NCBI GenBank assembly: GCA_964592405.1
Contig: CAZQBY010000008.1
Location: 1-53,327 of the forward strand
DNA from: an uncultured archaeon
GTDB taxonomy: Archaea > Altiarchaeota > Altiarchaeia > JAFGQM01
DNA length: 53,327 nucleotides
Direction of reading: 5' to 3'
The position numbers were made by a program, and so were the translations under genes. This document shows, one piece after another, positions 1 through 53,327 of this stretch; position 1 is the first letter of the stretch; each line of letters begins with the position of its first letter. Under the pieces are notes generated by a model that worked only from the letters and a program-made list of their open reading frames with translations, was not told where the DNA came from and did not search any database.

Positions 1-2
1 TT

Positions 3-230
3 GACAAGGCGGTTCTAGAGGCTATGGCGTGTGGATTGCCCGTGGTTGTTAGGGGGGAGATTTATAAGGAACTCAAGGAGCCCATCTCCTTCAAGGACAG
101 CAAGGACTTTGCCGCTGCCGTAGAAAGAGCTCTCTCAATGAGCAGTAGGGGTACTCTCCGGAGGGAGATTGTGGAGAACCATGAGCTGGGCAGGCTCATG
201 GACATGATTGTAGAGGTATTTGGAAGATGA
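3..230 (+). CDS. Glycosyltransferase family 4, C-terminal part (truncated by window edge)
   Basis: Open frame from nt 3 reads DKAVLEAMACGLPVVV..., the EAMAxGxPVV signature of GT-B/GT4 enzymes. Confidence 0.85.
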   Translation, partial: DKAVLEAMACGLPVVVRGEIYKELKEPISFKDSKDFAAAVERALSMSSRGTLRREIVENHELGRLMDMIVEVFGR

Positions 231-316
231 AGACACCCTATCTAAAGGAGATAGAGTTCCAGTTTAACTACTGGAATTCCGACAAGTTTAAGAAGCTTGT
301 CGAGATAATATCTTAG
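227..316 (+). pseudogene. 29-aa gene stump (MKTPYLKEIEFQFNYWNSDKFKKLVEIIS*) coupled to the GT4 stop
   Basis: ATG overlaps the GT4 stop (ATGA at 227-230) as in an operon, but the frame ends after 29 codons at the edge of the AT-rich segment. Confidence 0.4.
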
Positions 317-407
317 TGATTTGGTCCGTTTGACCTAATTCCCCTAAATATTCCATCACTCTACCTGACTGCGGGTTCTTGATAGACAGATAGTTAACCG
401 AATCGCA

Positions 408-1643
408 ATGGAGATAATAAACCTATCAAAAGAAAAGTGCGAACATTATCTTGAAGATAAACCAATTGACAAAGCCGTTTTATTTCCAGACGCTTTCCTA
501 AAGGACAAATATAAACATTTGGACTATGATATCGCGGTTCCTTCCAGTTCAGTAATTGTATCAGATTCATTAGCACCACAATTAAGAAGCAGAGGATTAT
601 ATTGTAGCATCTCATTATTACGACTAAATGTGGAAAACAGACCCAAAAACATAACAAAGATATACGACATTTTTAAAAAAATCCCTCAGCTTAAGACTAG
701 TAAATTATTATATCGCTTATGTCCACTAAAACACAAAAAGTATGATCTTTCTTTTTTTGAATATATTAAGGTACTCAAAGAAGGACCGGAATACTTAATA
801 AAAAAGCATAGAATAGAGGACCCGGTTATTGAGAGGGTATTCAGGAAAGAGCACATTTCTTTCAAAAAAACACCTCTAACCTGCCTAATAGGAAGACCCT
901 ACCTAAAGAATGATTTCGGGAAATCCTTCGCAGGAAATCATTTCATTGAGCTACAAGAAGTAAATAAAATTTATGACAGGCAAATCTCCAACAGCAATTC
1001 TCTCAATAAGGGCGATTTATTAATAACCTACCACACATCAGGACTGTCATTAGAGATATTCTTACAAAGAAAATATGTCAAGAAGTATCTGAAAAATAAA
1101 AAAGTAGAAGCAATAAAGGATAGAGCTACTGTAGACCGAGTATTGAATGCTCTCAACATAGTGAGGAATTATTCCTTGGCATATACACTAAATTTTTATG
1201 TAATTCTCAGAGATTTGTTTGAAAAAGAATTCAAAAGAAAAAATATTGTCGAATTCATTTTGTATGCTCCACATAATATGATCTCCAAAAAGGGGGACAA
1301 CTACCTATACCACCACAACGCAATCAGTCTCAAAAACAAGCTAAATTTTATAGCAGGTAATTATAATTTTGATTCCTTGATTGTTGCAAAAGGGGACAAT
1401 TCTGAAAGATTCATTGATTCAGCGGATCACGGCATTGCTAGATTTGTTTCATTAAATGAGTCAGACCTTACTGGCGATAAAATTAAGAGGATTTTAGTAA
1501 AGAATGGTAAAATAACAGAAACTTCTATTAAAAAATATTCCGAGCAAGTATTGAATGATTATATTGATCTAATGACGAGTAAGGGAATAATCAAACCAAT
1601 ATGTAGTTTAAGCCCTATAATCAATTATAAGGAGATAAAATGA
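408..1643 (+). CDS. Divergent RtcB-family (RNA ligase fold) protein
   Basis: RtcB motifs in the correct order: FPD(28), GLYC(66), AGNHFIELQ(N177/H178), TYHT(H209), APHN(H289/N290), SADHGIAR(H341), C-terminal LSPIINYK(408). Confidence 0.8.
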   Translation: MEIINLSKEKCEHYLEDKPIDKAVLFPDAFLKDKYKHLDYDIAVPSSSVIVSDSLAPQLRSRGLYCSISLLRLNVENRPKNITKIYDIFKKIPQLKTSKLLYRLCPLKHKKYDLSFFEYIKVLKEGPEYLIKKHRIEDPVIERVFRKEHISFKKTPLTCLIGRPYLKNDFGKSFAGNHFIELQEVNKIYDRQISNSNSLNKGDLLITYHTSGLSLEIFLQRKYVKKYLKNKKVEAIKDRATVDRVLNALNIVRNYSLAYTLNFYVILRDLFEKEFKRKNIVEFILYAPHNMISKKGDNYLYHHNAISLKNKLNFIAGNYNFDSLIVAKGDNSERFIDSADHGIARFVSLNESDLTGDKIKRILVKNGKITETSIKKYSEQVLNDYIDLMTSKGIIKPICSLSPIINYKEIK

Positions 1644-1723
1644 GAAGATTCAACCACAGACGTGTTTTTCCAATTCCCCCACCATTACATTTAGTGCTGC
1701 CGGGCTGATTCTTTGGAATATGC

Positions 1724-1801
1724 TCATTTTTTCGTAATCTTGGCGGGAACTCCCTGTGCTATACAGTCGGGGGGAACGTCTTTGGTGACAACCGCCCCTC
1801 C
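1724..1801 (-). pseudogene. C-terminal remnant of a hexapeptide-repeat (LbH) acetyltransferase
   Basis: Minus strand reads GGAVVTKDVPPDCIAQGVPAKITKK*, the typical LbH C-terminus (G.VVTKDVP....G.PAK); no start codon or N-terminal part. Confidence 0.8.
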
Positions 1802-2533
1802 TCACTGAAACCATTTTCTAATAACTCTCAACTTATATTTAACAAATGTTACTAGGTGAAATAGATAACTATTCTTTATCGACCTACACCCGACATAATT
1901 TTTAAAATGGTCAAAAGCAAATTTATTTTTTGCTTTATATTCAAATTCGTTGCGTATTATCTTATCCCACTTTTTTATATTCTTCCTTGTTGCTATAAAA
2001 AACAAGTAAACTGAGCATAGTTTATCTTCATTAAATGATGAATAAAGAACCTTCATCCCATTATCCTCAAACATCCTTTTCATGGCTAGAGGGGTGAATC
2101 TCCAATAATCTCCATAATCTGCATGCATTTGCTGGAGAAAAGGCACAACTATAATTACAATATCCCTGCTCATCAAACAAATATTTTCAAAAGCTTTCTT
2201 GAAATCGTAGATGTGTTCTAAAGTAGTATGATTATAAACCACATCAAATTTTCTAATTAATTCTTTTGGCAAGGGCTTCTCTAAATCTAAGAAAATTTCA
2301 TTATCAAATCCCTGATAACCTTTTGCCTCGCTCTTGTAGTTTGTTATTGTATATGATTTGGCGTTTTTGAAGTAGTCCTTATAAAGGCCACCCTCCTTGT
2401 CACTATCTCTCCATCCAGACACGTTCACCACATCTCCCGTGAACAGATGTGCAAAACGCCTTAATTCTCTATTCGACCATAATCTCGGTACGCGAAACTT
2501 CCGGTCAACAAACAATCTTTTATATCCATCCAT
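1802..2533 (-). CDS. Class I SAM-dependent methyltransferase-like protein (glycan-locus type)
   Basis: FDVV..HTTLEH and VPF...H..YGDYWRFT motifs; motif I degenerate (VVNVSG). Confidence 0.7.
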   Translation of the reverse strand: MDGYKRLFVDRKFRVPRLWSNRELRRFAHLFTGDVVNVSGWRDSDKEGGLYKDYFKNAKSYTITNYKSEAKGYQGFDNEIFLDLEKPLPKELIRKFDVVYNHTTLEHIYDFKKAFENICLMSRDIVIIVVPFLQQMHADYGDYWRFTPLAMKRMFEDNGMKVLYSSFNEDKLCSVYLFFIATRKNIKKWDKIIRNEFEYKAKNKFAFDHFKNYVGCRSIKNSYLFHLVTFVKYKLRVIRKWFQ

Positions 2534-3175
2534 CTAGTCTGTTTTGTACGCTATAGTGTAAAAGGCATATGGCATAAAACTGTGATCTAGGTTGCTTTTC
2601 TTAGATACATCACCATAATTACGAGTTATGAGCCATTCTGTGTGTCTGAGTAGGAAGGACAGAAACTTCCAGTAGATTTTTAGGGGTTTCCAAGGAGCTT
2701 TTGTTTGAAAGATAACTCTATCAATGAGGAAGGAGAGACTTTCGCTCGTTGTCATGTCAGTTGTTATACTAATTTTTCCAAACCCGGCATCCGAAAGCAT
2801 CTTTCTTAGGGCGGTATCAGTGAAACGCCAGTAGTCTTGTGGATAAGTGTGTATGGGGGTCATGAAAGGTGTGCTCATTATCAACTTACCGTTTGGCTTC
2901 AATACTCTATGAATCTCCAATAATACCTTTTGAGGATTCTCACAATGTTCAAGAGTATTAAGACAGAGGACTATATCATAACTATTATCTTTTACCATGT
3001 GCATATCGTGTCCATCCGCAACTATATCTGGTTTTGTTTCAGGGTTTATGTTCAAAGAAACCCTATTTGGAAAGAACCCCCTGAGACCTGTCCCAGTTCC
3101 ACCCACATCCAAGGTTTTCGCATTACTAGCTTGTTGCTGTAAGAAGATTTCTAGCTTTTGTCTAGATAGTTTCAT
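2534..3175 (-). CDS. Class I SAM-dependent methyltransferase (Methyltransf_11-like)
   Basis: TLDVGGTG motif I, YDIVLC..TLEH, RVLKPNG, PF..PIH..PQDYWRFT. Confidence 0.85.
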   Translation of the reverse strand: MKLSRQKLEIFLQQQASNAKTLDVGGTGTGLRGFFPNRVSLNINPETKPDIVADGHDMHMVKDNSYDIVLCLNTLEHCENPQKVLLEIHRVLKPNGKLIMSTPFMTPIHTYPQDYWRFTDTALRKMLSDAGFGKISITTDMTTSESLSFLIDRVIFQTKAPWKPLKIYWKFLSFLLRHTEWLITRNYGDVSKKSNLDHSFMPYAFYTIAYKTD

Positions 3176-3190
3176 TATCCCCAGCCTGTT

Positions 3191-4318
3191 TCAATGTTTA
3201 TTAAGTTTGGAGAGTTCTCTACTAATCCTCAGCGCCTTTTTCTCAAACGTATTTTCTCTTGCTTGATTAAAACAACGCTCCCCATACTCTTTGCAGAGCC
3301 TCCCATCTTTGTATAACCTCATAACTGCTTTTTTCATCGACATAATATCTCCCACAGCATACAATTCTCCGGTTTTCCCCGGAATTATCTCTTCGCGATT
3401 CGTCATGGTATCCGTCGCAATAATAGGCCTTTTAGCAAAGAGGTACTCAAAAATCTTAGTCGGAGACCCCCCAGGCCCAGCCCGCCTCATTGGGGCAATA
3501 AGTACATCTGCAGCCTGCTGATACTTCGCAATCTCACCATACTCTACATACCCCTTAAAAATAACGTTATTCTTTTTTACCCGCCTTCTAAGGAGGTCTA
3601 TCTGTTTTTTAGTACCACCAACAATCACAATGCAGATATCATCACTGTCGAGATTATTTGATAATTCTATAATATCACCAACACCCGTATATTCTTTTAA
3701 AGAGCCCGTATAAACAATTAGAAATTTATTTTCTGGTAACTCTAGTTCCTTTCTTAAATCTGTTTTTTTACCAAAACACCTATCAAATAATCTTTCATCT
3801 ACACTACATTTTATAACTATATTATTCTCATTAAGGTGTTTATACTCTTTTTGCAATGCATTTGTTATAGACACTACTAAAACACTTCGTTTAATAGACA
3901 TCTCCCTAAATATCTTGTCTATCCCGCGTCCCCTGTCGGTTCTATGGTTTTCAAATATCAGTTTTGCATTGCTTAATAAAGATGCTATTTCTAGCATGGG
4001 ATATAACAACGGCTCCCTAAAGTACAAATAATCATATCGGCCTTCTACAATCGCTAAGAATGCAAAAATAAAAAAGTTTAATCGTCTGAGAATACCATAA
4101 CCTTTTTCATTGTTCTTTTGAAGTCGCAATGTGAATTTATGCTTAATACCATATTTTTGATTTATATCCCCCTTTTTTGAATCTCTACAAATCAAAGAAA
4201 CATTAAAAAAAGATTGCAGTGCCTCACAAGTCTTTGTTATTTGTATTGAATGGGAAGAATTATTTGGAATAGCCGCAAATGAGACATAAGCTATCCCTTT
4301 CTTATTACCCTTTTCCAT
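3191..4318 (-). CDS. Glycosyltransferase family 4
   Basis: IVYTGSL, ADVLIAP, SPTKIFEYL..KRPIIATD. Confidence 0.9.
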   Translation of the reverse strand: MEKGNKKGIAYVSFAAIPNNSSHSIQITKTCEALQSFFNVSLICRDSKKGDINQKYGIKHKFTLRLQKNNEKGYGILRRLNFFIFAFLAIVEGRYDYLYFREPLLYPMLEIASLLSNAKLIFENHRTDRGRGIDKIFREMSIKRSVLVVSITNALQKEYKHLNENNIVIKCSVDERLFDRCFGKKTDLRKELELPENKFLIVYTGSLKEYTGVGDIIELSNNLDSDDICIVIVGGTKKQIDLLRRRVKKNNVIFKGYVEYGEIAKYQQAADVLIAPMRRAGPGGSPTKIFEYLFAKRPIIATDTMTNREEIIPGKTGELYAVGDIMSMKKAVMRLYKDGRLCKEYGERCFNQARENTFEKKALRISRELSKLNKH

Positions 4319-4320
4319 AT

Positions 4321-5082
4321 TTATCTCTGGCCATTCTTATAGGCCAAATCCTCTCTTCTTATTCTAACTATGTTTGAGGTCAATTTTCCACTCAGATTAA
4401 CCAAAATTTGTCTTAGGAGTCTGTACATACTAGCCACCAGATATATATGTAAATAATATTCCAAATTGATGAAATAGAAAATCACCAAAAGATATATGGT
4501 AATATCGGGGTAAAGAATACCATTAGGAAGTCCCAAAACTTTAGAACCGACTAGTTTATTAAACGAAGAGTGACTTTCTTTGATATTAACTCCTTCCAAT
4601 TTCCTACTGATCCCAATATACAGTTTCCTATCAATTCTTATCAGAATAAAAATTACTGTCACAAGCATTCCCTCAAAAAGAAATTTGCTGTAACCAATAC
4701 TATTGAACAAATTATAACCTATTGCCAAAAACACACTTGGAAAAACCAAAAAATGGTACCATTCATCTAAATACACTCCGATCGCTGAGAACTCCCCTCT
4801 ATATCGAGCTACCTCACCATCACATTTGTCAAATAAAAAACTCAGATACAATAAAACTACCCCTAAGAAGAAAAATAATGCTGTTGGTAAAGAAATAAAT
4901 ATCAATGAAGCAACCCCAAGAGCAATGGAAGAAAAGGTTATGTAATTGGGTCTTATCCCCAGTTTGATAAAGACATAGGTTGGGTATATCGACCATATTC
5001 TATGAATTCTATAAAAAAAAGGTAGGGGTTTTTCTACCTTTCTTTTTTGACATTTTTCTCTCAGTTCTTTAATATCCATCAT
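4321..5082 (-). CDS. CDP-alcohol phosphatidyltransferase/phosphotransferase family membrane protein
   Basis: PNYIT and DKCDGEVAR...G.YLD signature (DxxDGxxAR...GxxxD); hydrophobic helices; ATG at 5082/5079 preferred over TTG at 5160. Confidence 0.85.
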   Translation of the reverse strand: MMDIKELREKCQKRKVEKPLPFFYRIHRIWSIYPTYVFIKLGIRPNYITFSSIALGVASLIFISLPTALFFFLGVVLLYLSFLFDKCDGEVARYRGEFSAIGVYLDEWYHFLVFPSVFLAIGYNLFNSIGYSKFLFEGMLVTVIFILIRIDRKLYIGISRKLEGVNIKESHSSFNKLVGSKVLGLPNGILYPDITIYLLVIFYFINLEYYLHIYLVASMYRLLRQILVNLSGKLTSNIVRIRREDLAYKNGQR

Positions 5083-5216
5083 ATTTTTGTGGGCCAGAGC
5101 CTTCGATTTGATTGTAATTCTCGCTCCCTTTATTGTGATACGTGCGCACGAGATGCCCAATAACTCAGAAAATACACATATTAGGCTTTATATCTAAATA
5201 AAATAAAAATTAGAAA

Positions 5217-6590
5217 ATGTCCACCACATTTTTGAATAAATTCATCAAGAATTTCATTTGGATGCTAACTGGCAGTATATCCTCAACTTTTATAAACTTT
5301 TTTAGCTCATTGATAATAGTCATAAATCTTACTGTTTTTGACTACGGTATGTTAACACTAGCCCTCTCTACCACCAGTATACTATTTGCCTTCGTTGGTC
5401 TTGGGATCGATTCCGTTGTGACTGCGGAAATTAATCAAGAGCGAGGAGCCGGGAGACTGGATAAGGCCAAGAAGATACTACACTCCTTCTCAAAGTTATA
5501 CATCATAATGGGTGTTGTGTTTTCAATATCAATATTTCTTTTTTCTGATGCCTTAGCAGAGCTATTATCTAAACCTGAAGTGTCCGGGTTATTGAAGATA
5601 GCCTCCCTAACAATTCTAATGTACACAACAAAAGCTATCTTCCGTCTAATTTTTCATTCCTCACTACATTTCAAATATTTCAGCATGATGGAGATAGCAG
5701 AGTCCTTCTCTAGACTTGGTATGATTCTCTGCTTAATAACAATGGGTTTATTCAATTTACAAACAGCATTTCTTAGTTATCCACTATCTATAGCAATATC
5801 CACCTCTCTTTCCTCTCTCTTTCTCCACAAGTCCTTATCCATCTATACCCAAATAAAGGCTTCTAAGGAAAACCTTCTAAGGAAAATGATATTTCAACAT
5901 GGCAAGTATGCTGTTATCAGAACTCTATTCAATACCGTCACCAACAATATTACTGTATGGCTCATTGAGTTGCTACTGAATGTGGAAGCTGTGGGCATCT
6001 TTGCCTTGGCAAGACGGATACTCACATTCATGAGAATATTTTTGACCTCATTAGAAGGAGTTTTAATACCAACGATTTCGTATGAGATAACAAGAAACAA
6101 GGAAAGGGTCAAGAGAATCTTCACACGGGGAATTAAATATGGACTTATAGTCTCATCCATAGTGACTTTGTTGGCGATAATATTCATTGTCCCACTCCTT
6201 AATTTTTTGGGTCTGGAGAAATATTATCCCTCTATACCCGTTTTCAATATAATAATCCTGCACCTGATAGTTGTCGGAGCCAGCTATCTTATGAGACCCT
6301 TATTCTTTGCCTTGAAGGCACAGAAGGAACTAACTCTGATATACATATTTGACACTTTCCTTTATTCAGCTCTTTTGTTTATATTAATCTACCTGACAAA
6401 TTCTCCTGTTGGTGCAGCCGCCGCCGTAGTACTGAATGGAGTTATAATAGTTTTTATAAGATATTGGATCTTGGTCAGATTGAATCCTAGTTTAAAGATA
6501 TCCCCTAAAGAATTGCTCAAAATAGACACTTATGATAAAAAAATGCTCACGAGAGTTTGGAAGGGGGTGAAACGAAGAGCACGGGTCTGA
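5217..6590 (+). CDS. Oligosaccharide flippase (Wzx/RfbX, MOP superfamily)
   Basis: 457 aa with many hydrophobic segments; 'L...DYG' after TM1, 'EAVGIFALA' and 'VGAAAA' motifs; glycan-locus context. Confidence 0.85.
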   Translation: MSTTFLNKFIKNFIWMLTGSISSTFINFFSSLIIVINLTVFDYGMLTLALSTTSILFAFVGLGIDSVVTAEINQERGAGRLDKAKKILHSFSKLYIIMGVVFSISIFLFSDALAELLSKPEVSGLLKIASLTILMYTTKAIFRLIFHSSLHFKYFSMMEIAESFSRLGMILCLITMGLFNLQTAFLSYPLSIAISTSLSSLFLHKSLSIYTQIKASKENLLRKMIFQHGKYAVIRTLFNTVTNNITVWLIELLLNVEAVGIFALARRILTFMRIFLTSLEGVLIPTISYEITRNKERVKRIFTRGIKYGLIVSSIVTLLAIIFIVPLLNFLGLEKYYPSIPVFNIIILHLIVVGASYLMRPLFFALKAQKELTLIYIFDTFLYSALLFILIYLTNSPVGAAAAVVLNGVIIVFIRYWILVRLNPSLKISPKELLKIDTYDKKMLTRVWKGVKRRARV

Positions 6591-6635
6591 ACCATTCTCC
6601 ATATAAATTAGAGCGACTTTTATACCAACTATTTC

Positions 6636-7559
6636 TTATTTTTGAAACCAATCAAGTGTTTTTCTCAATCCCTCCTCCAACCCGACCTTAGGCTCCCATC
6701 CCAAGACCTTCTTTGCCTTTGATATGTCCGGCTGCCGGGTCTTTGGGTCGTCCACCGGAAGTGGCTTGTACACTATTTCGCTTCCTGAGCCGGTTATCTC
6801 AAGAACCTTTTTGGCGAATTCCATGATTGTCATCTCCCTAGGGTTTCCGAGATTTACTGGCTCGTTCTCTTTGGATTCCAGCAGCCTGCAGATGCCCTCA
6901 ATCATGTCTGATACATAACAGAAGCTCCTGCTTTGACTGCCGTCGCCGTAGACGGTTAATGGCTCCCCCCTCAGTGCTTGGTTAAGAAAGTTTGGCACTA
7001 CCCTGCCGTCATCCATCCTCATCCTCGGGCCGTAGGTGTTGAATATTCTAGCGATCTTAGTGTCCATTTTGTGCACCCTGCGGTATGCCATGGTCAGGGC
7101 CTCCGCAAACCGTTTGGCTTCATCATAAACACCTCTCGGCCCGATGGGGTTGACGTTTCCCCAGTAGGATTCAGGCTGTGGGCGTACCAACGGGTCGCCA
7201 TAAACCTCAGAAGTGGAAGCCAGCAGGAATTTGGCCCCCTTGGCCTTTGCAAGGCCAAGAGCATTGTGCGTTCCAAGGGCTCCGACCTTGAGCGTTTGTA
7301 TTGGCATCCTCGTATAATCCACAGGACTCGCAGGCGAGGCGAAGTGCAGAACTGCATCCAGAGAACCATCCACCCTTATGAACTGGCTTACATCGTGCCG
7401 GACATACTCAAAGTTTGGTGTTCCTTCCAAATGTTTTATATTATTTCTGCTTCCGGTGCACAGGTTATCCATACAGATGACCTCATACCCCTCTTCTATA
7501 AAGCGGTCGCACAGATGACTTCCCAGAAATCCGGCACCGCCGGTGATTAGAATTCTCAT
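6636..7559 (-). CDS. uxs: UDP-glucuronate decarboxylase (UDP-xylose synthase), extended SDR
   Basis: [56 protein letters not shown]. Confidence 0.9.
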
Positions 7560-8422
7560 TTCAGACTCTTCAAATAACGTTTGAAATCAGGCCCGACTTC
7601 CGGGTGCATGAGCCCAAAGTCGACGATTGCGCGCAGGTAGTCAAATTTATCTCCAATGTCGTAGCGCATGCCCTCAAACTCGTAGCCGTAGATCTTCTGC
7701 GTCTTGAGCAGCCCAGCCAGCGCGTCCGTCAGCTGTATCTCGTGCTCCGCGCCCAGCTTGGTCTTCTCTATCTCGTCGAATATCTCCGGGGTCAGCACAT
7801 ATCTGCCGATTATGCCAAGGTTCGATGGGACCTCCTCGGCCTTCGGCTTCTCGACCAGTTTGTCTATCTCGATGGTGCCGTCGCCCATCTCCTTTCCGCT
7901 GATTATCCCATACTTGTGGATGTTCTCCTTACTGACCCTCTCTACCGCGATGGTGCTGCATCCGCACCTACCGAACACATCCATCAGCTGCTTAGTGCAG
8001 GGTGTGTCGTTCTGGACTATCGTGTCGCCCAGCAGGACGGCGAAAGGCTCGTTCCCTATGTGGCTCTTGGCACAGAGTATGGCATGGCCTAGCCCCAACT
8101 GTTCCTTCTGCCTGATATAGTGTATATCACCCATTTCCTCAAGCCTGCGTATGTCCTTTAAGAGCTCATTCTTGTGGTAGAGTTCCAAATGCCTTTCCAG
8201 TTCAATATTTCTGTCAAAATAATCCTCTATTGCACGCTTGCCCCTACCTGTGATTATCAATATGTCCGTTATACCCGAATCGACGGCCTCCTCAACGACG
8301 TAATGTATAGTTGGCCTGTCCACTATTGGCAACATCTCCTTCGGCTGCGCCTTGGTGGCCGGCAGAAATCTCGTTCCCAGTCCGGCTGCAGGTATGACCG
8401 CTTTCCTGACTCTCTTTTTCAT
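7556..8422 (-). CDS. galU: UTP--glucose-1-phosphate uridylyltransferase
   Basis: [44 protein letters not shown]. Confidence 0.97.
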
Positions 8423-9729
8423 TTTCCGTAACCTATTCCAAAATAATCCAGACCTGCTGATTTAGCCTTTACAGGGTCTAAAATGCGCCTGCCGTCTATG
8501 ACGACATTCCCATTCATCTTTTTCCTGAAGACTTCTGGTTCTACAATATACTCCGGCCATTCTGTCACTATTACGGCAGCTTCTGTCCCATCCAAACACT
8601 CTTCTAGGCTACTGGAATAGGAGATTCTGTCTCCAAGTATCTTTCTAGTATTCTCAATGGCTGCCGGGTCGCAGGCTGATACTACGGCACCGTCCTTCAG
8701 CAACTCCCTTATTATCTTTATAGAGGGGGCCTCCCTTACATCATCCGTCCCCGGCTTGAAAGCCAAGCCAATCACAGCCACTTTCTTCCCCCCAACTCCG
8801 CCCAGCTTCTCCTTGAGGACCTCAAGAGCGTGCAGGACCTGCCGCTTATTGATCTCCATGACTGCCATGAGTAGCTCTGCCTTGTAACCCTCCTTTTCCC
8901 CCATTCTATAAATGGCCTTCACGTCCTTTGGAAAGCAGCTGCCGCCATAACCTACTCCTGCATTCAGAAATCTGGGAGATATACGCGAATCCAGCCCTAT
9001 ACCTCTTGCTACATCAACAACATCCGTGCCGACCTTCTCACAGATGTTGGCTATCTCATTGATAAAGGATATCTTCGTTGCCAGGAAGGCGTTGGCCGCG
9101 TACTTTATCATCTCCGCAGTCCGCAGGTCCGTCCGGAGTATGGGGCAGTCAAAAGACTTGTAGAGTTCTTCCACCTTATCTCCTGATCTCTTGTCCATCG
9201 AGCCGATGACCACCCTGTCCGGCCTCATGAAGTCCTCAACTGCCAGTCCCTCTCTCAGGAATTCAGGATTCATAGCCACACCGAAATCCCTGCCTGCCCT
9301 CTTTTTGGACTCTCTTTCGATTATGGGCAGTATCACAGAGTCTGTTGTCCCGGGCACAACCGTACTCTTGTCGACAACAACATGATAGTTCTTTTTCTTG
9401 GCGAGAGCCCTGCCGATCTCCTTGGAAGCAGACTTAACGTGCTTCAAATCAATACCTCCGTCAGGCGCTTCGGGCGTACCCACACAGATGAAGGTGATAT
9501 CAGATTCCAGAACTGCAGATTCCAAGTCCGTTGTGGCCTTCAGGTTCTTGCCGATGTGTTTCTCCAACAGCTCTTCCAGCCCTATCTCATGTATGGGCGA
9601 CTCGCCCCGGTTGATTTTATCAACCTTCTCCCTGATGACATCAACACATACGACACGGTTCCCCAACTCTGCAAAGCAGGCCCCCGTGATGAGACCAACA
9701 TATCCCACCCCGATAACCGAAATATCCAT
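8419..9729 (-). CDS. ugd: UDP-glucose 6-dehydrogenase
   Basis: GVGYVGL, FICVGTP, KSTVVPGT, NPEFLREG, GYGGSCFPKD. Confidence 0.95.
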   Translation of the reverse strand: MDISVIGVGYVGLITGACFAELGNRVVCVDVIREKVDKINRGESPIHEIGLEELLEKHIGKNLKATTDLESAVLESDITFICVGTPEAPDGGIDLKHVKSASKEIGRALAKKKNYHVVVDKSTVVPGTTDSVILPIIERESKKRAGRDFGVAMNPEFLREGLAVEDFMRPDRVVIGSMDKRSGDKVEELYKSFDCPILRTDLRTAEMIKYAANAFLATKISFINEIANICEKVGTDVVDVARGIGLDSRISPRFLNAGVGYGGSCFPKDVKAIYRMGEKEGYKAELLMAVMEINKRQVLHALEVLKEKLGGVGGKKVAVIGLAFKPGTDDVREAPSIKIIRELLKDGAVVSACDPAAIENTRKILGDRISYSSSLEECLDGTEAAVIVTEWPEYIVEPEVFRKKMNGNVVIDGRRILDPVKAKSAGLDYFGIGYGK

Positions 9730-9805
9730 CGCCTATTTTGCCTCTCAATAAATAAAACTGAATACCGGGTTTTTAATATTTTATCTTCAATAATAGAGGA
9801 TTGGA

Positions 9806-10126
9806 ATGGCCAAAACCCCTAAAAGAGCTACTCCTAGAAGAACTGTGAGAAGGCCGTGGCGCCCGGAAGAGGTTGATGAAGTTGCAAGGATGCTGGGGAG
9901 CAGTCAAAGAAATAAAAGAGTTGGCAGGGGACGGGGAGGAGAAATGGCCCTTTATGCAAAAATGCTGGCTGATATCGATAACTTGTTTAAAAAAGCTGCT
10001 GCTTCCCGGGGGAAAGAGCGTGCAAGATACAGCAGAGAGGCAAGATTGTTACAGAGGGATGCAGAGGCCCTGAGGCTGAGATTAGAGGCCAATAACCAGA
10101 ACTCCGGTGGAATAGAAAAATATTGA
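9806..10126 (+). CDS. Hypothetical basic, Arg-rich helical protein
   Basis: 106-aa ORF filling the gap; GAGGA upstream of ATG; AT-rich divergent promoter region at 9745-9790. Confidence 0.55.
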   Translation: MAKTPKRATPRRTVRRPWRPEEVDEVARMLGSSQRNKRVGRGRGGEMALYAKMLADIDNLFKKAAASRGKERARYSREARLLQRDAEALRLRLEANNQNSGGIEKY

Positions 10127-10182
10127 CTTCATGAACCTATTTTAATACCCAAATCTTCTAATTTCCCGCACTTTTCTTAAGG

Positions 10183-10725
10183 ATGGGTCTCAGACGCGCA
10201 CACTGCTACAGATGGGACAGCCCTGCATACACAAGGGTATCCAACAATCCTTCCGAGTCTTTTGTGACGGGGATACCTGGGATAAAGGTAACCAGATTTG
10301 ACATGGGTGACCCCAACGCCGAGTTTGACATCAGGGTTGACTTAATAAGCAATGAGGATATCCAGCTGCGGCACAATGCCATTGAGGCCGCACGGCAGAC
10401 CTGTGTCAGATGCCTTGAGAAATCCTTGGGAAAGAAGGGTTTCTACTATAAGATACGCGTATATCCACATCACATAATGCGGGAGAACAAGATGGCAACC
10501 GGGGCGGGAGCGGATCGTGTCCAGAGCGGCATGAGAGACTCCTTTGGAAAGCCCGTTGGAAAGGCTGCCCGTGTGAGGAAGGGCCAGATAATTATGTCAG
10601 TGTCAGTCCCAAGGGACAAGGTTGATGTCGCAAAAGAGGCGTTGCGGCGCGCGAATGCGAAGCTGCCGGCTAGGACCCACACAAGCGAGGTCGCTCTCAG
10701 GAAAGAGCAGGCAGGAGCATCCTGA
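10183..10725 (+). CDS. rpl10e: 50S ribosomal protein uL16 (L10e)
   Basis: QLRHNAIEAAR, RVYPHHIMRENKMATGAGADRVQSGMR.SFGKP.G.AARV. Confidence 0.97.
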   Translation: MGLRRAHCYRWDSPAYTRVSNNPSESFVTGIPGIKVTRFDMGDPNAEFDIRVDLISNEDIQLRHNAIEAARQTCVRCLEKSLGKKGFYYKIRVYPHHIMRENKMATGAGADRVQSGMRDSFGKPVGKAARVRKGQIIMSVSVPRDKVDVAKEALRRANAKLPARTHTSEVALRKEQAGAS

Positions 10726-10777
10726 GGAAACACCAATTCTTAATAAAACCTGCATAAACAAAGCTCATAATGCCGTA

Positions 10778-10917
10778 TTATAGCTGAGAGTGAGAGCCAT
10801 CAACTACTATAACCCCCCATCTTCACTGTTCTCAGACAGGAATTCTTCAAGCTGCGGGAGCAACACTCTAAGATTCTCTTTCTCGTTGTATGTTGGCAGA
10901 ACTATACTGAGGTCCAT
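10778..10917 (-). pseudogene. Truncated, frameshifted GT2 (Dol-P-Man synthase-like) N-terminus
   Basis: ATG overlaps the upstream stop (TGATG); reads MDLSIVLPTYNEKENLRVLLPQLEEFL..., and after a frameshift in a G6 run continues VIVVDGS before stopping. Confidence 0.8.
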
Positions 10918-11861
10918 CAGTTGGTGCGGTAGTAATCGACGAGTACTCTAATACCTTCCTCTAGGCCGACCCTTGGGGCATATCCCATCTCCTCCCTAAT
11001 CTTCGATATGTCAGCCAGGGTGTGGGCGATATAATTGCTTATCCTGTTCTCCACATATCGCGGCCTTATGTTTTGGCCCAATGCCTTGTTTATCAGCGCA
11101 ACAACATCGTTGAATGAGTTAGACCTCCCTGTTCCGACATTGAATATATGGGCTCCCCTCCTGTCATACTCCAACGACATCCTGTTTGCCAGCACAACAT
11201 CATCCACATAAGTAAAATCACGAGTCTGTGATCCATCCCCATATATTACTGGTCTCTTGCCATCCAGCATATCCCATATGAACTGGGTTATGATGTTGGC
11301 AAATCTGCCCTTATGTCGCTCCTTCTTGCCATAAACAGAAAAATACCGAAAACCTATTGATGAGATTCCATAAGTATCGTAGTAAACTCTGCTCAGCTCC
11401 TCGACAGAATGTTTGGCTACAGAATAGAAGTTGGGCGGTACAATCTTTTCGGATTCCGAACAGGGATCTTTTTTGCCACCATATATGGAAGATGTTGATG
11501 CATATATGACCTTATTAACATCGAGCTCCCTTGCCAGATCAAAGATGTTTATTGTACCAAGGACCAGCTCTGAATACGGTCTGAAGGGATTTGGATAGTA
11601 CATGGGATTGCTACTTGGCCCATTCTGCAGCATGAAGAAGTCAAAAGGGTTTTCCCTGTGGCTTTTGGTTATAAATTCCTTCAGTTTCTGAGATTCAAAC
11701 ATATCTATTTTCGCAAATTTTATGTTGTCGCGCTTTGGCAGATTTTCGATTTTACCAAGAGACAGATTATCAATGACTGCCCAATCCACTTCAGGTATGG
11801 ACGTAACTATATTGCTGCCGATGAAGCCGCAACCACCAACAATCAAGCCTTTTTGGACCAT
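10917..11861 (-). CDS. NAD-dependent nucleotide-sugar epimerase/dehydratase
   Basis: GGCGFIGS, YASTSSIYG, YSVAK (YxxxK), FRYFSVYG, GDGSQTRDFTYV. Confidence 0.92.
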   Translation of the reverse strand: MVQKGLIVGGCGFIGSNIVTSIPEVDWAVIDNLSLGKIENLPKRDNIKFAKIDMFESQKLKEFITKSHRENPFDFFMLQNGPSSNPMYYPNPFRPYSELVLGTINIFDLARELDVNKVIYASTSSIYGGKKDPCSESEKIVPPNFYSVAKHSVEELSRVYYDTYGISSIGFRYFSVYGKKERHKGRFANIITQFIWDMLDGKRPVIYGDGSQTRDFTYVDDVVLANRMSLEYDRRGAHIFNVGTGRSNSFNDVVALINKALGQNIRPRYVENRISNYIAHTLADISKIREEMGYAPRVGLEEGIRVLVDYYRTN

Positions 11862-11966
11862 GGCTATGTTAGAGCGGATGGGAATAAAAGTTGGGCTAAA
11901 AGCGATTTTGGTATGCCCGCTCCGGTCCGGGAGCAGCCGCCATAGACCTTTAATCCCCGGCTCTTA

Positions 11967-14645
11967 TCAGCCTTCTTTGGCCTTCCACCTTCCCACAGCC
12001 TTGAATAGCTCGCCGGCGAAGAAGATACTGGTAGAGACAATGCCGGCAAGGGCCCAGTCGCCCAGTGACAAGGGAACCGTTTTGAACATCTGCGACAATG
12101 GCCCGATGTAGATTATGGCTATCTGGAGAACTAGGGAGGATCCAACGGCCAGCAGCAGCCACTTGTTCTTGATGAAATTGCGCCCTATAATCGACTCCCT
12201 AGGCGAGCGGCAGTTGAAGGCATTGATGAGCTCAAAGAGTACTATGGTAGTCAGTGCCATGGTGCTAGCCTTGATTGCAGCCGCGCCCATCTCAAAATTG
12301 GGGTTGTAGAGGTAATAAACCCCCAGCATCCCCACGGCTATGACAACCCCATACAGCATTATGCGCTTCAGCATGATGCCAGAGAATATCTTTTCGTTGG
12401 GTGGCCTTGGCGCCCGCCTCATTATATCCTTGTCCTTGGGGTCGACTCCTAGCGCGAGGGCGGGTGCGCCATCTGTGATTAGATTCACCCACAAAATCTG
12501 GGCGGGCAACAATATCGCGCCTTTTAGGGGGAACAGCACCATGCCACCGAAGATGGCCAGGACCTCGCCGATGTTGCAGGATAGCAGGAATATGATGAAC
12601 TTCTTGATGTTGTCGTAGATACCCCTCCCCTCCTCGACTGCAGCCACTATCGTGCTGAAGTTGTCATCAGTGAGCACCATACTGCCCGCCTCTTTCGCCA
12701 CCTCAGTTCCGGTTATTCCCATGGCTACACCTATGTCAGCCTTCTTAAGCGCGGGGGCGTCATTGACACCGTCTCCAGTCATGGCGACTATGTGCCCCCG
12801 GGCCTTCAGGGCATTAACTATCCTGAGTTTGTGCTCCGGATTGACACGTGCAAAGACTGAGATGTCCTCAACCCGCTTCTTCAGCTCGGCGTCACTCATC
12901 TTCTCGAGCTCCACACCTGTAACCACATCACCTTCCGGGAGGCCTATTTCCCTCGCTATTGCACGCGCGGTTATGGCGTGGTCGCCCGTTATCATTTTCA
13001 CATCAATTCCGGCAGTCTTACAGACCGCCAGCGCCTCCTTCACCTCCTCTCTTGGCGGATCGATCATGCCGACCATGCCTAAAAACACAAGGTCTTTCTC
13101 TTCCCTGCCCCCTTCCTTGTAAGCTAGGCCAAGCACCCGGAGGGCAGCATCCGCCATCTCCTCGTTCTTCTTTAGGAGAGTCCTCTTCTTCTCAGGAGTG
13201 AGCTTCACGGCTTTTCCGTTCTCATATACCCGACTGCACAAATCCAGCACCACCTCCACAGCACCCTTTGTATACATGACGGTTTTGCCATCCTGTATAT
13301 TTATCGTGGACATTCTCTTGCGCTCTGAGTCGAATTGCAGCTCAGCTGTCCGCGTGTAGACGTTTTCAAGATCCCTCTTCTTCATTCCGGCTTTCTCTCC
13401 CAGAACCAGTAGCGCTATCTCGGTTGGGTCCCCCATGCCGCCCCCCTCCAAAGACGCATTGTTGCAAAGGACTCCACACCTGACAAGGATGTCAAGGCCA
13501 TCCACAGAACTGGGCTTCACGACCTTGCCATCTTTTTTGAACTCCCCAACAGTTACATAACCGGCCCCGGTAACTTCCAGTTCCTGACAGTTGATATATA
13601 TCTTCTTCACAGTCATCTCATTCTTGGTGAAGGTTCCGGTCTTGTCGCTGCAGATAACATCACAGCTGCCCAGCGTTTCAACTGCAGGCAACTTCCTGAT
13701 TATGGCATGACGTTTAGCCATGCGCTGTGTACCAAGAGCGAGTGCCATTGTGACGACTGCTGGCAGGCCTTCGGGTATTGCTGCGACTGCCAGAGATACC
13801 GCAACGAGGAACATGAACACTATGTGTTCAACTGTCCATCCCCATTTCAGCATACCGACAAAGAACACGATTGCGCAAATGACGAGTATCATGATGCCAA
13901 GCTGCTTGCCGACCGTCTCAAGCTTCCTCTGCAGTGGTGTTTCCTCCCTCTCAGTCGCCTGTACCATTGAAGCTATCCTGCCCAGTTCAGTCTTCATGCC
14001 AGTGGCTGATACTACTGCCTTCGCTTTGCCATAAACAACTACTGTGCCGGAGTAGACCATGTTCTTCCTATCCGTCAGTACAGTTTCTGCTCTGAGAGCG
14101 TCCGTGCATTTCTCAACAGGGACAGATTCACCTGTCAGAGCTGCCTCATCCACTTTCAGGTCTAGGGCCTCAATGAGCCTTCCATCTGCCGGCACGCGGT
14201 CTCCTGCCTCGAGTATTATGATGTCGCCGGGAACTATGGCACTGGTCGCGAGTTTGAGCTCTTTACCTCCTCTTATTATGCGCGCGACAGGCGAAACCAT
14301 CCTTTTCAGTGCTTCCAGTGATTTCTCAGCCCGATACTCCTGCACGAAGCCTATGATGGCATTGAGTATGACTATGATGCCGATGACAATACTGTCGATG
14401 GGCTCTTCGCCTTCCTCCAACGATATTAAGAATGCCACGACTGCAGCTACAATAAGCACAATTATCAGGAAGTTCTTGAACTGGTTTAGGAACAGGGCCA
14501 ACAACGATTCCTTCCTCTCCCTGTGTAACTCATTTGGCCCATACCTCTGAAGCCGCTTGGCGGCCTCCTCCTCCGAAAGGCCTGACCTGCTGCTCTTCAG
14601 CTCGGACAGGGCATCCTCGACCCCGAGGCTGTGGAACTCTGGCAT
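11967..14645 (-). CDS. P-type ATPase, P2A (SERCA-like Ca2+-transporting)
   Basis: TGES, IPEGLP, DKTGT, KGA, TGDGVNDAP; TM Ca ligands NIGE, NLITDG and an M8 Glu; start set at MPEFHS (14645), about 30 nt below a TTTAAAAA box. Confidence 0.95.
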   Translation of the reverse strand: MPEFHSLGVEDALSELKSSRSGLSEEEAAKRLQRYGPNELHRERKESLLALFLNQFKNFLIIVLIVAAVVAFLISLEEGEEPIDSIVIGIIVILNAIIGFVQEYRAEKSLEALKRMVSPVARIIRGGKELKLATSAIVPGDIIILEAGDRVPADGRLIEALDLKVDEAALTGESVPVEKCTDALRAETVLTDRKNMVYSGTVVVYGKAKAVVSATGMKTELGRIASMVQATEREETPLQRKLETVGKQLGIMILVICAIVFFVGMLKWGWTVEHIVFMFLVAVSLAVAAIPEGLPAVVTMALALGTQRMAKRHAIIRKLPAVETLGSCDVICSDKTGTFTKNEMTVKKIYINCQELEVTGAGYVTVGEFKKDGKVVKPSSVDGLDILVRCGVLCNNASLEGGGMGDPTEIALLVLGEKAGMKKRDLENVYTRTAELQFDSERKRMSTINIQDGKTVMYTKGAVEVVLDLCSRVYENGKAVKLTPEKKRTLLKKNEEMADAALRVLGLAYKEGGREEKDLVFLGMVGMIDPPREEVKEALAVCKTAGIDVKMITGDHAITARAIAREIGLPEGDVVTGVELEKMSDAELKKRVEDISVFARVNPEHKLRIVNALKARGHIVAMTGDGVNDAPALKKADIGVAMGITGTEVAKEAGSMVLTDDNFSTIVAAVEEGRGIYDNIKKFIIFLLSCNIGEVLAIFGGMVLFPLKGAILLPAQILWVNLITDGAPALALGVDPKDKDIMRRAPRPPNEKIFSGIMLKRIMLYGVVIAVGMLGVYYLYNPNFEMGAAAIKASTMALTTIVLFELINAFNCRSPRESIIGRNFIKNKWLLLAVGSSLVLQIAIIYIGPLSQMFKTVPLSLGDWALAGIVSTSIFFAGELFKAVGRWKAKEG

Positions 14646-14675
14646 GTTAGAATTACCGAACTGATAATGTAAAGG

Positions 14676-14695
14676 TTTTTTAAAGTTTTTATAAG
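14676..14695. promoter_or_regulatory. Back-to-back TATA-like boxes (divergent promoter)
   Basis: TTTTTTAAAGTTTTTATAAG: TTTAAAAA on minus upstream of the ATPase, TTTATAA on plus upstream of the structured element. Confidence 0.5.
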
Positions 14696-14712
14696 CTCTT
14701 CCATTACTCTCA

Positions 14713-14799
14713 CGGGGAGCAATCCCTGGACGTCCGCAGATTCGTCTCTGGACCCCCCAACACAGCAACTAGAACATGAATTCTTATGCGGACGTCCCC
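14713..14799 (+). ncRNA. Candidate structured RNA (GNRA hairpin plus long irregular stem)
   Basis: CGGGGA-GCAA-TCCCTG hairpin; perfect 11-bp inverted repeat 14728-14738/14787-14797 with inner G-U-containing helices. Confidence 0.4.
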
Positions 14800-14914
14800 T
14801 TAATCAAATACAAGTCCAACATATGCGTTTTTGTAGCCATTGGTTCAAAATATACTAAAAATCTACGGGGGCATGTTCTATCCCAGATCTCAGGGTTAGA
14901 ATAGGTTAACTGCG

Positions 14915-15280
14915 ATGGTAAAGAGAAATAGAGGCAAAAGAGGTGGCCATTCCAGACAGCAGCTGAGCAGACATAGGGAAAAAACCACGGTCAGCCGGCT
15001 GTTGCAGGAATTCAAAGTAGGTGAGCGGGTAATAATAGACATAGACTCATCTATACAAAAAGCCATGCCACATCCGAGATACCAAGGCAGAGAAGGCATT
15101 GTTGCAGGAATTCGGGGCAATTCCTATGAGGTTATCATAACTGATGGCAATAAAAGGAAGACAATAGTAACTAATTCTGCACACATAAAAAAGTCCCGGG
15201 AGTCTGTAAGTGGGCAAACCGGAAACAATAATGTGTCCGGCACTGCCGCCGGAGCCGGGGCAGAAGCACAAACTGTTTAA
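14915..15280 (+). CDS. rpl21e: 50S ribosomal protein eL21
   Basis: EFKVGERV.I.IDSS....MPHPRYQGREG.V; precedes rpo4 and DUF655 as in many archaea; low-complexity C-terminal extension. Confidence 0.93.
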   Translation: MVKRNRGKRGGHSRQQLSRHREKTTVSRLLQEFKVGERVIIDIDSSIQKAMPHPRYQGREGIVAGIRGNSYEVIITDGNKRKTIVTNSAHIKKSRESVSGQTGNNNVSGTAAGAGAEAQTV

Positions 15281-15295
15281 AAATACTGCTTAAAA

Positions 15296-15628
15296 ATGAA
15301 TGTAAAGGAATTTTATTCTGAGGAGCCAGTCACACTGGCGGAGGTAAAGAAGCTCCTGACTGCAATATCAAAGGAAAAGGAGCTGGAGTATGTCCAGAAG
15401 AAATCCTTAGAGCATGCACAGCACTGCGTTCATACATCCTATAAAGATGCTGTCGCCATGGTTGATGAACTTGTCGAACTGGGCCTTATAAAGGAGAAGG
15501 CAATAGAGATAGTCAACTGTATGCCTGCCAACAGAGACGAGCTGAGGGCATTCTTCTCAAAGGAGAGAAAGCAGCCTGAAACCGAGACCATCGACAAGAT
15601 TCTTGAAGTTCTGGATAAGTATCGCTGA
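15296..15628 (+). CDS. rpo4: DNA-directed RNA polymerase subunit Rpo4 (RpoF)
   Basis: VTLAEVKKLL...ELEYVQK.SLEH...IVNCMP...DELR; conserved rpl21e-rpoF-DUF655 order. Confidence 0.9.
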   Translation: MNVKEFYSEEPVTLAEVKKLLTAISKEKELEYVQKKSLEHAQHCVHTSYKDAVAMVDELVELGLIKEKAIEIVNCMPANRDELRAFFSKERKQPETETIDKILEVLDKYR

Positions 15629-15635
15629 TTTAATA

Positions 15636-16214
15636 ATGGACAAGCGAGAGGAGAAAATAAGGGAGGAATATGCAGTAGTGCTGGATTATCTGCCAGAAGG
15701 CATGACATCCCTCCCTGTCTACAAGAGATATCCGGTAGCACAGACTGTCGGTACCAGGTATTTTGTGCTCTTGGAGGTTACCCCAAAACAGGGTGTAACT
15801 TTTAGGGCCCGTGAGAGAGTCTATGTAGGAGATGGAGAGCGCGATAAGGTGCGGACCATCAAGAAGAGGCTCAAGTATGGAGAACTCACAGCCACAGCAA
15901 AGAACGATCTCCCGGATGTGGTGAGTGAGATAGTGAAGAAGAACGAGCCTTATTTCGTGGAGTTTTTCAACAAGGCAACTGCCATAAGCCTAAAACACCA
16001 TCAACTGGAGCTTCTGCCAAAGGTGGGTAAAAAGCATTTGTATAAAATCCTCGAGGAGAGAGACAATGAGCCGTTCAAGAGTTTCAAGGACATAGATGCA
16101 CGCGTTAAGGGCCTTCCAAGTTCAAACCGATTGATAGTTGATAGGATCCTTGAGGAGATACAGGGAGATGTAGGCCACCGCCTTTTCGTTCCCGATTTTG
16201 GCAAAGAAAAATAG
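15636..16214 (+). CDS. DUF655 putative RNA-binding protein
   Basis: EEYAVVLDYLP, Q.VG..YF.LLE, FVEFFN.A..IS...HQLELLP.VGKK, PF.SF.DI. Confidence 0.9.
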   Translation: MDKREEKIREEYAVVLDYLPEGMTSLPVYKRYPVAQTVGTRYFVLLEVTPKQGVTFRARERVYVGDGERDKVRTIKKRLKYGELTATAKNDLPDVVSEIVKKNEPYFVEFFNKATAISLKHHQLELLPKVGKKHLYKILEERDNEPFKSFKDIDARVKGLPSSNRLIVDRILEEIQGDVGHRLFVPDFGKEK

Positions 16215-16277
16215 GGGAATACTGCAAACTATATATGACGTCAGGATATCTCCAACTACAAAACCTAAACCATCAAA

Positions 16278-17156
16278 ATGGACCTATCGGGTGCATATAC
16301 TGCTATTGTCACACCATTCAGTGAGGACGGTTCACTGGATGAGGACGGCTTGAGGAAGAATATACGCTTTCAGATAGCTGAAGGTATAGACGGCGTAGTG
16401 CCTGTCGGGACAACTGGGGAGTCCCCTACACTAACCCCGGAGGAGCATGAGCAGGTAATCGATATAACTGTAGAGGAAGCCCGGGGGAAGGTTAAAGTTA
16501 TTGCCGGGACAGGCTCAAACAATACAAAGGAGGCAATACGCTACACTAGGCATGCAATGGAGGCCGGAGCAGATGCTGCCCTGTTGATATGCCCCTATTA
16601 TAACAAGCCGACTCAGGAAGGATTATATCAGCACTACAAAAAGATAGCCGAGGCAGTAAACATACCGCAGATAATCTATAACGTCCCATCCAGAACAGGA
16701 AGAAATGTGGATGCTGAAACCACTCTTCGCCTGAGCAAGATAAAGAACATAGTCGGTATCAAGGAAGCCAGCTGCAATCTGGAACAGATAATGCGGATAC
16801 TGAAGGATGCACCAGAAGATTTTTATGTTCTAAGTGGCGAGGATAGCTGGACCTATCCAATACTGAGCTTGGGTGGACATGGGGCAATTTCTGTTTCTTC
16901 CAATATTATCCCCAAGGGCATTACAGAGATGATTCACAAACACTTTGAGGGCCATCTTGAGGAATCAAAACAGCTGCACTACAGGTATTTTGATCTGAAC
17001 AGGATCATCTTCATTGAAACAAATCCCGGCCCGATAAAGGCGGCAATGAATATGATGGGCATGCCTGCCGGCAGGCCCAGACTACCTATGGTGGAACCGA
17101 GTGAAGAGAACAAGGCAAAGATAAGAAAGGTGCTGACGCAACTGCAACTACTATGA
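16278..17156 (+). CDS. dapA: 4-hydroxy-tetrahydrodipicolinate synthase
   Basis: TAIVTPF, GTTGES, PYYNKP, YNVPSRTG, GIKEAS. Confidence 0.97.
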   Translation: MDLSGAYTAIVTPFSEDGSLDEDGLRKNIRFQIAEGIDGVVPVGTTGESPTLTPEEHEQVIDITVEEARGKVKVIAGTGSNNTKEAIRYTRHAMEAGADAALLICPYYNKPTQEGLYQHYKKIAEAVNIPQIIYNVPSRTGRNVDAETTLRLSKIKNIVGIKEASCNLEQIMRILKDAPEDFYVLSGEDSWTYPILSLGGHGAISVSSNIIPKGITEMIHKHFEGHLEESKQLHYRYFDLNRIIFIETNPGPIKAAMNMMGMPAGRPRLPMVEPSEENKAKIRKVLTQLQLL

Positions 17157-17968
17157 TTCCGATAGCCGTGTCTGGAGCCTGTGGCCGCATGGCCGGACAG
17201 GTCCTGAGAAGGGCCCTAGAAGACAAGGAAATTACAGTAGTTGCTGCCATAGATGCCCCAGATAACCCAAAGATAGGGATGGACGTAGGAGAGGTATTGG
17301 GAGTTGGACACATTGGTATCCAACTGGCCGGAGCGAATGCTCTGGGGGAGGAACTCCAGAGAAGCAACCCCCGGTTCCTAGTAGAGTTTACAAATCCAGA
17401 GGCAACTGTCAGAAATGCTGAAACAGCGGCAGCAAACAAAGTAGGTCTTGTCATTGGCACCACAGGGCTTAGTGAAGTCCAAACAGCCCGGATAAAGGAA
17501 GTGATTAGGGAGAACGGTGTTGTAGGCCTCATATCACCAAACTTCTCGATATGTGTAAACCTTCTCTTCAAAATGGCGGCAGAGGCTGCCAAGACTCTGA
17601 AGGGCTATGATATAGAGGTAGTCGAAGCCCATCATCGCTTCAAGAAGGATGCCCCTTCTGGGACGGCAAAGAAACTGGCGGGAGCTATTGCAGATGCTGT
17701 TGGCAGAAATCTAGATGATGTAGCCGTCTATGGCAGAAGGGGTATGACTGGGGAAAGAAAAGCAGGAGAGATAGGAATACATTCTGTGCGGGCCGGGGAC
17801 ATAGTTGGCGACCATACAATCATATTTGCTACACTGGGGGAGCGTATTGAGATAAAACACCAAGCCCACTCACGGGATGCTTTCGCCTATGGTTGCCTGC
17901 GGACAATTAAGTGGCTAGCAAAGCAGAAGCCGGGCATCTATGAAATGAAAGACGTCTTGGGACTTTAA
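17153..17968 (+). CDS. dapB: 4-hydroxy-tetrahydrodipicolinate reductase
   Basis: GACGRM, IGTTG, EAHHRFKKDAPSGTA, RAGDIVGDH. Confidence 0.97.
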   Translation: MIPIAVSGACGRMAGQVLRRALEDKEITVVAAIDAPDNPKIGMDVGEVLGVGHIGIQLAGANALGEELQRSNPRFLVEFTNPEATVRNAETAAANKVGLVIGTTGLSEVQTARIKEVIRENGVVGLISPNFSICVNLLFKMAAEAAKTLKGYDIEVVEAHHRFKKDAPSGTAKKLAGAIADAVGRNLDDVAVYGRRGMTGERKAGEIGIHSVRAGDIVGDHTIIFATLGERIEIKHQAHSRDAFAYGCLRTIKWLAKQKPGIYEMKDVLGL

Positions 17969-18033
17969 CAGATGGACGGTTTTTCTTATCTGCCCCTTTC
18001 CTTATTTATCTCATCAGCCTAAAATTACCCAAG

Positions 18034-19194
18034 ATGGATATATCATACTCTGACAATCTTCAGAGGATTCCACCATATGCCTTTGTGGAGATATCAAAGA
18101 AGAAGAAATCCATGCTAGCCAAGGGCATAGACCTGATAGATCTGGGTATCGGGGATCCGGACCTCCCCACCCCGAGAGGCATTTGTGAGGCTATGAAGAG
18201 GGCTGTTGATAATTCTGAGACCCATAGATATCCAATGGATGCCGGCAGGACAGATTTTCGCAGGGCTTGGGCCAAATGGTGCAGGAGGAGATTTGGGATA
18301 AGTCTTGAAATTGAGCAGATTCAGGTACTGGCGGGTTCAAAGGAAGGTCTTTGCAATATAGCCCGCGCATTTGTAAATCCCGGCGATAAGGTTCTTGTGC
18401 CGGATCCGGGATATCCCGGCTATGCAAACGGTGCAGCCAGACTGTCAGGTGGTGTACCCGTCCAGATGCCTCTTCTAGAGGAGAACAACTTCCTTATAGA
18501 CCTAGACGCGATAAACCACAGCGATGCCAAGGAGGCAAAACTAATGTACATAAACTATCCCAATAATCCGACCGGTGCCGTAGCAGATGAGGATTTCTAC
18601 GGTTATGTCGTGGATTTTGCGGAGGATAATGACATCATAGTGGTGAGTGATAATGCATACAGTGAGATAACATTTGATGGTTATAAGGCACAATCCTTTC
18701 TCCGGACAGGGGGAGCTGTTGACGTTGGTGTGGAGATGCACTCCTTTTCAAAGACTTATAATATGACCGGTTGGAGGCTTGGGGTGGCCTATGGGAATGA
18801 GGAGATAATCGCCGGCCTATCAAAGGTCAAGGAGAACATAGATTCAGGTGTTTTCGAGGCCATACAGATGGCGGGAATATATGCACTGGAAAACTATGAA
18901 AAGCCGCCTGCTCTTGATGAATATAATACGAGAATGGATACGCTCGTAGAGGCCTTCAATGATGCCGGTATTGCAGCGGAGAAGCCAAAGGGCACCTTTT
19001 ACCTCTGGGCTAGGGTTCCTGATGGAGAAACCTCATCAAGTTTTGTCAGCAGGGTGCTGGAAGAGGCGCATGTTGTCCTGACCCCGGGCACGGCCTTTGG
19101 TGAATATGGAGAGGGTTATTTTAGAGCCTCAATAACCTCATCCACTAGCAGGATTAGAGAGGCGGCAGAGCGTATAAAAAAGCTGAGATGGTAA
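18034..19194 (+). CDS. dapL: LL-diaminopimelate aminotransferase
   Basis: PLP class I aminotransferase (NYPNNPTG, DNAYSE, SFSKTYNMTGWR; GIGDPD, GSKEG) between dapB and dapF. Confidence 0.88.
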   Translation: MDISYSDNLQRIPPYAFVEISKKKKSMLAKGIDLIDLGIGDPDLPTPRGICEAMKRAVDNSETHRYPMDAGRTDFRRAWAKWCRRRFGISLEIEQIQVLAGSKEGLCNIARAFVNPGDKVLVPDPGYPGYANGAARLSGGVPVQMPLLEENNFLIDLDAINHSDAKEAKLMYINYPNNPTGAVADEDFYGYVVDFAEDNDIIVVSDNAYSEITFDGYKAQSFLRTGGAVDVGVEMHSFSKTYNMTGWRLGVAYGNEEIIAGLSKVKENIDSGVFEAIQMAGIYALENYEKPPALDEYNTRMDTLVEAFNDAGIAAEKPKGTFYLWARVPDGETSSSFVSRVLEEAHVVLTPGTAFGEYGEGYFRASITSSTSRIREAAERIKKLRW

Positions 19195-19195
19195 T

Positions 19196-20017
19196 ATGGC
19201 CAAATTAAAATTCACCAAAATGCACGGAACTGGGAATGACTTCATAGTCATAGATGCGCGCAGAAAACAGATAGCAAACCCGGGACAGCTTGCAAAGAGG
19301 CTTTGCCGGCGCCATTTCTCCATCGGGGCGGATGGACTGATACTAATAAAACCCTCCAAAAGGGCCGATTATAGGATGCGCATATTCAATCCAGATGGTT
19401 CCGAAGCAGAGATGTGCGGTAATGGCATAAGGTGCTTTGCCAAGTATTTATATGATAGAAAGATAACAAAGAAACACCTAATAGAAGTCGAAACCAAGGC
19501 AGGAGTTGTCAAACCGGAGATATCTGGAAACCGGATAAGAGTGGATATGGGTATGCCACTACTGACCAGATCAGATATTCCCATGCTCGGTAAGTCCGAA
19601 TCTGCAATAAACGAAACCCTCACACTAAAGGATTCCAAGGCCCGCATAACCGCAGTCTCAATGGGCAACCCCCATGCCGTCATTTTTGTCAATGATCTGA
19701 ATACCTATCCCGTAGAAAAGATCGGGCCGGAAGTGGAAAACCACCCTATATTCCCCAATCGCACAAATGTTGAGTTTGTGGAGGTTATCAACAAGGGAAA
19801 ACTGAAGGTTCGCGTCTGGGAGCGGGGGGTTGGCGAAACTCTTGCCTGTGGGACAGGGGCCTGCGCCTCACTGGTGGCTGCTGTTCTAAATCACAGGACT
19901 GAAAAAAGGGCCGAAGTACACCTTGCCGGCGGCATGCTCACTGTTGAATGGTCAAATAACAATATATTTCTGACTGGACCGGCAGAGGAGGTGTTCAACG
20001 GTGTTATAGAGCTCTAA
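19196..20017 (+). CDS. dapF: Diaminopimelate epimerase
   Basis: KMHGTGNDF, EMCGNGIRC, MGNPH, ERGVGETLACGTG. Confidence 0.97.
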   Translation: MAKLKFTKMHGTGNDFIVIDARRKQIANPGQLAKRLCRRHFSIGADGLILIKPSKRADYRMRIFNPDGSEAEMCGNGIRCFAKYLYDRKITKKHLIEVETKAGVVKPEISGNRIRVDMGMPLLTRSDIPMLGKSESAINETLTLKDSKARITAVSMGNPHAVIFVNDLNTYPVEKIGPEVENHPIFPNRTNVEFVEVINKGKLKVRVWERGVGETLACGTGACASLVAAVLNHRTEKRAEVHLAGGMLTVEWSNNNIFLTGPAEEVFNGVIEL

Positions 20018-20061
20018 GAACATGACACTAAGATGACAATAGGCTAAGGACCACATGTAAA

Positions 20062-21285
20062 ATGGAGGTAAAAGATAACAAACTTTATCTGGGCGGGCTG
20101 CCTGCAGAGAAACTAATTGAGAAGTTTGGTTCCCCCCTCTATGTTTATGAGGAGGAGGTTATTAGGAGCAAATATCGGCAGTTGTTCAACTCAATAAACT
20201 GGTCAAGGAAAAAGATACTCTATGCATGCAAAGCCAATACAAATATTGCAATAATCCGGATACTGAAAGATGAAGGCTGTGGAATAGATGCAGTTAGTCC
20301 GGGGGAGGTGTTTCTTGCCCTGAAGGCCGGTGTAGAAAAGGGAGAGATACTCTTTACTGGAAATAACATGACGGATGAGGATATGCACTTTGTAGCCGAT
20401 AAGGGGGTCCTCTTGAATATAGGAAGCATTTCACGTTTGGAGAAATATGGCAGGGAATACCCAAAAACAGATGTGTGCATTCGTATCAATCCAGATATAA
20501 AACCGGATGTACATCCACATCTGGCTACCGGAGGGCTGGACTCAAAGTTTGGTATATATCTGGGTCATATGGACAAAATCATGAATATAACAAAGAAACA
20601 CAGATTGAACATCGTTGGCATACATGCGCACATAGGGACAACCATAATGGATTTGGCCCCGTTCATGGAGACCATGGATACAGTCTTGGACGCCGCCAAG
20701 AGGTTTGATGGACTTGACTTCGTCGATTTCGGTGGTGGCATAGGGATCCCATACAGGCCGGAGCAGAAGCCTGTGGATCTGAAGGCTTTTGGCGCCATTG
20801 CAACAGAAAAGATGAAGGAGTTCTGTGATTCTTATGGCAGGGAGGTCGAGTTTAGGATAGAACCGGGCAGATTTCTGGTAGCACAGTCAGGTTTTCTGCT
20901 CTCCAGAATCAACACAATAAAGCAAAATCCAAAGAAGAGGTTTTTAGGTCTGGATACCAACATGGCTCACTTGGTGAGACCATGTATGTATGGGGCTTAT
21001 CATCACATAGTCAATGCGTCCAACATGCATGGAGAGCTGGAGAAGGTTGACGTTGTCGGCAACATCTGTGAAACCGGCGATTTCTTTGCGAAGGAACGCA
21101 TGGTCCAGCATGCGAGGGAGGGAGATGTTATTGCCATAATGGATGCCGGTGCTTACGGCTTCTCCATGTCATCCAACTATAACTCATTTCCACGGCCGGC
21201 CGAGGTTTTGGTGAACAATGGAAAGGCCAGAATCATACGTGAGCGCGAGAAGCTGGAAGATCTCTTAAGGAGTCAGAGATACTAA
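20062..21285 (+). CDS. lysA: Diaminopimelate decarboxylase
   Basis: YACKAN, SKFG, HAHIG, DFGGG, EPGR, GNICETGD, GAYG.SMSSNYN. Confidence 0.96.
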   Translation: MEVKDNKLYLGGLPAEKLIEKFGSPLYVYEEEVIRSKYRQLFNSINWSRKKILYACKANTNIAIIRILKDEGCGIDAVSPGEVFLALKAGVEKGEILFTGNNMTDEDMHFVADKGVLLNIGSISRLEKYGREYPKTDVCIRINPDIKPDVHPHLATGGLDSKFGIYLGHMDKIMNITKKHRLNIVGIHAHIGTTIMDLAPFMETMDTVLDAAKRFDGLDFVDFGGGIGIPYRPEQKPVDLKAFGAIATEKMKEFCDSYGREVEFRIEPGRFLVAQSGFLLSRINTIKQNPKKRFLGLDTNMAHLVRPCMYGAYHHIVNASNMHGELEKVDVVGNICETGDFFAKERMVQHAREGDVIAIMDAGAYGFSMSSNYNSFPRPAEVLVNNGKARIIREREKLEDLLRSQRY

Positions 21286-21358
21286 ACGGAGCGGCGGATC
21301 GTCAATTCACCGGCCCATAAGATTTTTATGTCCAAAACCTAATATTAAACCGCAATAT

Positions 21359-21388
21359 TTTACTATTATAAAATTTACTATTATAAAA
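21359..21388. repeat. Perfect tandem 15-mer TTTACTATTATAAAA x2 in the AT-rich region upstream of ino1
   Basis: Copies at 21359-21373 and 21374-21388, followed by further ATAAAA units. Confidence 0.85.
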
Positions 21389-21457
21389 TATAAAATAATA
21401 AAACATAAAATTAAATCCGTGGTTACCAAAACAGATTATTAGGCTTAAGTAAAAAAG

Positions 21458-22546
21458 ATGCCCAAAAAGATAAAAGTAGCCCTAATAGGCGTTGGAAATT
21501 GCGCATCATCCCTTGTTCAGGGGGTTGAATACTACAAGGATGTTGGTGCTACGGACGAGATTATACCTGGGCTAATGCATAATGTTATTGGTGGATACAG
21601 GCTCAGTGATATAGAATTTGTTGCAGCCTTTGATGTTGATAAGCGCAAGGTCGGGACAGATCTGAGTGAGGCCATCTTCTCTCCACCGAACTGCACAACG
21701 AAATTTAGTGATGTTCCCCATTGGGATGTTGAGGTTAAGAAAGGACCTGTCTTGGACGGTGTTGGTGAGACAGTAAGGGATACATTCCTGATTGACCCAA
21801 AGCAGAAGCCCGTTGATGTCCGAAAAGAACTTGAGGATAGCGGGGCGGAGGTATGTGTCTGCTATCTACCAGTCGGGTCTGAGGAGGGTGTCCGTTATTA
21901 TGCCCGCGAGTGCATGGAGGCCGGAGTGGCATTTATCAACGCCATACCGGTTTTCATCCAAGAAGAAACTGAACTGATAAGAAAATTTGAAAAGAAGGGA
22001 TTGCCAGTAATAGGCAGTGACATAAAGTCACAGGTTGGAGCCACCATAGTTCATCGGGTTCTGACACGGCTTTTTGTTGACAGGGGTCAGCCACTAGTGC
22101 ACACATATCAGCTCAATGTAGGCGGAAACACAGACTTTAGGAATATGCTTATGCGTTCTCGCCTGAAGAGCAAGAAGATATCAAAGACGAATGCAGTCCA
22201 GTCCCAGCTGCCACAAAGATTGCCAGATGAGGACATCTATGTAGGGCCTTCTGATTGGGTACCATGGCTAAAAGATAACAAGGTATGTTTCATAAGGATG
22301 GAAGGCAGACAGTTCGGCGATGTGCCCATGAGTCTTGAGCTCAGGCTCTCGGTTGAGGATTCCCCAAATTCAGCAGGTGTCATCGTTGATGCAATAAGAT
22401 GTGCCAAACTGGCTTTAGAGAGGGGGGTTGGTGGCATGCTGATATCACCTTCTGCATATTTCATGAAATCCCCACCAATCCAGTATCCGGATTCCCTTGC
22501 CAAACAAATGGTTGAGGAGTTTATTAGGGGCGAGAGGGAAAGATAG
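21458..22546 (+). CDS. ino1: myo-inositol-1-phosphate synthase
   Basis: [48 protein letters not shown]. Confidence 0.96.
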
Positions 22547-22551
22547 CCAAG

Positions 22552-23172
22552 ATGCTCAAAGCAACAGGAGCAGGTGGAACAACAAGCGTCAAGATAGGGA
22601 TTGTCTTCTCCCGCATTGGTCTCAGCCCGAATACCTGGACACTATTATCACTGATACCAGCTGTCTTGGGATTTGTGGCACTTCTTTATAACCATCTGCT
22701 CCTTGGCACATTTCTTTTTATCCTCTCCGGACTTACAGATGCTATTGACGGTGCTGTTGCGCGTGTAACAGGTGCCGTAACCAATTTCGGAGCCTTCCTA
22801 GATGGGGTGATAGACAGATATGTGGAAATATTGATGTATATGGGTCTTCTAGTATTTCTGACCAATAATCCTGCCCCAGAACTTTTTATGCCACATTCCC
22901 ACTGGATTGCTCTCCTAATATTTGGGGCACTGATGCCGACTTACATACGCGCATATGCAGACCATCGGGGAGTTGTCACCGACCCAAAAGACCATCAGAG
23001 GATGGGAGGCATCCTTGAGAGGGCCGAGAGACTTGCTCTTATATTTGCCGGTATGGTGTTGGGGCATTTCAATCTGGCGTTTTTGGTATATGTTATAGCA
23101 GTTGTTGCTGTTCTAAGCAACATGACAGCTGTACAGAGGATACTTTTTGTCCTTAGGTTCATACACGTCTGA
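22552..23172 (+). CDS. CDP-alcohol phosphatidyltransferase, probable archaetidylinositol-phosphate synthase
   Basis: SPNTWT, DAIDGAVAR...FGAFLD...DR, YIRA, G.LERAER; directly downstream of ino1. Confidence 0.85.
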   Translation: MLKATGAGGTTSVKIGIVFSRIGLSPNTWTLLSLIPAVLGFVALLYNHLLLGTFLFILSGLTDAIDGAVARVTGAVTNFGAFLDGVIDRYVEILMYMGLLVFLTNNPAPELFMPHSHWIALLIFGALMPTYIRAYADHRGVVTDPKDHQRMGGILERAERLALIFAGMVLGHFNLAFLVYVIAVVAVLSNMTAVQRILFVLRFIHV

Positions 23173-24271
23173 TGGGATAGCCGGGCTCCTGTTTCTCCTT
23201 CTTTCGCGGAACGCTTCTGGAGATTGCCACCCATGCATAAATGCCCAGTATCAAGAACGGAATGATTATCATAATCAGACTTATGATTACCCGTGGTATC
23301 CCCATAATCTTGTCCCCCTCCCCATCACTCCTTGCTGCTTCAACAACCCCATCAGTCTTACCATCACCAGCTGCCCCCTCCAGTTTACCACTGCTCACAT
23401 TCTCTACCCCCCCAATAGTGGATGTTTCCTCTCCTTGGGGAGGGGCATTTGTATCAGTTTCATTCCCGGTGCTCCTGTTCCCATAACCATCTTCGCTTTC
23501 ATTTGATGTTGGACCTTCAATTCTTGGTCCAATATTTGGTTCGGGGGGGATAACAGGTCTGATCAGCGTAAATTCCACAGATGACAGATCAAAGGTTGCA
23601 TCATTTTCATCCTCAACCCTCATTTTCATCCTCTTTCCCCTACTTACATTGTTACATCTCACCATATACCTGCCAATCTTCCCAGCCTCAATATCCTGTA
23701 CATTGCCTTCGGTGATATCACAGCTCAGTCCAGGGCTCTGGTCGAGTATGTGTAGCTCCACACCAAAGAGCTTTACCTTCCCCGTATTCTTAACCAAGAC
23801 TTTTATGTCAAGAGATCCGCCCTCCTCAAAATCCACAAGTTTCATCTCTCTTCCAGGACCAACAATTTCCAATCCTAGTTCTGCTGGTGTTAGGAAGATG
23901 CCAACTCGGTCTCCCATCACCTCAAAATCTGGATTTTCACCGCTTGCTTCGAGCCAGATACGGGTCTTCTCCCAGACGAACCCGCTTATTCTGACCTTTA
24001 TTTTCCTGCTTTCACCAACACCAATATTTACGCTTTCAGAGGAACCGCTGACACCTTCGCCCACAACAGCCACCTCTACATTCTGAGCCTCCCCAAAGGA
24101 ACCGGCCAGATTCTTGACATTTACTGTTAGCCCGAGCTCCCCATCTGTTGTAAATTCCTCATTGCTCCCAATGTTGGTTATCTCCAAATTTATGTCTGCA
24201 GCAGTGGCCATCTGTAAAGCTAGTGTCATGATGAACAACACCAACCAAAACCTCATAATTGTTCTAACCAT
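23159..24271 (-). CDS. Secreted protein with C-terminal membrane anchor (Ig-like/CARDB-type domains plus low-complexity stalk)
   Basis: N-terminal signal peptide (..LALQMATA-A), two beta-rich repeats with 'V.VKN.', acidic G/S/T/E linker, C-terminal TM helix followed by a basic tail. Confidence 0.75.
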   Translation of the reverse strand: MVRTIMRFWLVLFIMTLALQMATAADINLEITNIGSNEEFTTDGELGLTVNVKNLAGSFGEAQNVEVAVVGEGVSGSSESVNIGVGESRKIKVRISGFVWEKTRIWLEASGENPDFEVMGDRVGIFLTPAELGLEIVGPGREMKLVDFEEGGSLDIKVLVKNTGKVKLFGVELHILDQSPGLSCDITEGNVQDIEAGKIGRYMVRCNNVSRGKRMKMRVEDENDATFDLSSVEFTLIRPVIPPEPNIGPRIEGPTSNESEDGYGNRSTGNETDTNAPPQGEETSTIGGVENVSSGKLEGAAGDGKTDGVVEAARSDGEGDKIMGIPRVIISLIMIIIPFLILGIYAWVAISRSVPRKKEKQEPGYPIRRV

Positions 24272-24293
24272 CTTGGTGTTCTAACCATCTTGG
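24260..24293. repeat. Perfect tandem 17-mer TGTTCTAACCATCTTGG x2 spanning the start codon of the surface protein
   Basis: Copies at 24260-24276 and 24277-24293. Confidence 0.9.
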
Positions 24294-24297
24294 AAAT

Positions 24298-25614
24298 TTA
24301 GATATAGCCTATTCCCATATCATCTCCATATTCATCTAACCTCTTCTGACCCTTCCGCTTGAAACTGGGGAAACCTACCAACTCATTTACAATTTCCTCA
24401 ATTTCTTCCTCCTCATTCTCCTCCGCTTCCTCTCTCACGGATTCGGCTTCATTTTCTTCAGACTCCTGGGCTTTCAGCTCATCCGGTGCTATCGGCTTTT
24501 GGGATCCTGTCTTCCTTTTGTCTGATAGTCCCATCAGAGCAGGACTTTTTATCCCCTCTTCATCTCTTATGTAATCTAGAAGCTGCATATTTGGGAGTTC
24601 TCCAAATTCGCCCTTTTGCATGCCGGCACTTTCAGATTCGGTCTCCCTGCCGGTTTCATCTTCTTGGCCCTTACCATCCCCTACCTCATCTGGTAGTTTG
24701 ACGCCCTGTACCAGCGGCAACTCGCTGACAGCCGGGATGAGAATGAAGTGCACTTCATCACCATCCAATGAACCACTTATCCATTTAATGATATCAGGAT
24801 TGAGTTTTTCCTGAATCAAACTATTGAGCTTCTTTATCCTCTCAATGCTGACCTCAGAGGGCGTTGACATGAGCACCAGAATCCGCCTCACATGTGGTAC
24901 TTCAGCATACTTACCTATTTCATCCATGGATTTTTCATATGCCTCTTGGAGATTTTTGCCTTCCCCCGATGTAACCAGAAAGAACAGCTCTCCATGGAAA
25001 AAGTGCATGAGTTCTTCCTTACTGAGGTTCATCCACCCCATACCAGAGATAGAAATCATGAAAAGCAGTATCAAATCCACAATAAGGGAGTTCACCCTCT
25101 TGAAGATAGTAAGCATAGGAACCTTTCCATCCCCCCTCTTCAGATTGTTGTCTATAATTATAACGCCATTTGCCTTGTTCTGCAATCTCACTACACTGGC
25201 ATCTACCTCATCTGCCCCCCTTTTACCCTTCAAAAGCGGATAGACTGTTAACACCAGCGTGAAAATACCTCTTTCGCTACAGAGCTCCGCTACAAATTCA
25301 CCTATAAATGACCCTGTTTTCCCTCCCAGACTCATTATAACCAGTGCGAGACCTGCCTCATCCAGTGATTCTTCTATCTGCGCAATTTCAGAATCCAGTG
25401 CCTTTTTTAGGTTATCAAAACTCTCGCATTTTGCTAGGGCATTACCAATTTCTATCTTGTGTATGTTTTCTCCCAGCCCATCCAGCTGGGTCTCCTCCCT
25501 GTCAATGGCTATCATTTCCGTGTTTTTTGGCACACTTCCGGATAGGTCTTTTAGGATTCTGCAGCCAACCCCACCTATTCCAAACACTAGGGCCTTCATA
25601 TCTTCAATCTCCAT
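24298..25614 (-). CDS. Divergent FtsZ/tubulin-superfamily protein with long acidic tail
   Basis: FGIGGVGCR (T1), SLGGKTGS (variant of GGGTG[ST]), IIIDNN, degenerate T7 loop GWMNLSKEE; long acidic C-terminal region. Confidence 0.82.
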   Translation of the reverse strand: MEIEDMKALVFGIGGVGCRILKDLSGSVPKNTEMIAIDREETQLDGLGENIHKIEIGNALAKCESFDNLKKALDSEIAQIEESLDEAGLALVIMSLGGKTGSFIGEFVAELCSERGIFTLVLTVYPLLKGKRGADEVDASVVRLQNKANGVIIIDNNLKRGDGKVPMLTIFKRVNSLIVDLILLFMISISGMGWMNLSKEELMHFFHGELFFLVTSGEGKNLQEAYEKSMDEIGKYAEVPHVRRILVLMSTPSEVSIERIKKLNSLIQEKLNPDIIKWISGSLDGDEVHFILIPAVSELPLVQGVKLPDEVGDGKGQEDETGRETESESAGMQKGEFGELPNMQLLDYIRDEEGIKSPALMGLSDKRKTGSQKPIAPDELKAQESEENEAESVREEAEENEEEEIEEIVNELVGFPSFKRKGQKRLDEYGDDMGIGYI

Positions 25615-25752
25615 ATTTCGGGTTCGTGTGAATCGACATTAATTTCATCCTTTGTCCAATAAAAAGATAGACGGAAGATAGCCGGAAACAAACAAATGGG
25701 TAGTTGGTCTCCTGATTCTGATTGATATGCAATATGGGTGCTGTTGCATCAG

Positions 25753-27903
25753 CTAGGCATAGCTGGGATCCCCCATTCTGGCTTCTTTTAGGCGTTCCAT
25801 ATACTTCTCATATGAACTCACTTCACTTTTGCTTATGGATGCCTTGACTTTTTTTAGGGCATCAGCAAAGTGCGATTGAAGTACTCTCTTTCCTCCAGAT
25901 TCCATGGCAGCATAGGCTGCCTCCCTACATACTGCCTCTATGTCAGCCCCGGTGTAGCCCTCTGTGAGGAGGATCAGTTCATCAAGATTTATCTTTCCAA
26001 GTGGCATGTTTCTTGTATGGACATTGAAAATCTCTCTTCTAGCATCAGCATCCGGTGGCGGAACCAAAATTATATGGTCAAATCTGCCGGGCCGCAGGAG
26101 AGCAGGATCTATGAGATCAGGACGATTTGTTGCTGCCAGCACTACAACATTCTCAAGCCGTTCAATTCCATCCATCTCTGTCAGCATCTGGTTCAGAACC
26201 TGATCAGTTACACGGGAGGCTCCCAGACCGCGCACACCGGCTATTGCATCCACCTCATCAAAGAATATTATACATGGGCTCACTTGACGGGCCTTTCTGA
26301 AAATATTTCTAACAGCCTTCTCACTTTCCCCAACCCACATACTCAGCACCTCCGGACCCCGCACGCTTATGAAATTACATTCACTTTCTCCAGCAACAGC
26401 CTTTGCCAGAAGAGTCTTTCCACATCCGGGCGGACCATACAGCAGTATCCCCCTTGGGGGATTTATACCAAATTTTTTGAAGTCATGCGGATTCTTTATT
26501 GGTCCCTCAACAACCCTTACAAGCTTCTTTTTTATCTCTTTCAAGCCACCTACATCGTCCCACTTCACGTCTGGAATTTGTACAAGAACCTCCCTCATTG
26601 CGGATGGCTCTACACTCTTGAGTGCTTCTACAAAGTCTTCTTTCCTTACAACCAGTTTCTCCAGAACCTCCTCCGGAATCTCATCCTTCTCCAGGTCTAT
26701 CTCCGGCAGAACTCTTCTCAGGACTCCAAATGCAGCCTCTTTAACTAGGGCTGCTATGTCTGCACCAACAAAACCATGCAGAGAGTTTGCAATTTCATCC
26801 AACTTAACATTTCTCGCAAGCGGCATGTTCCTTGTATGTATCTGAAGTATCTCCTTTCTGCCCTCCCGGTCCGGAACCCCTATGGCAATCTCCCTGTCAA
26901 ATCTCCCCGGCCGCCTGAGAGCCATATCAAGATCCTCCTCCCTGTTCGTGGCACCTATGACTATGACATTTCCACGGGCCTCTAAGCCATCCATAAGAGT
27001 AAGTAACTGGGCTACAATCCTCTTTTCTACTTCTCCATGAACCTCCGATCTCTTCGGTGCTATGGCATCTATCTCGTCTATAAAGATTATTGAAGGCCCC
27101 TTATCCTGTGCTTCTTGGAATACCCTCCTTAGGTTCTGCTCTGATTGTCCATACCATTTACTAACAACTTCCGGCCCATTGATGACCATAAAGTTGGCAT
27201 CAACTTCACTGGCAACAGCCTTTGCCAGAAGAGTCTTTCCACATCCGGGCGGACCATACAGCAGTATTCCTTTCGGCGGCTCAATACCCAGTTTCTTAAA
27301 GAGTTCCGGATGCTTCATAGGCAGCTCGACCATCTCACGTATCTTTCTTATTTCCTTTCCCAACCCGCCGATGTCCTCATACGTAATCTTGGGCATCCTC
27401 TTTTCAGGAGTAATAGGCTTGCCCTTAACAGAAACTTGTGTGAACTCTGTTATAGTTACAATACCGCTTGGCTTGGTTTTGGTTACCAAAAACGGGATTG
27501 TGGAACCCAGCACGCCAACGACTATTCTGTCTCCCTGCACAAATACCCTTCCCATAAGACGATGTTTAAGATAATGATTGAAGTTTCCGGAGATTTTCAG
27601 GGTTTCACTGGGGGCGAACTCCACGCTTTGTGCCTCCTTGGGCAGTGCCCTCCTGATTATGACCTTATCTCCCAGAGATACCCCACAATTGAATCTTGTG
27701 AATCCATCCATACGAATGAGTCCAAGACCTTCGTCCTGTGGATGGCTTCTCCATACCATAGCTGCCGTGCTCTTTTTCCCCATTATCTCTATTACATCCC
27801 CACTGGACTGGTTGAGCTTTTCCATAATCCTGCTCTCAACACGGACTATCCCCCTGCCTACATCGTTCCTAAACGCTTCTGCTACCTTTAGTCTGATTGC
27901 CAT
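25753..27903 (-). CDS. cdc48: CDC48/VCP-family AAA+ ATPase
   Basis: N domain (DVGRGIVR), two AAA modules with [18 protein letters not shown] and RPGRFD. Confidence 0.97.
26393..27267. repeat. 56-bp perfect direct repeat within cdc48 (26393-26448 and 27212-27267)
   Basis: GCAACAGCCTTTGCCAGAAGAGTCTTTCCACATCCGGGCGGACCATACAGCAGTAT occurs in both Walker A regions. Confidence 0.92.
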
Positions 27904-27943
27904 AGGAACCCCATTTTAATTACCCTTTAGACAAATAAAAGCA

Positions 27944-28675
27944 ATGGTTGGGGGATTTGAGTTTAAGGACCTGACTAGCTTCCTGCCGAAGACCATAACA
28001 CAGATATATGGTGAGGCAGCCAGCGGCAAGACCAACCTGTGTCTCATAGCCACAGTTGAAACCGTGTGTTCCGGCAGAAAGGCCATATTCATAGACACTG
28101 AGGGCTCCTTCTCTATTCAGAGGTTCAGTCAGATAGCCGGCCAGGACGCTACAGAATTCCTAAAGAGAATAATCCTGGCAGAGCCTGCTGATTTCGATGA
28201 GCAGAAGATAGCTATCAACAAGCTTGAGGACCTTATGGCAGAGAACGATATAGGCCTTATAGTCGTTGATTCTCTTGTTTCGTTCTACCGCCTGGAGATG
28301 GGGTCCACTGAAGACCCCTATCTGACTAACCGCGAGCTCAGCAAGCAGCTCTCAAAATTGCTGAAGATTGCGAAGAAATACAAAATCCCGGTTGTAGTTA
28401 CAAATCAGGTTTATAAAAAATTCTCAAAAGATGGGGATGGCGGCGAGGTTATTCCAGTAGGCCGGGACGTCCTGAAGTACTGGAGCAAAGTAATAATAAA
28501 GCTGAGTAAAGGGCCGTTATATCGTACAGCCACCCTGATACGCCACAAATTCAGACCGGAGGGGCAGAGCATCCACTTCAGAATAACGCAAAAGGGCATC
28601 GAAAAAGTGGCGCGTATCCCGAACAGCGCGCCAGTTCTCAAAAACAAAGCAGGTCGGAGGGGAATCGGAAAATGA
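27944..28675 (+). CDS. radB: DNA repair and recombination protein RadB
   Basis: ITQIYGEAASGKTN, FIDTEG, VVDS, VVVTNQV; lacks the RadA N-terminal domain. Confidence 0.92.
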   Translation: MVGGFEFKDLTSFLPKTITQIYGEAASGKTNLCLIATVETVCSGRKAIFIDTEGSFSIQRFSQIAGQDATEFLKRIILAEPADFDEQKIAINKLEDLMAENDIGLIVVDSLVSFYRLEMGSTEDPYLTNRELSKQLSKLLKIAKKYKIPVVVTNQVYKKFSKDGDGGEVIPVGRDVLKYWSKVIIKLSKGPLYRTATLIRHKFRPEGQSIHFRITQKGIEKVARIPNSAPVLKNKAGRRGIGK

Positions 28676-29175
28676 AGGCACTGTTGATAATCGCACCACA
28701 GAACTTTAGGGATGAGGAATACTTTTATACAAAGGAGGAGCTGGAAAAGGCCGGTGTGGATGTCACTACAGCCAGCAGATCTACAGAGACTACAACAGGC
28801 ATGATGGGAGGGACTGCGAAGCCGGATATAAGCCTCAGTGAGGTCAATGTTGATGAGTATGATGCCGTGCTGTTCATTGGCGGCAGCGGTTCTGCAGTCT
28901 ACTTTAATAATGCAACAGCTCTTGATATAGCAAGGAAGGCAGATGCTGCTGGAAAAGTGGTGGGTGCAATCTGCATAGCACCATCTATTCTGGCCAATGC
29001 TGGATTGTTAAGGGGCAAAAGAGCCACAGCATATCCAAGTGAGGAAGCCAACCTGCGCGCAAAAGGGGCAGAATATACAGGAGAGGGAGTCACAGTTGAT
29101 GGCCGCATAATCACAGGAGACGGGCCAACATCTGCGCGTGAGTTTGGAAGAGCTGTTGTGCGCGTACTGGGATGA
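28672..29175 (+). CDS. DJ-1/PfpI family protein
   Basis: FRDEE, YDAVLFIGG, AICIAP nucleophile elbow, DGRIITG.GP. Confidence 0.92.
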   Translation: MKALLIIAPQNFRDEEYFYTKEELEKAGVDVTTASRSTETTTGMMGGTAKPDISLSEVNVDEYDAVLFIGGSGSAVYFNNATALDIARKADAAGKVVGAICIAPSILANAGLLRGKRATAYPSEEANLRAKGAEYTGEGVTVDGRIITGDGPTSAREFGRAVVRVLG

Positions 29176-29474
29176 CAGAAAAGGGCTGGAAGAAGCTCCG
29201 CAATGGAATAGAAATAAAACACCTGGCCAGAGATGATGCGCGCAACATACAAATAGATCTTATTAGGATAGCTCCCGGGTTGAAGGACTCTCCACACTGG
29301 CATGACAGCTGGGAGTGGGTATATATACTGGAGGGCGATCTTGTAGATGAGAGGGGCGTTCACAAAAAAGGTGATTTTCTGATAAACCAGAAAGACAGCA
29401 GACATCAGCCTGCCTCAGAGACTGGTTGCACAGCACTCATTGTCTGGTGTGGGAGCGTAAGGCAGGAGGCATAG
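29172..29474 (+). CDS. Cupin (ChrR-like) domain protein
   Basis: HWH...E.VYILEG...G.F......S.H.P...GC. Confidence 0.8.
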   Translation: MTEKGWKKLRNGIEIKHLARDDARNIQIDLIRIAPGLKDSPHWHDSWEWVYILEGDLVDERGVHKKGDFLINQKDSRHQPASETGCTALIVWCGSVRQEA

Positions 29475-29531
29475 GGCAGAAGCAAAAACTGTGAAAGAGA
29501 GAATGCGAAGCAGGAATGCGGGGCAGAGAAT

Positions 29532-31139
29532 CTAGCCTTCCAGCCTGAACCTCCTTTGAACAAATTTCTTGTCCAGACTTAGAATGAATGGAGCCGCACG
29601 CGGCCCACGCTCCTGGCCCAGCAGCACTGTATAGATGGCCTTAAACAACTTCGCAGGTTTTAGATTATTTTTTTCAGCAGTCTCAAATATCTTCTTGGCA
29701 TATTCTCTATCTGTCCAGCTTCTGTCGAGCAAATCTGCCAGCTCAGCGAGAGCCACCTTCTGTTTCTTTGAGAATTTTTTTGCCTCTTTCGGAACATGCT
29801 TCAACAGCGTGAACTGTTGTGCATGCTTGTTGGCCCAGGCTTCTGCCTTGGGTAGCAGCTCGTCAGTCCTTTCAGTCATCTCATAACCCAGTTTCCTCAG
29901 GACAGAGACAAGCCTTTCCCTGTCGTCCAAGCTGACCAGCTGGCTTATCATGGCGGCTATACTGTAGGGGACACGCTCTTCATAACTTGCCGGCGGCTTG
30001 CCGACGAGAACCATCTCATAAAGGCGCTTCATATTGGCCAGTTCCCTCTCATCAGTAACCTTCTCAATACCGTAATAAACTCTTTCTAGCTGGTCTAGTT
30101 CATCCATAAGCTTTGGGACATCGCTCCATTTAAAATCACGCGCCTTGGTTATGCGCTTGAGGAACAGGAGCCTAAGGGCCTCCGGGGGCGCTACAGCGAG
30201 CCAGTCCTTGGGATAGACAACATTACCTACAGATGCAGACATCTTGCTTCCGCCGCCAATAGTTATGTGCTCATAGAATATCGGAATAATTGCAGGATAA
30301 TCAAACACCTTTTCACATATATGGGCATTGACAAAGAATGCCGAATTTGGAACGACATACTCCTTGCCGGCCCCTTCTCCGACAACATCCCATCGCTTCC
30401 ATTGCGCCGCCCATTCACTTTTCCAGACAAGTTTGCCATTCCCCCCCTTTGGTATAACCTCCCCCTTATGACCACAGCCCTTGGCTGTTTCCACTTTGAA
30501 TTTGTAATCCTTGCACACGTATCTGACTTTACCGTCTTCATACCCGGTAATCTTTGTCGTCATTATCTTGCCGCAGTTTTCACATACGACCTGATAGGGG
30601 ATCCAGTCATCTGCAAGTGGTTCAGTTTTGAAATGGTTGATAATATCCCTTATCTGTCCCGCTTTTTCAAGGGCTGTCTTGATAATCTGATCAAAATTAC
30701 CCTTTCTGTATTCCTCACGCATTGAGAACTTCTTGGGCTCCTGTTCGACAAAATCTGATAGGACCTGAAAAAACTCACTTACATGGTGCTCTCCATAGTT
30801 CTTGTGGCAGCCCTGTGGATCGGGGATGTCTGTCACCGGCATGCCCAAGTATCGGCGGTATTCGGCAGGCACGCCCTTGGGTATCTTCCTAAGCGGATCC
30901 ATATCCTCTGCCACATAGATAAACCTGGCTTTTATCCCTCTGTCTCTCAGTGCACGATAGACAGCCTCGCCGCGGATGATATCTGTCAGCCGGCCAATGT
31001 GCAGAACACCAGAGAGTGAGGATGACGTCTTGATTGTTGGTTTCTTGGGCAGGAGGTATTTCTTATCCAGATAGGTATATCTCTCCCTCCCGATTATCCG
31101 TTCCGCAAACTGATCCGCCCAGAACAGGGACTCTCCCAT
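29532..31139 (-). CDS. lysS: Lysine--tRNA ligase, class I
   Basis: FWAD, SG.LHIG, CENCG zinc knuckle, GKL.WK.EW, KMSAS, GPR. Confidence 0.96.
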   Translation of the reverse strand: MGESLFWADQFAERIIGRERYTYLDKKYLLPKKPTIKTSSSLSGVLHIGRLTDIIRGEAVYRALRDRGIKARFIYVAEDMDPLRKIPKGVPAEYRRYLGMPVTDIPDPQGCHKNYGEHHVSEFFQVLSDFVEQEPKKFSMREEYRKGNFDQIIKTALEKAGQIRDIINHFKTEPLADDWIPYQVVCENCGKIMTTKITGYEDGKVRYVCKDYKFKVETAKGCGHKGEVIPKGGNGKLVWKSEWAAQWKRWDVVGEGAGKEYVVPNSAFFVNAHICEKVFDYPAIIPIFYEHITIGGGSKMSASVGNVVYPKDWLAVAPPEALRLLFLKRITKARDFKWSDVPKLMDELDQLERVYYGIEKVTDERELANMKRLYEMVLVGKPPASYEERVPYSIAAMISQLVSLDDRERLVSVLRKLGYEMTERTDELLPKAEAWANKHAQQFTLLKHVPKEAKKFSKKQKVALAELADLLDRSWTDREYAKKIFETAEKNNLKPAKLFKAIYTVLLGQERGPRAAPFILSLDKKFVQRRFRLEG

Positions 31140-31182
31140 AGTGTATTTAGCTGAAGCTAGGAAAAAAGGAAGAAGAAAGGGC

Positions 31183-32253
31183 TTACAGATAACCCTTCGC
31201 CTTTAGCAATTCGGCGTTGAGTATGCCTCCTCCGGCAGCTCCTCTTACTGTGTTGTGCGAGAGCCCCACAAACCTCCAGTCAAAGACGTTGCACTCGCGC
31301 AATCTCCCACAAATCACGGCCATACCCTTGTCCACATCCCTGTCAAGCCTCGGCTGTGGCCGGTCATCCTCCTCGCGGTAGATTATCGGTTGCTCCGGAG
31401 CAGTGGGAAGCCTGAGCTTCTGCGGCTCTGCCGTGAACTCCCTCCAAGCCCTCAAAATTTCATCCCTTTCGGGCTTCCTGTCAAACCTCACCGACACACA
31501 AGCAACATGACCATCGAGGACGGCGATTCTGTTGCAGTGAGCGCTAACCTTAGGCTTCTTCGCATATTCAAACTTGCCCTCATTAATCCTGCCCCATATC
31601 TTGAGTGGCTCCAACTCAGATTTTTTCTCCTCACCGCCGATGTATGGTATCATATTGTCAATGATGTCCCAACTTGATACTCCGGGATGCCCCGCACCTG
31701 AGACCGCCTGCAGGGTAGTGACAATTACCTCCTCAACACTGTAACCTCTCTGCAGGAGCGCATGTAATGGCGCCATGTACGACTGAACAGAACAATTTGG
31801 CTTAACGACGATGAACCCCTTATCCCAGCCGCGGTTCTTCTGCTGGATGGGGATAATATCAACATGGTCTGGGTTTATCTCTGGGATTACCATAGGAACA
31901 TCATCGGTGTGCCTGTGGGCCGATGCATTTGATACCACAGGTATTCCAGCCTCGGCATATCTATGTTCCCACTCCCTTGCCGGGCCCGAACCAAGTGCTG
32001 AGAATACAAAATCACATTTTTTGGCCTTTTCAACCTTTGTAACATCTTCAACCACGATATCCCTAACACTCTCCGGAATTTCGTCTTGCATGTGCCATCT
32101 GCCCCTGACTGCCTCGGCGTAGGTCTTGCCGGCGCTACGCTCGCTGGCGCACATGTATATCATCTCAAACCATGGGTGGTTCTCCAGGAGCGAAACATAC
32201 TTCTGGCCAACCATCCCGGTAGCCGCCAAGATACCTACTTTTAGTCGGTCCAT
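31183..32253 (-). CDS. asd: Aspartate-semialdehyde dehydrogenase
   Basis: ATGMVGQ, SNASAHR, PNCS, QAVSGAG, HNTVRGAAGG. Confidence 0.97.
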   Translation of the reverse strand: MDRLKVGILAATGMVGQKYVSLLENHPWFEMIYMCASERSAGKTYAEAVRGRWHMQDEIPESVRDIVVEDVTKVEKAKKCDFVFSALGSGPAREWEHRYAEAGIPVVSNASAHRHTDDVPMVIPEINPDHVDIIPIQQKNRGWDKGFIVVKPNCSVQSYMAPLHALLQRGYSVEEVIVTTLQAVSGAGHPGVSSWDIIDNMIPYIGGEEKKSELEPLKIWGRINEGKFEYAKKPKVSAHCNRIAVLDGHVACVSVRFDRKPERDEILRAWREFTAEPQKLRLPTAPEQPIIYREEDDRPQPRLDRDVDKGMAVICGRLRECNVFDWRFVGLSHNTVRGAAGGGILNAELLKAKGYL

Positions 32254-32274
32254 CTTTTCAGTTTTTTGTGAGAC

Positions 32275-33495
32275 CTACTTCTTCTCGAAGATAAGGGACA
32301 TTATCTCATAGGCAGTGTCCAGGTTTTTATAATCTACAAAAACCATTATCTGGCTCTTTGATGTTGTCACTTCCTTTATGTTGATTTTTGCATCCCCCAG
32401 TGCTCCAGTCAGTTTGCCCAGTGCTCCCGGTTCGTCTAGGAAGTCCGGGGAGGTCACATAAGCTAGGCCTATGCCCTTCGATGACGTCACTGAAACAACA
32501 GTGTTGTTCCCCAATAGGAAATTATGGAGAAGCTTGGTTGCTTTATCCACTTCATTCTCGTTAATGAAGTAGGTCATTGAATCCGGCGCAACCGTAACCC
32601 CCCAGATGTTTATATTCACATCCCCAAGTATCTTGGAGGTTCTTGCCAGAAGCCCTGCCTGCTCTACGAGGTTCTTACCCACCAAGGTTACACTACCCAA
32701 TGGGTCATCCTTCTTCCTAACCGATGTTTCCATAAACTCACCTTTTATTTCTGTTCCCTTAGCGCTCAAATCCATATATCTGTTGTTTACAATTTTGAGA
32801 GTCTGATGCTTACCCTTATAGATTAGCGAATCCCACTTCATAACCTTTGCACCGCCAACTGCGAGATCCCAAAGTACTGATACATCTATCTCCGGAATCA
32901 GGACTGCGTTATCCACGACTCTTGGATCGCCGCTGTAAACACCATCTACATCTGTCACAATGATAACCTCCTGAGCTTCAAGGCAGTTACCAAGGATGAC
33001 AGCGGTAGTGTCACTTCCTCCTCTGCCCATGGTTGTGATATCGCCGCTCTTGTCAACACCAACGAAACCGCACACAACGGGGACTATCCCCTCCTTCAAC
33101 AGTGGCACAAGACGTTTCTTTGCCAGTTCTTTTGTTTTCTCCATATCCACAGTTGCATTGGTGAATTTTGAGTTGGTTATAATCGGCCAGTTTTCCCCAC
33201 CCGGTTCAACATACACAGATTTGACACCCAGTGAATTTATAGCGGCCGACATAATTCTAACAGAAGTTCTTTCACCCATGGCGGCTATATCATCCTTCTG
33301 TTGGGGGCTGTACATACTCCCCGTGCTGATATCAAGTGCTTCCAAGAGAGCATTGGTGGTTTTGCCCATGGCTGAAACCACTACCACAACCTCATGACCC
33401 TTCTTGGCCTCCTTGACCACACTCCTAGCAGCATTGCGTATTTTCTCACCATCTGCAAGTGATGAGCCGCCAAACTTTACTACTATTCTCGCCAT
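32275..33495 (-). CDS. lysC: Aspartate kinase (with ACT domains)
   Basis: VVKFGGSS, VVSAMG, GRGGSDTTA, TDVDGVY..DPR. Confidence 0.95.
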   Translation of the reverse strand: MARIVVKFGGSSLADGEKIRNAARSVVKEAKKGHEVVVVVSAMGKTTNALLEALDISTGSMYSPQQKDDIAAMGERTSVRIMSAAINSLGVKSVYVEPGGENWPIITNSKFTNATVDMEKTKELAKKRLVPLLKEGIVPVVCGFVGVDKSGDITTMGRGGSDTTAVILGNCLEAQEVIIVTDVDGVYSGDPRVVDNAVLIPEIDVSVLWDLAVGGAKVMKWDSLIYKGKHQTLKIVNNRYMDLSAKGTEIKGEFMETSVRKKDDPLGSVTLVGKNLVEQAGLLARTSKILGDVNINIWGVTVAPDSMTYFINENEVDKATKLLHNFLLGNNTVVSVTSSKGIGLAYVTSPDFLDEPGALGKLTGALGDAKINIKEVTTSKSQIMVFVDYKNLDTAYEIMSLIFEKK

Positions 33496-33631
33496 GGAAA
33501 TTCTTGTAAATTTGCAGGGGGGCTTTTAAAAATATGCGTCATCCCTCCAACCTTTATCGGCCCACAAATCAGCCAGAATTTAATACAATAAAAAGGGAAA
33601 TACTTGACAGAGAAATGAACAAAAGTCAAAA

Positions 33632-34186
33632 ATGGCCAGCTCACAGGATGTAGATATGCGGCCGGAGGTCCACGTCCTTCGCCTCTCCCACAGAGCTGTG
33701 CGCGATAAGAGGGTAACCACGCATTTGGGACTGGTCGCCCGCGCCTTCGGAGCGCGCAGGCTGGTGGTTACAGGTACAAAAGATGAGCACCTAGTTAATT
33801 CCATCCAGCGGGTGGTGGCCTCATGGGGAGGGCCGTTCGACATAGCGTTTATCAGTGGATGGATGAAATTAATTAGAGATTACAAGAGCCGAGGCTTCAG
33901 AGTAGTCCATCTGACAATGTATGGGCTTCCTGTTCAGGACTACATGAGTGAGATTCGGAAAAGCGACAAAATCCTTGTCGTTCTCGGCGGAGAGAAGGTT
34001 CCCCCAGAAGCCTACCAGCTTGCGGATTACAATATCTCCATTACCTCCCAGCCACACTCTGAAATATCAGCGCTTGCCGTCTTTCTGGACAGATTGTTTG
34101 AGGGAAGGGAACTCAAGAAAAAATTCGAAAATGCAAGACAGGTGATTATTCCACAGGCTCGCAGCAAGTATGTTTTGAAGAAGTAA
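33632..34186 (+). CDS. trm56: tRNA (cytidine(56)-2'-O)-methyltransferase
   Basis: LRL.HR..RDKRVTTH.GL.ARAFGA, HLTMYG, EKVP, QPHSE; start could be 33656. Confidence 0.95.
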   Translation: MASSQDVDMRPEVHVLRLSHRAVRDKRVTTHLGLVARAFGARRLVVTGTKDEHLVNSIQRVVASWGGPFDIAFISGWMKLIRDYKSRGFRVVHLTMYGLPVQDYMSEIRKSDKILVVLGGEKVPPEAYQLADYNISITSQPHSEISALAVFLDRLFEGRELKKKFENARQVIIPQARSKYVLKK

Positions 34187-34234
34187 ACAATTTTTGAAAA
34201 ACATTTTAATTGAATGAATTTCTAATCTACTAAC

Positions 34235-34768
34235 ATGGGGGACAAAGACGACCTCATCTCTGAGATTCTTTACGAGATGGTCGGAAATGAGGGAATTAAA
34301 ATCATCAATTCACTGTCAAAGCCCGCCACCGACCTTCAGATACATGAACTCACCCAGATACCCATAACAAAGGTTCGTACTACTCTCAACCTCCTCCACA
34401 AATTCAACATTGTCTCATATAACTCTTCCCGCGATGAACACCGTGGATGGTTCAAATATACGTGGGAGCTCAAACACTACTGTATTGAGTCAAGTGTCAG
34501 AAACTTCCTCATCTCAAAGATTATGAAGCTTAAGCGGGAGTTTCAGGAGATAAACCAAGTTGATTTCTTCAAGTGTGAGAATGAATGTATAAGGTTCAAC
34601 TTCACAGATGCATATGACAAGAATTTCCGCTGCCCAAAGTGTAATGGAATGCTCAAGCCCGTTGATTGCATCTCCGAAAGCCGCCAGATAAAGAGGGAAA
34701 TATCCCAGATAAAAAAGATGATCGAGATGCTTGGTCCACTACCTGTTTCTTTACAAAATGTTGGATGA
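34235..34768 (+). CDS. tfe: Transcription factor E, alpha subunit
   Basis: Winged helix (TD..I...VR..L..L, GW..YTW) plus Zn ribbon C-x3-C...F.CP.C. Confidence 0.9.
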   Translation: MGDKDDLISEILYEMVGNEGIKIINSLSKPATDLQIHELTQIPITKVRTTLNLLHKFNIVSYNSSRDEHRGWFKYTWELKHYCIESSVRNFLISKIMKLKREFQEINQVDFFKCENECIRFNFTDAYDKNFRCPKCNGMLKPVDCISESRQIKREISQIKKMIEMLGPLPVSLQNVG

Positions 34769-35309
34769 GAGGGCTGCCCGGGACCTGCTTAAGACCCTAA
34801 AGGTTCCGAAGGAGGTTATGGAACATGCAGAGGTTGTGCACGAAACCTGTATGAACCTGTTAGATCTCCTGAGAGCGGCCAACCCGGCACTCAGAATAAA
34901 CAAGCGTCTTGTCTCGGTTGGTTCCCTGCTCCACGATATTGGGAGATCTAAGACGCACGGGATAGATCATGGGATCGTAGGCGCCCAGATATTACGGGAT
35001 CTAAACGTCAAGAATGATACTGATATCGAAAAGCTCGCAAAGATATGCGAGCGCCATGTTGGCGGGGGCATAAGCAGGAGTGAGGCAGTAAAACTTGGAC
35101 TTCCACCCGGCGACTACATACCCAAGACCATAGAAGAGAAGATAATATCCTATTGTGACAATATGGTGGATGATTCTGGTGGCACATCAGTGGTCCGTGA
35201 TCCAACTTGGGCGGCAGTTGACTATGAGAGGAAGCATGGCAAGAACAGTGAGCCGGCAAAGCGTGTCAGGGAACTGAACAAATTCTTTGAGAGGATACTA
35301 ACCAAATAA
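34758..35309 (+). CDS. HD/HDIG-domain metal-dependent phosphohydrolase
   Basis: H...V, LLHDIGRSKTHGIDHG..G, ERHVGGG, P.TIEEKII.YCD; adjacent to tfe/trm56. Confidence 0.88.
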   Translation: MLDERAARDLLKTLKVPKEVMEHAEVVHETCMNLLDLLRAANPALRINKRLVSVGSLLHDIGRSKTHGIDHGIVGAQILRDLNVKNDTDIEKLAKICERHVGGGISRSEAVKLGLPPGDYIPKTIEEKIISYCDNMVDDSGGTSVVRDPTWAAVDYERKHGKNSEPAKRVRELNKFFERILTK

Positions 35310-35331
35310 ATTTATCAATCCATAACCCGAA

Positions 35332-35940
35332 TCATACAACCAGCATCATCCCAAGCAGACAAGCGAACACAAAGCTGCATGTCCAGACTGCCGGACTCCA
35401 TTCCATGACCTGGGCTCCGTCCAGAGGGCCTACTGGAAGCAGGTTAAAGATTGCCAAGAGGATGTTAATATAGGCTGCCGACATGGCCCACACCCCGCCG
35501 GCAAGAATAAAAAACAGTGCTAGTATTATATTGGCCGTGGGGGCTGACAGGGATATTAATCCCCTCTCTCTGCTGTCAACCGTGCCGTCGGTTACCACAA
35601 AGCCGGGGGCTGCAAAGATAAACCTACCCCGTGTTATAATGGCAAAAGCAACAACTAGAACCAGTCCGATTTCCCAAAGCTTATAACGAGATTCAAGACC
35701 AAGAGACTGGGCGATGAACTTGTGCGCAAGCTCATGCCCGATTATGCCCAATACCAGCCCAAAGATTATGCCCTGATCAGAGATGCCAAACATATTGAAG
35801 GCCAGGACAATGGTAGCCATGGAGATAAGTATTGATACTATTTCAGTAGTGCTGAAGTGGAGGTGTGCCCTCCGCCTGAGTGGCCGGTGTATGGCGGGCT
35901 GAACGACAGGACCCACACTGGGTAGCACAGGTTGCTCCAT
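35332..35940 (-). CDS. M50 (site-2) family membrane zinc metalloprotease
   Basis: HELAHK, FAAPG, FNLLPVGPLDG. Confidence 0.9.
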   Translation of the reverse strand: MEQPVLPSVGPVVQPAIHRPLRRRAHLHFSTTEIVSILISMATIVLAFNMFGISDQGIIFGLVLGIIGHELAHKFIAQSLGLESRYKLWEIGLVLVVAFAIITRGRFIFAAPGFVVTDGTVDSRERGLISLSAPTANIILALFFILAGGVWAMSAAYINILLAIFNLLPVGPLDGAQVMEWSPAVWTCSFVFACLLGMMLVV

Positions 35941-35971
35941 AACTAATTAAGGTTGGAGACAAGAAAAAGGA

Positions 35972-36115
35972 TCAGTCATTCCTCCTCGAAGTTTTGCCAT
36001 AACCACACCTAACGCAATACTTTTTGCTGACGTTGAAACTCTTGCTACCGCAGCGTGGACAGTTCCTGTGGCCGTGCGTCTTCCTCGGTTTCCTCTGTTC
36101 CGGCATCTCGCCCAT
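35972..36115 (-). CDS. rpl37e: 50S ribosomal protein eL37 (47 aa; not in the ORF track)
   Basis: MGEMPEQRKPRKTHGHRNCPRCGSKSFNVSKKYCVRCGYGKTSRRND: H..C.RCG..S......C..CG[YF]G pattern. Confidence 0.85.
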   Translation of the reverse strand: MGEMPEQRKPRKTHGHRNCPRCGSKSFNVSKKYCVRCGYGKTSRRND

Positions 36116-36189
36116 TGCGGGTAATTTGAACTTATATCTAAAAAAGTATTATTAAGTGAAATATTATTAAGTGCAGGGAGTGCATGGAA

Positions 36190-37245
36190 CTAGACGATCT
36201 TATCAACAAAGTCCTCGGCGCTGAATTTCTCCAGATCGTCATAACCTTGACCGGTTCCAAGAAAGATTACGGGCTTTCCGGTGACATAACTGACTGAGAG
36301 TGCTGCCCCTCCCTTGGACGCATCACATTTGGCAAGTATCGTAGCATCGATGCCAATACGCTCGTTGAAAACCTTTGCTTGCTCAACTGCATCATTGCCG
36401 GTGAGTGCATCTCCCACAAATATGCGCAGATCGGGCCTGTTGACTCTGACAATCTTCTCCATCTCACCCATCAGATCTACATCTGACTGCATGCGCCCGG
36501 ACGTATCCGCCAGGACAACATCTATACTATTAGCCTCCGCATGCCTGATGGCATCAAAAACTACCGCTGCAGCATCTCCACCGCGCTGGTGGTGGACCAT
36601 CCGCACACCTACCCTCTCTGCATGTTTACCCAACTGCTCCTGTGCGCCGGCACGGAAGGTATCTCCCGCAGCCACCACGACACTGAGACTCATTTTCTTG
36701 AGCATGTGCGCGATCTTTGCGATGGTCGTGGTCTTACCACAACCATTGATACCAAAGAACACTACCCTGACTGGCTTTTCATGATTTTTCACGAACTCTA
36801 TAAAATCCAGGCCGCCACCTGCTTCAAGGATATCTATAAGTATCTTCCTGAATATCTCCCTGATCTGAGTCCCCGGATCGACAAATTCAGTCGAAGCCAG
36901 CTTCTCTTTGAGCTTCTTGCCAATAGCCTCCGCAACCTCCATAGCCACGTCATTCTGCATCAGCTCCATCTGCAGTTTCCAAGTTATATCGTCGATCTCG
37001 GACTCCCCAAGCTTCGCCCTCCTGCGAATGGCTGTCTTGAGGCGGGTCTTGAAACCAATCTCTATCTTCTTCTCAACGTGCTTTTTCCTCTCTTTTTCAG
37101 GCTCCTTGGGAACCTCCTTTGGGATCTTCCCTTCCTCCTCAGCTTCTTCTTGGAGCTCTCCAATTGGAGCTTCCCCTGCCTTCCTTAGCTTCTCCTCGAC
37201 TTCCTCCTCAGCCTTCTTAAACAACTTCTTTAGACGTCCGAACAT
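36190..37245 (-). CDS. ftsY: Signal recognition particle receptor FtsY
   Basis: GINGCGKTTTIAK, DTFRAGA.EQL, DTSGR, KGGAALS, GTGQGYDDL. Confidence 0.97.
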   Translation of the reverse strand: MFGRLKKLFKKAEEEVEEKLRKAGEAPIGELQEEAEEEGKIPKEVPKEPEKERKKHVEKKIEIGFKTRLKTAIRRRAKLGESEIDDITWKLQMELMQNDVAMEVAEAIGKKLKEKLASTEFVDPGTQIREIFRKILIDILEAGGGLDFIEFVKNHEKPVRVVFFGINGCGKTTTIAKIAHMLKKMSLSVVVAAGDTFRAGAQEQLGKHAERVGVRMVHHQRGGDAAAVVFDAIRHAEANSIDVVLADTSGRMQSDVDLMGEMEKIVRVNRPDLRIFVGDALTGNDAVEQAKVFNERIGIDATILAKCDASKGGAALSVSYVTGKPVIFLGTGQGYDDLEKFSAEDFVDKIV

Positions 37246-37268
37246 CGTGTTTTTAGAAGGGGGTAAGA

Positions 37269-37802
37269 TTAAAGCAGGAAACCTTCTATGAGCTCATACC
37301 TCGGCCCTGCCCGGCTGAGCTCGCTCTTCATAAGCTCAAATGATTCCACTTTGAATTCACCAAACTCCATCCCTTGGTTTTCCCGAATGAAATCTACCAG
37401 ACCCCTCTTGTCATTTGGAAACTTGACCCTTGCCAGAGTAGCATGGGGATGAAAATCCTTATCTTTCTTAAAATCATTTAATTTCAGTATCTCCTCGATT
37501 TTGTTGTGTAATGTAATCACATCCTGCGCGCCCTTCTCACAGCCCGCCCAGACTACGCGTATGTAATCAGGATTTGGAAAGACTCCAACACCCCTGAGTG
37601 AGAGCATAAATGGTTTGTATTGGATAGCTCTGAGTGCCGCAATAAGAGGTTCCGGCCCGGCCTCACCCAGAAACTTGAGTGTTAAATGGATGTTGTTTTC
37701 TTCAACCAGTTTAAGCCTGCCAAACCCTTTTAGGTTTTGTGCAAACTTGAAAAGCCTTTTTTTCAGCCTCTCCGGCAAATTAATGGCCAGAAATAACCTC
37801 AT
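37269..37802 (-). CDS. thpR: RNA 2',3'-cyclic phosphodiesterase (2H family, 2'-5' RNA ligase-like)
   Basis: MRLFLAI, HLTLKFLG, PHATLAR, S.L...GP.Y. Confidence 0.93.
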   Translation of the reverse strand: MRLFLAINLPERLKKRLFKFAQNLKGFGRLKLVEENNIHLTLKFLGEAGPEPLIAALRAIQYKPFMLSLRGVGVFPNPDYIRVVWAGCEKGAQDVITLHNKIEEILKLNDFKKDKDFHPHATLARVKFPNDKRGLVDFIRENQGMEFGEFKVESFELMKSELSRAGPRYELIEGFLL

Positions 37803-37865
37803 CGTTATTCTTGTTTTTGTTATAATTCTAGCTAATAAGAAAAAATAGTCTAAAAAGGTGATAAA

Positions 37866-38252
37866 ATGTTTCCAGGAGGCATGAATCCAAAACAGATGCA
37901 GAAAATGCTGAAGCGAATGGGCATAAGGACAGAAGAAATTGACGCCGAGCGCGTAATAATTGAGTGCACTGGAAGAAATATCATAATCAATGACCCACAG
38001 GTAATACTCACAAGAATGTCTAATCAGGAGGTGTTCCAGATAAGTGGCGAGGTGACAGAAGAAGAAAGGAGTGAAGAAGAATCTGAAGAGATTGAGACGC
38101 GGATAACTGAAGAGGATATTGCCATGGTGGCCGAACAGGCGGGTGTCGGTGAGGTGCAGGCAAAGGAAGCGCTAATTGAAACCCGTGGTGATATCGCTGA
38201 AGCAATACTTAAGCTGAAGGAAAGCAAGCTGGATTCGGATGCCGGCGGTTGA
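37866..38252 (+). CDS. nac: Nascent polypeptide-associated complex protein
   Basis: MNPKQM..M...MGI, NAC domain, UBA-like EDI..VAEQAGV...A..AL....GDIAEAI. Confidence 0.93.
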   Translation: MFPGGMNPKQMQKMLKRMGIRTEEIDAERVIIECTGRNIIINDPQVILTRMSNQEVFQISGEVTEEERSEEESEEIETRITEEDIAMVAEQAGVGEVQAKEALIETRGDIAEAILKLKESKLDSDAGG

Positions 38253-38267
38253 TTCTGGAGGATTATT

Positions 38268-40088
38268 ATGTGTGGAATAGCAGGCTATATAGGAAAGGAA
38301 AGGGCCGTGGAGAAGATATCAGATATGCTTAAGCGGCTTGAATACAGGGGTTATGACTCTGCCGGCATTGCCCTCCTTGATGGAGGCCTCAAAATCTACA
38401 AAGACAGGGGCAAGGTTGAGGGGGTGCTGAAGAAGGTTCCACCAATAAAGGGTCCGGGCGTTGCTCTCGGTCATTCCCGCTGGGCGACACATGGCGAACC
38501 ATCGCAGGCGAATGCACATCCCCACACTGATAACAACAATGAGCTGGCCATAGTCCATAACGGTATAATCGAGAACTATTCTGAACTTCGTACGCGACTA
38601 AGGAAACAGGGCTATCACTTTACCTCGGAAACAGATTCTGAGGTAGTGGTTCATCTGATTAAAGAGGGCCTTAAGACCAAAGACTTTGAACATGCATTTG
38701 TGGATGCCGTAAAGGCACTCAATGGAAGCTTTGCAATTGCAGCAATCTACACGGGCGAGCCGGACAAAATAATGTTCGCGCGCAATGAAAGCCCCCTGCT
38801 GGTGGGACTGGGCAAGGGAGAGAACTTTATAACCTCAGATATACCTGCAATCATAAGCGAGACCCGCAGGTTTCTGGTAGTTGACGATATGGAATATGGG
38901 ATATTAACCAAGGACAATGTTACAATAAGAGACCTCAGGACGGGAAGGGAGATAAAGAAGGCTGTTCATCTGAGTGATCTGAATATAGAGGTTGCAGAGA
39001 AGGGTGGTCATAAACACTTCATGCTCAAGGAAATCCTGGAGGAATCACTCGCTGTAAAGAATGCACTAAGATCTAGGAATATTATAAGGAAAGTGGTGCA
39101 GGAAATAAAGGACTGCAGATCCATCTACCTTGTTGCATGTGGCACAGCATGGCATGCCGGTATGGTCGCACGCTATATGTTTCAGGAGTATGGCGTTCCG
39201 GCCTTTGCCGAAGTGGCCTCAGAGTTCAGATACTCCACAGCCAAGACCTTAAGTGAGGGGGACGTTGTTATATTCATCTCCCAGAGTGGTGAGACTGCAG
39301 ATACCCTTGCAGCAGCAAAGGCCGCCAAAAGATATGGGGCAAAAGCAGTTTCAATAGTCAATGTTGTGGGCTCCTCCCTGACACGTATCTCTGATGCAAA
39401 TATCTACACCTATTCTGGCCCAGAGATTGCTGTTGCTTCGACAAAGGTCTATCTTGGACAACTGACAGCACTCACCATCTTGGTTCTCGAGTTCCTCAGG
39501 GCAAGAGGGAAAATAAGCCAGAATCAACTTGATTCCAAGATGATGGAACTGGAGACCATACCCGCAAAAATAGACTCCATACTGGATAACCAAGAGAGGA
39601 TCAAAGAACTGGCAAAGGTTCTGGAAACAACCGAGGACTATTTCTATATTGCACGCAGGCTGAACTATCCAACAGCCATGGAGGGTGCGCTCAAGCTGAA
39701 GGAGATATCATATCTACATGCAGAGGCATACCCAGGTGGAGAGCTCAAGCATGGTCCGCTGGCTCTCATGGAGGAGAGGGTTTGTGTTGTGGCTGTAAAT
39801 CCTGATGATGACTTAAGGAAAAAAATGGATTCCAATATAAGGGAGGTGCGCTCAAGAAGGGCCAAGGTACTTGAGCTGTGTGAAGGTAAAAACTTTGCAA
39901 TACATAATGGCTCTGGGGGGACAGCCAAAGAGGCAGCTATACGCGTGGTATTACCAAAGACAGATCCCCTGCTGACACCCCTGACCATGATTGTGCCACT
40001 GCATCTTCTGGCCTATTATGTTGCCCTTTCCAAGAATCTGGACATAGATAAGCCAAGGAATCTGGCAAAGAGTGTTACTGTGGAATGA
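38268..40088 (+). CDS. glmS: Glutamine--fructose-6-phosphate aminotransferase
   Basis: MCGI, LEYRGYDSAG, HSRWATHG, SQSGETADT, ELKHGP, PRNLAKSVTVE. Confidence 0.98.
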   Translation: MCGIAGYIGKERAVEKISDMLKRLEYRGYDSAGIALLDGGLKIYKDRGKVEGVLKKVPPIKGPGVALGHSRWATHGEPSQANAHPHTDNNNELAIVHNGIIENYSELRTRLRKQGYHFTSETDSEVVVHLIKEGLKTKDFEHAFVDAVKALNGSFAIAAIYTGEPDKIMFARNESPLLVGLGKGENFITSDIPAIISETRRFLVVDDMEYGILTKDNVTIRDLRTGREIKKAVHLSDLNIEVAEKGGHKHFMLKEILEESLAVKNALRSRNIIRKVVQEIKDCRSIYLVACGTAWHAGMVARYMFQEYGVPAFAEVASEFRYSTAKTLSEGDVVIFISQSGETADTLAAAKAAKRYGAKAVSIVNVVGSSLTRISDANIYTYSGPEIAVASTKVYLGQLTALTILVLEFLRARGKISQNQLDSKMMELETIPAKIDSILDNQERIKELAKVLETTEDYFYIARRLNYPTAMEGALKLKEISYLHAEAYPGGELKHGPLALMEERVCVVAVNPDDDLRKKMDSNIREVRSRRAKVLELCEGKNFAIHNGSGGTAKEAAIRVVLPKTDPLLTPLTMIVPLHLLAYYVALSKNLDIDKPRNLAKSVTVE

Positions 40089-40435
40089 TGAATACATCCA
40101 AGATCAAAAGCCTGCTACCCGGTTCTGAGATAAGCGAGATAAGACCATGTACTGCACCCGGAAAACTGCAGTTTCACCTAATGGTAGGTGGCAGGGGAGA
40201 TCTCATGACGCGTATAGTCGATATATCTATGCTTGCCATCCTCCTTGAGGAGCATCCATTGTTCAGTGATGTTAAAGCTTCTCAGGAACTTGGCGTGGTC
40301 AGGGCGAGGTATAAGGATGTCGAACTCTCAATACTGGCGAGTGGCAGGGCTGTTGTAAAGAAGGTCTCAGACAGGAAAGAGGCTCAGGACATCCTAGAGG
40401 CCCTAGCACCCCTGATCAAGAAGGCCCTTTTTTAG
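40085..40435 (+). CDS. Hypothetical protein, possible TBP-like alpha/beta fold with N-terminal PC motif
   Basis: Overlaps the glmS stop; IRPC... and 'ELSILASGR.VVK......EA' pattern. Confidence 0.6.
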   Translation: MMNTSKIKSLLPGSEISEIRPCTAPGKLQFHLMVGGRGDLMTRIVDISMLAILLEEHPLFSDVKASQELGVVRARYKDVELSILASGRAVVKKVSDRKEAQDILEALAPLIKKALF

Positions 40436-40455
40436 CTAAAGGCTCAAAAACAGGT

Positions 40456-41361
40456 ATGACCCTCTCCGAGAAGGTTTTGGTTCTCAAGGAGGAGAAGAAT
40501 GCAGTAATACTGGCCCACAACTATCAAGTCCCAGAGATACAGGATGTTGCAGATTTTGTGGGGGATTCCCTAGAACTGGCCCGGAGGGCCAAGCAGACAG
40601 ATGCAGATATCATACTCTTCTGTGGTGTGGACTTCATGGCGGAGACTGCCAAAATCCTGAATCCTGAAAAAAAGGTAATTGTTCCAGATCCCGATGCTCA
40701 CTGTCCTATGGCTGGGATGCTCAAACTGGGCTATCTCCGCGAGCTGAAGAGAAGACACCCGGATGCGGCTGTTGTCCTGTATGTCAATACCAAAGCCAGT
40801 GAGAAGGCAGAGTGCGACTGTATCTGCACATCAGCAAATGCTGACAGTATAGTCAATGCTATGGAGTCCGATAAGGTCATCTTTGGGCCGGACCAAAACC
40901 TTGCTTACTATGTGAAAAAAAGAACTGACAAGGAGATTGTTGTTGCACCGCCGAACGGCATGTGCCTCACCCATCACGGCATGACAATGACAAATCTGAT
41001 AAGTGCGAAGGAAGTCCACCCAGAGGCAAAGGTAGTCGTTCATCCAGAGTGCATACCGGAGATACAGGAGAGTGTGGATAAGATTGCTTCCACCTCGGGC
41101 ATACTCAGATACTGTAGGGATTCTGATGCCCGGGAGTTCATAATTGGAACTGAGAACGGGATGCTTTACAGGCTGAGGAAGGAGATACCGAAAAAGAGGT
41201 TCTACCCTCTCTCCAAGGATGCAATCTGCCAGAACATGAAAAAAAACACGCTGGAGAAGGTCTTTCTTGCGCTTCAGAAAGAGGCCCCAGAAATAATTGT
41301 TCCAGAAGAAATACGGCTCAGAGCTGAAAGAGCCATCCAGCGTATGCTTGAACTATCCTAA
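40456..41361 (+). CDS. nadA: Quinolinate synthase A
   Basis: ILAHNYQ, GDSLELA, CGV.FMAE, YVNT, CTSAN, HPEC, C..MK. Confidence 0.97.
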   Translation: MTLSEKVLVLKEEKNAVILAHNYQVPEIQDVADFVGDSLELARRAKQTDADIILFCGVDFMAETAKILNPEKKVIVPDPDAHCPMAGMLKLGYLRELKRRHPDAAVVLYVNTKASEKAECDCICTSANADSIVNAMESDKVIFGPDQNLAYYVKKRTDKEIVVAPPNGMCLTHHGMTMTNLISAKEVHPEAKVVVHPECIPEIQESVDKIASTSGILRYCRDSDAREFIIGTENGMLYRLRKEIPKKRFYPLSKDAICQNMKKNTLEKVFLALQKEAPEIIVPEEIRLRAERAIQRMLELS

Positions 41362-41375
41362 ACAACTTTACGCCC

Positions 41376-41428
41376 TTCCAAAAACCAATTCCAAAAACTA
41401 AAACTAAAACCAATTCCAAAACCAAAAA
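41376..41428. repeat. Low-complexity TTCCAAAA(A)C[CT]AA repeats after nadA
   Basis: Three imperfect TTCCAAAA units interspersed with AAAACT. Confidence 0.6.
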
Positions 41429-41453
41429 TTCTCTTAATTTTAATTGGATATTC

Positions 41454-41560
41454 TTTTAAATATATCCGGAGTTTCGTAATCTGATATTTTTATCGGACAC
41501 GACTCTTCGATTACTCTGGAAACACAAAGAGGACAGTCTGGCATTTGGAGGATGCCAGAT
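41454..41560 (+). promoter_or_regulatory. TATA-like box plus nested inverted repeats upstream of the glucan operon
   Basis: TTTTAAATATA 41454-41464; inverted repeats 41465-72/41513-20, 41480-86/41491-97 and 41537-44/41552-59. Confidence 0.5.
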
Positions 41561-41570
41561 ACATTCGTAA

Positions 41571-42722
41571 ATGGACATACTAATGGTCGGGTGGGAATTC
41601 CCACCATTCTATACTGGAGGATTGGGCATCCATTGTTATCATCTAACACGAAACCTAAGTTCACGGGGAATCAACATAACCTTTCTGATGCCAAAGAACC
41701 CATATCATCCGAAATGTGATTACATGAAAATAGTTGAAGTAGACTCTTCCTTTATACCCGGCCCATATGCCACTCTTCAGAAGGTGGGCGAAAACTATGG
41801 CGGCAACCTTTTTGATAACATCTGGAAGTATAACAATCTCTGTCTGGCATATGCCCTCCAAGAGAAATTTGATATCATACACTGCCATGATTGGATGACG
41901 GCCATAGCTGGTATAGCAATAAAAAAGGCAACCGGAAAACCACTGGTTGTCACAATCCATTCTACAGAATATGACCGGACAGGAAACCTATCCCCAAATC
42001 CTTGGGTTCTGGACAGAGAAAAAAATATTGTTCAGGCCGCAGATGTCATAATAACAGTCAGTGAGGCTATGAAGAGACAACTCATTGAGAGATTTGGAGC
42101 TAGTCCCAGCAAGATAGTGGTGATATACAATGCTATAGACCACGAGAACTGGGCAATACAACAGGTCAGGGGACGTTTCCCAAACGAGAAGATAGTACTG
42201 TTTTTGGGGAGGCTAACACTCCAGAAGGGTCCAGACTTTTTCCTCAAGGCTGCTAAGAAAGTGCTTGAGAAAGAGGAAAATGTTACATTTGTCATAGGAG
42301 GTAGAGGGGATATGCTCCCTCAACTTATACAACAGGCAATAGAACTGGGTATCTCGGACAAGGTCATGTTTCTAGGCTATGTTCCGGATGATGAGCTTCC
42401 ACGACTTTATTCTGCTGCTGATGTTTTTGTTCTCTCTTCAGTCTCCGAGCCATTCGGCATAACTGCCCTAGAAGCGATTGCATCTGGCACGCCCACCATA
42501 ATAACAAAACAAAGCGGTGTTAGAGAAATAGTGAGACATGCATTTGCCGTGGATTTCTGGGATATTGATGAAATGGCCAATAAGATACTGGCTCTTATTA
42601 CATACTCCTCACTCCACAAGTCCATGAGGGAGAATGGAAGAAGGGAGATATCCAGATACACATGGGAAAAAGTAGCCCGTGAGACCATAGAAAAAGCCTA
42701 CTCCCGAGTAGCCCATTTATGA
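41571..42722 (+). CDS. Glycosyltransferase family 4 (glycogen-synthase-like, alpha-glucan locus)
   Basis: GWEFPP...GGLG.H, HCHDWMT, HSTE.DR, GRLT.QKG, SEPFGI.ALEA. Confidence 0.9.
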   Translation: MDILMVGWEFPPFYTGGLGIHCYHLTRNLSSRGINITFLMPKNPYHPKCDYMKIVEVDSSFIPGPYATLQKVGENYGGNLFDNIWKYNNLCLAYALQEKFDIIHCHDWMTAIAGIAIKKATGKPLVVTIHSTEYDRTGNLSPNPWVLDREKNIVQAADVIITVSEAMKRQLIERFGASPSKIVVIYNAIDHENWAIQQVRGRFPNEKIVLFLGRLTLQKGPDFFLKAAKKVLEKEENVTFVIGGRGDMLPQLIQQAIELGISDKVMFLGYVPDDELPRLYSAADVFVLSSVSEPFGITALEAIASGTPTIITKQSGVREIVRHAFAVDFWDIDEMANKILALITYSSLHKSMRENGRREISRYTWEKVARETIEKAYSRVAHL

Positions 42723-42741
42723 GTATTTTCCTTCTAAAAAC

Positions 42742-43947
42742 ATGATGGCATCCATATGCATGTATTTTCAGGTACATCAGCCACACCGCCTTGACAGATA
42801 TACTTTTTTCGATGTTGGAACAGGTAAGTCATACTTCAATGAAGCCCGAAACAGGGAGATATTCGAACGTGTCGCTCGCAAATGTTACTATCCAACGAAT
42901 GAGATTCTCAGACGCCTCATAAATCAGACAGATGGTGCCTTCAGGGTATCCTTCAGTCTAACCGGAACCTTCATAGAACAATGCCTAAAATATGATCCCG
43001 GAGTATTGGAGAGTTTTCAGCAGCTTTTCGATACTGGTTATGTTGATATCCTGAGTGAAACATACTACCACTCACTTGCCTATCTTATCTCCAAAGACGA
43101 ATTTAGGGATCAGGTGAAGGAACACCGAAGGGTCATAAGGGAACATTTTGATTACAAACCCGTGGTTTTCAGAAATACAGAGGCCATGTACAACAATGAG
43201 CTTGCCCGGGAGGTGGAAGCCATGGGATACAAGGGGATAGTCGCTGAGGGCTGGGATTATTATTTGGGGTGGCGGAGCCCCAATTATGTCTATACTCCTC
43301 TGGGCTGTAAAAAGCTAAAGCTCATGATGCGAAACTACCGGCTGAGTGATGATATCTCCTTCCGATTTTCAACCCATACTTGGAAGGAATATCCGCTGAC
43401 TGCCGACAAATATGCCTCATGGCTTTCAGCCAATCAGGGCCAGATAATCAATCTCTTTATGGATTATGAGACATTTGGTGAGCATCAGTGGGCGGAGACA
43501 GGCATATTTGAATTTTTGAATCACCTTCCCAACGAGATATTGAAGTATCCACATCTGGACTTCAAGACCACCCGTGATGTTGTGGAATGCTATGATCCGG
43601 TTGATGTTATAGATATTCACAATTTCTCATCATGGGCGGATGTTGACCGCGATTTGACTGCTTGGCTCGGTAATGAGATGCAGCAGGATGCCTTTCACAA
43701 GCTGAAAAGTTTTGAACAGAGAGTCAAGGCAGCAGCTAGCAAGGAGCTTCTTAAGATATGGAGAACCCTGCAGACTTCAGACCATTTTTACTACATGTGC
43801 ACAAAGTGGTTTGCAGACGGCGATATACATAAATACTTCAATGATTATGATACTCCATATGACGCTTTCACGAACTTCATGAATGTACTTTCAGATTTCA
43901 AAAGAAGGATTGAACTTATTAACGCCTCCCCGTCTCGGGCAACCTAA
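42742..43947 (+). CDS. Glycoside hydrolase family 57 (alpha-amylase-like)
   Basis: FQVHQP, ETYYHSL, FRNTE (nucleophile), MDYETFGEH (acid/base), SWAD, QTSDHFYYM. Confidence 0.93.
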   Translation: MMASICMYFQVHQPHRLDRYTFFDVGTGKSYFNEARNREIFERVARKCYYPTNEILRRLINQTDGAFRVSFSLTGTFIEQCLKYDPGVLESFQQLFDTGYVDILSETYYHSLAYLISKDEFRDQVKEHRRVIREHFDYKPVVFRNTEAMYNNELAREVEAMGYKGIVAEGWDYYLGWRSPNYVYTPLGCKKLKLMMRNYRLSDDISFRFSTHTWKEYPLTADKYASWLSANQGQIINLFMDYETFGEHQWAETGIFEFLNHLPNEILKYPHLDFKTTRDVVECYDPVDVIDIHNFSSWADVDRDLTAWLGNEMQQDAFHKLKSFEQRVKAAASKELLKIWRTLQTSDHFYYMCTKWFADGDIHKYFNDYDTPYDAFTNFMNVLSDFKRRIELINASPSRAT

Positions 43948-43956
43948 GCCAACACC

Positions 43957-45765
43957 TCAATCCTTTTTACTCCTCTTCTTGACCCTTTCCAAAGCCATCC
44001 CATAAGCACTTATGTAGTTGTTTATAAGGTTGCTCCAATCAGCCACTTCTGAAAGGCGCTTGGCTTCTATCTTCTTCTGGACCCGCTCCTTGCGCGTTGT
44101 ATGCAGTATGAAGTGCATGTGTTCCACCAGTTGTTTGATGGCCTTTTTATCGCCCTTCACCCTGTCCAACACAAATATAGCCGATTTGTCCTCTTTGACA
44201 TAATCCTCTATAAATCTGCCGAATCCTGCCTGATTGGTTGTAACTGAGGGTACTGCCATTGCTGCAGTCTCCAGCGGAGTGTAACCCCATGGCTCGTAAT
44301 AGGAGGGAAATATCCCGAGGTGGCATCCGGTTACTGCATCATTATAATTGAGGTTCAGAAGCCCGTCAGCTGATGAGAGATAGGCTGGATAATATATCAC
44401 CTTGACCCGATCATCCTTGCTGTTATTAAGACCTTTCTCTCGTAGCAGCTTCATTATAAGATCATTTGGATCCGACAGCTCAAGCGCACATATTGGGGGG
44501 GCCTTCCCGGACTTTGAGCGCATTCGCACTATCATCTGTTTTAGGTTATAAAGGAATGACTTGTCAAAAATATTTGTCTTAGTAGGCAGGTTACCCGTGC
44601 AGACCGACTCAAGTATATGTTCACGTATCTCATCTAGGTTTTCCAACACCTCGTCCTCAATGGAATCAAAGAGAGCCAGGTTATCCAACACCTCCAGATT
44701 TCCGCCCTTCGTCTGGGCAGGTATCCAAAGAAAAACCACAGCAGTTTTCTTTGATTTTTCCTCCTTCAGACGCTGATTGAGTATTCTAAGTGCCTCCAAG
44801 AGTATGTCAAACCCCTTGTTGTGATATTCATATCTCCCAGATGTGAAGAAGTAGAGGCAGTTCTTTGTATCGATTTCATAATAGGGAGAGAAGAACGACA
44901 TGACAAAGTGTTTTATCCTCCGGCGGAACTCTCTGTGTGAGACACTAAGCTCCTCCATTGATGGATAATTGTCGATCGCCAGTCCATTGAGTGTGAGTGC
45001 ATCCGGATATCTGCCAAGTATGTATTCTGCTTCATCAGCTGTAACCTTGCTTACTGTTGTGAAGACATCAGCATTCTGTGCACAAGCCTTTTCAAGAGTA
45101 TGTATTGCTTCTATCCCATAGGCTTTGGCATATTCGTCTTTGACAACTTTTTTGAGCTTTATACCTTCGCTTACTTTGCCCATTAAGTCCTCTCCTCTCT
45201 CGGCCATTGTGCGGCCCAAAGTGGTTGCATGGGTAGTGAAGACCAGACCTGCCGTTACATTTGCTGACCTGAGGTGAAGCAGGCCTGCTCCACTTAACCA
45301 CTCATGGAACTGACATATCACCTGTTCATCCCTGAACTCCTTAAGCTTAAGAATTCTTTCCAGCATTATCCCCACAGCCTTGCTCCAGACAACCGAGTCA
45401 TTGAACAGTGTATCAGATCTTAGTGAGTCCACCCCATACTCCAGCCACAGATTGGTCTTGATATCATTTATTTTTCTCTTAAGTCCTATTGGATCAACAA
45501 GCATACAGTTGACTCTATCAGCCCTTAGCCATCTTCCATATGTGCATTTTATCCCCTGCATCTCAAGATCTAGGCAGAGTTTATGAAAGGGGCCCTCGTC
45601 GACCTCCTCAAAATCCACAGAAACGCTCTTTGGGTCATACGGGCCGATAGCATAGTATTCCTTGAATCTCTTTCTCATCTGTGGAGCTTTAGAGGCTATG
45701 ACTGCATATATGCCGCCTACTTTATGTGCAACCTCGTTAGATACCTCAAAAACGATAGCGTCCAT
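43957..45765 (-). CDS. Glycogen synthase, GT3 family
   Basis: FEVS.EVAHKVGGIY, FHEWL, FTTHAT.LGR, SGRYEY.NKG.D, FPSYYEPWGYTP.E. Confidence 0.93.
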   Translation of the reverse strand: MDAIVFEVSNEVAHKVGGIYAVIASKAPQMRKRFKEYYAIGPYDPKSVSVDFEEVDEGPFHKLCLDLEMQGIKCTYGRWLRADRVNCMLVDPIGLKRKINDIKTNLWLEYGVDSLRSDTLFNDSVVWSKAVGIMLERILKLKEFRDEQVICQFHEWLSGAGLLHLRSANVTAGLVFTTHATTLGRTMAERGEDLMGKVSEGIKLKKVVKDEYAKAYGIEAIHTLEKACAQNADVFTTVSKVTADEAEYILGRYPDALTLNGLAIDNYPSMEELSVSHREFRRRIKHFVMSFFSPYYEIDTKNCLYFFTSGRYEYHNKGFDILLEALRILNQRLKEEKSKKTAVVFLWIPAQTKGGNLEVLDNLALFDSIEDEVLENLDEIREHILESVCTGNLPTKTNIFDKSFLYNLKQMIVRMRSKSGKAPPICALELSDPNDLIMKLLREKGLNNSKDDRVKVIYYPAYLSSADGLLNLNYNDAVTGCHLGIFPSYYEPWGYTPLETAAMAVPSVTTNQAGFGRFIEDYVKEDKSAIFVLDRVKGDKKAIKQLVEHMHFILHTTRKERVQKKIEAKRLSEVADWSNLINNYISAYGMALERVKKRSKKD

Positions 45766-45834
45766 TCCTCCAGATAGTATGGCTGTATGCTAATATGCTC
45801 TTAGCAGAATAAAAACTTCCGGGGCCAGTCTGCA

Positions 45835-47769
45835 TCATCTGGCCTCTGCAATGACTCGCAGCAGTTCAGCTACACTCCAGGCTTGGTTAATGCACCCTCT
45901 GGGGGTATGTGGCGGATCACCATCAAACGCTTCACTAATGCCTCCAATGCAGGCAGTCCACAAATGTTCCTTGAGTAGTGTCTTTACAAACTGCATAATA
46001 TCCTCCTCAGGATAAACGCGCTTGTATGCATCTACAAATGGTCCCAGCAGCCAAGGCCACACCGTCCCCTGATGGTAAGCTAGATCCCGGGTCAGTTGAT
46101 CCCCTTCCATATGTCCTTTGTACATGGGGTCTTTCACGTTCAGGGTCCTCAAACCAAATGGTGTCAGCAGTTCCTGCTTTGCTGTATCTACAACACTCTT
46201 CCACCACTTTTTGTTGAGCACCGGAAACGGCAATGAGACTGCAAACAGGGCATTTGGTCTTATGGACGGATCTCTTACCTTGTTTATGACATCAAACAGA
46301 TATCCGGTTTCACTATTCCAAAATTCCCTGTTGAAGGAGTTACTGCAGAGGATAGCTGTGTTTTTGTAGTCCTCCGGATCTTCCTTAAACCTCTTGGCTA
46401 ATCTTGAGCATATAGAGAGGGCATTAAACCAAAGGGCCTGTATCTCCACAGCCTTGCCATTTCTGGGAGTTACGGCACCATACTGCGTTACTGCATCCAT
46501 CCATGTCATAGGAAGTTCAGATTCTGACTCTATCAGGCCATCATCTCCCATCATGTTTTTGTACTCTGCGACAATGGTTTTCATCCCATCCCACAGATGC
46601 GTCCCTACAAATGAATAGTCGTTGGTATATTCAAGGTATTTCCAAACTGACCAGAAGAACCAAAGAGAGGTATCCAGTGAGTTGATGTTCTTGCCATCAA
46701 CAAAGTTATTTGGTATCATCCCTTTCTCGGCCTGATTCAGGAGATTGACCAGTATGGACTCTGCTTCGTCTTTTCTACCGTTTGTGAGGCATAGTCCCGG
46801 CAGGCTTATGAGTGAGTCCCTGCCCCACTCACCAAACCATGGATATCCTGCTATTATTGCACTCAGCCTGCCCTTCTCTATTATAAAATCATCAGATGCC
46901 TTAATAAGCTGTGTAATATTTTTTGACTCTTTCATACCCCCGTGTTTAAAGAAATCCTCAGCAAGCCTCTGCCGTCTTTTAGCTTCAGTCTCCATGAGAT
47001 ATGATGGTGATTCCAGCAACTCCTTGCATTTTTCCAGAGCAGTTCTTGCAGCCATGTCAGCACACAGGATGATGTAAAATTCATCCCCCTTCTTTATGTC
47101 AGCATCTAGCCGTGCTCCAATGAAAACATCCTCCAAACAGAGATATCCTCGGGCATACTCTTCCCTGTAGAAAAGCCCCCGGACCAGACAATCATCATAA
47201 GGGGGCTTTCGGAATTTGCCTATTGTGGAACTGGCGCATATTGTTGGCGGATCGTCGTGTGTTGGTGTCATCACAGCGATCCCGTCATTGATGTCAAAGG
47301 TAAATCTCCAGCTGGGATCCCTAAGAACCTCGTGATGATTTCGGCTTGTCACTAGGATATTGGCTCCAAAAGTTAGCTTACCCGGACTGTCCTTCAGCCG
47401 GTAGCCTACAACCACAGCGTTTAGTCCTCTTGGCATAAAGATTCTCTTCTGTAGGACCAAGCTTTCAAATTCATACATAAATGTTGGGTGATCACCATCC
47501 GAAAACGCCTTTAGCAGAAACGGGTTTTCTGGCTCGGTATCACCCCAATACTGGTTCAGAGACAGGTTATATCTTTTGCCTCCAAAGCTTACTTCCTCCT
47601 CTATCTTGGGCACGAGCATACGCCTGTCCTCTGGCGAAAATGCGGCTATCAAAAGACCGTGATACTTCCTTGTGTTTAGACCTGTAACAGTGGATGATGA
47701 ATAACCTCCAAGGGCATTCGTCAGTAACCATTCCCGCCCGTCTCGCCAGGACAGGTTGCTTATTTCCAT
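45835..47769 (-). CDS. Glycogen debranching enzyme (amylo-alpha-1,6-glucosidase, archaeal type)
   Basis: REWLLTN.LGGY, TRKYHGLL, IAGYPWF..WGRD, TWMDA, YHQGTVWPWL, QAWSVAE; start set at 47769. Confidence 0.93.
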   Translation of the reverse strand: MEISNLSWRDGREWLLTNALGGYSSSTVTGLNTRKYHGLLIAAFSPEDRRMLVPKIEEEVSFGGKRYNLSLNQYWGDTEPENPFLLKAFSDGDHPTFMYEFESLVLQKRIFMPRGLNAVVVGYRLKDSPGKLTFGANILVTSRNHHEVLRDPSWRFTFDINDGIAVMTPTHDDPPTICASSTIGKFRKPPYDDCLVRGLFYREEYARGYLCLEDVFIGARLDADIKKGDEFYIILCADMAARTALEKCKELLESPSYLMETEAKRRQRLAEDFFKHGGMKESKNITQLIKASDDFIIEKGRLSAIIAGYPWFGEWGRDSLISLPGLCLTNGRKDEAESILVNLLNQAEKGMIPNNFVDGKNINSLDTSLWFFWSVWKYLEYTNDYSFVGTHLWDGMKTIVAEYKNMMGDDGLIESESELPMTWMDAVTQYGAVTPRNGKAVEIQALWFNALSICSRLAKRFKEDPEDYKNTAILCSNSFNREFWNSETGYLFDVINKVRDPSIRPNALFAVSLPFPVLNKKWWKSVVDTAKQELLTPFGLRTLNVKDPMYKGHMEGDQLTRDLAYHQGTVWPWLLGPFVDAYKRVYPEEDIMQFVKTLLKEHLWTACIGGISEAFDGDPPHTPRGCINQAWSVAELLRVIAEAR

Positions 47770-47948
47770 CAGATAATTCACTGAGCAGACAAGATAAACT
47801 TTTAATACCTTCTTTCCACAGCTACCACTACGAAGTGGGAACAAAATCAGCTGTTGATTTTTTGCGATTCTCCGGTTTGGACGGAAAAGATTTTATTGAG
47901 AATGACATTAATCTAACACAAATCCCACAGATTTGAAAAGGAGGAAAA

Positions 47949-48419
47949 ATGATAAAAGATCCAAGCAGGTACTTTTATGTATGTGATGGTAGCATTTTGA
48001 AGGGGTTAGCAGATCTGCGAAAGGCTCTCAAGACAATGTCGGATGAGGTCTACTATTACCATGCGGAAAGAAACGATTTCGCCAACTGGATTGCAGGAGT
48101 CATTAGGAACAAAAAACTTGCGGCAAAACTCGAAGGGGCTGACAGAAAAAGGGCTGCAAGGCTTGTGAGTGCAGCCAGCAGGAGTGCCGCCAAGCTCAGG
48201 AAAAAGCCCACAAAAAAGAAGCTCAAAAAGAAAGTGAAGAAGCCAGCCGGGAAGACCAAGAAGAAACCCATGAAAAAGCCAGCCAGAAAGACTTCCAAAA
48301 AGAAAGCGAAGAAGCCTGCATCCAAGAAGGCCCCAAGGATGTCTGCGAAAAAGAAGCCCAAAAAGAAAGCCGGGAAGAAGTCAGCTAGGAAGAGCAAGAA
48401 GAAGCCAAGGAAGGGCTAG
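47949..48419 (+). CDS. DUF5752-like domain fused to a histone H1-like Lys/Ala/Pro-rich tail
   Basis: N-terminal F.V.DG...L..L...YH....DFANWI..V.....LA pattern; C-terminal ~75 aa of KKP[AT].K repeats; AGGAGG RBS at 47939-47944. Confidence 0.75.
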   Translation: MIKDPSRYFYVCDGSILKGLADLRKALKTMSDEVYYYHAERNDFANWIAGVIRNKKLAAKLEGADRKRAARLVSAASRSAAKLRKKPTKKKLKKKVKKPAGKTKKKPMKKPARKTSKKKAKKPASKKAPRMSAKKKPKKKAGKKSARKSKKKPRKG

Positions 48420-48512
48420 TCAGTACTTCTCTGCAACCCAAGCGGACGAAAACCATCCCGGATTGATGTGCTGTGCCTATCCTTTTTAATCCCTGCAGGC
48501 ATAAACTATCCT

Positions 48513-49418
48513 ATGGGCCGGATAAGAAAGGACTTTTTGCTTGAGAGGTATTCAATAATCTCTGAGGTCAGGGGGGCCCGTCCACAACAATACCATTACA
48601 AGACCGCAAGAGTGAAGAGCGGTCAAGTATGCTTCTTCTGCCCGGGCAATGAGCACATGACACCCCCAACAATAGATCGTTTCCCGAAGACCGGACCTTG
48701 GGAGATACGTGTCTTCAGAAACAAGTTTCCGGCCCTGAGGCCTCCACAGGGCGACCATGAGATAGTGGTTGAGACCAATATTCACAGGAAAGGCATGCAG
48801 GATCTCCCTGCAGATAAGCTCGTGCAGGTTTTCCAGATGCTCGAAAAGCGGAGACTTGCCTTGGGGAAAAAATACAAACATGTCTCAATATTCAAGAATT
48901 ATGGCAGAGAGGCAGGGGCTTCACTGCCACACTCACATATACAGATTATTGCCAGCAACATAATCCCAACAATAGTTGCGCAGGAGCAGGAAGCAGCTCG
49001 GAGATACTTCAGAAAGTGGCATCGATGCGCGTGGTGCGACGAGCTGAAGAAGCTGGACAGGAAGCGCATAGCGGCAGAGACCCACCATTCCATAGCCGTG
49101 GCGGCCAATGCCCCCCGGTTCCCCTATGAGCTCTGGCTCATGCCAAGGCGCCATTGTGGAAACTTTTCCAATCTTGATTCAGAAGAGGCCTTAGACCTCT
49201 GCCGCACACTGAAGCGCATGTTGCAAAAGCTCGGCGAGCTGGGTAAACCACCTTACAATCTGGTCTTCCACTATTCAAAGAAGACTAGAGATGACAGCTA
49301 CCACTTCCACTTAGAACTCATGCCACGGCTCTCAACCCATGCTGGCTATGAACTGGGTGATGGTGTGTATATAGTTAATGTTTCACCAGAGACAGCAGCA
49401 AGATTCTATCGTTCATAA
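48513..49418 (+). CDS. GalT-like HIT-family nucleotidyltransferase (possible NDP-glucose phosphorylase)
   Basis: R..RP, CFFCPGNE, NKFPAL, KNYG..AGASL.HSH.Q; start set at 48513. Confidence 0.88.
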   Translation: MGRIRKDFLLERYSIISEVRGARPQQYHYKTARVKSGQVCFFCPGNEHMTPPTIDRFPKTGPWEIRVFRNKFPALRPPQGDHEIVVETNIHRKGMQDLPADKLVQVFQMLEKRRLALGKKYKHVSIFKNYGREAGASLPHSHIQIIASNIIPTIVAQEQEAARRYFRKWHRCAWCDELKKLDRKRIAAETHHSIAVAANAPRFPYELWLMPRRHCGNFSNLDSEEALDLCRTLKRMLQKLGELGKPPYNLVFHYSKKTRDDSYHFHLELMPRLSTHAGYELGDGVYIVNVSPETAARFYRS

Positions 49419-50624
49419 CAGCCCCTGTAGGTCTATCCCGGTCTCGGAGCCCTGCCTTCCTGACTCTATTGCTGACATGAGCCTTTCCCAGTTTCTTTGA
49501 AATCGAAAATATTCATATTTACATCTGCTGGCCATTCTTGGAAAGTCCCACAAAAATCTCTTGAGATTTAGCATATTCTCCTTGGTGGAGTCAAAGTTTG
49601 CCAGAACAACTGATCTAGACATCAATAATAGGGTTGTCATAATGGCCCTTATCCTGATATTCTGCATAAATCTTCTGGGATAATCTGGAAGTTCTCTGAC
49701 CGATATCCCCATAGCGGATAGCTTCTGTCGTTCATACAAAAATCTAGAAACATCTCCCCTTAACTTTGACCAGTAATTAATCATATAGGACTTCTGTGTA
49801 CCGGGAGGTAAATGGATAACACCGGCATTTCTACATAGTAGAGTCTTAAAGCCAAAATATCTGGCGTTGATGGCGTAGTCTATGTCCTCGCCCCTGGGAA
49901 CTAGAGGATCAAAGGGTATCCTTTGGAAGACATCTCTCGATATTAGCATATTACCTCCAAACATCACTATAGTTTCAATTCTTTCCCTATTTTCAAGACT
50001 TCGGAGAACATAGTTTATGTCTTTGTTTTTGTTCCAGAAATGCTTCCAACAGTCAACTTCTTCATTGAGTACATATCTGCCCTTCCTATCCGTATATACG
50101 CCACCTGTTACACCAGCACCTTCTTCAATAGATGCCCTGATAAGCGTTTTCAGCACTTTGCCATCAGCTATTATCACATCATCATCAAGAAAGAAAATAG
50201 CATCGCATCCAAGTATCTGAGCTAAAAAAAGTCCCACATTCCTGACGCTGGAATAACCATGAAGTCCCATCCCTCCTTTAACCATGGGGTACCCAAGACT
50301 GCCCAGTTCCCTCTTTATATCCGCCAATCCTCTCTCAAATATTATCTTCAACTCTTTGTCCAATTTTGATTTCTCAACAAGTTTCTTTATAAACCTTTCA
50401 TATCTCGCTCTACCATGTTCAGCAGCTACCAGTATAACAATGCTGACATCAAGACCCTTGGTATCCAGTCTTCCCAGACTTGTAAGGAGCCGGGAGATGG
50501 TTTCATATCGTGGCGTCTCCGTAGGGTGGTCATACAATTCATAGGTGTGCTGGACAGCCTCCCTCTTCCGGTCGAATATCCAGTAGCTAGGTATAGCTAT
50601 CAAAACTCTCTTGAACTGGGACAT
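49413..50624 (-). CDS. GT-A fold (GT2-like) glycosyltransferase
   Basis: GYSSVRN, FLDDD (DxD), FGGNM, FDP..PRGEDID. Confidence 0.75.
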   Translation of the reverse strand: MSQFKRVLIAIPSYWIFDRKREAVQHTYELYDHPTETPRYETISRLLTSLGRLDTKGLDVSIVILVAAEHGRARYERFIKKLVEKSKLDKELKIIFERGLADIKRELGSLGYPMVKGGMGLHGYSSVRNVGLFLAQILGCDAIFFLDDDVIIADGKVLKTLIRASIEEGAGVTGGVYTDRKGRYVLNEEVDCWKHFWNKNKDINYVLRSLENRERIETIVMFGGNMLISRDVFQRIPFDPLVPRGEDIDYAINARYFGFKTLLCRNAGVIHLPPGTQKSYMINYWSKLRGDVSRFLYERQKLSAMGISVRELPDYPRRFMQNIRIRAIMTTLLLMSRSVVLANFDSTKENMLNLKRFLWDFPRMASRCKYEYFRFQRNWERLMSAIESGRQGSETGIDLQGLL

Positions 50625-50710
50625 CTTATCAGGCGTGTATTACTTATCCGATGATTAAGATAAATCCCACTACTGATTTTTTAACTATTAGATTGTAATT
50701 CTACAATATT

Positions 50711-50932
50711 ATGAAACTTGGTAAAAGGCGCGGCGATATTGTTGCAGCTCCGGTGATTGGTGGGGTAGTTGCAGTCATGGCATTCTTCATACTCTACTCT
50801 ATGGCAGGCTTCCAGAATATGGGGGGCGACATTGCCGGCATAGGTTTTGGACTGTTTCTAAGTTTGGTTATGGCAGTTATTGCCGGTGCCGTGGTCTTTG
50901 GAGAACTGATGGCTAGGGCGCTTGAAAGCTGA
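50711..50932 (+). CDS. Small two-helix membrane protein
   Basis: 73 aa, basic N-terminus plus two hydrophobic segments; fills the intergenic gap after an AT-rich promoter-like region. Confidence 0.55.
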   Translation: MKLGKRRGDIVAAPVIGGVVAVMAFFILYSMAGFQNMGGDIAGIGFGLFLSLVMAVIAGAVVFGELMARALES

Positions 50933-51004
50933 TCCTCACAAACCGGTCTTTTTAAGCAACCAACCTCTAACCTAAAGATATTTTTATGTCAGGGGGGCTG
51001 AAAG

Positions 51005-51988
51005 ATGGCTAAGATTTACTACGAAAAGGATGCGAACCTGGATGTTCTCAAAGATAAGACAGTTGCAATAATAGGCTATGGTAATCAGGGTCATGCACAG
51101 GCCCTGAACCTTAGGGACAGTGGGGTGAATGTCATAGTAGGATTGGTTAGGGATCCCTCATGGACCATAGCTGAAAAAGCAGGTTTTGAAGTCATGCCTA
51201 TCGCAGAGGCCGCAAAGAAGGGCGATATTGTCCACATACTAATACCAGATGAAGTGCAGGCCGATGTCTACAAGGAGCACATAGAGCCTAATCTGGAGGA
51301 AGGAAATGCCCTTTCATTCAGCCACGGTTTCAATATACGTTTCAAACAGATAATCCCCCCGAAGAACGTGGATGTGTTCATGGTCGCTCCCAAGGGTCCG
51401 GGGCACCGTGTCAGGGAGGTCTATGAAGGAGGATTTGGCGTCCCGGCACTTGTGGCCGTTGAACAGGATTATACTGGCAAAGCCAAGGATATTGCTCTGG
51501 CATTCGCAAAAGGCATAGGTGCTACGAGGGCGGGGGTCATAGAGACGACCTTTGACGAGGAGACCGAGACTGATTTATTCGGCGAGCAGGTGGACTTGTG
51601 CGGCGGTGTCAGTGAGATGATACTCGCCAGTTTTGAGACACTGGTAAAAAACGGCTACCAGCCGGAGATTGCCTATTTCGAGGTACTGCACGAGCTAAAG
51701 CTCATCACTGACCTCATCCAGGAGGGCGGTCTCGAGAACATGTGGGCAAAGGTCTCCAACACAGCGGAATATGGCGGCCGGACACGAGGAAAGCTGATAA
51801 TTAATGAGGAATCGCGCAGGAATATGCAGAAAATACTGGATGATATCAGATCCGGCAAGTTTGCTGAGGAATGGATAAACGAACGAAAAGCAGGATTGCC
51901 CACACTCACCAAGTTGCGTGAGGAGGGCAGGAGCCACCAGATAGAAAAGGTGGGTGCAGAATTGCGTAAGATGTTTGAGAAGAGGTGA
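51005..51988 (+). CDS. ilvC: Ketol-acid reductoisomerase (short form)
   Basis: [50 protein letters not shown]. Confidence 0.97.
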
Positions 51989-52131
51989 GTCCCTCTTCCA
52001 TCTTTTGCCATTTTCTTGTTTCTCTCTCTGAGGCGGGCTTGGGAAACAAAAGGAGGAAAGCCCCCATTTAGGCAGTTTTTTATTACGCTGACAACAAACT
52101 ATAGACTTCTGACTGATTCGTTCTTCACAAA

Positions 52132-53327
52132 ATGCGACCTATGACAATAGCGGAGAAGATAATAGCAGCACACTCTGGCAGGGATAGCGTGAAGCCCGGA
52201 GATCTGGTTGAGATAAGCCTGGACAGGATACTGTGCCATGAGGTTACAACACCGCCAGCAATCTCGGCACTGGAGAAGATGGGCATGGACTGCATCTTCG
52301 ACCCGGACAAGATAATCGTGACACCGGACCACTTCGTCCCGGCCAAGGATGAGAAGTCCGCCATGCTGGCAAAACGGCTGCGGGAGTGGGTCCAGAGGCA
52401 TGGAATAAAGAACTACTACGAGATAGGTCGCCACGGCATCTGCCACACCATAATGCTGGAGCAGGGTCATGTGGCCCCCGGAATGACTGTTGTGGCAGGC
52501 GACAGCCACACATGCACCCATGGAGTGGTTGGGGCTTTTGCCTATGGCATAGGATCTACAGAACTGGCTGCAGCAATAGCCATGGGCAGGATTTGGCTGA
52601 GGGTGCCGGAGACCATCAAGATAAATGTGAACGGAAAGTTGGGGAAAGGCGTCTACTCAAAGGACGTCATGCTGTATATCATCTCCAAGCTGGGTGTGGA
52701 TGGGGCCACAGACATGGTCATAGAATTTGATGGGAATGTAATACGTGATATGGATGTAGAGGACAGGGTTGTCTTCTCTAATATGGCTGTAGAAGCCGGA
52801 GCTACCTCAGGGATAATCAGCCCGGACGAGAAGACCCTTGAATACATCAGGGCTAGGGGAGTGAAGGATTTTACAGTCTACAAGGCTGATGAGGAGGTAC
52901 AGTATCATAAAATCTATGACTTTGATGTCTCCAAGCTGGAGCCGATGGTGGGCGTGCCGCCGCTGCCATCAAATGTCAGGCCGGTCAGCGAGCTGGGCGA
53001 TGTCAGGGTGGACCAGATAGTCATAGGCTCATGCACCAACGGCAGGATAAGGGATCTACGTGAGGCAGCCAAGGTCATGAAGGGAAGCAAGGTAAAAGAC
53101 TACGTCAGAATGATTGTCATACCTGCGACTACTGAGATATGGAAGCAGGCGGACAGAGAGGGTCTGTTCAAGATATTTACAGATGCGGGCGCAACAATAT
53201 CCACACCTACATGCGGTCCCTGCTTGGGCGGGCACATGGGCGTGCTGGCGGCAGGCGAGACCTGCATAGCCTCGACCAACCGCAACTTCGTGGGGCGCAT
53301 GGGCTCGCCGAAGTCCTCGGTCTTCAT
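52132..53327 (+). CDS. leuC: 3-isopropylmalate dehydratase/aconitase-family large subunit (truncated by window edge)
   Basis: Open frame MRPMTIAEKI..., DHFVP, GICH, DSHTCT.G, IGSCTNGR, CGPCLG, STNRNF.GRMG; not in the ORF track because no stop falls within the window; start may be 52141. Confidence 0.92.
   Translation, partial: MRPMTIAEKIIAAHSGRDSVKPGDLVEISLDRILCHEVTTPPAISALEKMGMDCIFDPDKIIVTPDHFVPAKDEKSAMLAKRLREWVQRHGIKNYYEIGRHGICHTIMLEQGHVAPGMTVVAGDSHTCTHGVVGAFAYGIGSTELAAAIAMGRIWLRVPETIKINVNGKLGKGVYSKDVMLYIISKLGVDGATDMVIEFDGNVIRDMDVEDRVVFSNMAVEAGATSGIISPDEKTLEYIRARGVKDFTVYKADEEVQYHKIYDFDVSKLEPMVGVPPLPSNVRPVSELGDVRVDQIVIGSCTNGRIRDLREAAKVMKGSKVKDYVRMIVIPATTEIWKQADREGLFKIFTDAGATISTPTCGPCLGGHMGVLAAGETCIASTNRNFVGRMGSPKSSVF

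Follow-up and report, generated by a model that had tools for sequence, protein, structure and literature searches.

The gene at positions 408 to 1,643 (plus strand) of the window, by which we mean the whole 53,327-nucleotide stretch of archaeal DNA that was analysed, encodes a protein of the RtcB fold, here called P0001. P0001 is a very divergent relative of RtcB. Since the RtcB-like gene is coupled to a membrane CDP-alcohol phosphotransferase (PT) in every related locus that was found, the probable role of P0001 is the activation of some phosphate compound from which a surface glycan is made, and not RNA repair. Judging from sequence, we put at roughly one half the probability that P0001 is an active enzyme that does not work on RNA, has the PT, a GT4 glycosyltransferase and methyltransferases as its partners, and would perform steps 1 and 2 of the RtcB reaction to supply the PT with an NDP-activated phospho-alcohol.

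RtcB fold and nucleotidylation core of P0001

P0001 is read from an ATG start as a protein of 411 aa (GC 0.322), and its gene is convergent with an operon of PT, GT4 and methyltransferase genes. The same phase of the opposite strand is interrupted by stops throughout, and contigs from four DNA runs show no difference within positions 408 to 1,643, a few parts of which are uncovered. An Rfam search of the window returned nothing. A scan of the window for sigma-70 promoters and terminators gave nothing above shuffled sequences and is unsuited to an archaeon.

The original prediction had read a series of RtcB motifs along all 411 residues, and this was borne out both by Pfam and by alignment with a separate canonical RtcB, which is encoded elsewhere in the genome of the archaeon, as the prediction had asked to be checked; P0001 is a paralogue of it. 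The match to the Pfam RtcB family (PF01139; 56.6 bits, cut-off 27, E = 3.5e-15) spans residues 41-408 of P0001 and positions 48-425 of the 426 in the profile. Compared with canonical RtcB, P0001 is without the N-terminal ~47 profile positions, is shorter (411 aa versus about 480-500) and is only 12-18% identical. It scores 436 bits against the profile of its own RtcB-like family and stays far below the cut-offs of the NCBIfam RtcB equivalogs (NF007153, 45 bits versus 407; TIGR03073, 27 versus 271.8). No match was found in Pfam between P0001 and the cytidylyltransferase families PF01467 (CTP_transf_like) and PF12804 (NTP_transf_3). When the AF2 model (pLDDT 94.0, pTM 0.93) was compared by Foldseek, all 16 PDB chains matched with E ≤ 0.001 were RtcB (TMq 0.66-0.70, E down to 4e-21), and the next match had an E of 0.062. 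The predicted fold, like the Pfam family, is that of canonical RtcB from P. horikoshii, E. coli and human (RTCB).

Residue counts for the family were taken from an alignment of 21 RtcB-like members, and wider counts from an alignment, A3, of 96 rows (18 canonical and 78 others). When aligned with the genome's canonical RtcB, P0001 retains C66 (in SRGLYC), N177-H178, H209-T210, H289-N290, H341 (in SADHGIAR) and K408. The altered motifs are GxDxNC, now SRGLYC with Gly63 in place of Asp, HxGSR (HTSGL), LRKGST (YHHNAI) and GGTMG (AGNYN), so that every motif listed beforehand as kept or changed could be located. Across the family, canonical HRKG is replaced by Y(R/H)HN and [S/C]HG..R by DHG. The PhoRtcB counterparts of Cys66, Asn177-His178, Glu181, His209, His289, His341 and Lys408 are Cys98, Asn202-His203, Glu206, His234, His329, His404 and Lys480. 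According to PMC9745838, the M1 ligands of PhoRtcB are Cys98, His234 and His329, the M2 ligands are Asp95 and His203, His404 is the nucleophile for covalent GMP, and guanine is contacted by Glu206 (at N1 and N2) and Lys480 (at O6). It can be seen that P0001 has the complete M1 set (Cys66, His209, His289), both guanine contacts (Glu181, Lys408) and, at the nucleophile position, His341 of the DHG motif, for which a covalent role is predicted; of the M2 set His178 is kept and the Asp95 position is Gly63. Cys66, Asn177-His178, Glu181, His209, His289 and His341 are invariant in the 21 family members, Asp28 and Lys408 occur in at least 90% of them, and Glu181 is invariant in all 96 rows of A3. Taken together, the profile match, the alignment and the structural model confirm P0001 as an RtcB-fold protein with its nucleotidylation core intact.

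Loss of Asp95 could impair the chemistry on NTP unless another residue compensates. Asp is found at this position in none of the rows classed by motif as the family of P0001 (family A). In A3, 64 of the 78 rows without Asp95 carry an Asp directly before the nucleophile His, whereas none of the 18 rows with Asp95 does. Asp340 is a candidate replacement for Asp95 at M2, and the covariation between the two positions hints that the metal site is rearranged in a large share of the superfamily. The idea that the motif changes by themselves prove a role away from RNA was rejected, because the loss of Asp95 is common to many RtcB relatives.

It had also been claimed that the basic residues contacting RNA are missing, which holds in part. 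The Arg known as Arg238 in PhoRtcB and Arg189 in EcoRtcB binds phosphates of the 5'-OH strand for sealing, and the EcoRtcB R189A change is described as slowing sealing 200-fold and ppG formation 3-fold (PMC8051266). At this position P0001 has Leu213; Arg occurs there in 0 of 21 family rows, and in A3 in 15 of the 18 canonical rows against 2 of the 78 others. However, P0001 keeps the Arg of HGxxR (R345), a residue that just three of the 21 family rows have. The family has conserved basic residues of its own at K32, K34, R62 and R302 (His in P0001).

Gene neighbourhood in the window and in related loci

Six genes, the RtcB-like gene among them, form a cassette of 32-39% GC set between flanks of 50-54% GC. 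Outside this cassette, positions 3 to 225 (plus strand; GC 0.52) hold the 3' end of a glycosyltransferase gene that the start of the contig truncates, whose Pfam scores (Glyco_trans_1_4, 22.9 bits; C-terminal part of Glycos_transf_1, 20 bits) are below the cut-offs because the fragment has only 74 aa. The minus-strand operon ends with a divergent methyltransferase-like gene (1,802 to 2,533; 243 aa; GC 0.335), which matches no Pfam or NCBIfam family and which BLASTP relates to the neighbouring methyltransferase (E = 1e-9, 25.5% identity over 141 aa) and to a methyltransferase of locus L014. That neighbour (2,534 to 3,175, minus strand; 213 aa) is a SAM-dependent methyltransferase (Methyltransf_11, 52.6 bits) with 38% identity over 212 aa to its syntenic counterpart, the methyltransferase that comes after the GT4 in locus L004 (L004:9848-10477). 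The GT4 gene (3,191 to 4,318, minus strand; 375 aa; Glycos_transf_1, 82.9 bits) is an orthologue of the GT4s that follow PT genes elsewhere, its best cross-locus matches all being PT-adjacent. The PT gene (4,321 to 5,082, minus strand; ~253 aa) scores 39.1 bits on CDP-OH_P_transf (PF01066; cut-off 22); its start at 5,082 was picked from the alignment, the frame being open to a TTG at 5,160. The last gene of the cassette (5,217 to 6,590, plus strand; 457 aa; GC 0.372) encodes a Wzx/MOP-type flippase (Polysacc_synt, 80 bits; NCBIfam MOP flippase, 54.6 bits, below the 273-bit cut-off). Beyond it, genes of host-like GC (0.50-0.52; 6,636 to 9,729, minus strand) for NDP-sugar supply were assigned by Pfam and NCBIfam to an NDP-sugar epimerase/dehydratase, GalU (TIGR01099, 388.8 bits versus a cut-off of 326.8) and UDP-glucose dehydrogenase. 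Pfam, NCBIfam and BLASTP are thus in agreement with the neighbours named by the original prediction: GT4, methyltransferases, CDP-alcohol phosphotransferase and flippase. We propose that the cassette with the RtcB-like gene is an imported, horizontally moving gene set that serves to make a glycan or glycolipid of the cell surface. The PT gene of the window lies 2.7 kb from the RtcB-like gene, on the opposite strand and not beside it, which counts against the preferred reading.

Related loci were retrieved by RtcB-like peptide patterns only, giving 13 loci, 10 of them distinct, from bacterial MAGs and metagenome contigs. In every one of the 10 the RtcB-like gene lies a short way upstream of a gene from one dedicated subfamily of CDP-alcohol phosphotransferase, directly so in eight, where the PT (169-346 bits) comes next on the same strand after a gap of at most 9 nt or an overlap. 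The original prediction, which named the PT among the neighbours, had not singled out this subfamily as the decisive partner. In L014 an ORF of 132 aa of the GNAT type separates the two genes, and in L007 both are fragmented, yet adjacent. The PT is usually followed by an orthologous GT4 and often by SAM methyltransferases. PT-adjacent GT4s are mutual best cross-locus matches in 7 of 7 cases, and the window has the same order as L004, PT-GT4-MTase-MTase. Divergence of the RtcB-like protein is correlated with that of the PT (25-69% and 25-61% identity; r = 0.88 over 45 non-independent pairs). ORFs without a family, among them L005:1464-3203 and L005:2-961, also occur in these loci. Each of the 10 distinct loci is one for glycan synthesis, the kind of neighbourhood that the original prediction had proposed to look for. 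The family is placed differently from canonical RtcB, among glycan genes; Archease, LigT and RtcA/RtcR were found neither in the first 12 kb of the window nor in the 10 distinct loci, while the canonical RtcB of L042, retrieved by the same search route as a control, adjoins Archease and LigT.

By sequence, P0001 belongs to a rare and distinct clade of the RtcB superfamily; the family tree was made with FastTree, with local SH-like support only. A search with P0001 alone recovered only P0001 itself among 6573 candidates, and 40 related genomes yielded no member of the family. In a crowded search, the family profile gave four matches when 8000 proteins of near length were scored; against longer proteins it gave two intein-bearing RtcBs and no PT fusion, which is weak evidence. 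A profile of other non-canonical RtcBs, run on 200 Patescibacteria genomes, gave two matches: the canonical RtcB of L042 and an odd, different RtcB-like lineage, L041. In five bacterial genomes with RtcB-like loci, the RtcB-like protein is the sole match to the RtcB family. The module moves among CPR bacteria, Proteobacteria, Desulfobacterota and one archaeon labelled hydrothermal-vent.

The linked phosphotransferase and its relatives without an RtcB-like gene

The PT of the window scores 320 bits against the profile of RtcB-linked PTs, compared with 30.5 bits for the other PT of the window (22,552 to 23,172); in L003-L006 the partner PTs reach 30-42 bits against Pfam CDP-OH_P_transf. Of the signature DxxDGxxAR..G..D...H, the window PT has D85, D88, G89, A92-R93, G102 and D106. 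The fourth Asp of the standard signature (D4), described in PMC6506517 as a metal ligand and presumed catalytic base, is replaced by His110, as it is in 10 of 10 RtcB-linked PTs. A complex prediction run on the RtcB-like and PT alignments was uninformative (score 0.00).

From 400 Patescibacteria genomes, eight PT homologues that have no RtcB-like gene beside them were collected, and in seven of them a nucleotidyltransferase is adjacent or fused. CTP_transf_like lies directly upstream of the PT in L031-L034, which represent about two lineages, since three of them are mutually 82-88% identical. NTP_transf_3 lies directly upstream in L035, is fused to the PT in L036 and lies downstream in L038. 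The five closest relatives of the RtcB-linked PTs (L031-L035) have the same unusual D4-to-His motif. In RtcB-like loci no cytidylyltransferase was found by Pfam on the ORFs or by profiles of both types, the only profile match being the GalU of the window (26.9 bits). A cytidylyltransferase next to or fused to the PT in its nearest relatives, and directly upstream in five of them as the RtcB-like gene is, points to synthesis of an NDP-activated phospho-alcohol. Its absence from RtcB-like loci also fits a PT that uses the general CDP-lipid pool.

Proposed activation route and competing explanations

We suggest that in the first step P0001 would take up an NMP from an NTP as a covalent adduct on His341; retention of the guanine contacts makes GTP the probable donor. 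The NMP would then be passed to a phosphomonoester, X-P, giving X-P-P-nucleoside; candidates for X-P are phosphates of small polyols, amino-alcohols or sugars, which the GT4 might have glycosylated. These would be steps 1 and 2 of RtcB, with the net reaction of a cytidylyltransferase. In a third step, equivalent to step 3 of RtcB but carried out by the PT, an acceptor hydroxyl would attack the activated phosphate and NMP would leave, so as to produce a phosphodiester-linked decoration or a lipid anchor. We lean slightly away from the narrower form of this proposal, drawn from residue conservation and gene context, in which a GDP-phospho-alcohol would be made via His-GMP on the RtcB fold, the His-variant PT would build the phosphodiester of a glycan or glycolipid, and the cytidylyltransferase would have been displaced. 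To our knowledge there is no precedent for a GDP-linked donor for a PT of the CDP-alcohol phosphotransferase family. Among these few loci, all from MAGs and metagenome contigs, no kinase or dehydrogenase for making X-P is conserved in the RtcB-like module. The RtcB core and the glycan loci agree with the earlier idea of a phospho-modification of a glycan or NDP-sugar, but the phosphodiester would more likely come from the PT than from the RtcB-like protein. That this would be an undescribed RtcB chemistry still stands, as a literature search found no description in print, nor any published account of an RtcB-like protein in glycan loci.

The proposed route has partial parallels in known systems. 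IPCT-DIPPS-type fusions are an example of a cytidylyltransferase combined with a CDP-alcohol phosphotransferase. In such pairs and fusions (TagD- or IspD-like), as in L031-L036, the activating enzyme is upstream of or fused to the PT, and the net reaction proposed here is the same: X-P + NTP gives NDP-X + PPi, after which X-P is transferred to a hydroxyl. The difference is that P0001 would use an RtcB fold and a covalent His-NMP in place of a Rossmann-like nucleotidyltransferase, and, to judge from Glu181 and Lys408, probably a G and not a C nucleotide. Maughan and Shuman in 2015 reportedly found that M. xanthus RtcB3 caps 5'-phosphate ends. E. coli RtcB caps DNA 3'-phosphate ends to stable DNAppG, a precedent for halting at step 2 (PMC8051266). 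With these capping enzymes P0001 would share the guanylylation of a phosphomonoester as end product, without sealing; they act on nucleic-acid ends, whereas gene context suggests a non-nucleic-acid phosphomonoester here. RtcB2-PrfH is described as a ribosome-repair module in which an RtcB paralogue is tied to a specific partner (PMC13166195). P0001 resembles it in being locked to one partner gene, and differs in its score (27 bits versus the 271.8-bit cut-off of TIGR03073) and in having PT and GT4 as partners and not a release-factor homologue.

Alternatively, P0001 might be a complete phosphodiester ligase on glycan or lipid, which would guanylylate a phosphomonoester delivered by the PT (or GT4) and join it to a sugar or polyol hydroxyl. 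We regard this as improbable, though it is the most serious competitor. All residues for steps 1 and 2 are retained, as is Asn177, the equivalent of PhoRtcB Asn202, which holds the attacking 5'-OH; the best NCBIfam models of the window PT are archaetidylinositol-phosphate and PIP synthases (44 and 36 bits, far below the cut-offs), whose products end in a phosphate; and the L041 lineage has a GT4 on one side and a P-loop kinase-like gene on the other, with no PT. However, the soluble-type cytidylyltransferase beside the PT in its closest relatives, directly upstream in L031-L035, argues for donor synthesis. The strand-positioning Arg is lost as well, although this says little about hydroxyls that are not on nucleic acids.

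Much less probable is that the cassette carries P0001 as a scaffold without catalytic activity or as a gene in decay. It would account for the loss of Asp95 and for substitutions at three nearly invariant family columns (G67S, M68I, R302H). But the frame is intact, all 21 invariant family columns are kept and the AF2 model is confident; moreover, the family persists in bacteria and an archaeon, with correlated divergence of the RtcB-like protein and PT.

Phosphatases act after synthases of this sort in the cases of PGP, PIP and AIP, and P0001 could likewise be a phosphatase or other hydrolase of the PT product, working through a binuclear metal site without nucleotide chemistry. The Cys/His metal set is kept with one ligand changed, and canonical RtcB itself is described as hydrolysing RNA>p to RNAp in one of its steps (PMC8051266). 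This too seems quite unlikely, perhaps slightly more so than a dead protein, because a plain hydrolase needs neither the guanine-contact Glu181 and Lys408 nor the His nucleophile, all conserved in the family, and it is opposed by the displacement pattern with cytidylyltransferases. Least probable of all is an ordinary RNA/DNA repair ligase or capping enzyme in an incidental glycan setting, for which superfamily membership and the existence of capping paralogues speak, but against which stand the PT linkage in 10 of 10 distinct loci without Archease, LigT or RtcA, the loss of the 5'-OH strand Arg, the position of the RtcB-like protein as sole RtcB-family match in five bacterial genomes, and the canonical RtcB that the archaeon already has.

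RtcB is described as acting on nucleic-acid ends, in tRNA splicing, RNA repair, the unfolded-protein response, rRNA repair and DNA capping (PMC10630183, PMC8051266). If the preferred reading, activation of a phospho-alcohol for the PT, is true, the chemistry of the RtcB family would extend to small-molecule or glycan phosphates, and RtcB would for the first time have a substrate that is not a nucleic acid. The three-step RtcB ligation would be divided between two enzymes, one soluble and one in the membrane, and a third, unrelated route to NDP-activated alcohols would be added. A module shared by CPR bacteria, Proteobacteria, Desulfobacterota and an archaeon would be given a role as well.

Fold and family of the RtcB-like protein

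The window corresponds to contig C8 in a genome of 1.13 Mb (22 contigs, completeness 87%, contamination 0.35%). Its gene content is archaeal: it encodes ribosomal protein L10e and DUF655, and a CDP-alcohol phosphotransferase gene adjoins one for inositol-1-phosphate synthase. The ORF at 408-1643(+) starts with ATG and encodes a 411-aa product, P0001 (ORF starts at all loci were assigned with our own simple ORF caller); the opposite strand, in the same phase, contains stops throughout. P0001 matched Pfam RtcB (E 3.5e-15, 56.6 bits, cut-off 27) almost over its full length, residues 41-408 corresponding to profile positions 48-425 of 426, and scored well under the curated NCBI RtcB models (NF007153, 45 bits vs 407; TIGR03073, 27 vs 271.8). 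A sequence-only search of solved RtcB structures reached E about 1e-5 at best, near the GNHF...HT segment. P0001 was then modelled with AlphaFold2 from the 96-row alignment of its RtcB relatives, A3 (mean pLDDT 94.0, pTM 0.93). When the model was compared with the PDB by Foldseek, every one of the 16 chains at E <= 0.001 was an RtcB, including T. thermophilus 2epg, P. horikoshii 4dwq/4dwr/1uc2 and the human and zebrafish RTCB (TM 0.66-0.70, identity 12-18%); the first match beyond them had E 0.062. The RtcB fold assigned in the original prediction was thereby recovered at the structural level, and an ESM Atlas look-up was consistent with the Foldseek result. By structure, P0001 is closest in the Atlas (TM 0.85) to a 'putative RtcB family protein' cluster (2056 members, 494 aa, mostly actinobacterial). 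A separate canonical rtcB, which the same prediction had asked about, is present in the genome: P0002 (494 aa, GTG start, 547 bits to Pfam RtcB) on contig C7 at 7249-8535 (L001:1306-2790).

A word-based homologue search with P0001 found only P0001 itself. When 1.84 billion cluster representatives were scanned in full with HMMER, 132 proteins (counting P0001) reached E <= 1e-3 and 14 reached E <= 1e-30; the top relative has 412 aa and 39% identity. Twenty full-length relatives (393-446 aa, 23-39% identity) could be aligned with P0001, and the motifs PDxxxKxKY, IPSS, YPQ(F)RSRG(I)NCGM, GGNHFxExQ, HT, HN, VYRHNA, DHGxG and LxPxxNxK are specific to this family. P0001 deviates at three near-invariant columns, G67S (also in the protein P0003), M68I and R302H. 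A quick FastTree of the 96 rows, all of them hits to P0001 and so an uneven sample of RtcB diversity, placed the family-motif rows in one 31-row clade (SH-like support 99) and the 18 canonical rows in a separate one (support 94). Few members carry a source name; those that do are annotated 'tRNA-splicing ligase RtcB' or 'hypothetical protein'. One member (L014:9950-11466, 373 aa) has about 40 residues missing after the DHG motif by comparison with its 69%-identical L006 relative.

Pairing with a CDP-alcohol phosphotransferase

Related loci were found by two RtcB-like peptide patterns in GTDB species genomes and JGI metagenome contigs, and neighbours were not used for selection. The scan gave 13 loci, or 10 distinct ones when pairs with identical profile scores (L008/L009, L010/L011, L005/L015) were counted once. 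They are few and mostly from MAGs, among them MAGs labelled Saccharibacteria, Gammaproteobacteria, Desulfobacula, Nealsonbacteria and Parcubacteria. At 8 of the 10 distinct loci the next same-strand gene after the RtcB-like gene encodes a PF01066 protein (CDP-alcohol phosphotransferase, PT) of 251-271 aa, belonging to a single subfamily, and by our own ORF calls the two genes overlap or are separated by at most 9 nt. At L014 a 132-aa GNAT ORF separates them; at L007 both are fragmented yet adjacent, and most of this long-read contig is likewise broken. Nearly every frame of L007 (21 kb) lies in short ORFs, with the RtcB-like gene in three pieces and the PT gene in two, which more likely reflects long-read assembly error than a specific decay of the RtcB-like and PT genes.

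The window PT (4321-5082(-)) falls in the RtcB-linked subfamily with 320 bits, and the second PT of the window (22552-23172), encoded after an inositol-1-phosphate synthase gene, scored 30.5 bits to the same profile. A GT4 gene follows PT at L003, L004, L006, L008, L012 and L014 and in the window, and these seven GT4s are mutual best cross-locus matches. The order at L004 is RtcB-like, PT, GT4, MTase, MTase, and on the minus strand of the window PT, GT4, MTase, MTase; the first MTase of the window and its L004 counterpart are 38% identical over 212 aa. The remaining neighbours include further GT4, GT2, GT9, methyltransferases, Wzx and Wzy-like proteins, DegT aminotransferase, RmlC, epimerases, AsnB, GNAT, radical SAM and similar genes, together with some ORFs without family. 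The glycosylation setting noticed around the window gene thus recurs at related loci, with glycosyltransferases, Wzx/Wzy-like proteins and sugar enzymes round the RtcB-like genes. Pairwise identities range from 25 to 69% for the RtcB-like proteins and from 25 to 61% for the PTs, and the two correlate (r 0.88, 45 non-independent pairs). In the five bacterial genomes of L003-L007, all incomplete MAGs, the RtcB-like gene is the only RtcB-family match. A complex prediction for the RtcB-like protein and PT scored 0.00, a value that speaks neither for nor against an interaction.

The partner-PT profile was also run on 400 Patescibacteria genomes. Ten matched at E <= 1e-12, a known locus with 315 bits and all others with <= 113 bits; in the eight PT homologue loci fetched (L031-L038) no RtcB-like gene was found. 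At L031-L034 a 328-361-aa protein with a CTP_transf_like domain is encoded directly upstream of PT or overlapping it (three are mutually 82-88% identical, and that of L033 is 60% identical to those three). An NTP_transf_3 gene lies upstream at L035, after an Fe-alcohol dehydrogenase, NTP_transf_3 is fused to the PT N-terminus at L036, and an NTP_transf_3-like gene lies directly downstream at L038; at L037 a methyltransferase takes the place of the nucleotidyltransferase. The signature DxxDGxxAR..G..D...H, in which the fourth Asp is His, is common to the L031-L035 PTs and the RtcB-linked PTs (that of the window and the L003-L015 partners); the fourth Asp is retained in the L036-L038 PTs and the second PT of the window. 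In M. tuberculosis PgsA1 this Asp is described, in a passage of PMC6506517, as a metal ligand and presumed catalytic base. Profiles of both cytidylyltransferase types detected nothing in the RtcB-like loci and the window except the window GalU (26.9 bits), a protein that passes the NCBI GalU equivalog cut-off. The neighbour of this PT subfamily is thus either a cytidylyltransferase or an RtcB-like gene.

A low-GC cassette

Six genes of the window have 32-39% GC, as against 50-54% in flanking genes and 46% in the whole window: the RtcB-like gene (408-1643(+)), a methyltransferase-like ORF (1802-2533(-)), a SAM methyltransferase (2534-3175(-)), GT4 (3191-4318(-)), PT (4321-5082(-)) and a Wzx-type flippase (5217-6590(+)). 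Genes of host GC for an NDP-sugar epimerase, GalU and UDP-glucose dehydrogenase adjoin the cassette. The family profile found nothing above canonical-RtcB level (<= 117 bits) in 40 relatives at genus to class level; in this genome it gave 97 bits for the canonical RtcB and 436 for the P0001 gene. On account of its GC content and the lack of a family member in the 40 relatives, the cassette looks imported. Three DNA runs, each of a different study and labelled hydrothermal vent metagenome, have contigs that contain 57-93% of its sampled words, and no difference was found in them inside ORF 408-1643; one run may be the source sample. At 1194-1229, extra contigs in 4/4 DNA runs match only about 35 nt inside this ORF and then diverge, giving a depth spike in bin 1120-1283; this is probably a short AT-rich word common to other organisms. 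Elsewhere the window carries a P-type cation ATPase (11967-14768(-)), a diaminopimelate/lysine operon (16278-21285(+): DapA, DapB, aminotransferase, DapF, LysA-like) and, at 21458-23172(+), myo-inositol-1-phosphate synthase followed by the second PT with its canonical fourth Asp, which probably serves inositol phospholipid.

Active site and a possible division of the RtcB reaction

Active-site residues were read from the alignment of P0001 with P0002, in which all motifs of the original prediction were found. P0001 retains Asp28, Cys66, Asn177-His178, Glu181, His209, His289-Asn290, Ser323, His341 and Lys408; the Asp of GxDxNCG is Gly63, and HxGSR is changed to HTSGL, LRKGST to YHHNAI, GGTMG to AGNYN and [S/C]HG to DHG. 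According to passages of PMC9745838, the P. horikoshii enzyme (PhoRtcB) binds M1 by His234, His329 and Cys98 and M2 by Cys98, Asp95 and His203, uses His404 as nucleophile, contacts the GTP phosphates by Asn202, and reads guanine N1/N2 by Glu206 and O6 by Lys480. Judged by the residues aligned with these, P0001 retains M1 and half of M2 as well as the nucleophile and both guanine contacts, with Asp95 missing. An Asp95-equivalent is present in 18 of the 96 A3 rows, none of which has Asp right before the nucleophile His, and missing in 78, of which 64 do, a covariation confounded by relatedness of the rows; Asp340 is a candidate replacement metal ligand. Lys32 and loss of the Arg238-equivalent also go with the Asp95-less state in A3 (columns 63, 340, 32, 213). 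There are several Asp95-less groups of RtcB relatives of 440-490 aa; a source organism name is available for two, both from CPR (Candidate Phyla Radiation) bacteria. Loss of Asp95 and the motif changes alone were rejected as proof of a non-RNA role, since Asp95 loss is common to many RtcB relatives.

As outlined in PMC8051266, RtcB reacts with GTP to give His-GMP (step 1) and transfers GMP to a 3'-phosphate to give N(3')pp(5')G (step 2), which is attacked by a 5'-OH with release of GMP (step 3); it can also end at step 2, leaving stable DNAppG caps. Arg238 (Arg189 of E. coli RtcB, EcoRtcB) clamps the 5'-OH strand at its first two phosphates, and EcoRtcB R189A seals 200-fold more slowly, RNAppG formation being only threefold slower (PMC8051266). 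This position is Leu213 in P0001, and the Arg is missing in 21/21 family rows. A cytidylyltransferase converts a phosphomonoester X-P and CTP to X-pp-C, and in a CDP-alcohol phosphotransferase a hydroxyl attacks the activated phosphate and CMP leaves; X-pp-C parallels the product of RtcB step 2, and the phosphotransferase attack parallels step 3. The simplest reading is that the RtcB-like enzyme would perform steps 1-2 on X-P and PT would perform the equivalent of step 3, because the nucleotidylation core is kept, the 5'-OH strand clamp is lost, the coupling to PT is tight and a cytidylyltransferase lies beside the nearest related PTs. The retained guanine contacts suggest that the product may be GDP-X rather than CDP-X.

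A complete ligase on a glycan or lipid phosphate is unlikely, though it is the strongest competitor of this division of labour. It seems improbable that the gene is inactive or decaying, and slightly more so that the protein is a hydrolase of the PT product. Least probable is an ordinary nucleic-acid enzyme. The RtcB roles covered in the consulted parts of a 2023 review (PMC10630183) are nucleic-acid ones only, and a full-text literature search, extending over listings and abstracts with few subscription journals, found no RtcB role with CDP-alcohol, polysaccharide or glycosyltransferase. When 200 Patescibacteria genomes were searched with a profile built from other non-canonical RtcB relatives, two proteins matched. 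One (L042:391-2906(-)) is a canonical RtcB next to Archease and a LigT-like 2H phosphoesterase; therefore the same method recovers an RNA-repair context where one is present. The other (L041:7061-8569(-)) is a different non-canonical RtcB-like protein of 502 aa, with Lys32 and the Asp95-equivalent present, the Arg238-equivalent missing, RSN for RKG and Pro before the nucleophile His. No PT was found among its neighbours (4671-13028). Its gene is flanked by a GT4 gene and a thymidylate-kinase-like P-loop gene, and a Wzx/MurJ-type flippase and a further GT4 are encoded close by; RtcB may here have been recruited into glycan chemistry a second time, independently.
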